This document shows positions 1 through 64,000 of a stretch of 64,000 bases of DNA, one piece after another (the stretch's first letter is position 1; each line of letters begins with the position of its first letter). The stretch covers positions 602,181 to 666,180 of the forward strand of contig NW_003314311.1 in the NCBI RefSeq assembly GCF_000143415.4, in the 5' to 3' direction. The notes below the pieces were generated by a model. That model saw nothing but the letters and a program-made list of their open reading frames with translations. It searched no databases and was not told the origin of the DNA. The stretch comes from Selaginella moellendorffii. Its lineage: Eukaryota; Plantae; Lycopodiophyta. The translations under genes were made by a program, and so were the position numbers.

Positions 1-498
1 AGGACCGTGGGACTTAGTGGTCGGGCCTGTGGGTCTCGATCCAGTGGCAGTGTTGGCAAACACGGCCAGGGGCAGAAAGGGACTTAGTGGGGACTGACAA
101 AGGGATATTGGGGAAGGCTATTCCCCTTGTCGGTGGGCATCCTAAGGATGCTAAGGAGTGGATCTGAGATGACCACTCACGGATGGTTTGCCTAGTCTTG
201 GAAAGCCAAGACGGTGATGCAAGTGGTATTGGACTACCAGTGTGGCAAAGGTGATTGGGCATGGCCTTAGCGTAATGGGCTGCTATGTCGGTGGTACCTT
301 TGAGTGTTGGTCATGGGATCGGACACGTGGAGCACTTGGACCAAGTGCAAATGTTGAGTGGCATGGATGCCATTCTCGGGGCTAGCAAGTCCCAAGTCCT
401 GGATTGGACTTATGGAGGTTGTGAATGAGACTCCTCCAAGTGGTCAGAGGTGTGGTTAAGTGACTAAAGTAGAATGGAAAATTTAGTTGCTTACAATT

Positions 499-510
499 TG
501 GTATCGGAGC
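499..510 (+). promoter_or_regulatory. Primer-binding site (initiator tRNA-Met type)
   Basis: TGGTATCGGAGC 3 nt after the LTR end; the canonical plant Met-PBS is TGGTATCAGAGC. Confidence 0.85.
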
Positions 511-1632
511 TGTTCCTTAGTCCGACTTTTATTGGTGCTCAAGTATATCACCACTAGTGTTGGCATCGGAAGGTCCGAGGAGTGGGCCTATCCTTGAGGA
601 GTAGCAAGTCGGGAAGACATGGCTCTCCATTACAGTTCATGTGTGAACTTGTAGACGAGGTGGTGGATAGAAAAGGGCCAATAATGGAACGACTTTGGGA
701 TCTTGGAAACAGTGCAAGGTTTTCCTCATTGAGTTGAGGATGTGATCCGGATGAGCATTTGTCTCAGCAAATTGGCTAAGGTTGTTGTGGTAAACAACTA
801 AAGTTGGGATCACGGGAAAGATAGAGACTCCAAAACAATAAAGGAGTCACAAGATTATCCTCATATAGTTGAGGTTGGTGCTCATGAATGTGAGACCAGA
901 GGTAATGACCGTGGGAGGTCAAATACGGAAGAGGACTCAAGTCCTTGAAATGGTAGCCGAGGCTACCTTTAATAAATGCTGGAACAACCCAAGGAGTTGG
1001 GGGTTGTACTTAGAGATGAGTGGTATTCTCATCGCATGGACAAGTAGTCCTAAGGAGCAAAAGTTGCCCCCAGAGAACAAAATCAAGTGTCGGAGTAACA
1101 CTTGTGAAAATAGTCCTTTTGAGTAGGACAGGAATGCAAGAAGTGTATTCCAGTGAGCTAGTGCCTCACAAGTAGGACCTTAAGGGTTTGTGGATTAACC
1201 AAGTCCAAAACTGCTGATGACTCAAGTAGAGTCAAGGGATGGTCCTAAAAGGACTGATGGAAGCATTTGGACTGAGGTGTGTTGTACCCCACAAAGGATG
1301 GGGGGGGGATCATAGGATCCAAGGATGAGAACAAAGGGTATCTCATCGATGGCAAAATGTGCCATGTTAAAGTTATGGGAAAGGTGTTCTCAGAAGAAAA
1401 CAACTTTGACACAAAGTTGTGTGTGACCTCTATGGTGCAGTGCTAACGGATGGTTGGCATGAGAAAGAGCGGTGTTGGTCTTAGCAAAAACATAAACACG
1501 AAGGGGAAGTGTCATAGAGGTAGGCTTGTGGAGCCGATGGTGTGGAGACACCAAATGTGCCAAGGTGTGATACCTTAAGGCTTTGTTGGTGGGTTCATGA
1601 GAACCCCTTGCCAAAGGAATCCCAATGGAAAT

Positions 1633-1656
1633 AAGCTCTATTTCGTTAAAGTGGGA
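1633..1656 (+). repeat. Left terminal inverted repeat (24 bp)
   Basis: Exact reverse complement of 15039-15062. Confidence 0.95.
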
Positions 1657-2063
1657 ATTGTCATTATCCCACTTGTAAAATAAGGTTTCCAAACCTTTAT
1701 ATAGTATATAAATATAACAAAATTCAACTGCATTGAGGCACATGCCATTTTATTTTAAACAAGGAAATGTCTACTCAATCACTTCTCACTGCTTCACCTC
1801 TCTCTTCTCCTTGTCATTGTCGTCCAATTTCTTTCCATCCTTTTAATATTGGCTCAGTTGCTCCGAGTCTAGGTGGAGCCCAAGTCCCCATTCAATCTTT
1901 ACTTTCCCCTTATTAATAAAACAACTTCGTAGACTTCCAATAACATGCTGTAACACTTCTAGTATAATGCAAATCCTCTCAAAGAATTGTCTTTTAATAT
2001 TAATACAATGGCATGGAACCCCATGCCATAATAAGTTACATTTTTAAATAAATACATGCCATC

Positions 2064-2926
2064 TCAGACTGTTATTTTTTGCCTCCAACGCCTATACAAT
2101 AATCTTGGAATTTCATCACTCTCCACACTATCAGGATTTAAACCCAATAGTAATGCCATCTCTTCTCTAATACGTCCACGCTCATGTTCAGTGGTCGAAG
2201 AACCCATCCGGTTGAGCAGATTATGGAGATGCGGATAGTGCTTGGCTAGACAATATACATGCCATAAATGATGACTGGTGTCTGTCCGATCAAATGGCTT
2301 CTGATATACCGTTCCATCTGCCATTTGGTTGATTTCTGCAGCCACCTCCTGGACTGGCCGGTTCTCTATCACCATCGCTTCAAGCCGTTTTGCAAGGTCC
2401 CCCAGAACATACGGTTTCTTCTCCCTAGTTTCCATACTGCAAGAGATGGGGTGCACTGCATATGTGTGCGTGTTCGCTGCAGTTTTAATCGGCGAGTCAT
2501 CGATGATGAGGATTTCACTTGACCTAGCAGTCCGGTTCAACACTACAGCCTCTGCCTTGATGAAGATGGGCTTGCTACCCCTCACATGGACCATAGTCAA
2601 GCAATCCTCCTGCGTTAGGAGAAAGTCAAATGGTAATATTACTCGCGTCTGATCGTGCATCATCTGTAGCAACGTTAATGCATTGTGGCGCATCATGGAT
2701 GTCCAAACTCCCAATTGCAAATTGAACCCGGCCCTCTGTTTTAAGTGTCGCATGGTCATTATTAGATCCCGCAATTTCTCCCGTGTGATTAATGTGAATC
2801 TATCTCTTTTGACCAACTTGCGACCGCAGGCTTTGGAGGGTGCAGTGACATTCGAGGACGAGCCACGCTCATGGGAGAAAAGGACACCGTTCAGATCAAA
2901 AACGATACAGTACTTTCGCCGTGACT
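2064..2926 (-). other. FCP1/SCP (NIF)-like HAD phosphatase domain (last exon)
   Basis: CIVFDLNGVL (HAD motif I, DxN variant), LGVWTS (motif II), ILIIDDSPIK (motif IV), typical of plant FCP1-homology-domain proteins. Confidence 0.75.
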
Positions 2927-5900
2927 CTGAAATGAAATGCGTAAGCATAAAAAATGGTACAAGTCAATTTTACCATCTACAATATTAGCGAATGGTGCTC
3001 CCGATGGTCGTTCAGAGGGTTTTGGTCGAGGAAACGTGAAGGGCGGAAATACTCTCCTCTGCAATGTGGGGTCAATCGCATCCGATGGCGTGTGGGCACA
3101 TGCCATTTCAGCTGTAGACTCTGGTACAACTGGCTCAACAGTGGCATGGGGTGGTTCCGATGGCGTGTGATCACACGCCATTTCAGCTGGTGCCTCCGTT
3201 GGCAAAGTGGACATGACCGAACAGGCAGCAGGGGCAGTGTAGGGAGGTTCCAACGGCGCGTAGTCAGACGATTGGGCACACGTTGGAAATGAGGATACGA
3301 CCGGCTCGGCGGCTGGGGCGGCCTCATGCGGGTCCAATGGCGCCTGGTCACCGTCAGTTGGATACGTGGACAAGATTGACTCAGTGGTATGGGCAGCATC
3401 AAGTGGAGTGTGGTCAGCTTGCTTGGCGTTGATATGGATAGTAACCTCCACCAGCTCTGATGACTCTTGCAGGCAAGTAGAGTCCACTGGCGGATCCATA
3501 TGCATGTCCAAATATCTCCCTTCGATTGAGATGGTATCCTCCCGTGCTACTAAAAACAAACTCATTAGCACATTGAATCGACTATACTGTATTTACCATC
3601 AACTGCTATTGAGGAACTAGGACCGATATCACTTGGGCGCACTGCTGATTCTGAAGGATTGGACATACGTTTCGACCCTTGCTTGGCACTATCCTTCCTC
3701 GACACTAAAGGCTAGAGTTTGTATCTTAATTCAACTGAATAATCTCTACTTACCATTTCTTCTGCGACCTACATGGACAATGTTAGAAATGGTAAAAGGT
3801 TAGGAATGGATGTACTATTATTTACCTGATGGTTTGTCTTGTATGACCTTCCTCCGCTGCTCTTTGGCCACCTCAGGCTGGCCATCATCGTCATCATCGT
3901 CATCGTCGTTATTGTGATCGTCACCATTGTGAGGACCATCCAAGTCCTCTTCGTCCTCCTCTTCTTCGTCCTCCTCTTCTTCGTCCTCCTCTTCGTCCTT
4001 CTGCTCTTCCTGCTCATTATCTTTCTCTGGCTCCTCATCCCCCTCTTGCATTTCTTCCATAGGCTGCTCAGGCTGGATTGCTTGTTTTTCCAGGACCATC
4101 TTGGAAAAATCATCTGGCCGAGTCTCCATCTCAAAATACAAGACATCCATAGCCTGTTTTAGTGCGTGACCTAGGGCCGTATCCTCACCCGACTGTCTTA
4201 ACATGGTTTCTGCACGTTCTTGCACCCTTCGAAGACGACGAGATGAGAAAAACGTGGCCCTGACTTGAAAAGCATCCCTCATCCATTGTACCTCTCCATT
4301 GAGATTGGGGAAGGGGAGTCCGCCATAGGAATCTGAGTCAGAAGGTGGTGACTGGCTCCTTTCACTCAGCCCTTGATCTGCAATGAATGGCATGAGCACA
4401 CACGCCATAACCGCAAGGCATTACCTATCATCTTTTCGTTGCCCTTCTTCCTTTTCGAATCAAACGCCTCTGATCCCGACGACTGTCCAACGTGCTTTCG
4501 CTTTTTATGACCACTGTCAGTTTGAGCTTGGCTGGTGCTTGCCTGTTTTGCCTTTGAAGAAGTGTCTCCTGCAAGGAATGGCATGAGACCACACGCCATT
4601 GCAAATATAATTTGTACCTCCTTTTTTCCTATTGCTTGTCTGTTTGTCCTTCTTCGACGCGCCACCAGTGCGCTTTTCAGTCCTCGTGTCTGAATATTCA
4701 CAACGATCTATAATCAAAATGGCGTGAGGCCTCACGTGACCTTACCTTGTGCAGGTTGTGACCTCGGCCTAACATCAGTAGCTGTTAACGCCGTTTCAGC
4801 ATCTGGGGGTGGCCACGCTCCTGCATACAGAGCTTGTGAGATAACATTTAAACTTAAAGTGCGTACTCACCAGGTTCGTAGAGAAGATACTGTTTTTCTT
4901 TGGCAACTGTAATTATATGCTCCATTGAAGTCACCTCTTCAATGGAGTTTGTCACCGCAACACACGGGACACCCTTGAGTAGTGCGGCTCGAAAGAATAG
5001 TCCGCCGCAGTTGTACTCGACAACGCATTTGCCCTTGGAGTCACCCGCTATTGCGTTGAAGACCCAGCTGAGCATTTCCCATGCTGCACCTGGAGCTTTC
5101 TTTGGATTCGAAAGCTCCATAGCCGTCTTCAGTTCCTCAGGCACGGGTAAATTGACCTCCCTCAGATCAATTCGATCGGCTTTGTTGAACGAAGCTGGGA
5201 AGTCACTCCAGTCCCACTCTGCTGCAGGACCAATAACAAGGGCGACTGTGAAGATGCGGACATTCGTCGGTATCTTCTTCTTAGCCATTATCCCATGGAT
5301 CTCCCGCATCTCCTTGCCTTTCAACCGAGCCTTCACCTCGTTCAAGGCCTTCCAGAACTTGTGATAGGATTCGGAGTCGTAGATCATATAGTGGACTGAA
5401 GATTCCACCTCCGCAAGTCCCACCATTAAGTCAATGATGGAGCTGACTTCGTCTGCATGAGTGATCTCCTCGTTTGTGAAGTCCATCACACAAAAGATGT
5501 TCTTGACCTGCTCATCTCCGCGGGAAACGATGCTCCTCCACCTTTGATCCTCATCCGAATTCACGTATACCCGGTAAGGTTCTCGATAGGCCTCTGCTGC
5601 GGGGTCGAGCTGTTTCTGAAGCCGGCGGTCGACATCCCTCTTAATGAAATTTGGATACTGATCCAACTTCTCAGCTTTACTTTTCGTGGCATCCCGCAGC
5701 AGATCGATGAACTTGGGGGCCCCCTTCACGTACTCGTCGATGTCTTCATTTGACAAGTCCAGCTCTTCCATCATCTCTTGCGTGGTGTCGATGCTCACCC
5801 TCGCCACGGCCACTTGCTCGAAGATCCAATCCTTCAATAGCGCACGAGCTCTCAGAGTCGTGCACAAGTCCTCGTATGTCACAATATGGCCGGGAGTCAT

Positions 5901-7654
5901 TTTGGTCTTGTTGAAGACTACCTCACCAAGTAGAAGAGCATTAGCCACTGTCAGAAGGTCGTCGTCGTCTAGAGACCGCGAGAAACGCAAGGCGTTGAGC
6001 TTCAAATCATTGGGCTTCCGGCCGTCCTCCACACCCATTGAGTTTAGCAACTCCCCGTCATGGTACCTCCTTAGCACATCTACCCATTTGTCAAAAACAA
6101 CTTTTGTCGCGAGTAGAATGTTATGGATGCTGAGTGTGTCATTGACCCCCAGTGTTTTCGAGAGAAGACTCGAGAATTCCTGCAATGGAAATGGCGTGAG
6201 GCCACATGCTATGCCACATGCAACGAGGCTTACCTGCCAGGCGCTAGTTGCTAGTGCACGTCCTTGTCCTGGTTTTTGTGGCTTCTTCAGTTGAACCCAG
6301 AGCTTCCGTGTTCGTGCCAATGTCTCGTGCAGACCCGATTTGTAGCACGTTTCTTGCTTGACATTCTGCGCGTGGGAGATGTATATGATAGATCGGAGGG
6401 GCGAGTTGCCTTTTATCAGGCGGACAACTCTTGTCTTGAAGACTTTCTTCACCTCCTCGCCCACCATAATATCCACAACTATCTGTTGCATCGCCAAGCT
6501 AGAATGCTGCCCGGAGACGGCATAGAACCGGATGTTCTGATCGTCCAACACCTTCCTATTGATCAAGTCTGGAAACCTCGTCTCGCCCTTCATTGTTCGG
6601 TAGTAGGGGATCACGTCTACGATGTCGGGTGTTACTGGACTTGCCAGCATCTTCTGCTTCAGTTTCTCCACCCACTCATCAGATACTAGCCTGTGGTTGT
6701 ATTTGCTTTGGATCTCGATACGGCTCACGTCGATTGTATATACTTTGTTGGAATAGTAACAAGTACTATTATCTGCGACGATTTTTGCTGCCTCTTCTTG
6801 CTCTTTCTGCTCTTTGCGGCTCTTCTTTTTGGTGGGTGTAGTGTTCGAACCCGAGGCAATGGCATCACCGAGTAGCTTCTTTTTTGGAGCAGCAGAGTCG
6901 GACGTCGGCTTGAGCTTGACCACCCTTTTCTGCTTCGGGGTAGTTTCCAGATCGACCCCCTTCCCCTTCGCTTCGCAAACTGGAGGCACTCTCAACGGCT
7001 CAATGTTGGAATATAGTTTTTGAACATCGCCGTAGGTGAGGTCCGTGGATTCCATGTGATCTTCATAGATCCGCAGCGTCTTTGAAATTGTGGGCCTCCT
7101 GGACAACCTCTCCCTAGCTCCCTCTAGGAATTCCTCATAGCCGCTGCCCCCCTCCGGGAAGCCGCTAGGATGTGCAAGGTGGATCTTGAAGGCGGACGCT
7201 GTCTCTACCACAAGTGCCAGTCCATATTCTTGCATGGAACTGCATGGAGTGTCTGTCACTTGGATGAGGATCCCCATGCATTCTTTTCTCCCACCATCTG
7301 TGTTGTACAGCATCAGATCCTCGCCTTCCATCCCGAAAGTCCAACTGGTGAGCTCCTCCCCCTTCTCTGCATCCACATTGACAGTGGCTGGAAGAAGAAC
7401 GCAATTCCTCGCCTGTTCAAAAATGCACAACAATTAGAGCTGACAGATGAAAAGCTAGCAGCTGGAAATAACGTGAGGCCACACGCCATTCACCACTGCA
7501 TCAGATGTCTTGAGGCTGCATCCTAAGATGGCGTGAGGCTACACGCCATCTGTAACCGGACTGCACTCGAGAGCCCAATCGGTGCATGCCAATGTTGCTA
7601 CTGAATGGCATGTGGCCTCATGCCATTTTCTACTTCGTCTAAAAGACTTACCAT
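2064..7654 (-). CDS. Spliced transposon accessory gene, ~1631 aa: ParB/Srx-like + degenerate DNA MTase-like + acidic/repeat linker + FCP1/SCP-like HAD phosphatase domain
   Basis: Proposed exons (minus strand): 7654-7652 (ATG), 7412-6234, 6179-4871, 4820-4746, 4689-4618, 4568-4425, 4377-3826, 3768-3754, 3704-3597, 3549-2974, 2926-2064. All introns are GT-AG. The joined length is 4896 nt with the frame kept at every junction, linking ORFs 4854..7433, 4517..4735, 4366..4701, 3818..4408, 2891..3571 and 2064..2948. The start codon and the 54-nt in-frame intron are the least certain parts. Confidence 0.75.
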
Positions 7655-8334
7655 TTGAAGCCGAATGGAGGCCGTGACAATCGAGGCCGGACTCGCTGGC
7701 GAATGTGCACTGTGTGTGCAGCGGATCGTAGCAGCAAGGCTACTCTGCCACTTACAGTTGGAGAGTGGTGCTGAAATCTCCCGGGACGCCAAGTGGGCTG
7801 CGTGTGGGTGGTGGAGTGGGCGGCGGAGTTGGCGGCGAAGTTACAAACTGGGTGTGTCTTGAAGTGGACGCCGATGCACACGAGCGCGATGCGAGCGCGA
7901 GTGTGATGCAAGCGCGAGTGGACGCCGATGCACACGAGAAACCTATAGAGAAGTGAGCGTGATCGCGAGTGGGAGCGCGATGCGAGCGGGAGCGCGAGTG
8001 TGATGCGAGCGCGAGTACAAAGCAAAATGCAAAACCTAACCTCACACGCGCGAAATGTCACAACGGTTGGTAATCCCGCCACGTCATCATTCCTCGGACT
8101 TGGGCGCCACCATTAATTTCTGGATTGCCGCGCGCATGCAAGCACGCAAAATCCAAAAGAAATCCGCAACGTCATCATTCCTCGGACTGCATGCACGCGA
8201 AATCCAAAAGAAAGATCATGATTGGGATATCATTTAATACCCTCGCTATATTTATACCATGCATGATTGGATATTCCAAAGCATCTTGTATTTCCAAAAA
8301 TGGCAGATGTTCAGCTAAATAAAGAAATTCTATC

Positions 8335-9720
8335 TGTTTCTATTTTTCTCTCAAATCAATATTATAGCATGTGGGCTCATGCAATTTTGAACCAAAGAAA
8401 CCCAAAAAACGTTGGACCCAAAATATTTTGAAAAAACCCAAAAAACCCTAAACATTTTAAACCCAAAAATCCAGGCGTCTATTCCTTGAATGGCGTGTGG
8501 GCGCATGCCATTTTCAGGGCCAAATGCTGAATGGAGAAAAATTCCCTTTCAGTGCAAATGCTGCAAGAGGCAGATGCCGAGCACAAAGGACTGTAACTAC
8601 CTCACATGACATAGATAAACTTTTCTCTATTTGGGAAAGATAAACTTTATAGCGTGTGGGCTCATGCAATTTTGAACCCAAAAAATGCACCAAAAAATTC
8701 TCGGCGTCATCTGGCGTTATCTCTTGAATGGCGTGGGGCCGCATGCCATTTTCAGGGGCACATAAGAGTATATTCCTAGGATATTCTGACACGCGCGAGA
8801 TTTTTTTGAGTTTTCTGGAGATCCAACCGTTAGATCGCAACTAGATTTTACAGAATGGTATACAATGTCTTTCTTGATGACCCTACAAAGAAGCATCTCA
8901 ATCGGACACCACATGAGACCACACGAGCCTTACAATGTTTCAGGGGCATTTGCCATAGATCCGACTGTTATTTTGCTCCAAGATTTTACAGTTTGGTGTG
9001 CATTGACCTTCCATCGAAACTGCAAAGGGACATCACAATCAGATGCGGGATCACAAGAAACTAACTTCACTAACTCTGGTTTCACCAAGATCTACGTAAG
9101 GAGTTATGAAATGAAAGGACCCTCTCTATTGAAATGTGTTTATGGTCCTAGGGGCATTGTGACATATCAAAGGATTTTGCATCAAGTTCTGTATTTGCAT
9201 GTTTATCAAGCTACTGAATTGCTAAACCCTAAACCCTAAACCCTAAACCCTAAACATGTGGCAAATGCTGTGTGAAGAAAGATGCCCTTTCTGGGCAAAT
9301 GCTGTAAGAGGCAGATGCCGAGCAGATGTATCTCAGGCTAGCGAAGGGGACGAACGAAAGCTAGCTATAAACATGACGGGATGCAAATAGATTACTAGGC
9401 TGGTCCTACGAAAATCAAAAACCATAATTGAAAACATTGAAAATGCAAAAAGAAAGGTTTATAATATTTTTGAATTTTAGGCAACCAAAGGAATGTAAGT
9501 AGGGCATGTGTTTGTAAGTTTAAAAATGCCTCAACCACTTAAATTCCCAAGTAAATAAAGCTGTTTCTATTTTTGGTACAGGTAAACTTTATAGCGTGTG
9601 GGCTCATGCAATTTTGAACCCAAAAATGCACCAAAAAATGCTCGACTAGCATTATTCTTTGAATGGCGTGTGGCCTTATGTCGAGCATTATTCTTTGAAT
9701 GGCGTGTGGCCTTATATTGC
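8335..9720. repeat. Three related direct-repeat units in the intergenic centre of the transposon
   Basis: Units at ~8335-8515, ~8620-8757 and ~9561-9720 share TTCTATTT...ATAGCRTGTGGGCTCATGCAATTTTGAACC...TTGAATGGCGTG. GCAAATGCTGYAAGAGGCAGATGCCGAGCA is repeated at ~8554 and ~9295. Confidence 0.8.
9222..9254 (+). repeat. Interstitial plant telomeric repeat (CCCTAAA)4+
   Basis: ctaaa-ccctaaa-ccctaaa-ccctaaa-ccctaaa. Confidence 0.9.
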
Positions 9721-10421
9721 CATAAATGGACGTACACACACAGCGTAATTATTCCTTTACACGGCGAATAATCTTGGCGCGGATCGCTGACATGGCATGG
9801 CAAAGTTCGAATCACTGACATGGCACAGCTGGATCGAGGCAAGGACATGATGTGACAAAGTTCAACCTCCGACAGCAAAGTCTAGAAGCTACTCAGTTTG
9901 AAATTTGTCAGAGGAATCATAAGATCTGGTTTGTCAGAGGATTTGATGTGACGTTCAAGCGTGTGTTATTTTTGAATTCTCGAACTCATTCCTAGGTCTA
10001 TCATTTTTGTGCGCCGTGTTCTTGGTTCCGCTGAGCGCAGTGAGCGCTGCTTGTGTAAGCGGCGTTGTGGGCTGTGGTTTATGCGTCTACGAGCGGTTGC
10101 GGCATTGCGAGCGCCATTGCGAGCGGCAGTTTATGCGAGTGGCAGTTTGTGCGAGCGGCGCTACGAGCAGTTGCGGTGTTGCGAGCGGCGCTATGAGTAG
10201 TTGCGGTGTTGCGAGCGGCACTGTCTTTGGTGTGGCTACCGCTTCCTCTTGATATTCGGCACTTGTGCTTCCTGGTATGTTCACCATGGAATGGCTTAGG
10301 ACCACATTTAGAAATGGCATGAGGCCACATGCCATCTTGGGCCCTTGCAATTTCATGGCTAGCGTATTGTCATGTATGTTTTTACTTGCCTGCAGCTGTG
10401 TGTATATCAAGATGGCATGAG

Positions 10422-10585
10422 CATGCCATCTTTGGCCCCTGCTAGCCTATTGCCATATTCCTTTTGCCTTGCTGCAATTGTATATATTTTTGTATGGGTG
10501 ACTAGTCACGCACACAAAAATATATACAGTTGCAGCAAGGCAAAAGGAATATAGCAACAGGCTAGCAGGGGCCAAAGATAGCGTG
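10422..10585. repeat. ~164-bp near-perfect loopless inverted repeat (fold-back) upstream of the transposase
   Basis: Arms of ~82 bp centred on GTGACT|AGTCAC (10503/10504), with about 7 mismatches, mostly transitions. Confidence 0.9.
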
Positions 10586-10787
10586 AGGCCTCATGCCATT
10601 AGTGGTACCACTAATGGCATGAGGGCTCATGCCAATTTTGTGAATGCGAAATTTCACGTGGGTGTCAATAGCATGTTTGAATAATGGCATGTGGCCTCAT
10701 GCTATTGAGGTTGTTTGGTATGTTATGATTTAGGCCATTCTCCAATCATTTTTTGTATGGTCTTAACTTCTTTTCTGCACTTTCAGA

Positions 10788-13700
10788 ATGGCCTTCAGGG
10801 TTGGGGAAAAGGTTTACATTTTGAATGGTGGGAAGAGAGTTGCAAAAGGGACCCTTGTGTCTATGGATCGGAACTTTGTTATACACTGTGAAAGGCTTGG
10901 GGAAGGCAATGCTGCTGTATCAGTAGAGACTGTCTTCGATGGGAATGTGGTTGCTATTGAACGAGGAGAGATGGTCGTCGGGGTAAATGTTGTTGTTGCC
11001 TTGAAAAATCTTCAGAAGAAAGCAGATGTTGGGGACAGCGCAAGTGCGACGCATGTTCCCTCCGTGGATCTTAAGAACCGTGCTACATGGATTCAGGCAA
11101 AAGTGTTTCTAAACAACCCCGAGGGGGAGGTGGTAGCTGAGGGCTTAGCCACAGTTGTCGATCCAAGAGATGCGGTTGCTAATCAAGAATTGGGCTGGGA
11201 TGATATTGGAGTTGCGATTTTAGAGGTTGTTGACACAGAAGAAAACAGTCTGACTATTGGAAGCATTGTGCGGTGGAAATTGAGGCACTTAGTGTTTGAG
11301 AATGTGAAGGATTCACAATCAAACACCACTACAACTAATGACAGAACATCTCTTCATGGGAAAAGAAAGTACACCTTCCTAAAGCGTGGCCAAAGGGATC
11401 TGAGCAACGAACCGAAAAGGCAGAAAATGGCGATGGAGGTTCGAATGGTCTCGACAGTTGCTTGTTGCAAGAGGAGGTGCTGTCAACATGCTGATTGGGA
11501 TGCTATTGAAGAGGAGAGAGCAAGATACAAGACATTGTCCTGGAAGGCAGCTCGCAATTTTGTGTATGAGGCATTACGGTCATCTGTTGATGCTTCAGAA
11601 CATCAGGTGGGGGGCATGGTCTTCCAGAGGGGTTTGGTCTGCATGAAGGCATGGAGAATCATTTATGGAGTCCCTCGAAGCACATTCTACAGAATCAAAA
11701 CTGAGTTCGAGGAACAAAGGGTTCAACAGGCAGTCCATGGGAACGACGGTACGCACAAAACCAGGGGTCATGTTGTATATGGAGAGGCAATCTTCAATAG
11801 GTTTGTCGAGACATGTAGCGAGCAGCAACCACATAAAACCCGCCTCTTGGAAGATGGAACACGAGACACCCAACGAGTTCTCCCTTCCATGTATACCAAG
11901 GGGGCCATATTGGAAGATGTGAATCGGGAACTCCAGAGTAATGGCTACAGGAAGCTGAGCCAATCTAGATTTAGTAGATTGTGGAGCAACAGGTTCAGGG
12001 ATGTGAGTATAGGAAAGTACTCCAGCTTTTCAAAGTGTGACGAGTGCACTGCTATCAAAATGGCTTTGTCGAAGAATTCTTGCAGCGCTCAAGAGCGAGA
12101 GACGTTGGTTAGAAGGCGGCTCGACCACAACATCGAGCAGAGAAGCTGCAGGACTGCATATTATCATAACAGGATTCTCTCCATGGAGAGACCTGACTCT
12201 TACCTCTGCATCATCCACGACAAAATGGACCAGAAAAAGACGTGCTTACCTCGACTCAATCCTGCCCCCAAGGCAATCTCTTCATCCATGCAGCTGCCTG
12301 TGTCTCTGTTTGGCATAATCGCTCATGGGCATGGTGCCCAGAACTATGGGAACTTCTTTGTACCTCTATGGGGTGGCGGGGGTGCAAACATGATGATTGC
12401 GTCCCTAGCAAAACACTTAAGGTCTCTGCAAAGTGCGCAGACTGAGCTGAACGGCCAACCCTTGCATAAGGCCCTTGTCGATCGAACCCCATACAGGGTT
12501 CAGCTGGAGGAGGAGCAAAGGCTTGCAGTATCGCGTGGGGCCCCATGCCATCCCAGTGAATATGTTGGCCGTCAGATTGTAGGGTTATCACGTGAGGCCT
12601 CATGCCATTCCGACGAGGCTAGTCGCCCGGTGAATGCACAGCCTCATCCAAACGAAGCAGAATCTCAAGGAAGTTCTTGCGGCCGATGTGGCCTTCCACC
12701 CCATCTTCTGCTCCAAACAGACAATGCTGGCAGTGAGAACAAAAACATGTACGTCTTCGCGTACTTGGCGATGCTTGTTGCCAAAGGCATATTTGAAACG
12801 GTTACACTTGGCTTTCTCATGGTTGGGCACACTCATGAAGACGTCGATGCCATGTTCAGTCACCTGGCAGAGTCCCTCCGGCGATCCAATGTCCTCACCC
12901 TCCCACAACTCTACGATGAATTCCAAAATTGCATCAAAGGCACTGTTGAAGCTGCACTTCTGACAGAGGTTCCAGACTTTAAGGGGTTTGTAAGAGGCTA
13001 CATCAGGGATGGATCCGAAACGCTGATTGGCCACTCCAAGCCTCTTCAGTTTCATTTCAGCATGTGTGACGGTGCTCCAGTGATGAGGTACAAGATGAGA
13101 GAATGGGACACAGTGTGGCTGCCAGTGGACGGCATTGAACTCTTCAAGAGAGATCCCATAACTGGGGAACCTATGATTCCTCAGGGTTCCCCACGGCCGA
13201 TGCACCCGGATGGACTCAAAGACCAGGAAAGTATAGTGGCCGGGATTAGACAGCATATTGCCTTCTGGAAGAGGGGGTTGGTGTTTGGTGGAGAATCCTA
13301 TTTTCAGAGGTGCAAGCCTTTGCTCGAATACTGGGAGAAGATTATATCTGCTATCCAAAATGGGCCGGTTGTATATGAAGAATTGGAAGAGTCCTTTTGG
13401 CCAGAACCCAGAGCACCAGATAGTAGCGGAACAATGTCCTCTGGAAATGCAGTGACAGATAACGATGTTGAGGATCACTATTGTGGGCCGAGGAACAAGA
13501 AGCCGGATTCAGCATTCAATCCAGTACAGGTCTGCAAAGGAATGGTCGTGCTTGTCAGACCCAGTAATAAAAAACAAATGATATGGGTGGGGCGCTGCAT
13601 CACTGATGCAGAGGAGGACGCGGAAACTTACTCCTTCAATGTAACTGTGGAGTGGTTCAAGCCAAGTTCCGGATATACGAAGGATTGCCTAGAAAAGAGA

Positions 13701-13856
13701 TGGGTGCTGAATCCAAGGGATCCCAGCATGAGCATATCGGTGGATAATGTTGTGCATGGTTGGATGCGGAAGCAGAGTGCCACCATCACCTTGCCAGACC
13801 ATGCAAGAGATGCAGCAAGAGCATTCATAACTCGAGTTCAAGGTGAGATTCATTAA
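10788..13856 (+). CDS. DDD-type transposase (Sola1-like), 1022 aa, intact
   Basis: Cys-rich CCKRRCC...VCMKAW..IYGV, HGN and FSKCDEC motifs. Candidate catalytic motifs IIHDKMDQKK, QTDNAGSENKN and FLMVGHTHEDVDAMFS. Lies inside the TIR/TSD-bounded element. The ATG is preceded by a TTTCAG acceptor-like site. Confidence 0.82.
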   Translation: MAFRVGEKVYILNGGKRVAKGTLVSMDRNFVIHCERLGEGNAAVSVETVFDGNVVAIERGEMVVGVNVVVALKNLQKKADVGDSASATHVPSVDLKNRATWIQAKVFLNNPEGEVVAEGLATVVDPRDAVANQELGWDDIGVAILEVVDTEENSLTIGSIVRWKLRHLVFENVKDSQSNTTTTNDRTSLHGKRKYTFLKRGQRDLSNEPKRQKMAMEVRMVSTVACCKRRCCQHADWDAIEEERARYKTLSWKAARNFVYEALRSSVDASEHQVGGMVFQRGLVCMKAWRIIYGVPRSTFYRIKTEFEEQRVQQAVHGNDGTHKTRGHVVYGEAIFNRFVETCSEQQPHKTRLLEDGTRDTQRVLPSMYTKGAILEDVNRELQSNGYRKLSQSRFSRLWSNRFRDVSIGKYSSFSKCDECTAIKMALSKNSCSAQERETLVRRRLDHNIEQRSCRTAYYHNRILSMERPDSYLCIIHDKMDQKKTCLPRLNPAPKAISSSMQLPVSLFGIIAHGHGAQNYGNFFVPLWGGGGANMMIASLAKHLRSLQSAQTELNGQPLHKALVDRTPYRVQLEEEQRLAVSRGAPCHPSEYVGRQIVGLSREASCHSDEASRPVNAQPHPNEAESQGSSCGRCGLPPHLLLQTDNAGSENKNMYVFAYLAMLVAKGIFETVTLGFLMVGHTHEDVDAMFSHLAESLRRSNVLTLPQLYDEFQNCIKGTVEAALLTEVPDFKGFVRGYIRDGSETLIGHSKPLQFHFSMCDGAPVMRYKMREWDTVWLPVDGIELFKRDPITGEPMIPQGSPRPMHPDGLKDQESIVAGIRQHIAFWKRGLVFGGESYFQRCKPLLEYWEKIISAIQNGPVVYEELEESFWPEPRAPDSSGTMSSGNAVTDNDVEDHYCGPRNKKPDSAFNPVQVCKGMVVLVRPSNKKQMIWVGRCITDAEEDAETYSFNVTVEWFKPSSGYTKDCLEKRWVLNPRDPSMSISVDNVVHGWMRKQSATITLPDHARDAARAFITRVQGEIH

Positions 13857-14144
13857 TATTCCTTTACAAAGTTTCTAATGTATTTTATTTCAAGGTGAAC
13901 AATCCGAATCTGAATCATAGGAGGCTTGATATAGTGTGTGAGGTAAAACAAAGATGATGTGACATATGCATTTACCAATCACACGTGCATAAATCTAATA
14001 ATATGGCGTGTGGCCCATATTAATGGCACATAAACCCATATTGTGGGCTTACGTGCTTTATGTACCATCATTCCCTTGCAGCGTGTGTGTTGGTTTCCTT
14101 TTATAACACAACAAACTCCATATTTTAGGGTGAAGAGCGTTCTC

Positions 14145-14402
14145 ATGGCAAGCACAAAATCTGTAAGTGAGGCAGAAAAGGAAACGGAGAAGGAGATAGG
14201 TGAAGATGTAGAATATATAAGTCTTCCAAACTCCCCGTACTATACTCCAGGTGATCATTTTTCTGAACAAACGGCAACATTAACAACTATCGAGAACGCC
14301 CCAGTAACGTCAGAGACAACAATCCAAAGCAAAACAACTGACCCGGAGAAGGATGATAGTACCGCTAAGAGTACCAAAAAGGAGGTGTCCACTAGCGCTT
14401 AG
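14145..14402 (+). CDS. Possible small acidic/Thr-rich ORF (85 aa) in the right arm of the transposon
   Basis: MASTKSVSEAEKETEKEIGEDVEY... from the ATG at 14145; no recognisable domain; flanked by palindrome copies at 14003 and 14410. Confidence 0.25.
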   Translation: MASTKSVSEAEKETEKEIGEDVEYISLPNSPYYTPGDHFSEQTATLTTIENAPVTSETTIQSKTTDPEKDDSTAKSTKKEVSTSA

Positions 14403-15038
14403 GCTTATAATGGCGTGTGCCCTCATGCCATTTACTTGATCACCAAATACCTTTTTCCCTTTGCACTAGTATATCTTAATACCGGTCTGAGAAATAGAAT
14501 GGCATGTGCCCTCAGGCCTTTTACTAAATCACCTTTGAAAGAAATGCAAGCCTCTATGTCGTAAAAAAAAGGTACTAGAGAAATTCCTTAATAATATGAA
14601 TGTTATTTAGTTTCATGAAAATACACTAAGGGTCAAATGAGTTAAATGACTTCTCCAGACTAGCAATGCCTCTTGCTACACCTTCACAATTAGATTCATT
14701 AGAAAAAGATAACATTGAATAATATCTAAATGTTCTCACCATTAAGTTATATGTCTGGCTAATAGGAATGATGTTCATCTTGGAAAGCTCACCACACGCT
14801 CAATGAACAAACAAATAGTGTGTGCGCGCATGCCATCGCTCTTCTTTAGCTTCAGATTCGGCTTGTTCACCTTGACAATGAGATTTATTATACAACTAGA
14901 TGGACTCAGTCTGGACATAAGGTCACCGCGCTAGTCACCATGCCCCAGATATGTCTAGCCCCTGGACAAAAAACATATAATTTCACGTCATTTTCAAATA
15001 CTTGAAAATTTGTACCTAGTCCCATTTTACTGAATAAA

Positions 15039-15062
15039 TCCCACTTTAACGAAATAGAGCTT
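15039..15062 (-). repeat. Right terminal inverted repeat (24 bp)
   Basis: TCCCACTTTAACGAAATAGAGCTT followed by TSD AAAT. Confidence 0.95.
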
Positions 15063-18025
15063 AAATGGGAATGGCATAGCCTAAGCTGCAGAGCATGCAG
15101 TTGGAGTGTGGTGACCCAGATAATGATGGAGGTGTGAAAGCACCAAACAATGAGTTGTAGGACTTGACAACTATGAGGCAACTAAGCAAGAGGTGCAAAA
15201 TAACTGGTTGAACGGGTAGAAGGTAGCTACCCAAAACTTCTTAATAGCATAGGGAAGTCAGATACACCCTTACGGGGGATAAGTTGCTTGTGTTGTGATA
15301 TAGTAAATCAATGTCATAAAAGGAAATACTCATTGTCAAGAAAGCCATCATTGGGACACCCGAACACTCTAGAACACCAGAAGGTGGTGTTTGATGTCGC
15401 GAGGGCAATGAATAAAGCCCAAGGGACTAAGTCCCTAGCGAATGATGGATAGAAGGTGCTATCCAAATGTCCAAGGTTGCGGAGACAGGAGAGGACTGTC
15501 TACCTGAGTTGGACAAAGCCAAGAATGGAATTTTGGCAAGGCTAGTGATGGGCATGTAAAGGCCCATAAGCAACAATGTAATCCCAGTGTGTGGGATTAT
15601 AAGGTGAGTATACCCGGATTGAGGAACCACTCCTTGGGCTATTGGGTAGGTACATCCCTAAGAATACTTGCTAAGGCATGATAGAAAGTGCAAAGCTATC
15701 CTCCTGGTCTGGAGGAGAATAACCAAAGGAAACATATGGGGCCAAAAGGCAAGTAGTATTGGGATGGAACTGAACCATAGAAATCGAAGGGCATAACCAA
15801 GGTTGGTTATGCCAGCTGGGAGTGGAGAATCAAGTGGGGGCTCGAGGGTGTTGCCGCTAGCAACCGTGATGCCATGGAGAGTCTAAAATATGGAATTGTC
15901 CATGTTAGACTATGTGGCAATTGGAAAGCTTGCAAAAAGGGAGGCCTTAGCAAGCTAAGGGACAGAGTTCCTTCAAGGTTCCCAAAGACGATTCTAGGTA
16001 GCTTAGTACCTAGAAAGGCCAAGTGTAAATGGTTCATAGAACGCGCGAAATCAGAGTGGCGCAGCAGAAGCGTGGTCTTGAAGCTTGCCATGAGGCAAGG
16101 CTGTCAAGGTTAGGGAAGTAGTTCCCGAGTGTTCAAAGAGAGGGCTTTGAACGAAAGTTGATGGTTAAGGACTTCCACGCTTATGCATGAACCATGTTAC
16201 GGTGGCCGGATGACTTGCTAAGTGAGATTGGCAAGTTGGGGGGAACAAATACCCTAGTTGAAGGTGCTAACTTCAAAACGGGTGGCCCATGGGGCCAAGC
16301 ATGGAGGAGCCCATGCATGATCACAGATATGTCAAGTGAGAGGACTTGGCAGTGTGGGGGAATTAGGTTCCTAAGCTGTGATCTGTAGCGCGCTTTAAAA
16401 ATAAGTTGGTGCACCGGCGTGGGGAGTCATGCCAGGCATCTTGTGTGATGCCGTCCGTAGATGCATATACGGAGGTTGGGTTCGAGTCCCGACCCTCTAG
16501 TGCTTGGGTTCGAGTCCCAAATCACTAGGGCGTGGTGATGGTTTGGAATATGAGGACACTCATATTTCGGTGGTCATGGACTCTCAGTGGGGAGACTGGT
16601 TTGGGCACACCGCCAAGCGAGGGATGCCTCGGAGTCGTGATGCACGGTTAGATTGCTTAGTGTGAAAGCTCGGCATATCTAACTTGAACGCTTTGGTGCA
16701 AGTGGCACCAAGGACGTGGTGAGTGAGATGGGGACACCTAATCTCAGTTGCTATGGACCCTTGGCCGGAAGGGCTGGCTTGGGCGCACCGCCAAGTGTGG
16801 GGGATGCCCCCGGGGTCGTAGTTAACAAGTTAAAGGTCTGGAAGACCTAGTACCTATTGGCAAACCTGTTAAGGTGCCGAGGTGAGATCACTAGGTGATT
16901 TTGTGGCTAAATAAAGACAAGGTCCTTGTTTGGGTTAAGGAATAAGGTTCCTAGTTCAAAGTGTTGATTTGAACTATTGATGATGGTGTGGCTTGGTCAA
17001 GGTGACCAAGTGGGAAAAGCACCTTAGGGAAGTGAGCTATGTCATTGCGATGGCATAGTGTGTCCAAGGAAAGTAGTCTCTAAAGAGACCCATGAGAGGG
17101 TCACAAAGTTGGGCCGAGGATAGAGCCCACAGCAGAAGATGCTAAAAGAGACTTACTAGGGGTGAACACCCTAGTCTTGGCAAAGCAGAGCCTTTGCTAT
17201 GGAATCAAAAGAACACCTCAAGGAGGGAGGTAGAGATTCGATGTTGCTTGGTGCAACAATCAATGGATAGGAGCAAAAGATGAGTGGCCAAGATAGGGCC
17301 GTGGAATTCCTTGGAAGGAATCCAAGTGACAAAGTTAGGCGAGGAACACTAATGTGTTGGACGCTAACAAATTGCGGGAAAGGAAGTGTGTTTCCAAGGA
17401 TGGATTCTGAATTGCTCCGATTTGGCGAAAGTGGAAGCTCCAAGGGAGGGAGCGGTAAGGTAGCCAAATGATAGGGCGATGGACAACCCTAGCACAAAGT
17501 GTGATAAATGGAACTTAGTGCCCAAGGTGGCACGAAATAGAAGAGAGGATGATGGTGCCCTCAAGTAATGAACTTCCTAGGATAGGGAAGTGGAGTTGCA
17601 CAATCTGTGCAATGCAAGGTGTTGGAGACACCTAGGAAATTGACTTCCAAAAGTCAAAAGAGTAAAAGTTCCAAGGTGCAAACATTCAATAGATGGAAAT
17701 TGAGACTACTCAAGAAGGAGTAGTGGGATTGACTTAGAGAAGGGTCTTTAAGAGGTTTAGCGAGAACTAAACCAATAAAAGGTGTGGTCCAATCAGTCTC
17801 TAAGTTGGAGAGACTACCCTCCTTAGAGGATAAGCAAGGCATGGTGAGCCTTTGGTGTCAAACCATTGAGGCATATGCAAAAGGCATGGTGAGCCTTCAA
17901 TGTCAAACCATTGACAAATATTGGCTAGGTGCCAAGGATGGAAATGGTAACACATGCGAGTGTTACTTTACAAAATGGTTTACCGTTCGATGAGGACATC
18001 GAACTTCGTCTATGGGTGGTGGAGT

Positions 18026-18700
18026 TGTGAGACACAAAATCCCTAGGCCCCAAAGTGGAGCCGGAAAGGGTGCCACGTGGTAGTGGCTGAAGCGAGAGCC
18101 AAACGAGCATAACACATTTGGACCAAAAGCTCCGACTTGAAAAGTCAAGAGCGGGAGTGGAACTCCCAATGAAGTGCTCGAGGAACGAGCACGAAGCGAG
18201 CAAAAAGCGAGGCTCCAAAAAGGGACCCAAAAGGACCAACACATGACACGTGGAAGTGTCCGAGATGGACTCGAGTTGGAGTCCGAAGTGGAGTCCGAGA
18301 TGGACTCGCGTTGGAGTCCGAAGTGGAGTCCGAGATGGACTTGAGTTGGAGTCCGAAGTGGAGTCCGAGATGGACCCGAATTGGAGTCCGAAGTGGAGTC
18401 CGAGATGGACCCGAGTTGGAGTCCGAAGTGGAGTCCGAGATGGACCCGAGATGGAGTCCAAGATGGAGTCCGAGATGGAGTCCGAGGTGGACCCGAGATG
18501 GACTCGAAATGGAGTCCAAGATGGAGTCCGAGATGGAGTCCGAGGTGGACCCGAGATGGACCCGAAATGGAGTCCGAGATGGAGTCCGAGATGGACCCGA
18601 GATGGAGTCCGAGATGGACCCGAAATGGAGTCTGAGATGGACCCGAGATGGAGTCCGAGATGGAGTTCGAGATGGAGTCCGAAGTCGAGACCGAGACCGG

Positions 18701-18732
<32 letters not shown>

Positions 18733-19833
18733 TCGAGATCGGGACCGAGAACGAGACCGAGGCCGAGGCCGAGACCGAGCCCGAGCCCGAGTCCGAGTCC
18801 GAGTCTGAGTCCGAGTCCGAGTCCGAGTTCGAGTCTGAGAGGGTGAAAGCCCAAAGCGTTCGTCTCCCAGACCCTGGGGGGTTTGGTGAGCTCCAAAAGT
18901 ATAGTAGGGGGAGAACTGCAGTGGAGCCAGTTTGGCCAGGAAAGGCCAGTTTGGCCCAGGAAGGCTGGACCCAGTGTTGGGTGATGAGCTGCCCACTGGA
19001 AAGTCCAAGACTAGAGTGAACACAGACCGACAAGCGGGGTAGCTTGGTGAAGTGTTCAAGAGCCGGCTCTAGTTCCCCCGGGAGATCGACTGGCCGATGC
19101 TCCCAGTCCAAGTGTGGGTGGCACTACCTACTTGGATACCTGGTGTGGCCCAACGGAACCCGCTCTAAGCCCATGGCTAGAGCACCCAAGGGCAGAAGGC
19201 GAGGAGAGTACCCAGGTGGCTTGCGTAAGGCCACGGTGCTCCGAAATGTTGTCCCAAAGGCCCAGACTGTGGAAAGGAAGAGGAGCAGTCCTCTGGGGTA
19301 GTGACCAAGGACACAGTCGTGTGGTGAGGAAGTCCCAGAGGACCGTGGGACTTAGTGGTCGGGCCTGTGGGTCTCGATCCAGTGGCAATGTTGGCAAACA
19401 CGGCCAGGGGCAGAAAGGGACTTAGTGGGGACTGACAAAGGGATATTGGGGAAGGCTATTCCCCTTGTCGGTGGGCATCCTAAGGATGCTAAGGAGTGGA
19501 TCTGAGATGACCACTCACGGATGGTTTGCCTAGTCTTGGAAAGCCAAGACGGTGATGCAAGTGGTATTGGACTACCAGTGTGGCAAAGGTGATTGGGCAT
19601 GGCCTTAGCGTAACAGGCTGCTATGTCGGTGGTACCTTTGAGTGTCGGTCATGGGATCGGACACGTGGAGCACTTGGACCAAGTGCAAATGTTGAGTGGC
19701 ATGGATGCCATTCTCGGGGCTAGCAAGTCCCAAGTCCTGGATTGGACTTATGGAGGTTGTGAATGAGACTCCTCCAAGTGGTCAGAGGTGTGGTTAAGTG
19801 ACTAAAGTAGAATGGAAAATTTAGTCGCTTACA
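18026..19833 (+). repeat. 3' LTR of LARD copy A (1808 bp)
   Basis: TG...CA termini, preceded by the PPT. Confidence 0.9.
18255..18840 (+). repeat. LTR-internal minisatellite (GAGATGGAGTCC / GAGATGGACCC units, then GAGACC/GAGTCC hexamers)
   Basis: Directly visible tandem units; present with variable copy number in the LTRs of this family across the window. Confidence 0.9.
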
Positions 19834-20252
19834 TAAACTTAAGAGCTTACATTTGGTATCAGAGGGGTCTTGGGTCTGACTTTATTAGTTGGGTAAGGGA
19901 ATCACACCACATATTGATTGACATCTGGCAAGGGTACAGTATGTTCCAGCTGGGCTTGACCTGAGGGGTAGGGTTTTAAGAGAGCAGGGCTTTCAGGAGA
20001 GCTATGGCTCTCAACTTCCATTCACGAGGGTATGAACTTGCAAGGAAGCGTGGTGGATTGTAAGCAACTAAAAAGAACGATTTGAAAGATGATCCATGGG
20101 GTTCAAATATAAAGGGGAAGGACCCATGAACAAAAATGCACCCCCTTTTCAAATTAGTTAAGAGTCTTGGGATAGTTGAGGTTAAGTGTCTATGGGTTTA
20201 AATAGTATTAGGTTGGGTGACCTCTTGGGAAGTCCAAATTTATGAGTTTACA
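19834..20252 (+). mobile_element. Cassandra TRIM; 5' LTR interrupted by LARD copy A
   Basis: LTR tail ...GAGCTTACA, PBS TGGTATCAGAG, ~200-bp internal region, 194-bp 3' LTR at 20059-20252 with a 5S-like segment (GTTAAGTG...TGGGTGACCTCTTGGGAAGTCC). Confidence 0.8.
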
Positions 20253-20662
20253 TTTTACTTTAATTTCGATTGAGTGTTGATAATGTATAGCTAGACTCTT
20301 CAAAGCATACTCAAAGTTATTGGATAAACATGTTAGTGAACTTATTTGCAATTCGATTGGATTAAGTGGTCAGTCTATGCTTGTCCATATTCCTATATTT
20401 TGTACTTGAGTGTTACCTTTTTGTTGGACAAATATATGACTTGATAACATGAGTTTAGTGTTTGGGTCTTGTGAAGGCAAGTTGAAGAGTGATTATTAAT
20501 TAATCTGCAACTAATGATTACTTGTAGATTTTATCAAGGACTTTTGACACTTGTTTCACTCGATGAAGATTTATTAGTGATAGGCTTGTTTACCAGATGG
20601 TGTTGTAGAGGATCATGCCATTAAACTTATATGGTTTTTCCATGTTGGCATGCCAACTCTAC

Positions 20663-23600
20663 AGTGAGACACAAATCCCAGAGCCCCAAAAGTGGAGCCG
20701 AAAGGGTGCCATGTGGTAGTGGCTGAAGTGGAAGCCAAACGAGCATAAAACATTTGGACTAAAAGTTTTGACTTAGAAAGTCGAGAGCAAGAGTGGAACT
20801 CTCAATGAAGCGCTCAAGGAAAAAGTACAAAGCGAGCAATACATGAGTCTCAAGAAAAGGGACATAAGAGGACTATTACATGACACGTGGAAGTGTCAAG
20901 ATAAACTCGAGATGGACCTGAGAGGGAGTCTAAGATGGACATGAGATGGAGTCCAAGATGGACCCAAAATGGAGTCTCGAGATGGAGTCCAAGATGGACC
21001 TGAGATGGAGTCCAAGATGGACTTGTAAGTGACTAAATTTTCCATTGTACTTTAGTCACTTAACCACACCTTCAACCACTTGGAGGAATCTCACTCACAA
21101 CCTCTATAAGTTCTATTTTGAACTTGGGGCTTTCTAGCTCTGCAAATGGCATCCATGCCACTCAACTTTTGCACTTGGTTTAAGTGTTCCACATATCCAA
21201 TCCCATGACTGACACCCAAAGATACCATTGACATATCAACCCGTTACATTAAGGCTATGCCCATTCACCTTTGTCACATTAATGATCCAACACTATTTAC
21301 ATCACAATCCTATCTTTCAAAGACTAAGCTATCCGTCCATGAGTGATCATCCCAGATCCACTCCTTAGCATCCTTAGGATGCTCATAGACATGAAGAACA
21401 ACTTTCCCTAATATCCCTTTTTTGGTCCCCACCAAATCCCTTTCTATCCATGGTCACATTCACCAACACTGCCATTGGGTCAAGGCCCATAGGCCCAACC
21501 ACTAAGTCCCACTGTCCTCTAGGACTTCCTCACCATGTGACCGTATCCCTGGTCACTACACCAAAGGACTACTTCTCTTCCTTTCTATAGTTCGGGATTT
21601 TGGGACAACATTTCGGAATACTATGGCCCTATGCAAGCCTCGTGGATACTCTCCCCACCTTATGTCTTTGGGTGCTCTAGACATGGGGTTAGAACGAGGT
21701 TCCATTGAGCCATGCTAAATATCCAAGTAAGTAGTGCCACCCACGCTTGGACTGGGAGCATTGACTATTTGATCTCTCGAAGGAGCTATAGCTGACTTTT
21801 GAACACTTCACCACTTGTCTGTTCATATTCACTCTAACTCTAGACTCTTTAGTGGATATATCATCACCCAATATGATATAGCATAGCCTTCCTAGGTTAT
21901 ACTAGCCTTTCCTGGCCAAACTAGTTCCATTAGAGTCCAAGCCCCACATTCTCCTTACTATACTTTTGGAACCCCCTGCAGCCCCCCCTCTGGGGGACAT
22001 CGCTTTGGGCTTTCACCCAACACCCTGTATTAGTATTTAGACTTAAACTTGGACTGGGACTGGTCTTGGACTCGGACTCAGACTCAGTCGTGGTCTCGGT
22101 TCCATCTCGGACTCCATCTTGGACTCCATTTTGGACTTCATCTTAGACTCCATCTTGGGTCTATCTTGGACTCCATCTCAGACTTCATCTCAGGTCCATC
22201 TTGGACTTCATCTCGGGTCCATATCAAACTCTATCTCAGACTCCATCTCAGACTCCATCTCAGGTCCATCTCAAACTCTATCTCGGGTCCATCTTGGGTC
22301 CATCTTGGACTCCATCTCAGGTCCATCTCTGATCCATCTTGGACTCCATTTTAGACTCCATTTCGGGTCCATCTTGGACTCCATCTTAGACTCCATCTCA
22401 GGTCCATCTCGAACTCCATTTCGGACTCTTCCACGTGTTATGTGTTGGTCCTTTTGTGTCCCTTTTCTAAAGACTCACTTATTGCTTGCTTCAAGCTCGT
22501 TCCTTGAGCCCTTAATTGGGAGTTCCACTCTTGCTCTTGACTTTTCAAATTGAAGCTTTTAGTCCAAATGTCTTACACTCATTTGGCTTTCACGTCGGCC
22601 ACTACCACATGGCCCTCTTTTGGCTCCACTTTGGGGCTTAGGGATTTGTGTTTTATAGGACTTGAGATGAAGTCCAAGATGGAGCTGAGACCAAGAGTGA
22701 GACCAAGATTGAGATGGAGTCCGAGACCGAGTCCGAGTTCGAGTCTGAATCTGAGTCTGAATACTAATACAGGCTATTGGGTGAAAGCCCAAAGTGATCG
22801 TCCCCTTGGGGGTGGAGGGGGGGGGGGCTGCAGGAGGTTCCAAAAGTGAACTTTAGTGGAACCAATTTCGCTAGGAAAGGCCAGTGTGACAAAGGAAAGC
22901 TATACCCATGTGTTGGGTGATGATATATCCACTAAAGAATCCAAAGCTAAAATGAATACATACAGATAAGTGGGGTAGTTTGGTGAAGTGTTCAAGGGTC
23001 GGGTCTAACTCCCCCGGGAGATCAAAAGTCAATGCTCCTAGTCCAAGTGTGGGTGGCACTACCTACTTGGATACTTGATGTGGTTCACTAGAACCTCTCT
23101 TTAGTCCCATGGCTAGGGCACCCAAAGGCGAAAGGTGGGGAGAGTACCTACGAGGCTTGTATAGGGCCATAGTGTTTCGAAATATTGTCCCAAAGTCCCA
23201 GACTATAGAAAGGAAGAGGAGCAACCCTCTGGTGTAGTGACTAAGGAAATGGTCATATAGTGAGGAAGTCCTAAAGGACAGTAGAACTTAGTGGTCGTGG
23301 ACGAAAAAGGATTCAGTGGGGACCGAAAAGGGATATTGGGGAAAGTTGTTCCCCATATCTAGGGGCATCTTAAGGATGTTAAGGAGTGGATCTAGGATGA
23401 TCACTTATAAATGAATGGCCCAATCTTTGAAAAATGGGACTGAGATGTAGGTGGTGTTAGATCATTAATGTGATAAAGGTGAATGGGCATGGCCTTAGTG
23501 TAACGGGTTGATATGTCGGTGGTATTTTTGGGTGTTAGTCATGGGATCAGACATGTGAAGCACTTGGACCAAGTGTAAAGGTTGAATGGCATTGATGCCA

Positions 23601-23723
23601 TTCTTGAGGTTAACAAGCCCCAAGCTCGGAATAAAACTTATGGAGGTTGTAAGTGAGGCTCCTCCAAGTGGTCGAAGGTGTGGTTAAGTGACTAAAGTAA
23701 AATTGAAAATTTAATCCCTTACA
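20663..23723 (+). mobile_element. Solo LTR of the LARD family, interrupted by a second solo LTR
   Basis: TSD TCTAC at 20658-20662 and 23724-23728. Confidence 0.8.
21024..22657 (-). mobile_element. Solo LTR of the LARD family nested in the minisatellite of another LTR
   Basis: TSD GGACT at 21019-21023 and 22658-22662; opposite orientation. Confidence 0.8.
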
Positions 23724-23729
23724 TCTACC

Positions 23730-25450
23730 TCTATTAATATCATTTGGTTATGTTTAATCTGTGGTGTTAAATTACATTGAGTCTTAAATATGGTGAATCA
23801 CTCCTTGATGAAGTGTTATCTATAACTGAGTATTGTTAAAGAATTAGTCTTAGATATTGACTAAGGTATCTTTGAATTTAGTTAACTTGGTTACTAAAGA
23901 GTTTTGAGTGGTGATTCACTCTTGCTTTTTTCTAGTTTTGTTTTATTGTTGATGGTATTAAAGTGAGGTGTTATCATTGACATTGTTGATGTTGAGATTC
24001 GAGTGAAAGAAGATATCTCTCTAAGGATTGATATTGAGTTTCATTAGTTTCGATGTAAATAGTATTGATGATTTTGGCTATAACTTTGTGTTATTGACAT
24101 TCATAAATTTGCTAATTAACAATTATATATTGGCATTCAAACAAACTGAGTAGCAAGTTTAAGTTGCCTATGTTTTAGATGAGATTATTTAATAAGGGTT
24201 GAGCTTTGCCTTTTTTTGAAATATCATTTAGTCATGGACTATACTAGCTTTGCGAAAGGAAGAGTTAGTGATCAATATTGAAGATGTTAACTTTTTGTTG
24301 GATTTGACTTAGGGAATTATTGACGATTCTTTTTGTGCTTGTTATATAGTGAGTTACATTTTGCTATAGATGATGGATTTATAGACGATCGTTTGTTGAT
24401 CACTTGTTGAGCATAGTTTTGTTGTGCTCCACTTTTGGATTGACGTAGAAATATTCTTCATTAGTTTTGTATTATGAAGTTTAATTTATAGATGTGTTGA
24501 GAAGGATATTATGGGTTGTACCATGATTTCTTTTTGGCATTGACATTAATTCATGCAAGACTTGTAATCATTATTAAGCGAGACTTGGCTTTAAGCTTTT
24601 AGTTCTTTAAATTTTTATACACATTGTTTCATTTGCTAAAAGTTGTTGGAAAAGGCATTTTGGCTCATTAGTTCTGATATTGAAATTAGTATTTATATTT
24701 AGTAATCATTGATGATGATTAACTATCTTTTAAGATAATTGATTATCCTTGTTAAAGGTTATGATTTGTTGTTCTTTGAGATAGGATTCTTTACTCAACA
24801 ATGATTATGCATCTCTGATTGGATGATTGATATTCTTTCATGTTGTTATCATTGATGGCTTTTGGCTTTTTGCATTATCACATGTTTTTTGTGGTTTATT
24901 CTAGATTAGTCTCTTGGGTTTGAGATATTGGTAGAATGTTGCTAACATTTACTTAAGCAACTTGAGTTCCTTCGTATTATTGATTAGGATTTATTCAGAT
25001 TAGCTAGTGCAATTGTTGGCATGAATGTTGTGTTTATTAGTCTTTGCAACATTCATTTTATTATGTTGATCATTAACTATAGTTGGTTCTAATATATTGG
25101 ATATATTTTCTTTAGATGATACATTCATGAGTATTGTTTTCTTGTTAGTCAATAATACTTTATGTTCTTTGAGCTATCTTACATAAGTTGTTTAGCATGA
25201 TATCTGTAATCTTTGATAGTTAAGTTTTATTAGTTTTCTTGATGATACACTAACTATTGAATTTTGTTAAATGGTGAATCCTATGTTTTCCAATTATAAT
25301 AATCTTAGTGGTTCCTATACTCTAATACTGGGTTATCATGATAACTTACTTAGAATACTTTTGTGTTATAATCTAAGATTTATTCATTGATAATTAAGTC
25401 ACTAAGATATCATTGTTTATGACTTTATTATTATCCATATCTTGATCTTT
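23730..25450 (+). pseudogene. Heavily decayed Ty3/gypsy-like pol (RT region) remnant
   Basis: AT-rich. Only ghosts of RT motifs in the expected order (DY..L near 24235, LDL..GY..I near 24300, MxF.L near 24475); no ORF. Confidence 0.3.
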
Positions 25451-26899
25451 CCATTTGGCCCACTATAAACAAACTGACTTTGGCACGACATATGCATGGT
25501 GAAATATTTAGTTATGGGGTAACTACTATCAATTGGGTCACATCACCTGTTTCTCTGTCGATGTTCCTTGTTTCGTTAAAAAGGGCGTGACTGTGTAAAC
25601 AATTCTAATTGCCTATTTATAATGGTTTATCTAAACCTTACTCAGTCTGAGGGATTTAGTTTTTATGCTTAGGAGGGTTGAGGCCTTTAGCTTCTCTCTC
25701 TATATCACCTGCAAGTAGAGACATATCATCTTTTGTAAGCTGGATGATACCCAAAGCAACAAGGGTGATTAACTCTGTTGGTTTTTTTTTTATCGATGAT
25801 GGTCAAAAGGTGTTTGAGTTGTAATGCATTTGTGTTAGATAGAAAGATTGTCTTTAACTCATTTAAGTTGGTGCATTTCTCACAAAGTATAAATACTATG
25901 AATTTTTTCTAAAGTTGTTTAGTGGTGGTATAGACTAGAGTATACATCGACAAGGAAGTAAATTTTCCGTAGAGTGTTGTAAATGTGGTTGCGGGTATTC
26001 AAAGTTACCTATTGGCGAGTCTTTTTAAATATTTTTTCCTTACTACCATGATGGCAGGAGGTCAGTATTGCTGGACCCTTTATCAGTCTCCACCCAAGTT
26101 AGTTGAGAAATTAGTCATTATATATGTACTTATGATAGATAAACATAAGGAAGGAACTCCTATGTGTTTCTTGTTGAGCATACTTGGTATAATATGAGAA
26201 ATTTATATGTTGGCTTACATTTGCTAGTGTTGGGAACCCTTGTGATATTAAGTTTGGTCCCTCAATATGTATTTACGAAATGTAAAGATTATGTAAGAGG
26301 TTTTAAATGTATAGTAGGGATAATGGGTAAGTCAGGCATAGCTAACCAACCTAAGGCATAATCTAGCTCTTGCTTAAGCGTCTGTCCTTATTCTATATCT
26401 GACTTAGATTTAAGCCCAAGTTCCATCCCATGCTTAGTGGAATACCTATATTCTCGCATTAGGCCACCAATATGCTAAATAACACCAAACTTAGTTTGGC
26501 TCTATTTTGCATGTTGGTCTTGACATTGGGATGCTAAATGTTTGAGGACTATTCCAAGTCACTCTGTACTCTTGTTTCTTCACTCCTTGGGCTGTACAAA
26601 AGTCACTCCGTACTTTGATTTTGTCAATCTTTGGCTCTATACTTAGGAGTTTAGCTTTGTTCCTTCATTTTAGTGGTCTAAGGCCTTGAAATTCAGGTTC
26701 CACTTTGCTGTTCTTAGATATGTGGCATATAGAAGGTTTAGGTTCTGCTTTGTGATTATCCTATGGTAAATCATTATAGGATAAAGGTTGTAAACCACAT
26801 GCACTACAACAACTAACACCCAAAGCTACTACTAATATATCAGCCTATTATCCTAAAGCTTTATCTATTCACCTTTATCTTTTGGGTAGTCTAAGACCA

Positions 26900-28066
26900 C
26901 CTGTACTAGTCCCAAAGATTGGGCCATTTGTCCATGAGGGGCCATCCCATAAATACATTTTAGCATCCTTATGATGCCTAAAGATATAGGGAACACCCTT
27001 CACTAATATCCCTTTTTCAATTCTTATTAAGTCCCTTTTTGTTCATGACTGTGCTTGCCAACACTACCACTAGGTTAGGGCTCAAAAGCCTAACCATCCT
27101 ATTGACCTCTAAGACTCCCTTACTATGTGACCATATCCTTGGTCACTACATAAGAAGATTTCTCCTCTTCTTTTCTACAATTTGGGGTTTTGGGACGACA
27201 TTTCAAAATACCATAGCTACCTTTGGGTGCCCTAGCCATGTGGCTAGAGCAAGGTTTCAATGAGCCACACTAAATATCCAAGTAAATAGTGCCACCCAAA
27301 CTTAGATTGAGAGTATCAACCATTCGATCTTTCAGGGAGCTAGAGTCAGCTCTTGAACACTTACTCCACTTGTCTGTCCATATTTAATCTAGTCTTGGAT
27401 TCTTTAGTGGCTATATCATCACCCATCACATGGGTATAACCTTCCTTAGTCACACTAGCCTTTCCTAGCCTAGTTGATTCTACTAGAGTCCTCCCCTTAC
27501 TAACCTTTTAGAGCTCACCAAACCCCCCAGAGTTTGGGAGACAATCGCTTTAGGCTTTCACCCTCGAACTCGAACTCGGACTTGGACTCGGACTCAGACT
27601 CAGACTCGAACTCAGACTCAGACTCGGACCCAGTCTTAGTCCTGATTTTGATCCCTATATCAGACTCCATCTTGGACTCTATTTTGGACTCCTTCTCAAA
27701 CTCCATCTCAAACTCTTTCTCAGACTCTTTCTCAGACTTTATTTCAAACTCCATCTTAGACTCTATCTCGAATTCCTTCATCTTGAATTCCTTCTCGGAT
27801 TCCATATTAGACCCAGTCCCGACACTTCCATATGTCGTAACACTTGCTATGTGTCAATTCTTCTTGTATCCTTTTATAGAGACTCATTCATAGATTGCTT
27901 AATGTTCATTCCTTAAGCACTTTATTTGAAGTTTCACTCCCACTCTCAACTTTTCAAGTCAAAGTTTTTTATCCAAATGTGTTATGCTTGTTAAACTTCT
28001 ATTTCAACCACTACCATATAGCATAGCTTCAGCTCCATTTTGGGGTTTAGGGATTTGTGTCTCACA
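26900..28066 (-). mobile_element. Degenerate LTR fragment of the LARD family
   Basis: Diverged minisatellite at 27560-27820 and terminus GGGATTTGTGTCTCACA at 28066; left boundary uncertain. Confidence 0.65.
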
Positions 28067-28229
28067 ATCATATGCTCAATAGTGGATATCACAATTATAA
28101 GCACATCCTTGCCCTTGTCCTTGAACACAAGTAGCAGAAGCAACCTCACATTTTCGTGAGGTATCAATATAAGGCTATTGAACAACAATAAAACATATAC
28201 ACAACCAACACATTTTCCAGAAGAATCAA

Positions 28230-28249
28230 ATATATATATATATATATAT
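28230..28249. repeat. (AT)10 microsatellite
   Basis: Directly visible. Confidence 0.9.
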
Positions 28250-28399
28250 TCTTCTATACCCACAAAAGATTTTCAAGCTTTCCCCAAACTTTTGCTCCAA
28301 CTAATTTAGACCAAGTTCATACCCTCTAGGATGGAATAAACTCATCCTTCTTTATATTCCACTATCATATCAATCCAATAAAAAAGAAGGCTTCTTTTT

Positions 28400-29050
28400 T
28401 ATTTTCCTCTAAGAGTTCTATAGATGTGTAAATTTATTCTAATTTTGACCACCTAAAACCTCTTTTTTCTATTATGTATCTTTGGAGTGTGTTACGTATG
28501 TGTTTTTGTTTTCCCCACTTCATGTTGATAAAAGAAAAATCTACTTCCTCTTCAATCAAGTGGTGTTTTAGCATTCTTGTTTAGAATGATTTTCTTGGAT
28601 AATGGTTCCATATTTATGGTCAAGACATTTCATGTTTTCACATTTCAATTTGGGATACGTCCCATTTTCACAAGTGTTTATTATTTATAAATAGATGGTT
28701 TGGTGGAACAACTCATTTGGACCTTCAAATGAATGATTACAAAGTACATGAACTTTCAACAATTAGATTGGGATGGTTATTTATTATTTCTTTGGCATGC
28801 ATATGCTATAGAGGTATAAAATTTTGTTAGTGCTTCACCATATAAACTCCTATATGGTTATGATCTGATACTACCAATGAAGTTGAGTTTAACTTCATAA
28901 TTGCTATGAGTTGTTGATGTTAGGTCTTAAGATCAATATTTAACGAGCATTCTTCCACTAGGTTGAGTGGAGTTTGTTGAACACTTGGGTTGTGCACAAG
29001 TGGAACAACAATGACACTACAACCATTATAGGATATTCTATTATACTTAA
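28400..29050 (+). pseudogene. Decayed retroelement integrase remnant
   Basis: Ghost motifs D-N-G-S-x-F (~28598) and D-G-L-V-E (~28693) in rve order; many stops. Confidence 0.35.
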
Positions 29051-32000
29051 ATTTTATCTAGTTTTTAAATTTTTATTTACTTAAAAAAATTTATCCAAAT
29101 AATTTTAACATCTAAATTGTCTACTTTCCCAATCTTATTGTATGTGGTTTGTCTAAGGGGCCCCTTGCTAAGTGGAAGGGACCATATTAAGTGTTGCAAG
29201 AAGAAGTTGATAAGGTTTGGCATAATTTTTAATAGGTCAACCATCCAGAAATTATACATGTGTAATAGCTAAAATGCTTCATACAAAGGAATCAGTAACA
29301 ACTAACACCACCTAAGATTTACTAATGTTTCCTCCTAATATTCCTTCAAATCCTAGCCCATCAATTAAAGATGCTTGACTACCTTCTATCCTTTTGAGAG
29401 GAGAGGTGTAAGCAAATAAATTTTCCATTTTACTTTAGTCACTTAACCACATTTTTAACCACTTGGAGGAGTCTCACTCACAACCTCCATAAGTTTTATT
29501 CTAGACTTGAGCCTTACTCGCCTCGAGAATGGCATCCTTACCACTCAACCTTTACACTTGGTCCAAGTGCTCCACGTATCTGATCTCATGACCGACACCT
29601 AAAGGTACCACCGATATATCAACCTATTACACTAAGGCTGCATCTTCACCTTTGTCACAATGGTGATCCAACAATACCTATATCATAGTCCTATTTCTCA
29701 AAGATTAGGCCATCTGTCCATGAGTGGTCATCCCAGATCCATTCCTTAACATCTTTAAGATGCTTGTAGACATGGGGAATAGCCTTCCCTACTATCCCTT
29801 TTTCGGTCCTCACCAAATCCCTTCTTGTTTATGGCCATGTTTGCCAACACTGCCACTAGATCAAGGCCTACAGACCCGACCACTAAGGATTTCCTCACTA
29901 TGTAACATAGTTTTTTGCAAAAGCGTGAAAGTCCTTAATCATCAATTTTTGTTCAAAGGCATCTTTTTGAACATTCGGGGACTACTTCCTCAACCTTGAG
30001 AGCATTGTTTCATGGCAAGCTTCAAGACCACACTTCTGTTGCGCCACTTTAATTTTGTGTGCTCTATGAACCATTTACACTTAGCTTTTTAGGTACTAAT
30101 CTACTTAAAATTGTTTTTGGGAACCTTGAAGGGACTCTATCCTTTAGCTTGCTAAAGTTTCTTCTTTCACAAGTTTTCAAATTGCCATATAGTCTAATAT
30201 GGACAATTTCATATTTTAAACTCTCCATGATATCACAATTGCTAATAACAATATGTTCGAACATCCATTTAATTCTCCACTCCCAACTTGCATAACCACC
30301 CTTGGTTATACCTTTCAATTCCTTGGTTTAATTCTATCTCTTTATTACTTGCATTTAGCTTTACACGTTTCTTTTAGTTATTCTCCTCTAGACTAGAAAG
30401 ATAGCTTTACACTTTTTATCATGCCTTAACAAGTATTCTTAAGGATGAATTTACCTAATAGTCTAGGGAGTGGTTCCTCAATCCAAGTATCCTTACTTTA
30501 TAATCCCACACACCAAGATTAACATTATTACTTATGGGCCTTTATATGCCTATCACTGGCCTTGCCAAAATCCCTTTTTTGGCTTTGTCCAATTCGGATA
30601 AATGGATTTTTCCCGTCTCCACAACCTTAAACTTTGGATAACACCTCTTATTCATCATTCATTAAAGACTTAGTCCTTTGGGCCTTATCTAACGCCTTAA
30701 TGATATCAAACACCAATTCCTGGTGTTTTAAAATGTTTGGGTGTCCCATTGATGGCTTTATTTGACAATGAGCATTCCTTTATGACATTGACTTATTATA
30801 TCGCAACATAAATGATTTATCCCTCATAAGGGTATATCTAATTTTTTTATCCCAATAAAAAGTCTTGGGTAGTTACTTTTTACTAATTTAATTAATTATT
30901 TTGCACCTTTTGCTTAGTTGTCTCGTAGTTGTCAAGTCTTACAACTCATTACTGGTGCTTCCATACCTCCATCATTATTTGGGTCACCACACTCCAACCG
31001 CATGTCTTCTAGCTTTGGCTATGCCATTCCTATTTTCATTAGGATTCCTTTGGGAAGGGATTCTCATAAACCTACCAACTTGACCTCAAGGCATCACACC
31101 TTGGCACATTTAGTGTTTCCACACCATCCGCTCCACGGGCCTACATTTATGACACTTCCTACTTATGTCTAGGTCTTTACCAAGACCAATACAGTTATTT
31201 CTCATGCCAACTATCTGTTAACACTACACCATAATGTTCACACATAACTCTGTGCCAAAATTGTTTTCTTTTGAAGAACATCTTTCTCATGACTTTAGTA
31301 TGGCATATTCCACCATCAAATACTTGGATCTTATGATCCTCCCCATCCTTCGTGGGGCACAACACACCTTAGTCTAAATATTTCTATTAATCCTCTAGGA
31401 CCATTCCTTGACTCCACTTGACTTTTTTTGACTTTGCTAATTCGATGACCCATAAGGTCCTAGCCTCTTGGCTATTTTGAGGTGTCAGTTCATTAAAATA
31501 TATCTTTTTATATCCATATCTTATTCACAAGGACCATCTTTGTAAGTGTTACTTTGACACTTGATTATTTTCCGTTCTCTTTGAGCTACTTTTGCCCCTT
31601 AGGATTATCTATCCATATGATGAGAATATTGACTCATCCTCTAAGTATACCCTAACTCCTTGGTTTGTTCCAGCATTTATAAAAGGTAACCCCAGCTATT
31701 ATTTCAAGGACTTGTGTCCTCATCCGTATTTGACCTTTCACGGTCATTAATTTCGGTCTCAAATTCATGAGCACCAACCTTAACTATATGAGGATAATCT
31801 TATGACTCCTTTATTGTTTTAGAGTCTCTATCTTTCTCATGATCTTAACTATAGTTGTTTACCATAACTACATTAGCTAGTTTGCTAAGTCAAACGCTCT
31901 TCCCTCAACTCTCTAAAAAAAACTTTATATTATTTCCCAAGATCCCAAAGTTGTTACATTATTGCCCTTTACTATCCACCACCTCACCTACAAATTCACA

Positions 32001-32197
32001 CATGAACTGTAGTGGAGAGCTATATTTTCCTGACCTACTACTCCTCAAGGATAAACCTACTTCTAGGACCTTCAAATGCCAACACTAGTGGTGATATACT
32101 TGACCACCAATAAAAATCAAACTAAGGAACAGATTTGATACCAAAATATAAGCAACTAAATTTTCCATTCTACTTTAGTCAATTAACCACACCTCCA

Positions 32198-35100
32198 TGT
32201 AAGTGACTAATTTTTCCATTCTACTTTAGCCACTTAACCACACCTCTAACCACTTGGAGGAGTCTCACTCACAACCTCCATAAGTCCTATTTTGGACTTG
32301 GGTTTGCTAGCCCCGAGAATGGCATCCCCGCCACTCAACCTTTGCACTTGGTCCAAGTGTTCCACGTGTCCGATCCCATGACCGACACCCCAAGGTACCA
32401 TTGATATATCAGCCTGTTACGCTAAGGCCATGCCCCTTCACCTTGGTCACACTAGTGGTCTAACACCACCTACATCATAGTCTTATCTCTCAAGGACTGG
32501 GCCATCCATCCATGAGTGATTATCCCAGATCCACTCCTTATCATCCTTAGGATGCCTGCAGATATGAGGAATAGCTTTCCCCAATATCCTTTTTTTAGTC
32601 CCCACCAAGTTTTTTTTTGCCCATGGCCGTGTTTGCCACCACTGCCACTGGATCGAGGCCCACAAGCCCAACCACTAAGTCCCACAGTCCTCTGGGACTT
32701 CATCACCACACAACTGTATCCTTGGTCTCTACCCTAGAGGACTACTCCTCTTCCTTTCCATAGTCTGGGCCTTTGGGACGACATTTCGGAACACCGTAGC
32801 CCTACACGAGCCTCATGGGTACTCTCCCCACCTTCTGCCTTTGGGTGCTCTAGCCATGGGCTTAGAGTGAGGTTCTATTGAGCCACACCAGGTATCCAAG
32901 TAGGTAGTGCCGCCCACACTTGGACTGGGAGCATCGGCCAGTCGATCTCCCGAGGGAACTAGAGCCGGCTCTTGAACACTTCACCAAGCTATCCTGCTTG
33001 TCGGTCCATGTTCACTCTAGTCTTGGACTTCCCAATGGGCAGCTCATCACCCAACACTGGGTACAGCCTTCCTGGGCCAAACTGGCCTTTCCTGGCCAAA
33101 CTGGCTCCACTGCAGTCCTCCCCGTTACTATACTTTTGGACCTCACCAAACCCCCCAGGGTCTGGGAAACGAATGCTTTGGGCTTTCACCCTCTCAGACT
33201 CAAACTTGGACTCAGACTCGAGCTCGGGCTCGGTCTTGGCCTCGGCCTCGGTCTCGGTCTCGGTCCCAATCTCGGTCTCGGTCTTGGTCTCGGTCCCGGT
33301 CTCGATGTCGACCTCGGACTCCATCTCGGGTCCCTTTCAGACTCCATCTCGGATTCCATCTCGGGTCCATCTCGGACTCCATCTCGGACTCCGTCTTGGT
33401 CCATCTCGGACTCCATCTCGGACTCCATCTCGGGTCCATCTCGGACTCCATCTCAGACAGCATCTCAGACTCCAACTCGGGTCCCTTTTTGGAGCCTCGC
33501 TTATTGCTTGCTTCGTACTCGTTTCTCGAGCCCTTTGCTGGGAGTTCCACTCCCACTCTCGACCTTTCAAGTCAGAGCTTTCGGTCCAAACGTGTTACAC
33601 TCGTTTGGCTTTCGCTTCGGCCACTACCACGTGGCACCCTTTTGGCTCCACTTTGGGTTTAGGGATTTTGTGTCTCACAACTCCACCACCCATAGACGAA
33701 GTTCGATGTCCTCATCGAATGATAAACCCTTTTATAAAGTAACACCCGCATGTATTACCATTTCCATACTTGGCACCCAGCCAATATTTGTCTATGGTTT
33801 GACACCGAAGGCTCACCATGCCTTGTCCATCCTCTAAGGAGCATAGTCTCTCCAGCATAGAGACTCACTCGACCATCTGGTGCTTCCTTTTATTGGTTCA
33901 ATTATCGCAAAACCTGTTAGAGACACCCTCTCTAACTCGATTCCACTACTCATTCTCGAGTACTCTCAGATCCCATCGGCATAACCTTTGCACTTTGGAA
34001 TTTTTAATTTTGACTTTTCAGAGTCAATTTCCTAGGTGTCTCCGACACCTTACATTGCACATGGTGCAACGCCACTTCCCCATCCTAGGAAGTTTTTTAC
34101 TTGAGGGCACCATCATCCTCTTTTCGATATCGTGCCACCTTTGGCACTAAGTTCTAGTTATCATAATTTGTGCTAGGGCTGCCCACGGCCCTATCATTTG
34201 GCTACTTTACCGCTTCCTGCCTTGGAACTTCCACTTTCACCAAATCGGAGCAATTGGGAATCCATCCTTGGAAACACATTGCCTTTCACACAATTCGTTA
34301 GCACCCAACACATTAGTGTTCTTGGCCTAACTTTGCATTTTGGATTCTTTCCCATGATTCCCATGGCTCTTTTCTTAGCCACTAGTCTTTTGCTCCTATC
34401 CTTGATTGCTACACCCAACAACATCAGATCACTACCTCCATTCTCGAGATATCCTTTCAGTTCCATAGCAAAGACTTTGCTTTGCCAAGTCCAAAGGGTG
34501 TTCACCTCTAGTATGTCTCTTTAGGATTTTCTACTGTGGGCTCTATCCCTGGCCCAACTTTGTAACCCTCCCATGGGTCTCTTATAGAGACTACTGTAAG
34601 CAACCAAAGAGAACGACTTGAGAGACGATCCATGGGGTTTAAATATAGAGGGAAAGGGCCCATGAACAAGAGTGCACCCCCTTTTCCAAATGGTTAAGGG
34701 TCTTGGGATAGTTGGAGTTAAGCGTCCTTGGGTTTGAATAGTACTGGGCTGGGTGACCACCCGGGAAGTCCAAATTCAGGAGCTTACATTTGGTATCAGA
34801 GGGGTCTCAGGTCCGACTCTGTTGGTTGGCTAGGGGAATCACACCACATGTTAATTGACATCTGGCTGGTCCAGTTTGCTCCCACTGGGCTCGACCCGAG
34901 GGGTAGGGTGTCAAGAGAGCGAGGCTCTCAGGAGAGCTGCGGCTCTCAGCTTCCGTTCACGAGGGCGTGAACTTGCAGGGAAGCGTGGTGGATTGTAAGC
35001 AACTAAAGAGAACGACTTGAGAGACGATCCATGGGGTTTAAATATAGAGGGAAAGGGCCCATGAACAATCGTGAACGGAACTTGCAGGGAAGCGTGGTGG

Positions 35101-38100
35101 ATTGTAAGCAACCAAAGAGAACGACTTGAGAGACGATCCATGGGGTTTAAATATAGAGGGAAAGGGCCCATGAACAAGAGTGCACCCCCTTTTCCAAATG
35201 GTTAAGGGTCTTGGGATAGTTGGAGTTAAACGTCCTTGGGTTTGAATAGTACTGGGCTGGGTGACCACCCGGGAAGTCCAAATTCAGGAGCTTACAACTA
35301 CTTTCTTCAGACTCACTATGCTATCGCATAGTCACAAATCATTTCCCTTAGGTGTTCTTCTTACTTGGTCACTTTGACCAAGCCACACCATCATCAATAG
35401 TTCAAACCAACACTTTGAACTAGGAATTTTATCCCTTAACCTCACAAGGACCTTGTCCTTATTTTTAGCCATAAGATCACCTAGTGATCACACCTTGGCA
35501 CCTTAACAAGTTTGCCAATAGGTATTAGGTCTTCCAAACCTTTAAGTTGTTCACTATGACCCCGGGGGGATCCCCCACACTTGGTGGTGCACCCAAGCTA
35601 GCCCTTACGGCCAAGGGTCCATAGCAACTGAGATTAGGTGTCCCTATCTCACTCACCATGTCCTTGGTGCCACTCACACCAAGTGTTCAAGTTAGGTATG
35701 CCTAGCCACACTAATCAATCTAACTGTGCATCACGACTCCGAGGCATCCCTCGCTTGGTGGTGTGCCCAAACCAGTCTCTTCACTGAAAGTCCATGACCA
35801 CCAAAAAATGAGTGTCCTCATATTCCAAACCATCACCACGCCCTAGCGATTTGGGACTCGAACCCAAGCACTAGAGGGTCGGGACTCAAACCCAACCTCC
35901 GTATATGCATCTACAAATGGCATCACACAAGATGCCTGGCATGACTCCCCACGCCAGTGCACCAATTTATACTTAAAGTGCGCTATAGATCACAGCTTAG
36001 GAACCTAGTTCCTCCGCACTGCCAAGTCTTCTCGCTTAACAAGTCTGTGATCATGCATGGATTCCTCCATACTCGGCCCCATGGGCCACCCCTTTTGAAG
36101 TTAGCACCTTCAACTAGGGGATTTGTTCCCCTGACTCGCCAATCTCGCTTAGCAAGTTATCCAGCCATCGTAACATGGTTCATGCATAAGCGTGAAAGTC
36201 CTTAACCATCGACTTTTGTTCAAAGCCCTCTCTTTGAACACTCGGGAACTACTTCCCCAACTTTGATAGCCTCACCTCATAGCCAGCTTCAAGATCACGC
36301 TTCTGCTGCGCTACTCTGATTTCGTGCGCTTTAGGAACCATTTACACTTGGCTTTCTAGGTACTTATCTACCTAAAATTGTCTTCGGGAACCTTCAAGGA
36401 ACTTTGTTCCTTAACTTGCTAAGGCTTCTCCTTTGCAAGCTCCCTACTCACCATATGGTCTAACATGGATAATTCCACATTTTAGACTCTACATAGCACT
36501 GCAGTTGCTAGTAACAACATCCTTGAGCACCCTCTTGATTCTCCACTCCCAACTTGCATAACAATTGCTAGTTATGCCTTTCAATTTCTATGGTTCAATT
36601 CCATCCTAATACTACTTGCCTTTTGGCCCCATATGTTTCTTTTGGTTATTCTCCTCCAAACTAGGAGGATAGCTTTGCACATTTTACTATGACTTAGTAA
36701 GTATTCATAGGGATGAACCTACCCGATAGCTTAGGGAGTGGTTCCTCAATCTGGGCATGCTTGCCTTATAATCCCACACACCGGGATTATCGTTGCTACT
36801 TATGAGCCTCTATATGCCTATCACTAGCCTTGCCAAAATCCCATTTTTTGGCTTTGTCCAGATCGGGTAGACGGATTCCTCCCGTCTCCACAACCTTGGA
36901 TGTTTGGATGGCATCTCTTATCTATCATTCACTAGGGACTTAGTCCCTTGGGCTTTAGCTATTGCCCTCGCGGTATTAAACACCACCTCCTGGTGTTCCA
37001 GAGTGTTTGGGTGTCTTAATGATGGTCTCCTTGACAATAAGCATTTCCTTTTTTGACATTGACTCACTATATTACAACATAAGCAATTTATCCCCCGTAA
37101 GGGTATATCTAACTTCCTTATGCCATTAAGAAGTCTTGGGTAGTTACCTTCTACCCGTTTAACCAATTATCTTGCACCTCTTGCTTAGTTGCCCTATAGT
37201 TGTCAAGTCTTACAACTCATTACTTGGTGCTTCCACACCTCCATCATTATCTGGGTCACCACACTCTAACCACATGCCTTCCAGCTTAGGCTATGCTATT
37301 CCCTTGGCAAGGGGTTCCCATGAACCCATCAACATAACCTCAAGGTATCTCACTTTGGCACATTTGGTGTCTCCACACCAACGGTTCCACGAGCCTACCT
37401 CTATGACACTTTTTACTTGTGTCTAGGTCTTTGCCAAGACCAAAGCAGTTGTTTTTCATGCCAACTATCAATTAACATTGCACCATAGTGTTCAAACACA
37501 ACTCTATGCCAAAGTTGCTTTTTTTTTGGGGAATACCTTTCCCACGACTTTAGCATGGCACATTCTGCCATCGATGAGATACCTTCTGTTTTCATACTTG
37601 GATCCTATGATCCCCCCCATCCTTCGTGGGGTACAACACACCTCAGTCCAAATGCTTCTATCAATCCTTTAGAATTATTCCTTGACTCTATTTGAGTCAT
37701 CCAGCTTTTTGGACTTTATCATCTGAAAACTTGTGAGGTCCTACCTTTGAGGTGTCAGCTCACTGGAATACAACTTCTTGTATTCAAGTCCTACTCACAA
37801 GGACCATCTTTACAAGTGTTATTCCAACACTTGATTTGTTCCCTTGGGGCAACCTTTTGCCCCTTAGGACCACTTGTCCATGTGATGAGAATACCAACTC
37901 ATCCTCTGAGCACACCCCCAACTCTTTGGGTTGTTCCAGCATTTATTAGAGGTACCTTCAGCTACCATTTCAAGGACTTGTGTCCTTTTCCATATTTGAC
38001 CTCCCGCAGTCATTACTTTTGATCTCACATTCATGAACACCAACCTCAACTATATGAGGATAATCTTGTGACTCCTTTATTGCTTTGGAGTCTCTATCTT

Positions 38101-38832
38101 TCCCATGATCCCAACTATACGAACGCTTTGGGCTTTCACCCTCTCAGACTCGGACTCGGACTCAGCCTCAGACTCGGACTTGAGCTCAGGCTCGGTCTCG
38201 GTCTCGGTCCCAATCTCGGTCTCGGTCTTAGTCTCGGTCCCGGTCTCAGTCTTGACCTCGGACTCCATCTTGGGTCCATCTTGGACTCCATCTCAGATTC
38301 CATCTCGGACTCCATCTCGGACTCCATCTCGGACTCCGTCTCGGTCCATCTCGGACTCCATCTTGGGTCCATCTCAGACTCCATCTTGGGTCCATCTCGG
38401 ACTCCATCTTGGACTCCATCTCGGACTCCATCTCGGACTCCATCTCAGACTCTGTCTCAGTCCATCTCGGACTCCATCTCGGACTCCATCTCGGGTCCAT
38501 CTCGGACTCCAACTTAGGTCCATCTCGGACTCCAACTTGGGTCCATCTCGGACTTCATCTTGGACTCCATCTCAGACTCCATCTCGGACTCCATCTCGGA
38601 CTCCGTCTCGGTCCATCTCGGACTCCAACTCGGGTCCCTTTTTGGAGCCTTGCTTATTGCTCGCTTCGTACATGTTCCTTGAGCACTTTGTTGGGAGTTC
38701 CACTCCCACTCTCGACCTTTCAAGTTGGAGCTTTCGGTCCAAACGTGTTACACTCGTTTGGCTTTTGCTTTGGCCACTACCACTTGGCACCCTTCTGGCT
38801 CCACTTTGGGGCCTAGGATTTTGTGTTTCACA
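32198..38832 (-). mobile_element. LARD copy C inserted in an LTR of copy B
   Basis: 3' LTR 32198-33679, then PPT complement ACTCCACCACCC. A deletion near 38120 removes the PBS and part of the 5' LTR. TSD CTCCA/CTCTA. Confidence 0.8.
34595..35296 (+). mobile_element. Complete Cassandra TRIM with 5S rRNA-derived LTRs
   Basis: 194-bp LTRs at 34595-34788 and 35103-35296, TSD ACTAC, PBS TGGTATCAGAG. 5S internal-control-like segment AGTTAAGCGTCCTTGGG...AGTACTGGGCTGGGTGACCACCCGGGAAGTCC. Extra partial LTR at 34994-35068. Confidence 0.9.
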
Positions 38833-39526
38833 CTCTAACCATTTGGAGGAGTCTCACTCACAACCTCCATAAGTCTTATTTTGGATTTGGGGCTTGCTAA
38901 CTTTGAAAATGGCATCCCTACCACTCAACCTTTGCACTTGGTCCAGGTGCTCCATGTGTCTGATCCCATGACTAACACCCAAAGGTACCATTGATATATC
39001 AACCTGTTACACTAAAGCCATGCCTCTTCACCTTTTTCACACTAATGATCTAACACCACCTACATCACACACAAAGATTGGGCCATTTGTTCATGAATGG
39101 TTATCCCAAATCCACTCTTTAGCATCCTTAAGATGCCTACAGACATGGGGAATAGCCTTCCTCAATGTCCCTTTTTTCAGTCCCCACCAAGTCTCTTCCT
39201 GTCCATGGCTGTGTTTGCCAACACTGCCACTAAATCAAGGCCCACAAGCCTAACCACTAAATCCCCTTATTCTCGGGGACTTCCTCACCATGTGATTGCA
39301 TCCTTGGTCATTACATTAGAGGATTACTCCTCTTCCTTTCCACCATCTAGAATATTTCAGAACACTATGGCCCTATGCAGGCCTCATGGATACTCTCCCC
39401 ACCTTCTGTCTTTAGGTGCTCTAACCATGGGATTAGAGCTAAGTTTTGTTGAGCCATGCCAAATATCCAAGTAGGTAGTGCTACCCTTGCTTGGACTAGG
39501 AGCATAAACCACTCAATCTCTTGGAG

Positions 39527-42500
39527 TGTGAGACACAAATCCCTAAGCCCCAAAGTGGAGCCGAAAGGGTGCCATGTGGTAGTGGCCGAAGCGAAAGCCA
39601 AACGAGCGTAATACATTTGGATTAAAAGCTCCAACTTGAAGAGTTGAGAGCGGGAGTGAAACTCCTGTCGGATTGCTCAAGGAACAAACATGAAGCAAGC
39701 AATAAGAGAGTCTCTAGAAAAGGGACACAAGAGGACCATCACATGACACGTGGTGGAGTCCGAGATGGACCGAGATGAAGTTTGAGATGGACCTGAGATG
39801 GAGTCTAAGATGGACCCAAGATGGAGTCTGAGATGGACCCGAGATGGAGTTTGAGATGGACCCGAGATGGAGTCTGAGATGGACTCGAGATGGAGTCTGA
39901 GATGGACCCGAGATGGAGTCCGAGATGGACCGAGATGGAGTCCGAGATGGACCCGAGATGGAGTCCGAGATGGACCCGAGATGGAGTCCAAGATGGAGTC
40001 TGAGATGGACCCGAGATGGAGTCCAAGATGGACCGAGATGGAGTTTGAGATGGAGTCTGAGATAGACCTGAGATGGAGTTTGAGATGGAGTTTGAGATGG
40101 ACTTGAGATGGAGTTTGAGATGGACCCGAGATGGAGTCCGAGATGGACCGAGATGAAGTCCGAGAAGGACCCGAGATGGAGTCTGAGATGGACCGAGACG
40201 AAGTCCGAGAAGGACCCGAGTGTAAGTGACTAATTTTTCCATTCTACTTTAGTCACTTAACCACACCTCTGACCACTTGGAGGAGTCTCATTCACAACCT
40301 CCATAAGCCCAACTCAGGACTTCGGGCTTGCTAGCCCCGAGAATGGCATCCATGCCACTCAACCGTAGCACTTGGTCCAAGTGCTCCACGTGTCCAATCC
40401 CATGATCGACACCCCAAGGTACCACCGACATATCGGCCCGTTACGCTAAGGCCATGCCCATTTACCTTGGTCACACTGGTGGTCCAACACCACATACATT
40501 CCAATCCTGTCTCTCAAAGACTAGGTCATCCATCCATGAGTGATCATCCCAGATCCACTCCTTAACATCCTTAGGATGCCTACAGACATGGGGAATAGCC
40601 TTCCCCAGTATCTCTGTTCCGGTCCCCACCAAGTCCCTTTCTGTCCTTGGCTATGTTCGCCAACACTTCCACTGGATCGAGGCCCACCGGCCCGACCACT
40701 AAGTCCCACTATCCTCTAGGACTTCCTCACTGTGTGACTGTGTCCTTGGTCACCACACCGGAGGGCTACCCCTCTTCCTTTCCACAGTCTGGGACTTTGG
40801 GACACCATTTCGGAACACCGTGGCCTTACGCAAGCCTCATGCGGACTCTCCCCGCCTTTCATCTTTAGGTGCTCTAGCCATGGGCTTAGAGCGAGGTTCC
40901 GTTGAGCCACACCAGGTATCCAAGTAGGTAGTGCCACCCACACTTGGACTGGGAGCATCGGCCAGTCGATCTCCCGGGGGAACTAGAGCCGGCTCTTGAA
41001 CACTTCACCAAGCTACGCCGCTTGTCGGTCCGTGTTCACTCTAGTCTTGGACTTCCTAGTGGGCAGCTCATCACCCAACACTGGGTCCGGCCTTCCTGGG
41101 CCAAACTGGCCTTTCCTGGCCAAATTGGCTCCACTGTAGTCCTCCCCCTACTATACTTTTGGAGCTCACCAAACCCCCCAGGGTCTGGGAGACGAACGCT
41201 TTGGGCTTTCACCCTCTCAGACTCGAACTCGGATTCGGACTCGGACTCGAACTCGGACTCGGACTCGGACTCGGGCTTGGTCTCGGCCTCGGCCCCGGTC
41301 TCGGTCTCGGTCCCGATCTCGGTCTCGGTCTCAGTTCCGGTCTCGGTCTCGATCTCGGTCTCGACCTCGGAATCCATCTCGGGTCCATCTCGGACTCCAT
41401 CTCGGACTCCATCTCATGTCCATCTTGGACTCCATCTCGGACTCCATCTCGGGTCCATCTCGGACTCCATCTCGGGTCCATCTCGGACTCCACCTCGGAC
41501 TCCATCTCGGACTCCATTTCGGGTCCATCTCGGGTCCATCTCGGACTCCACCTCGGACTCCATCTCGGGTCCATCTCGGACTCCACCTCGGGTCCCACCT
41601 CGGACTCCATCTCGGACTCCATCTCGGGTCCATCTCGGACTCCACCTCGGACTCCATCTCGGACTCCATTTCGGGTCCATCTCGGGTCCATCTCGGACTC
41701 CACCTCGGACTCCATCTCGGGTCCATCTCGGACTCCACCTCGGGTCCCACCTCGGACTCCATCTCGGACTCCATCTCGGGTCCACCTCGGACTCCATCTC
41801 GGACTCCATCTCGGGTCCATCTCGGACTCCACTTCGGATCCATCTCGGACTCCACTTCGGATCCATCTCGGACTCCACTTCAGACCCAAACTTGGGTCCA
41901 TCTCGGACACTTCCACGTGTCATGTGTTGGTCTTTTTTGGGTCCCTTTTTGGAGCCTTGCTTATTGCTCGCTTCGTGCTTGTTCCTCGAGCACTATAGTT
42001 GGGAGTTCCACTCCCACTCTCAACCTTTCGAGTCAGAGCTTTTAGTCCAAACGTGTTACGCTCGTTTGGTTTTCGCTTCGGCCACCACCACATGGCACCC
42101 TTCCGGCTCCACTTTGGGGCCTAGGTATTTTGTGTCTCACAACTCCACCACCCATAGACGAAGTTCGATGTCCTCATCGAACGGTAAACCCTTTCATAAA
42201 GTAACACCCACACGTGTTACCATTTCCATCCTTGGCACCTAGCCAATCTTTGTCTATGGTTTGACACCAAAGGCTCACCATGCCTTGTCCATCCTCTAAG
42301 GAGCATAGTCTCTCCAACTTAGAGACTGATTGGACCACATGTAATGGTTCTCTCCTTTTATTGGTTTAGTTCTCGCTAAACCTCTTAGAGGCCCTTCTCT
42401 AAGTCAATCCCACTACTCCTTCTCGAGTAGTCTCAATTTCCCTCGACATAATCCATGCACCTTGGAACTTTTAATTCTGACTTCTCGAAGTCAATTTCCT

Positions 42501-45500
42501 AGGTGTCTCCGACACCTTGCATTGCACATATTGTGCAACTCCACTTCCTCATCCTAGGAAGTTCTCCACTTGAGGGCACCATCATCCTCTGTTCGATTTC
42601 ATGCCACCTTTGGGCACTGAGTTCCAATTATCATATTTTGGTGCTAGGGCTGTCCACGGCCCTATCTTTTGGCTACTTTGCCGTTCCCTCACTTGGAGCT
42701 TTTACTTCGCCAAATTGGAGCACTTAGGAATCCATCCTTGGAAGTCCACTTCCTTTCCCACAAACCGTTAGCATCAAACACATTAGTGTTCCTTGGCTAA
42801 CTTTGTCATTTGGATCCCTTCCATTAAATTCCATGGCCCAAACTTGGCCACTAGTCCCTTGCTCCTACCCTTGATTGTTGCACCCAGCAACATAGGATCG
42901 CTACCTCCATTTTTGAGGTATCCTTTCGGTTCCATAGCAAAGACTCTTCTTTGCCAAGTCCGGAGGATGTTCACCCCTAGCACGTCTCTTTAGCATCTTC
43001 TGCTATGGGCTTTATCCACGGTCCAACTTCGTGACCCTCCCATAGGTCTGTTATAGAGACTACTTTCTTCGGACTCACTATGCCATCGCACGGACATAGT
43101 TTATTTCTGTTAGGTGCTCTTCCCACTTGGTCATCATGACCAAGCCACACCACCTTAAACAGTTCAATTTCAACATTTTGAACCAGGAACTTCATTCCTT
43201 AGCCAACCAAGGACCTTGTCCTTATTTGGCCATAAAATCACCTAGTGATCTCACCTTGGCACTTTAACAGAGTTGCCAAGAGGTACTTGGTCTTCTAGAC
43301 CTTCAAGTTGTTGACTATAACCCCGGGGGCATCCCCCACACTTGGTGGTGCACCCAAGCCAGCCCTTACGGCCAAGGGTTCATAGCAACCGAGATTAGGT
43401 GTCCCCATCTCACTCACCACGTCCTTGGTGCCACTTGCACCAAAGCGTTCAAGTTAGATATGCCGAGCTTTCACACTAAGCAATCTAACCGTGCATCACG
43501 ACTCCGAGGCATCCCTCACTTGGCGGTGTGCCCAAACCAGTCTCCACACTGAGAGTCCATGACCACCGAAATATGAGTGTCCTCATATTCCAAACCATCA
43601 CCACGCCCTAGTGATTTGGGACTCAAACCCAAGCACTAGAGGGTCGGGACTCGAACCCAACCTCCGTATATGCATCTACGGACGGCATCACACAAGATGC
43701 CTGGCGTGACTTCGCATGCCGGTGCACCAACTTATACTTAAAGCGCGCTACAGATCACAGCTTAGGAACCTAGTTCCTCCGCACTGCCAAGTCCTCTCAC
43801 TTGACATATCTGTGATCATGCATAGACTCCTCCATGCTTGGCCCCATGGCCCACCCTTTTGAAGTTATCACCTTCAACTAGGGTATTTGTTCCCCCGACG
43901 TGCCAATCTCGCTTGGCAAGTCCTCCGACCACTGTAACATGGTTCATGCACAAGTGTGAAAGCCCTTGATCCTCGACTTTTGTTCAAAACTTTCTCTTTG
44001 AACACTCGGGAACTACTTCCCTAACCTTGATAGCCTTGCCTCATGGCAAGCTTCAAGACCACGCTTCTGCTGCGCCACTCTGATTTCGCGCGTTCCTCGA
44101 ACCATTTACGTTTAGCCTTTCTAGGTACTAAGCTACCAGAATCCTCTTTGGGAACCTTGAAGGAACTCTGTCCCTTAGCTTGCTAAGGCCCCCCTTTTTG
44201 CAAGCTTTCCAATCACCATATAGCCTAACATGGACAATTCCATATTTTAGACTCTCCATGGCATCACGGTTGCTAGCGGCAACACCCTCGAGCCCCCACT
44301 TGATTCTTCACTCCCGGCTGGCATAACCAACCTTGGTTATGCCCTTCGATTCCTATGGTTTGGTTCTATCCCTTTACTTCTTGCTTTTGGCTTCACACCT
44401 TTCCTTCGGTCATTCTCCTCCAGACCAAGAGGATAACTTTGCACTTTCTATCATGCCTTAGCAAGTATTCTTAGGGATGAACCTACCCGATAGCCTAGGG
44501 AGTGGTTCTTCAATCCAGGTATGCTCACCCTATAATCCCACACACCGGGATTACGTTGTTGCTTACGGGACTTTGCATGCCCATCGCTAGCCTTGCCAAA
44601 ATTCCATTTTTGGCTTTGTCCAATTCGAGTAGACAATCTTCTCCTGTCTCTGCCACCTTGGACATTTGGATAGCACCTACTATCCATCATTCGCTAGGGA
44701 CTTAGTCCCTTGGGCCTTATCTACTGCCCTCGCGACCTCAAACACCACTTCCTGGTGTTCTAGAGTGTTCGGGTGTTCCAATGACGGCTTCCTTGACAAT
44801 GAGTATTTCCTTTTATGACATTAACTTACTATATCGCAACATAAGCAACTTATCCCCCGTAAGGGTATATCCAACTTCCCTATGCTATTAAGAAGTCTTG
44901 GGTAGCTACCTTCTACCAGTTTAACCAGTTATTTTGCACCTCTTGCTTAATTGCCTCATAGTTGTCAAATCCTACAACTCATTGCTTGGTGCTTTCACAC
45001 CTCCATCATTATCTAGGTCACCACACTCCAACTGCATGCTCTGCAGCTTAGGCTATGCCATTCCCATTTCCATTGGGATTCCTTTGGCAAGGGGTTCTCA
45101 TGAACCCACCAACATAGCCTCAAGGTATCACACCTTGGCACATTTGGTGTCTCCACACCATCGGCTCCACGAGCCTACCTCTATGACACTTTCCCTTCGT
45201 GTCTAAGTCTTTGCCAAGACTAACACCGCTCTTTCTCATGCCAACCATCCGTTAGCACTGCACCATAGAGGTCACACACAACTTTGTGTTAAAATTGTTT
45301 TCTTCTGGGAACACCTTTCCCATAACTTTAGCATGGCACATTTTACCATCGATGAGATACCCTTTGTTCTCATCCTTGGATCCTATGATCCCCCCCCATC
45401 CTTTGTGGGGTACAACACACCTCAGTCCAAATGCTTCCATCAGTCCTTTTAGGACCATCCCTTGACTCTACTTCAGTCATCTAGCAGTTTTGGACTTGGT

Positions 45501-48500
45501 TAATCCACAGACCCGTAAGGTCCTACTTGTGAGGCACTAGCTCACTGGAATACACTTCTTGCATTCCTGTCCTACTCAAAAGGACTATTTTCACAAGTGT
45601 TACTCTGACACTTGATTTTGTTCTCTGGGGGCAACCTTTGCCCCTTAGGACTACTTGTCCATGTGATGAGAATACCACTCATCTCTAAGTACACCCCCCA
45701 ACTCCTTGGGTTGTTCCAGCATTTATTAAAGGTAGCCCCGGCTACCATTTCAAGGACTTGAGTCCTCTTCCGTATTTGACCTCCCACGGTCATTACTTCT
45801 GGTCTCACATTCATGAGCACCAACCTCAACTATATGAGGATAATCTTGTGACTCCTTTATTGTTTTGGAGTCTCTATCTTTCCCGTGATCCCAACTATAG
45901 TTGTTTACCACAACTACGTTAGCCAATTTTCTGAGACAAATGCTCATCCGGATCACATCCTCAACTCAATGAGGAAAACCTTGCACTGTTCCCAAGATCC
46001 CAAAGTCGTTCCATTATTGGCCCTTTTCTATCCACCACCTCGTCTACAAGTTCACACATGAACTGTAATGGAGAGCCATGTCTTCCTGACTTGCTACTCC
46101 TCAAGGATAAGCCCACTCCTCGGACCTTCCAAAGCCAACACTAGTGGTGATATACTTGAGCACCAATAAAAGTCGGACTAAGGAACAGCTCCAATACCAA
46201 ATTGTAAGCGACTAATTTTTCCATTCTACTTTAGTCACTTAACCACACCTCCGACCACTTGGAAGAGTCTCATTCACAACCTCCATAAGCCCAACTCAGG
46301 ACTTGGGGCTTGCTAGCCCCGAGAATGGCATCCATGCCACTCAACCTTAGCACTTGGTCCAAGTGCTCCACGTGTCCGATCCCATGATCGACACCCCAAG
46401 GTACCACCGACATATCGGCCCGTTACGCTAAGGCCATGCCCATTTACCTTGGACACACTGGTGGTCCAACACCACCTACATTCCAATCCCGTCTCTCAAA
46501 GACTGGGTCATCCATCCATGAGTGATCATCCCAGATCCACTCCTTAGCATCCTTAGGATGCCCACCGACAAGGGGAATAGCCTTCCCCAATATCCCTTTA
46601 TTGTTTTGGAGTCTCTATCTTTCCCGTGATCCCAACTATAGTTGTTTACCACAACTACGTTAGCCAATTTTCTGAGACAAATGCTCATCCGGATCACATC
46701 CTCAACTCAATGAGGAAAACCTTGCACTGTTCCCAAGATCCCAAAGTCGTTCCATTATTGGCCCTTTTCTATCCACCACCTCGTCTACAAGTTCACACAT
46801 GAACTGTAATGGAGAGCCATGTCTTCCTGACTTGCTACTCCTCAAGGATAAGCCCACTCCTCGGACCTTCCAAAGCCAACACTAGTGGTGATATACTTGA
46901 GCACCAATAAAAGTCGGACTAAGGAACAGCTCCAATACCAAATTGTAAGCGACTAATTTTTCCATTCTACTTTAGTCACTTAACCACACCTCCGACCACT
47001 TGGAAGAGTCTCATTCACAACCTCCATAAGCCCAACTCAGGACTTGGGGCTTGCTAGCCCCGAGAATGGCATCCATGCCACTCAACCTTAGCACTTGGTC
47101 CAAGTGCTCCACGTGTCCGATCCCATGATCGACACCCCAAGGTACCACCGACATATCGGCCCGTTACGCTAAGGCCATGCCCATTTACCTTGGACACACT
47201 GGTGGTCCAACACCACCTACATTCCAATCCCGTCTCTCAAAGACTGGGTCATCCATCCATGAGTGATCATCCCAGATCCACTCCTTAACATCCTTAGGAT
47301 GCCTACAGACATGGGGAATAGCCTTCCCCAGTATCTCTGTTCCGGTCCCCACCAAGTCCCTTTCTGTCCTTGGCTATGTTCGCCAACACTTCCACTGGAT
47401 CGAGGCCCACCGGCCCGACCACTAAGTCCCACTATCCTCTAGGACTTCCTCACTGTGTGACTGTGTCCTTAGTCACCACACCGGAGGGCTACCCCTCTTC
47501 CTTTCCACAGTCTGGGACTTTGGGACACCATTTCGGAACACCGTGGCCTTACGCAAGCCTCATGGGTACTCTCCCCGCCTTTCATCTTTAGGTGCTCTAG
47601 CCATGGGCTTAGAGCGAGGTTCCGTTGAGCCACACCAGGTATCCAAGTAGGTAGTGCCACCCACACTTGGACTGGGAGCATCGGCCAGTCGATCTCCCGG
47701 GGGAACTAGAGCCGGCTCTTGAACACTTCACCAAGCTACCCCGCTTGTCGGTCCGTGTTCACTCTAGTCTTGGACTTCCCAGTGGGCAGCTCATCACCCA
47801 ACACTGGGTCCGGCCTTCCTGGGCCAAACTGGCCTTTCCTGGCCAAACTGGCTCCACTGTAGTCCTCCCCCTACTATACTTTTGGAGCTCACCAAACCCC
47901 CCAGGGTCTGGGAGACGAACGCTTTGGGCTTTCACCCTCTCAGACTCGAACTCGGACTCGGACTCGGACTCAGACTCGGACTCGGACTCGGACTCGGACT
48001 CGGACTCGGGCTTGGTCTCGGCCTCGGCCCCGGTCTCGGTCTCGGTCCCGATCTCGGTCTCGATCTCGGTTCCGGTCTCGGTCTCGATCTCGGTCTCGAC
48101 CTCGGAATCCATCTCGGGTCCATCTCGGACTCCATCTCGGACTCCATCTCGTGTCCATCTCGGACTCCATCTTGGGTCCATCTCGGACTCCATCTCGTGT
48201 CCATCTCGGACTCCATCTCGGGTCCATCTCGGACTCCATTTCGGGTCCATCTCGGGTCCATCTCGGACTCCACCTCGGACTCCATCTCGGACTCCATTTC
48301 GGGTCCATCTCGGGTCCATCTCGGACTCCACCTCGGACTCCATCTTGGGTCCATCTCGGACTCCACCTTGGGTCCCACCTCAGACTCCATCTCGGACTCC
48401 ATCTCGGGTCCACCTCGGACTCCATCTCGGACTCCATCTCGGACTCCATCTCGGGTCCATCTCGGACTCCATCTCGGACTCCACTTCGGATCCATCTCAG

Positions 48501-51500
48501 ACTCCACTTCGGACCCGAACTTGGGTCCATCTCGGACACTTCCACGTGTCATATGTTGGTCCTTTTTGGGTCCCTTTTTAAAGCCTTGCTTATTGCTCGC
48601 TTCGTGCTTGTTCCTCAAGCACTATAGTTGGGAGTTCCACTCCCGCTCTCAACCTTTCGAGTCGGAGCTTTTAGTCCAAACGTGTTACGCTCGTTTGGTT
48701 TTCGCTTCGGCCACCACCACATGGCACCCTTCCGGCTCCACTTTGGGGCCTAGGGATTTTGTGTCTCACACCGAGATAGAGTCCGAGGTTGAGACCGAGA
48801 CCGAGACCAGGACCGAGATTGAGACCGGGACCGGGACCGAGACCGAGACCGAGACTGAGGCCGAGGCCGAGACCGAGCCCGAGCCTGAGTTTGAGTCCAA
48901 GTCTGAGTCCGAGTCTGAGTCCAAGGGTGAAAGCCCAAAGTGTTCATCTCCATGACCCTAGGGGGTTTGGTGAGCTCTAAAAGTATAGTAGGGGGAGGAC
49001 TCTAATGGAGCCAGTTTGGCCTAAGAAGGCTGTGCCCAGGTGTTAGGTGATGGGATAACCACTGAGAAGTCCAAGGCTAGAGTGAATATGGACTGACAAA
49101 CGAGGTAACTTGGTGAAGTGTTCAAGAGCCAGCTCTAGTTCCCCTGGGAGATCGAATGGTCAATGCTCTTAGTCCAAGTGTGGGTGGCACTACCTACTTT
49201 GATACCTAGTGTGGCTTAACAGAACCTCGCTCTAAACCCATGGCTAGAACACCAAAAGGCAGAAGGTGAGGAGAGTACCCATGAGGCTCGTGTAAGGCTA
49301 TGGTGTTCCAAAATGTTGTCCCAAAGTCCCAGACTGTGGAAAGGAAGAGAAGAAATCCTCTAGTGTAGTGACTAAGGATACGATCACATGGTGAGGAAGT
49401 CCCCAAGGATAGTGGGACTTAGAGGTCGGGCCTGTGGGCCTTATTCCAGTGGCAGTGTGGCAGTGTGAATAGAAAGGGACTTGGTGAGGACTGAAAAAGG
49501 GATATTGGGGAAGGTTGTTCCCTATGTCTACAAACATCTTAAGAATGCTAAGGAGTGGATCTGGGATGACCACTCAAAAACGGATGGCCTAGTTTTGGAG
49601 AGATAGGATTGTGATCCATGTGGTATTGGACCATCAATGTGGCAAAGGTGATGGGGCATGGCCTTAACATAATGGGTTGATATGTCAGTGGTACCTTTGA
49701 GTGTCGGTTATGGGATTGGACACGTGGAGCACTTAGACCAAGTGCAAAGGTTGAGTGGTAGAAATGCCATTCTCGAGGCTAACAAGCCCCAAGTCCGGAA
49801 TAGGACTTATAGAAGTTGTGAGTGAGACTCTTCCAAGTAGTCAAAGGTGTAGTTAAGTGACTAAAGTGGAATGGAAAATTTAGTTGCTTACAATTTGGTA
49901 TCAAAGCTGTTCCTTAGTCTAAATCTTATTGGTGGCTAAGTATATCATCACTTGTATTGGAATTGGAAGGTCTAGATATGGATTTATCCTCAAGGAGTAG
50001 CATGTCAAGAGGACATGACTTTCCACTCAAGTTCATGCATGAACTTGTGTGCAATGTGGTGGATGGAAAAGGACCAGTAAGGGAACGACTTTGGGATCTT
50101 GGGAACAATATAAAGGTTTCCTTAGAGAGTTGAGGATGTGATATAGATGAGCATTTGACTAAGAAAATAGGCTAATGTAGTTATGGTAAACAACTATAGT
50201 TTGGATCACGGGAAAAATGCAAACTCCAAAACAATAAAGGAGTCACAAGATTACCCTCATATAGTTGAAGTTAGTGCTCATGAATTTGAGACCGGAATTG
50301 ATGACTGTGAGAGGTCAAATACAAAAGAGGACATAAGTCCTTGAAATAGTAGCCAAGGCTATCTTTTATAAATGCTAGAACAAACCCAAGGAGTTAGGGG
50401 TATACTTGGAGGATGAGTTGGTATTCTCATCACAAGGACGGATAGTCCTAAAGGGCAAAGGTAGCCCACAGAGAACAAAAAATAGTAAAGTGTTGGAGTG
50501 ACACTTATAAAGATGGTCCTTATGAGTAGAACATGAATACACAAAGTTGTATTTCAATGTGTTAGCACCTCAAAAATAAGACCTTACGGGTCATTGGATT
50601 GGCAAAGTCCAGAAATGTTAGATAACTCGAGTAGAATCAAAGAATGGTCCTAAGGGATTGGTAAAAGCACTTGGACTGAGGTGTGTGGTGCCCCACAAAG
50701 GATGGGGAGGATCATAAGATCTAAGTATGAGGACAGTGAATATATCATTAATGGTAGAATGTGTCATGCTAAAGTTGTGGGGAAGGTGTCCCCAGAAAAA
50801 AACAACTTTAACACAAAGTTGTGTGTAAACTATGTGGTGCAGTGCTAATGGATAGTTGGCATGAGAAAAAACTATATTGGTCTTCACAAGGACCTAGACA
50901 CAAATAAGAAGTGTCATAAAGGTAGGCTCGTGGAGCCAATGGTATGGAGACACCGAATGTGCCAAGGAGTGATGCTTTAAGGTGAAGTTGGCAGGTTTAT
51001 GAGAACCTCTTCCCAAAGGAATCCTAATGGAAATGGGAATGGCATAGCCTAAGCTGGAAAGCATGCCATTGGAGTGGGGTGACCCAAATAATGATGGAGG
51101 TGTGGAAGCACCAGCAATGAGTTGTAGGACTTGACAATTATGAGGTAACTAAGTAAAAGGTGCAAAATAATTGGTTAAACTGGTAGAAGGTAACTACCTA
51201 AGACTTCTTATTGGGATAAAGAAGTTAAATATACCCGTATGGGGGATAAATTACTTATGTTGCGATATAATAAGTCAATGTCATAAAGGGAATACTCATT
51301 GTCAAATATGCCATCATTGGGACACCCAAACACTCTAGAACACCAAGAGGTGGTGTTTGGTGTCATGAAGGCCATGGATAAGGCCCAAGGGACTCAGTTC
51401 CTAGCGAATGATGGATAGGAAGTGTTATCCAAATGTCCAAGGTTGTGGAGACGGGAAAAGTCTGTATACCCAAATTGGACAAAGCCAAGAATGGGATTTT

Positions 51501-54500
51501 GGCAAGGCTAGTGATGGGCATATAAAGGTTTATAAGTAACAATGTTAATCCCGGTGTGTAGGATTATAAGGTGAGCATACCTAGATTGAGGAACCATTCC
51601 CTAGGCTATCAAGTGGGTTCATTCTTATGAATACTTGCTAAGGTATGGTAGAAAGTGTAAAACTATCCTCTTAGTCTTGAAGAAAATAATCAAAGGAAAT
51701 GTGTGAAGCCAAAAGCAAATAGTAAGAGGATAAAATTGAACCATAGAAATCGACAAGCATAACCAAGGGTGATTATACAAGTTGGGAGTGGAATATCAAG
51801 TGGGTGCTCGAGCATGTTATTACTAGCGATCGGGATGCCATGGAGAGTTTAAAACATGGGATTGTCCATGTTAAACCATATAGCAATTGGAAAGCTTGCA
51901 AAAGGAGAGGCCTTAGCAAGCTAAGGAACAGAGTTCCTTGAAGGTTCCCCTAGGTAGATAAATAATCAGAAATCCAAATGTAAATAATTCATAGAGTGCA
52001 CGAAATCAAAGTGGCACAGCAGAAGCATGGTCTTGAAGCTTGCCAAGAGACAAGGCTATCAAGGTTGGGGAAGTAGTTCCCAAGTGTTCAAAGAGAAGGT
52101 TTTGAATGAAAGTCGATAGTTAAGGACTTTCACACTTATGCATGAACTATATTACAATTATCAAATGACTTGTTAAGTAAGATTGGCAAGTCGGGCTAGT
52201 TGAAAGAGCCAACTTCAAAATGGGTGGCCCATGGAGGAGTCCATGTATAATCACAAACTTGTTAAGTGAGAGGACTTGGCAATGTGGAGGAACTAGATTC
52301 CTAAGCTGTGATCTGTAGCGCACTTTAAATATAAGTTGGTGCATCAGCATGGGAAGTGACGCCAAACATCCTATGTGATGCTGTCTATAGATGCATATAC
52401 GAAGGTTGGGTTCAAGTCCCAACCCTCTAGTGCTTGGGTTTGAGTCCCAACTCACTAAGGCATGGTGATGGGTTGGAATATGAGGACACTCATTTTTTGG
52501 TGGTTATGGACTCTCAGTAAGGAGACTGGCTTGGGCACACTGCCAAGCGAGGGATGCCCCGAAGTCGTGATACACAGTTAAATTGCTTAGTGTGAAAGCT
52601 CGGCATATCTAACTTGAACACTTTGGTGCAAGTGGCACTAAGGACGTGGTGAATGAGATGGGGACATCCAGTCTCAGTTGTTATGGACCCTTGGCCAGAA
52701 GGGCTAGCTTGGGTGCACCGCCAAGTGTAGGGGATACCCCCGTGGTCATGGTGAACAACTGAAAGGTCTGGAAGACTTAATATCTATTAAGAAACCTATT
52801 AAAGTGCCAAGGTTAAATCATTAGGTGATCTTATGGCTAACTAAGGATAAAGTCCTTGTGAAGTTAAGGAATAAGGTTCTTAGTTCAAAATGTTGATTTG
52901 AACTATTGATGATGGTGTGGCTTGGGCAAGGGGACCAAGTGGGAAGAACACCTAAGGGAAATGACCTATGTCAATGCAATGGCATAATAAGTCAGAGGAA
53001 AGTAGTTTCTATAAAAGATCCATGAGAGGGTCTCAAAGTTGGGCCGTAGATAGAGCCCATAGCAGAAAATGTTAAAGAGACGTATTAAAGGTGAACACCC
53101 TCTAGACTTGACAAAGCAAAGTGTTTGCTATGGAACCAAAAGGATACCTCGAGAATGGAGGTAACGATCCTATGTTACTAGGTGCAACAATCAAAGATAA
53201 AAACAAAAGACTAGTGGCTAAGACAAAAGCTATGGGAATCATGGGAAAAAATCCAAATGGCAAAGTTAGGCCAAAAATACTAGTGTGTTGGGTGCTAACG
53301 GATTGTGGGAAAAACAATGTGTTCCCAAGGATGGATTCCTAATTGCTCCGATTTGGCGAAAGTGGAAGATCCAAGGGAGGGAGTGGTATGGTAGCTAAAT
53401 GATAAGGTTGTAGACAGCCTTAGCATAAATTATGATAATTAGAACTTAGTGCCAAAAGTGGCACGAAATAAAAGAAAGGATGATGGTGCCCTCAAGTAGA
53501 GAACTTCCTAGAATGGGGAAGTGGAGTTGCACAATATATGCAATGCAAGGTGTCGGAGACACCTAGGAAATCGACTCTGAGAAGTCAAAATTAAAAGTTC
53601 CAAAGTGCAAAAGTTATATCGATGGAAACTAAGACTACTCGAGAATGAGTAGTGGGATTGAAATAGAGAAAGTGCCTCTATCAGGTTTGGTGAAAACTAA
53701 ACCAATAAAACAAGAGAAACCACCACAAGTGGTCGAATAAGTATCTAAGTTGGAGAGACTATGCTCTTTAGAGGATGGGTAAGGCATGGTGGGCCTTTGG
53801 TGTCAAACCATTGACGAATATTGGCAAAGTGCCAAGGATGGAAAGGGTAATACATGTTATTATTACTTTATAAAATAGTTTATCCTTCTATGAGGACATT
53901 AAACTTTGTCTATAGGTGGTGGAGTTGTGAGACACAAATCCTTAAACCCCAAAGTGGAGCCAAAAGGGTGTTGTGGTAGTGGCCGAAGCGAAAGCCAAAC
54001 GAGTATAATACGTTTGGACTAAAAGCTCCGACTTGAAGAGTTGAGAGCAAGAGTGGAACTCCTGTCGGACTGCTCAAGGAACAAGCATGAAGCGAGCAAT
54101 AAGAGAGTCTCTAGAAAAGGGACACAAAAGGACCATCACATGACACATGGTGGAGTCTGAGATGGACCGAGATGGAGTTTGAGATGGACCCGAGATGGAA
54201 TCTGAAATGGACCCAAGATGGAGTCCGAGATGGACCCGAGATGGAGTCTGAGATGGACCTAAGATGGAGTCCAAGATGGATCGAGACGGAGTCCGAGATG
54301 GAATCCGAGATGGAGTCCAAAAAGGACCCAAGATGGAGTCCAAGGTCGAGACCGAGACCAAGACCGGGACCGAAACCGAAACCGAGATCGGGACCGAGAC
54401 CGAGGTCAAGGCCAAGACTGAACCCGAGCCCGAGTCCGAGTCCGAGGGTGAAAGCCCAAAGCGTTCGTCTCCCAGACCCTGGGGGGTTTGGTGAGCTCCA

Positions 54501-55421
54501 AAAATATAGTAGGGGGAGGACTCTAGTAGAGCCAATTTGGCCCAAGAAGGTTGTGCTCAGGTGTTGGGTGATGGGATAACCATTAGGAAGTCCAAGGCTA
54601 GAGTGAATATGGACTGACAAGCGGAGTAGCTTGGTGAAGTGTTCAAGAGCCGACTCTAGTTCCCCCAGAAGATCGAATGGCCGATGCTCCCAGTCCAAAT
54701 ATGGGTAGCATTACCTACTTGGATACTTGGCGTGGCTCAATGGAACCTTGCTCTAAGCCCATGGTTAGAGAACCAAAAAGCAAAAGGTGAGGAGAGTACC
54801 CATGAGGCTCACGTAAGGCCACGGTGTTCCGAAATGTTGTCATAAAGTCCCAGATTGTGAAAAGGAAGAGGAACAATCCTCTAGTGCAGTGACTAAGGAT
54901 ATAGTCACATAGTGAGGAAGTCCCCAAGGATAGTGGGACTTAGAAGTCGGGCCTGTGGGCCTTATTCTAGTGGCAATGTTGGTGAGCACAACCATGGATA
55001 GAAAGGGACTTAGTGGGGACTGAAAAAGGGATATTGGGGAAGGCTATTCCCCATGTCTGCAGACATCTTAAGGATGCTAAGGAGTGGATCTAGGATGACC
55101 ACTCATAGACCGATGGCCTAGTCTTGGAGAGATAGGACTGTGATCCATGTGGTATTCGACCATTAGTGCGGCAAAGGTGATGAGACATGGCCTTAACATA
55201 ACAAGTTGATATGTCAGTAGTACCTTTGAGTGTCGGTCATAGGATCAGACACATGGAGCACTTGGACCAAGTGCAAAGATTGAGTGGCAGGGATGCCATT
55301 CTCAAAGCTAGCAAGCCCCGAGTCCGAAATAAGACTTATGAAGGTTGTGAGTGAGACTCCTCAAAGTAGTCGGAGGTGTGGTTAAGTGACTAAAGTGGAA
55401 TGGAAAATTTAATCGCTTACA
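39527..55421 (+). mobile_element. LARD copy D (full length), 5' LTR interrupted by copy E
   Basis: 5' LTR 39527-40220 plus 48776-49892, PBS TGGTATCAAAGC ~49896, PPT, 3' LTR 53926-55421. No matching TSD; an adjacent deletion in the host LTR may explain this. Confidence 0.82.
40221..48770 (-). mobile_element. LARD copy E (young, full length) with a 741-bp tandem duplication spanning the PBS
   Basis: Perfect TSD CCGAG (40216-40220 and 48771-48775); LTRs 40221-42141 and 46944-48770; a second PBS plus partial LTR at ~46188-46596. Confidence 0.9.
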
Positions 55422-56788
55422 CTAAAAGAACTTCCTAGTGGTTATCTCATCACCCAACACTTGAGTACAACCTTCTTGGGCTAAACTAGCCTTTCCTAGC
55501 TAAATTGGCTCCATTGGGGTCCAACCTCCACACTCTCCCTATTATACTTTTGGAACCCCCTACACCCCCCGGAGGGATGATCGGTTTAGGCTTTTATCGA
55601 ACAATTTGTATTTGTATTCAGACTTGGATTTGGACTCTGTCTCGGTCTCAGTCTTGGTTCCATCTTAGACTCCATCTCGGACTCCATCTCAGGTCCATCT
55701 CCGACTCCATCTCGGGTTCATCTCAGACTCCATCTCGGGTCCATCTTGGGTCCATCTCGGATTGCATCTTGGACACTTCCACATATCATGTGTTGATCCT
55801 TTTGTGTCCCTTCTTTAAAGACTCGCTTATTACTCATTTCATAATTGTTCATCGAGCACTTCATTAGGAGTTCCACTCCCCCTCTCAACATTTCAAGTTA
55901 GAGTTTTTAGTCCATAAGTGTTACTTCTTTGGCTTCCACATCAGCCACTACCACGTGGCACCCTTTTGGCTCTTCTTTGGGGCCTAGAAATTTATGTCTC
56001 ATAAGGGGATGATGTGAGGTTTAGATGTATGATGCCATATACTAATATTAGTGTATTGGGATTTTGATAATTGTCAAATTATTTTCAATCTAGACCACTC
56101 GTTCCTGTATATAAACTAGGGTTTTTGGGCTAATTGATATACACATTTCATACACTCATATAATTAGTTCTAAATTGTTATATTAATAATATTTTAAGTA
56201 GTATTAACAATAAAAATAATAGAATATTATCTTTCCAAAGAAAACCATCCATTCCTATATAGCATAGTAAAAGATTTTATATTAGAAAAAAAAATTTTAA
56301 ACCACTTTAATTATGAATGTAAAATAGTGAACCATATTAAAAACCATTTCTAATATGCATGTAAAACACCTGTAGTTGTAACTAAAAATATGACCCATTT
56401 CAAAAACCATCTATAAAGAGGATCTATCTAAGCTAGTCTACTTGAAAGTAACTGTTAAGGATGTTAATGAACTTAGAAGTGTGTAGTCAAAGAAAAATCC
56501 TCAAAAGTTCACAATTCATTATGAAATCACAGTACTCTTAAAAATATGATTTTTGAGCCCAAATACCTTGTTTTTGAGAACTCAAACCATGGTGGCTAGA
56601 GCAATATCCTCTAGCTATTAGATTTATTGTGTGGACTTGAGGGGGCATTATGGGGGGAAAAACTATATATCATATAACAATTATTGAACTCCTTTTTTAT
56701 TTTATTTATGGATTGTTAATCATTATTTTCTTGCATTTAAAACTTCCAGGCCAACTAAGATAGGATCCACTAATACATTTAAAGTCTT

Positions 56789-57092
56789 TGTAAGTAACCA
56801 AAGAGAACAATTGAGAACCCTACTCTCTTGATACCCTACCCCTTGGGTTGAATTATAGCTCTCAAATTTTATTTATGCCGCAAGGAAGCATGATGAATTG
56901 TAAGCAACCAAAGAGAATAACTCAAAAGATAATTTATAAATGTTCAAATATAAAGGGAAAGGGCCCATAAACAAAAGTGCACCCTTTTTTTTAATTGGTT
57001 AAGGGTTTTAGAATAATTGAGGTTAAGTGTCTTTGAGTTTGAATAATACTTAGCTGGGTGACATCCGGGAAGTCCAAATTCAGGAGCTTACA
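56789..57092 (+). mobile_element. Rearranged, degenerate Cassandra TRIM
   Basis: 194-bp LTR at 56899-57092 with the 5S-like segment, preceded by a short LTR start and an inverted internal fragment. Confidence 0.7.
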
Positions 57093-57610
57093 ATCTCTAT
57101 TCTTACTCTAATAACGATCATTTTTACTAGTAGTATCCACCACCACCTTTTATTTATATATAATAAATAATACCATCATTTTTGGTTTTGACTTTGAATA
57201 TATCAATCTGTTCTATAGTAAACCTTTTATCTAGATCCCAAGATAGCAAACCCTACAACAAATCTACTATATCCTTCTTTTCAATAATTTTATATTAGTC
57301 TCTCTCAAAAAACTTTTTCATTTTATCCACCACCTTCATTCTCATCCCAGCTCATATCAAGATTTCTATGGACTGCAAAAGGGTTCCTTACAAATAGAAC
57401 TCCAACTCCCCACATGTCCACACCTTTCTCAATCTTCTTAATCTTCTTAGAAATAACTTTTGAAGCCCTAAAACCTTTGGTGCCTCCTCAAGCAAGAAAA
57501 TCTCCTATCTTTACCATAAAGTTGCTATGAACTTAAGGTGGATGTCCTATACAAATTCTCACTTTTGCAAACTTGCCAAGCCCACTAAATTGGAATATGA
57601 TTTCCTTGAT

Positions 57611-60548
57611 TGTTAGAACCTAATGAAAAATTACCATGCTAACGCAGAGTAGATTGCCACCCACACCCCCAAGCCCTCTGTGCCACTGCTCATAGCTGTG
57701 AGCACACCATAACCCCCAAAAGCCCTTTGATTAGTTGTGAATTAATTTCTGTAAAATAAACTTACTAAACTTAAATTAGTCATACTTTAAGCTATGTGAA
57801 TTAACATTTTATAACAATCCTCCCTCCAACCAAAGTCCTTATATGCAAGGACTACTTAGTGATTAATAAACTTGTGGTAATAACCAGCTATTCCCAAGAA
57901 ACTCCTCAACTCAACAACATTTATTAGAGTCAGCTATTCCTCAATGATAGCAATCTTTTGTGGATAAATCTTGACTTTATCAGTAAAGACAATATGGTCT
58001 AAATACTCACATTCAAATTGCACAAACTTGTATTTACTCTTCTTAGCATAAAGTTTATGCTTGCATAACAATTCCAACACTTTACACAAGTGGTCTATGC
58101 TTAATCATATTCTTACTAAAAATAAGAATATCATCAAGGAAGATCTCCACAAAGTCATGCAAATACTCCCTAAACATGGGTCATGAGCCATATAAAAGTT
58201 GCTAGTCACCATAAATTCAAAATGCCTAAAACTCATAGAGAAAGATGATTTTGCAATATCTATATCATTTAGAGCAATTTGATGATAACCACTTTGCAAG
58301 TTGATATTGGTGAAAACTATGGTTTCCCCAAGTCTATCCAAGATATCATCTATGCATGGCATCAACATTTTATCCTTGACTGTCTTTTTATTTGAAGTAT
58401 GGTAATTGATACACATTCGTATTGAGTTGTCTTTCTTTTTAACAAGCAAGACCAGTGCTCCAAATGGAGACTTGTTTGGCTGAATAAAGCTGTACTCAAG
58501 CAACTCAGTCACTTGACACTTAGTATGATTTAGCCGAAATGGTCATTAATAGATTGGCTTGCCTAGTTCTAGCACAATTTCATGCTCAACTCCACACAAA
58601 GGTGGTAGGCCATGTGGTTGCTCAGCTGGGAACATGTCCTTGAACTCCTTGAAGTTCCTCCACTACTGCTAATTCTCCACGCAAAAACTTTGATGTATCC
58701 AACTCTCAGATATACATCAAAAAGAGCTCATTCTCTTTATTGCACATTCAAAGACATTGCCAATATCAACTTGGTTAAGCTTGGAATGTTGCTTCCAAAC
58801 CAAATATCATGTACACTACCATACTCAAGCTTCACATATCTAAGGCTCCACTTAATCTCGGGATCAACAAGCATGTGCCATCACATGCCAAGGATCATGT
58901 CCACATGACATAAATCCGCAAGGAAGAAATCTTCCACCATGGTGATCTTGCCAACTTTCACTAATAGGTTATGCACCACACCATTCCACTGCTGGTTCTT
59001 GGTGGCAGCTCCAAAAATTCTAAGGAATCACTTTAGTCACTAGCAGCTTGTACTCCTTGACCAGCTTTGCTAAAACAAAATTGTCAAAACTGCCATTGTC
59101 CAATAGAATGTATATGAACTATTTCCCATCAATCCCTCAATGAGATTTATCATCACTTCAAATCCTATTGAGTGTATGGGCAATCATGAAGATATATTTC
59201 TTGTCTGGATTCTCCTTATATTGCATTTCATAGACTTTCCTACTCAAAGCTCTAGCATTCGTATTGAAAGGCTTGTTCTTCTTTTTCAACAGAGGATAAT
59301 CTACCTTCTAATGGCCTTCCTCACCACACTTCTGGCAATGATTATGCATTTTCTTGGTAATTTGAGGCTTCTTGCTATTGCCTTGACCACCATTACCACT
59401 GCCACCTTCCACATGAGACATCAAACCCCCACTACCACCACTACTCTCAGGAGGGGCTCCTCCCATGTTTGGCACCCTTGTCCTGAGGACATGGCTCCCT
59501 CATCCACCAAGTTCCAAGCTTGTTCAAAAAGCTCCTCCAAAGACTTTGTTGCCTTGGAAGTTTTTAAGTGATCTCGCATCTCTTTGTTCATCTATAAAGT
59601 AGTCTTTCTAAACCTTCTCAGTGTAGTTGTTAGGCACATGACTCAGTAACATCTCAAACTTCTTGATGTACTTTTCCAGGCATAAATCGTCTTGCTTCAG
59701 TTACCAAAGCTTGCATCATGCATGAAAAGCATCATAGTGATGAGCAAATTCCTATTTGAAAGCTTCCTCAAATTCAATCAGCAACACCAAAGGTCCCTTG
59801 CCAGCAATGGTACATTGGTTCAAAAGGCAACTCCACCACTTTGTAGCCCAGCCTTTAAGTGCCACCTCTACGAGGATCAGTGCATCCTCATTCGGCAATC
59901 CTTGAATGTGAATCAGTTTCAAGGTCTTCCACAACCAGCTGAGCGCCTCATCCATAAGGACATTCAAACTCAAGAATCTGAGCTTGATCTATGACACAAC
60001 TCCTGCCACCTCAAGAATTCTCTATCTTCTTGATACGCTCATACATATCTGCCAAAGATCCATGCATATCAACTTCAAGGGTCTGGATATTGCTATTGAG
60101 GGCTTGTAATTCCAACACCACCTCATCCATCATCCAAGCCTCCACAGATGATTGATTAACAACTTCCTCCACATAATCCATAGTAGCAAACTCCTCTAAT
60201 ACCAATTGTTAAAACCTAATAAAGAATTACCATGCTTACGTAGAGCAGATCACTAACCAGCCACCCCCTCTGCACCACTGCTCACAGCTGTGAGCATGCT
60301 CCACTTCCACTGTATCCCCCAAAAGCCCTTGATTAGTTGTGAACTAATCTCTATAAAATAAACTGACTAAACTTAACTTAGTCATAGATGGATTAACATT
60401 AATCCCAGGATTATAATATTCAGAGCTTGTACCCTTCTTGAAATAAAAGCCCCTAAAATCATAGAGGTGCTCTAGTCTCCATCTTCCATTTTGAAAACTC
60501 TCACAGTGTTCTCATGCTTGTAGTACCTCTTGTGCTTAGGGTCTAACA
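57611..60548 (-). mobile_element. Deleted Ty3/gypsy LTR retrotransposon (gag-protease-partial RT pseudogene)
   Basis: Related LTRs at 60207-60548 and 57611-57816; PBS TGGTATTAGAG (minus, ~60194-60204); PPT GGTTGGAGGGAGGA. RT peptide SPFGALVLLVKKKDNSIRMCINY...LQSGYHQI in ORF 58105..58512. Stops and frameshifts; no integrase seen. Confidence 0.85.
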
Positions 60549-61328
60549 ATACTAATCTTCTGCCATCGCAGTACCTCATGAGCCCAAACTATGTTTAAAT
60601 TAAAATATTTTAGTTTATTATAAAGAAATGCTTACTTTCAAATGCATCTTCAGTTAAGGAAAAGGTTTTAAAACCTTTTGACTATATAAAGGTGTTTTTA
60701 ACTACACAGAGTCACTATAAACAAAACCAAATGATAATAAGCCTCAAATGGTACATGCACTTAACTAAGATCAAATGAAAGTTTTAAAGATCAACAGAAG
60801 CGAATCTAAAAAGCTTGTACTATGGAAAGGCTAGAAACAGTCTATGCATGGTTTGATTTACATGACATGGTAGATTCTAAGATTCTTTCATATCTATGGG
60901 AGAATGATGAGACAGACAAGTCTAGAAGCTTCACTAGCGAAGCATGGAGGTGGCAGAAGTCTACAGAAATAGTATAGAAGATTTAGTGATGGCAAGAATT
61001 ATTGTGGGAAATCAAAATCTTGATAGGAAGGAATAAGAAATTTTGAGAGCTTGGCACAATTTATCACAAGGCATGGCAGGAAATGTGGCAGAAACATGCA
61101 AAACAAACGTAAGTTAGTCAAAGATGGTGGGCATCATTACAGAGGCTTGAGGATAAGAATAGAGCAATCCGGCCAGGCCTGGACATAAATAGATCCATAA
61201 ATAGACCAAACAGTATATTGTTTTTGTTTCCTTCCCATTTGTTGTGTTGCATTTATTTTGTTCCAGGCGGCTAAACCAGTGTCATATCCCACATATATTA
61301 TCCTTTGCTCAAAGCATTAGAAGCAGCA

Positions 61329-62876
61329 ATGGAGCTCCTCCAGCTAGTACTAGTAGGCTTACTTTCGCTCGTTCTCTACAAATTGGTGGGCATTCTTCTC
61401 TTTAAGAACAATGGCAGCAGACCCCCTTCCCCAGGATTTTGTGTTCCAATCTTGGGTCATTTGCCTCTCCTCGGCAATCTCCCTCACATCTCCCTTCTTA
61501 ATCTCTCCAGGAAGTTTGGAGGACTCATGCACCTCAAGCTCGGGCAAGTTGACACACTGGTCATCTCTTGCCCGGACGCCGCAAGAGAGCTTCTCAAGTT
61601 CCAAGACATCGCAACTTCTTCCAGGCCCGCGATCTCTTCCGCGAGATACTTTGGCTATGGAGGTGCCGGATTGGCCTGGGCGCCTTATGGGGAGCACTGG
61701 AGGAGCATCCGGAAGCTGTGCACTCTGGAGCTCCTCACGGCCAAGCGTGTCGAGTTCTTCCAGCCCATTCGCAAACAGGAGACCAGGATCTTCCTCCGCG
61801 AGCTTCTGGCGATGGCGGAGGAGGGCCGGGAGGTCGATTTGTCAACGATGATCAAGGATGTTACGTTCAACACCATCGCCAAGATGGTGATGAGCAAGAG
61901 CTACTCGGCCGGGAGCGCGACGAGCAAGGAAGAGATGGAGGAGGCCTTGTTCTTCAACCGGGCAATCACTCGCGCGTTTGAGCTCGGTGGTAGCATGCAC
62001 ATTGGTGATTTTGTTCCTTGGCTGGGATGGATGGACACGCAGGTTGCAAAGATCGAGGAAGTCCAGCACAGGATCGACCTGTTCTTGCAAAAGGAGATTG
62101 ACACTCATCGCAAGAACTTTGGTGGCCAGCCGAAGGACTTTATCGACTTGATGATGTCCACGGGGGAGTTGACGGACGCTTCGCTTAAGGCAGTTTCGCT
62201 GGTACGTTGTAGTAAAGCTGTATGAAAATCTTTCTATGGACGGGAAAGTTGACGTGAAACTTTGCTGTGTGTTTAAGGACATGATCGCGGCTGGAACGGA
62301 CACTTCGGCTGTTCTGATAGAGTGGGCGATGGCGGAGCTAATCAAGAACCCAGAATTCATGGACAAGGCTCGCAAGGAACTCAAGCAAGTGATTGGCGAT
62401 GGAAAGCTCATGGAAGACGAGGATATTTCCAGGCTCGAGTTCTTGCAAGCAATCGTCAAAGAGACTTTCCGGCTCCATCCGCCAGTTCCACTCTTGCTCC
62501 CTCATGAATCGATCGAGAGTTTTAGAGCTGGAGGATACACGTTCCCTGCCAGAACAAGGATCTTGATCAATGCCTACGCGATCGGGCGTGACAAATCCAC
62601 ATGGAGGGATGCATCCAGGTTTGATCCGGATAGATTTCTGGGGAGCTGTGTGGATGTCAAGGGCCAGCACTTTGAGCTCTTGCCATTTGGAGCCGGGAGG
62701 AGGGGTTGCCCGGGGATTCATCTCGGTTTGACCACCGTTTACTACATTCTGGGCAATTTGGTTCATGCGTTTGACTGGATATGTCCGAGGTGTTTGGTTT
62801 GACCGTGCCCAGGGCTTGTCCGCTCAAAGTTTTTCCGGTTGCAAGACCACCAACAAAAGCACTCAACATACATTAA
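61329..62876 (+). pseudogene. Cytochrome P450, CYP71 clan (A-type); C-terminus frameshifted by a small deletion, so probably a pseudogene or truncated allele
   Basis: N-terminal TM, PPSP hinge, WRSIR, phase-0 intron 62202-62277, AGTDTS, ETFR, DPDRF, heme motif FGAGRRGCPG. In-frame stop at 62802; the true tail LDMSEVFGLTVPRACPL... is in another frame ending at 62876. Confidence 0.85.
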
Positions 62877-63160
62877 TTCCTAAAAATGTCAGAAATATAA
62901 AGATTATTCACTAAAAACCCTAAGCAAAACTTTAATTAATATCATTAAGTTCACTGGATCAATTGATTAAATTAACTCACTTTACTTTTTAATGCATATT
63001 CTTCTCATTTTACTTTGATTAACTAATGTCCAAAACAACTATGTAATTCTCCAAAATCAAATTTTCGGTATATAGTTCCACCTTACCGATTTGCTCTCCT
63101 AACTTTGCTCCACATGCGCTTTGATTTTTTAGGGCGACCAAGTCGATCGATCACCCACCA

Positions 63161-64000
63161 ATGCATGCCCTGAAAATGCCATGGTTCCGCCTTCTAGGCC
63201 TCGTCCTCTCGCTCACTCTCGCCTTGCACTTCCTCCTCAAAGCCCAGCAATCGCCCAATCCATTCTTCTCCAGCTTCATCCTCTTAAATCACACGCTTCC
63301 TCCTCGCAGCAGCGACGAGAACGAGCAAGGCCTCCTCCCAGAAGTGTGGAAGCAAAAGGATGATCGCGGCCGCCAGTGCCTCAGCCGGTTCCAATACCAG
63401 TCGTATCGCCGCCACCCCTCCAGCCCCTCCCGCCCGTCCGATAGCCTCATCCAACGGCTCCGGGAGTACGAGGAGCTCCACGCTCGCTGCGCTGGAGAGG
63501 CCGACAAGTCACCACCGTCGCCGTCGGATCCCCCGTGCCAGTTCGTCGTGGCCGTCGGATACATGGGCCTCGGCAACAAGATGATCTCGCTCGTCGCGAC
63601 CTTCATCTACGCGCTGCTCACGAACCGAGTTCTTCTCATCGCCGCCGCCGAAAACATGGATCGCCTCTTCTGCGAGCCGTTTCCTCAAAGTTCCTGGCTC
63701 CTCCCAAAGTCGAAGATGGATCTCCTGTACTCACTGAATGATTCTTTCCGGTTTGGCAGCGTTGTCAAGGCGTTTGGATCCGGAGAGTGCAACACCAGCG
63801 GCGTCAAGTACCCCGGAACCGTGCTCGTCCGGATCACCCACGAGTATGATCGCGACGACACCAAGTTCTTCTGCGAGGAGCAGCAGGACGTGATCCGGAG
63901 CCAAGTTCCCTGGGTGTTTGTCCGATCGAACGTCTTCTACGTCCCCAGCCTCTACTACGTTCCATCGTTCAAGTCGGAGATGGAGCGGCTCTTCCCCGGC
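63161..64000 (+). CDS. Xyloglucan/galactoside 2-alpha-L-fucosyltransferase (GT37), 3'-truncated by the window
   Basis: The frame open from ATG 63161 has an N-terminal TM, CLSRFQ, LIQRLREYEELHARC, GLGNKMISLVATFIYALLTNRVLL and LFCEPFPQSSWLLP, which are hallmark plant FUT motifs. Absent from the ORF track because there is no stop in the window. Confidence 0.9.
   Translation, partial: MHALKMPWFRLLGLVLSLTLALHFLLKAQQSPNPFFSSFILLNHTLPPRSSDENEQGLLPEVWKQKDDRGRQCLSRFQYQSYRRHPSSPSRPSDSLIQRLREYEELHARCAGEADKSPPSPSDPPCQFVVAVGYMGLGNKMISLVATFIYALLTNRVLLIAAAENMDRLFCEPFPQSSWLLPKSKMDLLYSLNDSFRFGSVVKAFGSGECNTSGVKYPGTVLVRITHEYDRDDTKFFCEEQQDVIRSQVPWVFVRSNVFYVPSLYYVPSFKSEMERLFPG

What the first reader, a model, noticed from the sequence alone, without database searches (positions are those of the whole stretch)
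2064..7654. Hidden 11-exon, ~1631-aa gene fusing ParB-like, MTase-like and FCP1-like phosphatase domains
Six separate ORF calls join in frame through GT-AG introns of 47-57 nt (plus one of 239 nt). The product has a ParB/Srx-like region, a helical region, a Rossmann-like region, Lys/Arg-rich NLS-like exons, a long Glu/Asp tract, Pro/Ala/Thr repeats and a C-terminal HAD phosphatase of the FCP1/SCP family, some members of which dephosphorylate the RNA Pol II CTD. A transposon-borne DNA-binding protein with a CTD-phosphatase-like domain could alter transcription or silencing locally (inference).
Basis: partly seen in the sequence, partly recalled or inferred. Interest (0 to 1): 0.85.

Follow-up and report, generated by a model that had tools for sequence, protein, structure and literature searches.

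The report
Plant transposon carrying ParB pseudo-enzyme gene
This is an intact 13-kb jumping gene, likely from a non-seed plant, whose second, predicted 11-exon gene joins a bacterial-style ParB DNA-binding fold to methylase-like and phosphatase-like parts lacking their standard catalytic motifs; the protein likely binds some 25 copies of a palindrome concentrated in the element and would help keep it active, a design already proposed for algae.

Summary
The gene model is real: ten GT-AG introns at the stated sizes give a stop-free 1631-aa frame, far beyond chance. No predicted junction was seen spliced in the 4 runs laid, so 'one gene' remains a prediction (~0.7).

The gene is cargo of an intact Sola1-type DNA transposon (1633-15062; 24-bp TIRs, AAAT target duplication, empty sites elsewhere in the window) with a divergent DUF7869 transposase. 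A 22-bp palindrome occurs about 25 times in the element, mostly in introns and between the genes.

The ParB fold is confirmed by structure. The methyltransferase-like domain resembles beta-class N4/N6 enzymes but lacks the xPPY motif in all rows tested. The NIF domain passes Pfam's cut-off but reads DLNGV, not DxDx(T/V), so the CTD-phosphatase idea is unsupported.

Best reading: a self-targeting accessory protein, VANC-like in logic, probably non-catalytic. Ectocarpus Sola1-1 (ParB + methyltransferase) is the published precedent, and this scan has noted the same design, phosphatase part included, in other plant genomes. New variant of a known kind.

The parts
1633..15062 (.). Whole Sola1-type DNA transposon (13,430 bp), inserted into a repeated (LTR-type) element
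   Evidence: TIRs and TSD; the flanks are contiguous in 3 other copies in the window
1629..1632 (+). Left target-site duplication AAAT
15063..15066 (+). Right target-site duplication AAAT
1633..1656 (+). Left terminal inverted repeat (24 bp perfect)
15039..15062 (-). Right terminal inverted repeat
10788..13856 (+). Intact 1022-aa transposase ORF, DUF7869 (PF25273), divergent from the cargo gene
   Evidence: Pfam E 5.8e-42; HDKMD, Q-x-DN and GHTHED motifs invariant across 15 aligned sequences
7652..7654 (-). Cargo exon 1 (ATG only; least certain exon)
   Evidence: a related copy uses another donor
6234..7412 (-). Cargo exon 2: N-terminal region, K-rich linker, ParB/Srx domain
6351..6749 (-). 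ParB N-terminal (CTPase/Srx-fold) domain, aa ~223-355; invariant GQH, R and N
   Evidence: Z 10.6, rmsd 2.3 A, 98 residues aligned to Caulobacter ParB 7bm8; alignment
4871..6179 (-). Cargo exon 3: helical region (likely DNA-binding) and MTase-like Rossmann domain
4893..5582 (-). Degenerate beta-class amino-methyltransferase-like domain, aa ~594-823; motif IV position reads MDFTN, motif I position reads EYNCGG
4746..4820 (-). Cargo exon 4 (predicted)
4618..4689 (-). Cargo exon 5, K/R-rich (predicted)
4425..4568 (-). Cargo exon 6, K/R-rich (predicted)
3826..4377 (-). Cargo exon 7 with Glu/Asp tract (predicted)
3754..3768 (-). Cargo exon 8, 15 nt (predicted)
3597..3704 (-). Cargo exon 9 (predicted)
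2974..3549 (-). Cargo exon 10, Pro/Ala/Thr-rich (predicted); another copy has an in-frame 9-nt insertion here
2064..2926 (-). Cargo exon 11 with NIF/FCP1-like HAD domain (about 2466-2912); motif I reads DLNGV
   Evidence: Pfam PF03031 26.8 bits vs cut-off 21.8
2008..14836 (.). 25 copies of a 22-bp palindrome, consensus ATGGCATGAGGCCTCATGCCAT, starting at 2008, 3085, 3160, 4387, 4578, 4719, 6191, 7468, 7528, 7605, 8364, 8490, 8649, 8728, 9591, 9663, 10314, 10578, 10614, 10684, 12530, 12587, 14410, 14499 and 14815

Best explanation
The gene is the accessory gene of an intact Sola1-type DNA transposon, and its predicted spliced product likely binds, through its ParB-fold half, the roughly 25 palindromes concentrated in the element and would act there as a probably non-catalytic scaffold that keeps the element transcribed and mobile. 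Shown: the element's ends, TSD, transposase, open spliced frame, ParB fold, palindrome enrichment, and the absence of the xPPY and DxDx(T/V) motifs. Inferred: (1) splicing into one 1631-aa protein (~0.7); (2) sequence-specific binding of the palindromes, probably as a dimer as with ParB on parS (~0.7); (3) that the degenerate MTase and NIF domains and the acidic tail serve for binding (DNA or modified bases, phospho-proteins, chromatin) rather than catalysis (~0.65); (4) that the net effect is anti-silencing or activation rather than repression (~0.55).
For: Element anatomy. ParB fold: Foldseek E 5.6e-4 to Noc; VIA Z 9.3-10.9 to ParB/PadC, with some alignments running on into the helical DNA-binding part, model 19-316 at rmsd about 10. 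Palindrome: the unbiased exact spaced word ATGGC-N12-GCCAT occurs 11 times inside vs 0 outside (p 3e-8). 24 of 27 pattern sites lie inside, against a shuffle mean of 0.39 matches. Only 4 of 25 sites are in coding sequence (p 1e-5), and 7 of 9 sites in the cargo span are in introns (p 1e-5). VANC21 sites are likewise concentrated in introns and intergenic regions of VANDAL21 (PMC5735166 passages). Red-algal Plavaka ParB genes lie next to inverted-repeat arrays (bioRxiv 10.1101/2025.02.11.637652 section 8). The element keeps CG and CHG (observed/expected 0.71 and 0.90) better than five flanking retro-element stretches (0.27-0.47 and 0.41-0.64). The family is old: homologs in Selaginella and Calypogeia, and one metagenome locus (L066/L068) has the cargo's helical domain (E 2e-4) on the opposite strand about 8 kb upstream of a DUF7869 transposase. 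The catalytic motif is absent in 7 of 7 cargo-family rows (4 clusters counting the window) but present in 26 of 34 beta-class controls.
Against: No binding or expression data exist for this copy. The RNA run X10 shows almost no reads over the gene body, and 0 of 10 junctions were seen. Against a near-identical copy (X1 contigs), 18 of 19 C/T transitions have T in this copy, which suggests that this insertion is methylated and decaying rather than protected. CG retention is confounded by age, since the element is younger than the repeat it sits in. Coding differences from X1 are 5 synonymous to 14 non-synonymous, neutral-like though on few sites. Only 1 distinct locus among 80 transposase loci (37 of them 10 kb or longer) showed cargo, and none showed the NIF domain. 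The canonical ParB GxxR arginine (motif recalled) is replaced (GQHS/T), so CTP-clamp behaviour is doubtful. The MTase assignment rests on a 51-column profile match of probability 23.6%; by structure it ties with unrelated Rossmann folds (Z 5.0-5.4).
Confidence: 0.45

Rival explanations
1. Same binding, different job: the protein is an autorepressor or a transposition-assembly factor. It would bind the palindromes around the divergent promoters and near the ends to limit transposase expression or to bridge the element, as plasmid KorB represses at its operators.
For: 13 of 25 sites lie in the region between the genes or in cargo intron 1, and 4 are subterminal. KorB is among the top fold matches (Z 8.8-8.9). 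This copy looks silent in X10 and shows a C-to-T bias.
Against: Sites are spread through the whole element, including 3' introns far from the promoters, more like VANC targets than an operator. CG and CHG are retained relative to the neighbours.
Confidence: 0.3
2. Two transcripts rather than one: a ParB-pseudo-MTase protein of about 835 aa ending at the stop at 4856-4854 (intron 3 unspliced), plus a separate or alternative NIF-domain product.
For: An in-frame stop lies just inside intron 3. Selaginella homolog models end right after the MTase-like domain. The best Atlas cluster is 813 aa. No junction was seen in RNA, and one X3 contig runs 23 nt into intron 7 unspliced. In-frame Met codons exist downstream.
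Against: Intron 3 has a consensus GTGAGT donor, and introns 3-10 are all phase 1 and chain in frame. No AATAAA lies in the 570 nt after 4870, only one ATAAAA. A second Streptophyta Atlas cluster is 1673 aa. Both isoforms could coexist.
Confidence: 0.27
3. The domains are active enzymes with non-standard motifs: the protein methylates its own element (4mC or 6mA) and/or dephosphorylates Pol II CTD or another phospho-protein locally.
For: The Asp at motif IV and a Gly-rich motif I remnant persist in the MTase-like domain. The NIF domain keeps the nucleophile Asp and has motif II-IV-like words (WTS, K, IIDDSP) (motif roles recalled). The nearest Atlas clusters of the NIF part are large viral FCP1-like families, so DxN may be a tolerated subtype (not tested).
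Against: There is no (D/N/S)PP(Y/F/W) anywhere in the 1631 aa, and replacing that motif abolishes activity in rotifer N4CMT (PMC8885841 passages). The DxDx(T/V) signature is not met, and no BRCT domain was found.
Confidence: 0.15
4. The gene is a passenger now drifting neutrally, with no current role.
For: Neutral-like synonymous/non-synonymous counts (5:14), C-to-T decay and no expression seen in X10.
Against: A fully open 1631-codon frame with intact splice sites, an in-frame indel in another copy, invariant ParB motifs across distant homologs and a maintained palindrome array.
Confidence: 0.08

Closest known systems
Sola1-1_Ec32 of Ectocarpus and its 1104-aa ParB-like + N4C/N6A methyltransferase accessory gene (PMC12477816; passages and supplement rows seen, FASTA supplements not readable)
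   Same: Giant Sola1 element with a 4-bp TSD; accessory gene on the strand opposite the transposase; ParB followed by an amino-MTase domain; proposed to bind and modify its own element.
   Different: Here the host is likely a land plant, the TIR is 24 bp and perfect (282 bp imperfect there), the MTase catalytic motif is missing, a long disordered region and an FCP1/NIF-like domain are appended, and a defined palindrome array is present. Sequence homology to the Ectocarpus protein could not be tested.
Red-algal Plavaka accessory genes PAG2 (N6-MTase + SET) and PAG3 (ParB + 2OG oxygenase) (bioRxiv 10.1101/2025.02.11.637652; passages and section 8 read)
   Same: Transposon-borne ParB domain with inverted-repeat arrays proposed as self-binding sites; prokaryote-type modifier domains as cargo.
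   Different: Different superfamily (EnSpm/Plavaka) and different effector domains; ParB and MTase are on separate genes; the repeats are a tandem array there and dispersed here.
VANDAL/VANC anti-silencing system of Arabidopsis (PMC5735166; passages read)
   Same: Accessory gene of a DNA transposon, with a family-specific motif concentrated in introns, intergenic and terminal regions.
   Different: Mutator-like host element; a 9-bp non-palindromic motif in tandem repeats; no VANC-type family hit in the Pfam scan. VANC function has been shown experimentally; nothing has here.
Bacterial/phage ParB-parS, Noc, KorB, and phage ParB_N + N6_N4_Mtase fusions
   Same: ParB fold followed by a helical region; the nearest named Atlas clusters are phage ParB_N/N6_N4_Mtase proteins (score 0.79, a lead only); palindromic candidate sites.
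   Different: The GxxR arginine and xPPY are absent; the gene is spliced and eukaryotic; no ParA partner was found in the element.
FCP1/SCP (NIF, PF03031) HAD phosphatases
   Same: Pfam match above the cut-off over profile positions 1-126 of 160.
   Different: DLNGV instead of DxDx(T/V), no BRCT; the nearest Atlas clusters are mostly Nucleocytoviricota FCP1-like proteins (not a sign of transfer by itself).

Membership tests
Sola1 DNA transposons | 4-bp TSD with AWWT preference | tested here: met
   AAAT on both sides, with empty sites in other copies; AWWT named as a hallmark in PMC3845634 passages
Sola1 DNA transposons | Terminal inverted repeats | tested here: met
   24-bp perfect TIR
Sola1 DNA transposons | DDD-type transposase with intact acidic triad | tested here: met
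   DUF7869 E 5.8e-42; HDKMD, Q-x-DN and GHTHED invariant in 15 sequences. That these form the Sola1 triad, and that DUF7869 is Sola1, is recalled and comes from no call.
Sola1 DNA transposons | Transposase groups with Repbase Sola1 rather than Sola2/3 | not testable with these tools
   No Repbase sequences on hand
ParB/Srx superfamily | ParB N-terminal fold | tested here: met
   Z 10.6, rmsd 2.3 A, 98 aligned; Foldseek E 5.6e-4; pLDDT mostly 70-90 in this part
ParB CTPase clamps (Spo0J/Noc/KorB) | GxxRxxA CTP-binding motif (recalled) | tested here: not met
   The family reads GQHS/GQHT in 13 of 13 rows
ParB CTPase clamps (Spo0J/Noc/KorB) | HTH DNA-binding domain after the N-terminal domain | tested here: inconclusive
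   Alignments extend to model residue ~316 but at rmsd 7-15 A; the domain was not folded alone
Beta-class N4C/N6A DNA methyltransferases (PF01555) | Homology, with the catalytic motif N-terminal to the SAM-binding motif | tested here: inconclusive
   hhalign E 8.6e-4, score 31.4 over 51 columns vs at most 18.7 in 20 shuffles and 14.2 reversed, probability 23.6%; global alignment puts MDFTN on DPPYN with low confidence; no Pfam hit; structural Z 5.0-5.4, tied with unrelated folds
Beta-class N4C/N6A DNA methyltransferases (PF01555) | Catalytic (D/N/S)PP(Y/F/W) motif | tested here: not met
   0 of 7 cargo-family rows vs 26 of 34 controls; motif shown essential in PMC8885841 passages
FCP1/SCP (NIF) phosphatases | PF03031 domain above the gathering score | tested here: met
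   26.8 vs 21.8 bits, E 4.8e-6
FCP1/SCP (NIF) phosphatases | DxDx(T/V) signature | tested here: not met
   D-L-N-G-V at aa 1355-1359; signature per PMC5070719
FCP1/SCP (NIF) phosphatases | Pol II CTD phosphatase activity | not testable with these tools
   Needs an enzyme assay
VANC-type anti-silencing proteins | Family-specific motif concentrated in non-coding parts of the element | tested here: met
   21 of 25 sites are non-coding; 0 matrix sites outside the element
VANC-type anti-silencing proteins | Sequence homology to VANC | not tested
   No direct comparison; the Pfam scan of the cargo ORFs gave no such family
VANC-type anti-silencing proteins | Binds the motif and causes hypomethylation | not testable with these tools
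   Needs EMSA/ChIP and bisulfite data

The most novel reading that the evidence does not exclude
Non-seed land plants have a second, independently evolved transposon anti-silencing system. A Sola1-borne ParB protein, descended from phage-type ParB-methyltransferases, lost its methylase activity and gained an FCP1-like module. It docks on a 22-bp parS-like palindrome written into the element's own introns and promoters, and couples the element to the Pol II CTD phosphorylation machinery (as a phospho-CTD reader or an atypical phosphatase) to keep it transcribed.
Probability: 0.25. Interest if true: 0.8.

Novelty: new variant of a known kind. Interest (0 to 1): 0.5.

Why it matters
According to the Bostrychia preprint, VANDAL/VANC is the only transposon system known to bind and modify its own sequence, and the ParB-based algal systems are proposals without a tested target. 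This copy is intact and supplies a complete candidate protein, an intact transposase and an explicit 22-bp candidate site, so the self-targeting hypothesis can be tested directly by EMSA, DAP-seq and reporter methylation. It also suggests that the ParB targeting module swaps effectors (MTase, 2OG oxygenase, here pseudo-MTase plus NIF). If it does protect DNA bearing a short palindrome, it would be a usable sequence-specific anti-silencing tool.

Tried and rejected
No whole genome is held, so there is no copy census and no proper dN/dS.

RNA: no RNA holder was listed among the indexed runs. 4 of 23 listed runs were laid on 1600-9100. X1 is unspliced across introns 10 and 6 and covers upstream non-coding DNA, so I treated it as DNA.

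Word-index homolog searches for longer proteins found nothing with exon 3 or with alignment A1; both tools call this weak evidence. Of 14 hits in the profile-library search I dropped 3 as spurious repeat proteins (P0043, P0046, P0055).

Sequence searches of PDB, PHROGs, NCBIfam and Pfam did not name the ParB or MTase parts (the best was a PHROG ParB at E 0.17). Phage tblastn and viral-contig scans found no relatives.

The single-sequence fold of the NIF exon was unusable (pLDDT 38.7) and was not searched. The ParB homodimer prediction gave no answer.

No NIF or MTase hit was found in 80 transposase loci, many of them short or degenerate. No locus carried this palindrome, and L066 showed no palindrome family of its own. 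Rfam over 7400-10800 gave only sub-threshold hairpin matches.

Literature: a search for FCP1 + phosphatase + transposon + ParB returned 0 papers. Searches found no land-plant Sola ParB-MTase paper; subscription journals and Repbase Reports are not covered. PMC5751038 and bioRxiv 10.1101/2021.09.26.461848 (passages) added nothing.

Rejected: that the region is a host gene or a bacterial contaminant (TIR/TSD, introns, plant neighbours), and that the joins are chance.

Full report
Observation. Joining 7654-2064 on the minus strand through ten GT-AG introns (239, 54, 50, 56, 49, 47, 57, 49, 47 and 47 nt) gives 4896 nt, i.e. 1631 aa and one terminal stop. Of six alternative splice choices tested, only a 3-nt shift of the intron-9 acceptor kept the frame. 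A strict short-intron path search gave 798 aa on the real minus strand of 4900-2064. It gave 152 aa on the plus strand, at most 167 aa in 40 simulations and at most 443 aa in 34 other window stretches. The donor rule was shaped on the observed introns, and the path missed intron 4. Intron 2 is in frame and has no stop, but homologs support it. In 6 of 8 clusters aligned, similarity ends at a W/F-x-V at that site (one cluster ends earlier; one annotated model continues), and a Selaginella RefSeq model reads WQ|EF like the spliced model.

RNA evidence is thin. Four of 23 listed runs were laid on 1600-9100, and none of the ten junctions appeared. In X10 (true RNA, about 12% of the run read), 198 reads were laid. 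Nearly all came from a 40-nt match at 7719-7758 to another abundant RNA; a few at 7122-7650 lay on the strand expected for the cargo and carried another copy's variants. One 59-nt X2 contig (RNA is a guess; depth 4) splices 7484 to the predicted acceptor 7413. X2 and X3 contigs diverge from the window beyond 7646, so they come from a differently started copy. One X3 contig runs 23 nt into intron 7. The single-gene model is therefore a good prediction, not a result.

Context. The gene lies in a 13,430-bp element, 1633-15062, with perfect 24-bp TIRs and an AAAT duplication. The flanks are two halves of a repeated element that appears uninterrupted at three other places in the window. A divergent 1022-aa ORF (10788-13856) matches DUF7869 (E 5.8e-42) and has relatives at 27-37% identity with invariant HDKMD, Q-x-DN and GHTHED motifs. 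A 4-bp AWWT target is described as the Sola1 hallmark (PMC3845634, passages). The host is likely a non-seed land plant. This is inferred from short introns, a neighbouring xyloglucan fucosyltransferase, Streptophyta Atlas clusters and named homologs in Selaginella and Calypogeia; it was not determined.

Domains. An AlphaFold model of aa 206-830 (intron 2 retained, 19 sequences, mean pLDDT 61.4) matches ParB/Noc/KorB/PadC. Foldseek gives E 5.6e-4. VIA gives Z 10.6, rmsd 2.3 A over 98 residues for the N-terminal domain, and several alignments extend into the helical region at high rmsd. G-Q-H, an Arg and an Asn are invariant in 13 aligned rows, but the arginine of the ParB GxxR motif (recalled) is missing. 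The Rossmann-like part (aa ~594-823) matches the SAM-binding end of a 34-sequence beta-class MTase profile: E 8.6e-4, score 31.4 over 51 columns, probability only 23.6%, against at most 18.7 in 20 shuffles. Atlas neighbours are phage ParB_N/N6_N4_Mtase proteins at 0.79, a lead only. By structure this part is not distinguished from other Rossmann folds (Z 5.0-5.4). The catalytic xPPY motif is absent in 7 of 7 cargo-family rows and present in 26 of 34 controls; it is essential in the rotifer enzyme (PMC8885841, passages). The last exon passes Pfam's NIF cut-off and is nearest to viral FCP1-like clusters in the Atlas, but it reads DLNGV instead of the DxDx(T/V) signature. Its single-sequence fold failed.

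Candidate target. An unbiased count of spaced palindromes found ATGGC-N12-GCCAT 11 times in the element and never outside it. A degenerate 20-bp pattern gave 27 sites, 24 inside and 3 in the flanking repeats, against 0.39 matches by chance. A matrix built from the 24 inside sites (circular for in-element counts) gave 25 sites, all inside: 10 between the genes, 7 in cargo introns 1, 2, 4, 5 and 6, 4 subterminal and 4 coding. Avoidance of coding sequence is significant at p about 1e-5. This is the distribution reported for VANC21 sites (PMC5735166, passages), and ParB-type proteins bind inverted repeats.

Methylation signals point both ways. CG and CHG observed/expected are 0.71 and 0.90 in the element, against 0.27-0.47 and 0.41-0.64 in five retro-element stretches, but the element is the younger insertion. 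Against X1's near-identical contigs, 18 of 19 C/T transitions have T in this copy, assuming X1 reflects the family majority. Coding changes are 5 synonymous to 14 non-synonymous, which is neutral-like (6 further variants were not shown). This copy may be silenced and starting to decay.

Breadth. Of 80 DUF7869 loci from metagenomes (37 of 10 kb or more), one locus, assembled twice (L066/L068), carries a degenerate cargo gene. Its helical domain scores E 2e-4 and its ParB tail E 0.08, on the opposite strand about 8 kb upstream of the transposase. None of the 80 showed the NIF domain.

What is known. Ectocarpus Sola1-1_Ec32 carries an opposite-strand 1104-aa ParB + N4C/N6A MTase gene, proposed to bind and modify its own element (PMC12477816; passages and supplement rows; FASTA files unreadable, so homology is untested). 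Red-algal Plavaka elements carry MTase-SET and ParB-oxygenase genes with inverted-repeat arrays (bioRxiv 10.1101/2025.02.11.637652, section 8; supplements closed). Iyer et al. (PMC4738411, passages) describe ParB-linked MTases from phage loci and inactive MTase domains in DIRS1 elements. No paper holding FCP1, phosphatase, transposon and ParB together was found, and no land-plant Sola case, within an open-access library. This scan's own unreviewed notes list 29 findings of Sola + ParB-MTase + palindrome elements in other genomes, three of those shown with a phosphatase part and a dead methylase. They agree with a reading I had largely formed earlier and are not independent proof.

Mechanism and verdict. 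Most likely the cargo is a self-targeting accessory protein. It would recognise the 22-bp palindrome through its ParB half (inferred) and act as a probably non-catalytic scaffold that favours expression or mobility of the element (0.45). Autorepression or transposition assembly (0.3) fits the same anatomy. A two-transcript arrangement (0.27) is a separate open question. An active MTase or CTD phosphatase is unlikely (0.15). It is a new variant of a known but experimentally untested kind; interest 0.5.

Noticed in passing
window 7719-7758: A 40-nt stretch just upstream of the cargo ATG matches a very abundant RNA (168-172 reads in X10 with loose ends on both sides). The flanks look like large-subunit rRNA (recalled; Rfam did not call it). 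It may be a captured rRNA fragment in the cargo's 5' region.
   Followed up: partly
window 10412-10599: A 190-nt near-perfect hairpin (88.5% inverted match) upstream of the transposase ATG, which is itself preceded by a splice-acceptor-like AG. It is a possible siRNA source or 5'-UTR intron structure.
   Followed up: no
window 7655-10787; L017, L019, L020, L021, L022, L058, L066, L068: A short plant-telomere-like heptamer array lies between the two genes. 8 of 37 long DUF7869 loci carry 20-39 such heptamers, in L066 between cargo and transposase. Telomere-type boxes may be a recurring part of these elements.
   Followed up: partly
window 14034-14402 (+): An acidic, Thr-rich ORF (122 aa stop to stop; about 85 aa from ATG) downstream of the transposase inside the element; no family hit.
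   Followed up: partly
window 8334-8763, 9262-9324, 9552-9675: Internal duplications of 50-130 nt that contain the palindrome, suggesting that the sites multiply by local duplication, as VANC motifs do.
   Followed up: no
window 15063-60000: Dense nest of strongly GC-skewed repeated elements with 12/23/35-nt tandem arrays and no Pfam-recognisable retro ORF among the six tested; possibly non-autonomous LTR elements.
   Followed up: no
window 61275-64000: Host genes: a cytochrome P450 and a xyloglucan fucosyltransferase.
   Followed up: no
P0042/P0056/P0057/P0058 (Selaginella moellendorffii): Annotated Selaginella genes hold only the ParB tail, helical region and pseudo-MTase; they could be truncated or domesticated copies of this cargo.
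   Followed up: no

What the first reader, a model, noticed from the sequence alone, without database searches (positions are those of the whole stretch)
4378..6233. Tiny introns built around the palindrome, just upstream of the 3' splice site
Introns 4378-4424 (47 nt), 4569-4617 (49), 4690-4745 (56, alternative in-frame acceptor at 4708) and 6180-6233 (54) each hold one palindrome, and intron 7413-7651 holds three. On the sense strand they end ...CTCAYGCCATT-N(4-7)-YAG (using the 4708 acceptor for the third), so the motif fills nearly half the intron and its CTCAY could supply the branch point. Either introns serve as neutral slots for binding sites, or the motif helped create the introns, or the hairpin regulates splicing (all inference).
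Basis: partly seen in the sequence, partly recalled or inferred. Interest (0 to 1): 0.75.

Follow-up and report, generated by a model that had tools for sequence, protein, structure and literature searches.

The report
Transposon palindromes double as branch points
A 13-kb plant jumping gene carries 25 copies of one palindrome, likely landing sites for its own helper protein, and in three predicted ~50-base introns half of the palindrome sits where the splicing branch point should be, so one short sequence likely serves both as a DNA site and as a splice signal.

Summary
The introns belong to a predicted 1,637-aa accessory gene (ParB fold, methylase-like region, NIF phosphatase domain) of a 13.4-kb Sola1-type DNA transposon (1633-15062, AAAT target duplication). 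The element has 25 copies of ATGGCRTGWG-NN-CWCAYGCCAT, 21 of them non-coding. No spliced read was seen. The introns rest on reading frame, splice signals and, for 6180-6233, homologs that lack its 18 residues.

In three introns (6180-6233, 4569-4617, 4378-4424) the palindrome's CTCAY puts its A at -16 to -18. Four of five palindrome-free introns of the same gene have their branch motif in that slot. The fourth intron (4690/4708-4745) is doubtful. An RNA-hairpin role is not supported, as the arms do not covary. The motif probably did not create intron 6180-6233, whose position is shared with distant homologs; origin by a copied cassette stays open for the other two.

Best reading: DNA sites, likely bound by the ParB-fold protein, parked in introns and kept in the register that supplies the branch point. 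The element type is in print (Ectocarpus, Bostrychia; VANC analogy), and this scan found it in other genomes. I did not find the branch-point overlap reported.

The parts
1633..15062 (.). Sola1-type DNA transposon, 13,430 bp, inserted in a repeated (LTR-type) element
   Evidence: TIR pair and AAAT duplication; empty sites with a single AAAT at 45046, 51015 and 31012 and in DNA contigs
1633..1660 (+). left terminal inverted repeat; target duplication AAAT at 1629-1632
15035..15062 (-). right terminal inverted repeat; target duplication AAAT at 15063-15066
10787..13856 (+). transposase ORF (DUF7869), with two palindromes (12530, 12587) inside a variable coding insert
   Evidence: Pfam E 5.8e-42; 24 homologs
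2064..7654 (-). predicted accessory gene, 11 exons, 1,637 aa: ParB fold, helical region, methylase-like region, acidic/low-complexity tail, NIF/HAD domain
   Evidence: open frame after removing ten introns; Atlas clusters of 813 and 1673 aa in Streptophyta
6234..6761 (-). ParB/sulfiredoxin-fold domain
   Evidence: model pLDDT 77.7; Foldseek Noc E 6e-4; VIA-align PadC Z 9.8, rmsd 2.8, 99 aligned
2466..2912 (-). NIF (FCP1-like) phosphatase-type domain in the last exon
   Evidence: Pfam PF03031 E 4.8e-6
7413..7651 (-). intron I1, 239 nt, phase 0, three palindromes (7468, 7528, 7605); its own CTAAT at -22 lies outside them
6180..6233 (-). intron I2, 54 nt, phase 0, in frame without stop; palindrome 6191-6212; CTCAC A at -18
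   Evidence: 18 residues absent in homologs
4821..4870 (-). intron I3, 50 nt, no palindrome; CTCAC A at -17 (control)
4690..4745 (-). intron I4, 56 nt (or 38 nt with the 4708 acceptor); degenerate palindrome 4719-4740; branch point more likely TTGAT at -25, outside the palindrome
4569..4617 (-). intron I5, 49 nt; palindrome 4578-4599; CTCAT A at -16
4378..4424 (-). intron I6, 47 nt; palindrome 4387-4408; CTCAT A at -16
3769..3825 (-). intron I7, 57 nt, no palindrome; CTAAC A at -15 (control)
3705..3753 (-). intron I8, 49 nt, no palindrome and no YTNAY (control that misses)
3550..3596 (-). intron I9, 47 nt, no palindrome; CTAAT A at -16 (control)
2927..2973 (-). intron I10, 47 nt, no palindrome; CTTAC A at -16 (control)
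3085..3181 (.). two perfect palindromes (3085, 3160) inside a coding exon, read as AEMACxHTPS
8364..10705 (.). ten palindromes between the two divergent genes (8364, 8490, 8649, 8728, 9591, 9663, 10314, 10578, 10614, 10684)
14410..14836 (.). three palindromes near the right end (14410, 14499, 14815)
2008..2029 (.). palindrome just downstream of the accessory gene stop, near the left end

Best explanation
A 13.4-kb Sola1-type transposon carries 25 copies of a 22-bp palindrome that likely act as DNA binding sites for its own ParB-fold accessory protein, and in three predicted ~50-nt introns the palindrome's CTCAY half likely doubles as the splicing branch point. Shown: the element, its ends, the motif, its non-coding bias, the ParB fold, and the position of CTCAY. 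Inferred: splicing; that the protein binds the motif as a dimer, as ParB binds parS; that binding controls the element's own expression or silencing; and the order of events. In that order the element needs sites along its length, introns are the cheapest slots inside a 5.6-kb coding gene, and a copy that lands on the 3' part of a tiny intron survives only in the orientation and register in which CTCAY replaces the old branch point.
For: 21 of 25 copies are non-coding although 59% of the element is coding (P 1e-5); 7 lie in 677 nt of introns against 14 in 4,783 nt of other non-coding DNA (P 0.011). The motif behaves like a two-half DNA site: half-site columns up to 50 of 50 invariant, no covariation of the R/Y pair (Fisher P 1.0), the W-W pair complementary in 8 of 25. 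Four copies lie in coding DNA and 14 outside any intron of the gene, where no branch point is needed. Branch slot: CTNAY with A at -15 to -18 in 4 of 5 palindrome-free introns against 15 of 175 GT..YAG pairs of that size in the element (P 2.5e-4); the three palindrome introns match that slot (joint register probability 0.008) and all read CTC on the sense strand (3 of 3 against 6 of 21, P 0.04). I2 is absent as protein in 3 of 10 homologs that span it, 5 end at that spot and 2 start just after it. Retaining I4, I5 or I6 stops the frame at codon 860, 919 or 953 of 1,638. ParB fold. Precedents: ParB+methylase gene opposite the transposase in Sola1-1_Ec32; inverted-repeat arrays beside a ParB gene in Plavaka elements; VANC21 bound in introns.
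Against: No spliced read or lariat was seen; two contig sets run unspliced through predicted introns. CTCAY departs from the strict CTRAY consensus (recalled), and I chose the relaxed CTNAY pattern after seeing the sequences. The fourth short intron (I4) does not fit well. The statistics rest on three introns that may be copies of one block, so they are not independent; with the I4 copy counted among the others the orientation P is 0.052. There is just enough room in I2, I5 and I4 to hold the palindrome beside a separate branch point, so overlap is not forced by size. Even spacing of sites is only weakly supported (P 0.03-0.09). No binding was tested. The methylase-like region had no confident model or family hit and rests on Atlas leads under 0.8 and motifs read by eye. 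ParB's arginine-rich CTP motif (recalled) is replaced by GQH.
Confidence: 0.55

Rival explanations
1. Splicing switch: the hairpin in the pre-mRNA, or the accessory protein bound at it, hides the branch point of I5 and I6, so retention gives a short ParB/methylase-like protein and splicing gives the long form with the phosphatase domain (autoregulation).
For: The branch A is predicted paired in I5 and I6 (unpaired probability 0.01 and 0.00). Both hairpins are more stable on the sense strand (-12.0 and -11.0 against -8.1 and -7.0 kcal/mol). Retention truncates just after the methylase-like region. The Atlas holds a short (813 aa) and a long (1673 aa) cluster.
Against: No covariation of the arms across 25 copies. 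The branch A is predicted unpaired in I2 (0.96) and paired in palindrome-free I3 (0.00). In I2 and I4 the 5' arm has decayed while the 3' half is perfect. Most copies lie far from any 3' splice site. The two Atlas lengths may be gene-calling differences.
Confidence: 0.12
2. Intron creation: a block made of the palindrome plus a TTGCAG acceptor was copied into low-complexity coding sequence and recruited an upstream GT, creating I5 and I6.
For: I5 and I6 match at 28 of their last 31 nt. The 3' tails of I2, I5 and I6 agree at 5-6 of 7 positions against a mean of 3.2 for the other 33 pairs. Their 5' parts are unrelated (P 0.11-0.58). No homolog covers this part of the protein.
Against: The position of I2 is shared with homologs at 20-32% identity, and their read-through peptides show no footprint of this motif. 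Five equally small introns have no motif, and I3-I10 are all phase 1 with or without it. There is no consistent flanking duplication beyond AG|G. Conversion of an existing intron's 3' end explains the same similarity.
Confidence: 0.15
3. The palindrome is a DNA site, but for the transposase or a host transcription factor, not for the ParB-fold protein.
For: Transposases can be sequence-specific regulators (abstract of 10.64898/2026.08.24.746577). Copies lie near both ends. Some copies contain TGGGCY or GTGGGGCCC cores that resemble plant TCP sites (recalled, not tested).
Against: The motif is absent from the terminal inverted repeats and nearly absent from the other 50 kb of the window. A long dyad suits a dimeric ParB-type protein, and the same pairing is proposed in red algae.
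Confidence: 0.15
4. The segments are not real introns, or the gene is silent and decaying, and the branch-point match is coincidence.
For: No spliced joint in four laid runs. This copy shows C-to-T type differences, 17 of 25 in CG or CHG context.
Against: A single 1,637-aa frame opens only with these splices. Homologs lack the I2 residues. Eight of nine short introns have a CTNAY in a 4-nt slot with the 4708 acceptor, seven of nine without it.
Confidence: 0.05

Closest known systems
Sola1-1_Ec32 of Ectocarpus (PMC12477816; passages read; supplements not read)
   Same: Giant Sola1 element with an accessory gene on the strand opposite the transposase, encoding a ParB-like domain plus an N4C/N6A methylase domain, proposed to bind and modify its own element.
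   Different: Brown alga, 21.5 kb, 1104 aa. The main text has no occurrence of 'palindrom' and describes no intron overlap. The protein here adds a NIF/HAD domain and its methylase motifs look degenerate (by eye).
Plavaka elements of Bostrychia, gene PAG3 (bioRxiv 10.1101/2025.02.11.637652; passages read)
   Same: Transposon accessory protein with a ParB-like domain, and inverted repeats in the element proposed as its binding sites.
   Different: EnSpm/Plavaka superfamily. The repeats form tandem arrays adjacent to the gene, not dispersed copies inside tiny introns. The second domain is a 2OG oxygenase.
VANDAL/VANC anti-silencing system of Arabidopsis (PMC5735166 and PMC10398659; passages read)
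   Same: Transposon-encoded protein binds a family-specific motif concentrated in non-coding parts of its own element, introns included.
   Different: Mutator-like element (recalled), unrelated protein, a 9-bp non-palindromic motif in tandem repeats, large non-coding regions. No splice-signal overlap in the passages seen. Anti-silencing is shown there and untested here.
Spm TnpA (bioRxiv 10.64898/2026.08.24.746577; abstract and section 4 read)
   Same: Accessory factor binding clustered family-specific motifs and activating its own element.
   Different: Motifs are terminal, the protein derives from a transposase, and internal methylation is largely unchanged.
Bacterial ParB/parS and Noc/NBS (fold match; mechanism recalled)
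   Same: ParB/Srx fold and dispersed palindromic sites.
   Different: No ParA. The CTP motif is altered. The DNA-binding helix-turn-helix was not identified in the model.
Introner elements (recalled; search listing only)
   Same: Repeated sequence inside several short introns with an inverted repeat.
   Different: The whole introns are not alike, there is no consistent target duplication, and most copies of the motif lie outside introns.

Membership tests
Sola1 DNA transposons | 4-bp AWWT target-site duplication | tested here: met
   AAAT on both sides; single AAAT at three empty sites in the window; hallmark as stated in PMC3845634
Sola1 DNA transposons | Terminal inverted repeats | tested here: met
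   25 of the first 28 nt match, the first 24 exactly
Sola1 DNA transposons | Sola-type DDD transposase, grouping with named Sola1 proteins in a tree | tested here: inconclusive
   DUF7869 hit and acidic motifs present; no named Sola1 protein among the 24 homologs; no tree built
ParB-methylase transposon accessory proteins (Sola1-1_Ec32 type) | ParB-like domain | tested here: met
ParB-methylase transposon accessory proteins (Sola1-1_Ec32 type) | N4C/N6A methylase domain with catalytic motifs | tested here: inconclusive
   Atlas leads 0.75-0.79 to ParB + N6_N4_Mtase clusters; no Pfam hit; low-confidence model; DF in place of DPPY by eye
ParB-methylase transposon accessory proteins (Sola1-1_Ec32 type) | Gene on the strand opposite the transposase, inside the element | tested here: met
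VANC-like sequence-specific anti-silencing system (works like) | Family-specific motif enriched in non-coding parts of the element | tested here: met
   21 of 25 non-coding; 2 weak copies outside
VANC-like sequence-specific anti-silencing system (works like) | Element-encoded protein binds the motif and removes silencing marks | not testable with these tools
   needs ChIP/EMSA and methylomes
U2 spliceosomal introns | GT-AG ends, branch motif near the 3' end, removal restores the frame | tested here: met
   I8 lacks a branch motif; the I4 acceptor is ambiguous
U2 spliceosomal introns | Seen removed in RNA | tested here: inconclusive
   the two raw RNA runs had depth in 4 and 2 of 30 bins, none over the short introns
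Introner elements | Whole-intron similarity among copies | tested here: not met
   5' parts unrelated; similarity limited to the palindrome and 3' tail
Introner elements | Target-site duplication supplying a splice site | tested here: not met
   flanking repeats of 1-5 nt, matching the AG|G consensus, also at motif-free introns

The most novel reading that the evidence does not exclude
The transposon's ParB-fold protein controls its own isoforms: sitting on palindromes that are also the branch points of its own tiny introns (on DNA during transcription, or on the RNA hairpin), it shifts splicing between a short DNA-binding form and a long form carrying a phosphatase-like domain. A single 22-mer would be protein-loading site, branch point and feedback switch, and the palindrome-plus-acceptor block may have founded two new introns.
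Probability: 0.12. Interest if true: 0.85.

Novelty: new variant of a known kind. Interest (0 to 1): 0.48.

Why it matters
ParB-bearing transposon accessory genes have been proposed in algae to bind their own elements, but in the passages read no binding site was tested. This element gives a sharp 22-bp candidate site in 25 copies, so the idea can be tested directly by EMSA or ChIP. The three tiny introns show how a cis site can enter a compact gene at no coding cost by taking over a splice signal. That is a clean case of one sequence under both a DNA-level and an RNA-level constraint, and the two halves can be mutated separately. If the feedback version held, it would link transposon self-recognition to splicing control.

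Tried and rejected
RNA evidence: no RNA holder was listed. Laying two raw RNA runs and two contig sets on 1600-9150 gave no spliced joint, and the raw runs had no depth over the short introns. This is no evidence for or against expression.

DNA of related elements, needed for intron presence/absence: none obtained. No own genome is held. Metagenome scans with the accessory protein and viral scans with the transposase alignment and the palindrome found nothing. The GTDB collection was not scanned.

Protein searches: the word-index search with the accessory ORF found 0 of 7,994 candidates. Of 11 representative hits I dropped two as spurious (P0029, RTX-type repeats; P0032, repetitive). The 630-residue model was poor (pLDDT 54) and gave no meaningful fold match. 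PDB sequence, PHROGs and NCBIfam searches gave nothing.

Other tests: conservation of the palindromes across copies was uninformative (0 of 40 shown variant rows in palindromes, 1.6 expected, 7 rows not shown). Geometric necessity of the overlap was rejected except for I6. Whole-intron paralogy was rejected. The resemblance of motif-free I10 to the 3' ends of I2 and I6 (P 0.007 uncorrected among 45 pairs) is kept as a lead only. Rfam hits were low-score hairpin matches. The first palindrome scan used a wrong spacer and the first I9 coordinates were off by two (corrected). One host intron (P450, 62202-62277, 76 nt, TTGAC near -26) is too little for a host baseline. Bao et al. 2009 was not held. 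PMC5750206 has no occurrence of 'intron'. PMC4738411 passages did not describe this protein.
Full report
Context. The finding lies inside a DNA transposon at 1633-15062. Its ends are inverted repeats flanked by AAAT on both sides. Three other copies of the surrounding repeat in the window carry a single AAAT at that spot, as do contigs of a DNA run, so AAAT is a true target duplication. An AWWT duplication is given as the hallmark of Sola1 in PMC3845634 (passages), and PMC9033089 lists Sola1 in a moss (table passage). The plus strand encodes a DUF7869 transposase (24 homologs). The host is a land plant by the Atlas clusters (Streptophyta). Earlier notes on this genome call it a spikemoss; I did not test that. 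PMC6157073 says the Selaginella intron length distribution differs sharply from other land plants and clusters with fungi (passage). The family is young and repeated: 99 of 171 contigs laid from one DNA run are at least 99% alike.

The gene. On the minus strand a frame from ATG 7654 to TGA 2064 is open for 1,637 residues once ten GT-AG segments are removed. Five more of 47-57 nt (I3, I7-I10) have no palindrome. Retaining I3, I4, I5 or I6 stops the frame at codon 836, 860, 919 or 953; I2 is in frame. For I2 there is outside support. Among ten homologs at 20-32% identity (nine of the eleven hits plus P0039), three span the site without the 18 residues (P0034 and P0039 with an 18-residue gap, P0028 with 16), five end there with a peptide that fits a read-through donor (KV-stop twice, QVN, QVC, VVS), and two begin just after it. 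No RNA support was obtained: no spliced joint in four runs, no raw-read depth over the short introns, and the contigs of X1 and X3 cross I1 and I10 unspliced, as DNA would.

The protein. Residues encoded by 6234-6761 fold with pLDDT 77.7 and match ParB-family structures: Noc E 6e-4; PadC Z 9.8, KorB 9.1. The last exon has a NIF phosphatase-type domain. The middle region resembles phage ParB plus N6/N4 methylase proteins only as an Atlas lead under 0.8. By eye its catalytic and SAM motifs look degenerate, and the larger model was too poor to test this.

The motif. ATGGCRTGWG-NN-CWCAYGCCAT occurs 25 times in the element, against 0-1 in shuffles and 2 weak copies in the remaining 50 kb. Four copies are coding, 7 intronic and 14 in other non-coding DNA. 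Coding depletion has P 1e-5 and intron enrichment over other non-coding DNA P 0.011. The halves vary independently: R and Y show no covariation (P 1.0) and the W-W pair is complementary in 8 of 25. This is the pattern of a dyad DNA site read by a dimer, not of a selected RNA stem. No gap between sites exceeds 1,846 nt, which is only weakly tighter than random placement (P 0.03-0.09).

The branch-point question. Four of five palindrome-free short introns have CTNAY with the A at -15 to -17; 15 of 175 GT..YAG pairs of 38-57 nt in the element do so (P 2.5e-4). In I2, I5 and I6 the palindrome's CTCAY has its A at -18, -16 and -16, 32-37 nt from the donor, and it is the only YTNAY beyond -8. The joint chance of that register is 0.008, and all three read CTC on the sense strand, against 6 of 21 other copies (P 0.04; 0.052 if the I4 copy is counted among the others). 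Caveats: the pattern was relaxed from CTRAY after inspection, and the three introns share their 3' tails and may descend from one block. I4 does not fit. With the 4708 acceptor its CTCAC is only 21 nt from the donor; with 4690 a TTGAT lies at the usual 32 nt, outside a degenerate palindrome. In I1 the branch motif (CTAAT, -22) is separate from the three palindromes. So dual use is likely in three introns, doubtful in one and absent in the long one.

Hairpin regulation. The branch A is predicted paired in I5 and I6, and those hairpins are stronger on the sense strand. But it is unpaired in I2 and paired in motif-free I3. In I2 and I4 the 5' arm has decayed while the 3' half is perfect. I give regulation 0.12. 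It stays attractive because retention would remove the tail and phosphatase domain and the Atlas has both a short and a long cluster, though that may reflect gene calling.

Intron creation. The position of I2 is shared with distant homologs. The visible read-through of three of them (about 14, 25 and 27 codons) has no peptide footprint of this motif; among 39 proteins scanned it appeared only in this element's two ORFs, a 97% identical transposase copy and one probable chance hit. So the motif probably entered an older intron there. I5 and I6 lie in a tail with no homologs, match at 28 of their last 31 nt and have unrelated 5' parts. A copied palindrome-plus-acceptor block could have converted old introns or made new ones; I give creation 0.15. 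They fail the introner tests of whole-intron likeness and target duplication.

Comparison and novelty. A giant Sola1 with a ParB plus methylase gene opposite the transposase is described in Ectocarpus (PMC12477816, passages). ParB accessory genes beside inverted-repeat arrays are described in red algae (10.1101/2025.02.11.637652, passages). VANC21 binds motifs in introns and other non-coding parts of its element (PMC5735166, passages; PMC10398659, passages). TnpA binds terminal motif clusters (10.64898/2026.08.24.746577, abstract and section 4). Four earlier notes of this scan report the same element type with palindromes in other genomes; they are unchecked and not counted as support. I found no report of such a site serving as a branch point: paper searches, and the scan's notes. 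The library lacks most subscription papers, and I read no supplements.

Verdict. The feature is real. It is a variant of a known kind of system, with one neat and testable twist that is inferred from sequence alone. Interest 0.48.

Noticed in passing
window 7718-7756: A 39-40 nt stretch about 65 nt upstream of the accessory ATG matches an abundant RNA whose flanks continue as other sequence (about 170 and 105 reads). Rfam gives a weak match to positions 3338-3373 of eukaryotic large-subunit rRNA, rRNA sense on the gene's strand (12 bits, E 0.42). It looks like a captured rRNA piece in the 5' leader; function unknown.
   Followed up: partly
window 2927-4870: Eight consecutive predicted introns (I3-I10) are all phase 1, so the seven exons between them are multiples of three and could be skipped or duplicated in frame.
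   Followed up: partly
window 10422-10585: A 164-bp fold-back (82-nt arms, 91% complementary, no loop) inside a putative 512-nt leader intron of the transposase (10275-10786) that also holds four palindromes; a possible small-RNA source.
   Followed up: no
window 12530-12608: Two palindromes are written into the transposase coding sequence within a region that is variable among homologs; a 97% identical copy (P0004) keeps both peptides.
   Followed up: partly
window 13843-13894 and 14034-14402: A possible 52-nt intron near the transposase end with CTAAT at -17, followed by a small plus-strand ORF with no Pfam hit.
   Followed up: partly
window 1600-9150: Against other copies, this copy mostly has T/A where they have C/G; 17 of 25 listed transitions are in CG or CHG context, as expected of a methylated copy. 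CpG o/e is 0.71 in the element against 0.47 in the rest of the window.
   Followed up: partly
window 61329-62802: Host cytochrome P450 gene with one predicted 76-nt intron at 62202-62277.
   Followed up: partly
window 8322-8399, 8607-8684, 9549-9626: Three copies of a 78-nt unit, each ending in a variant palindrome (ATAGC..GCAAT), in the region between the two genes; one DNA contig skips 529 nt there.
   Followed up: no
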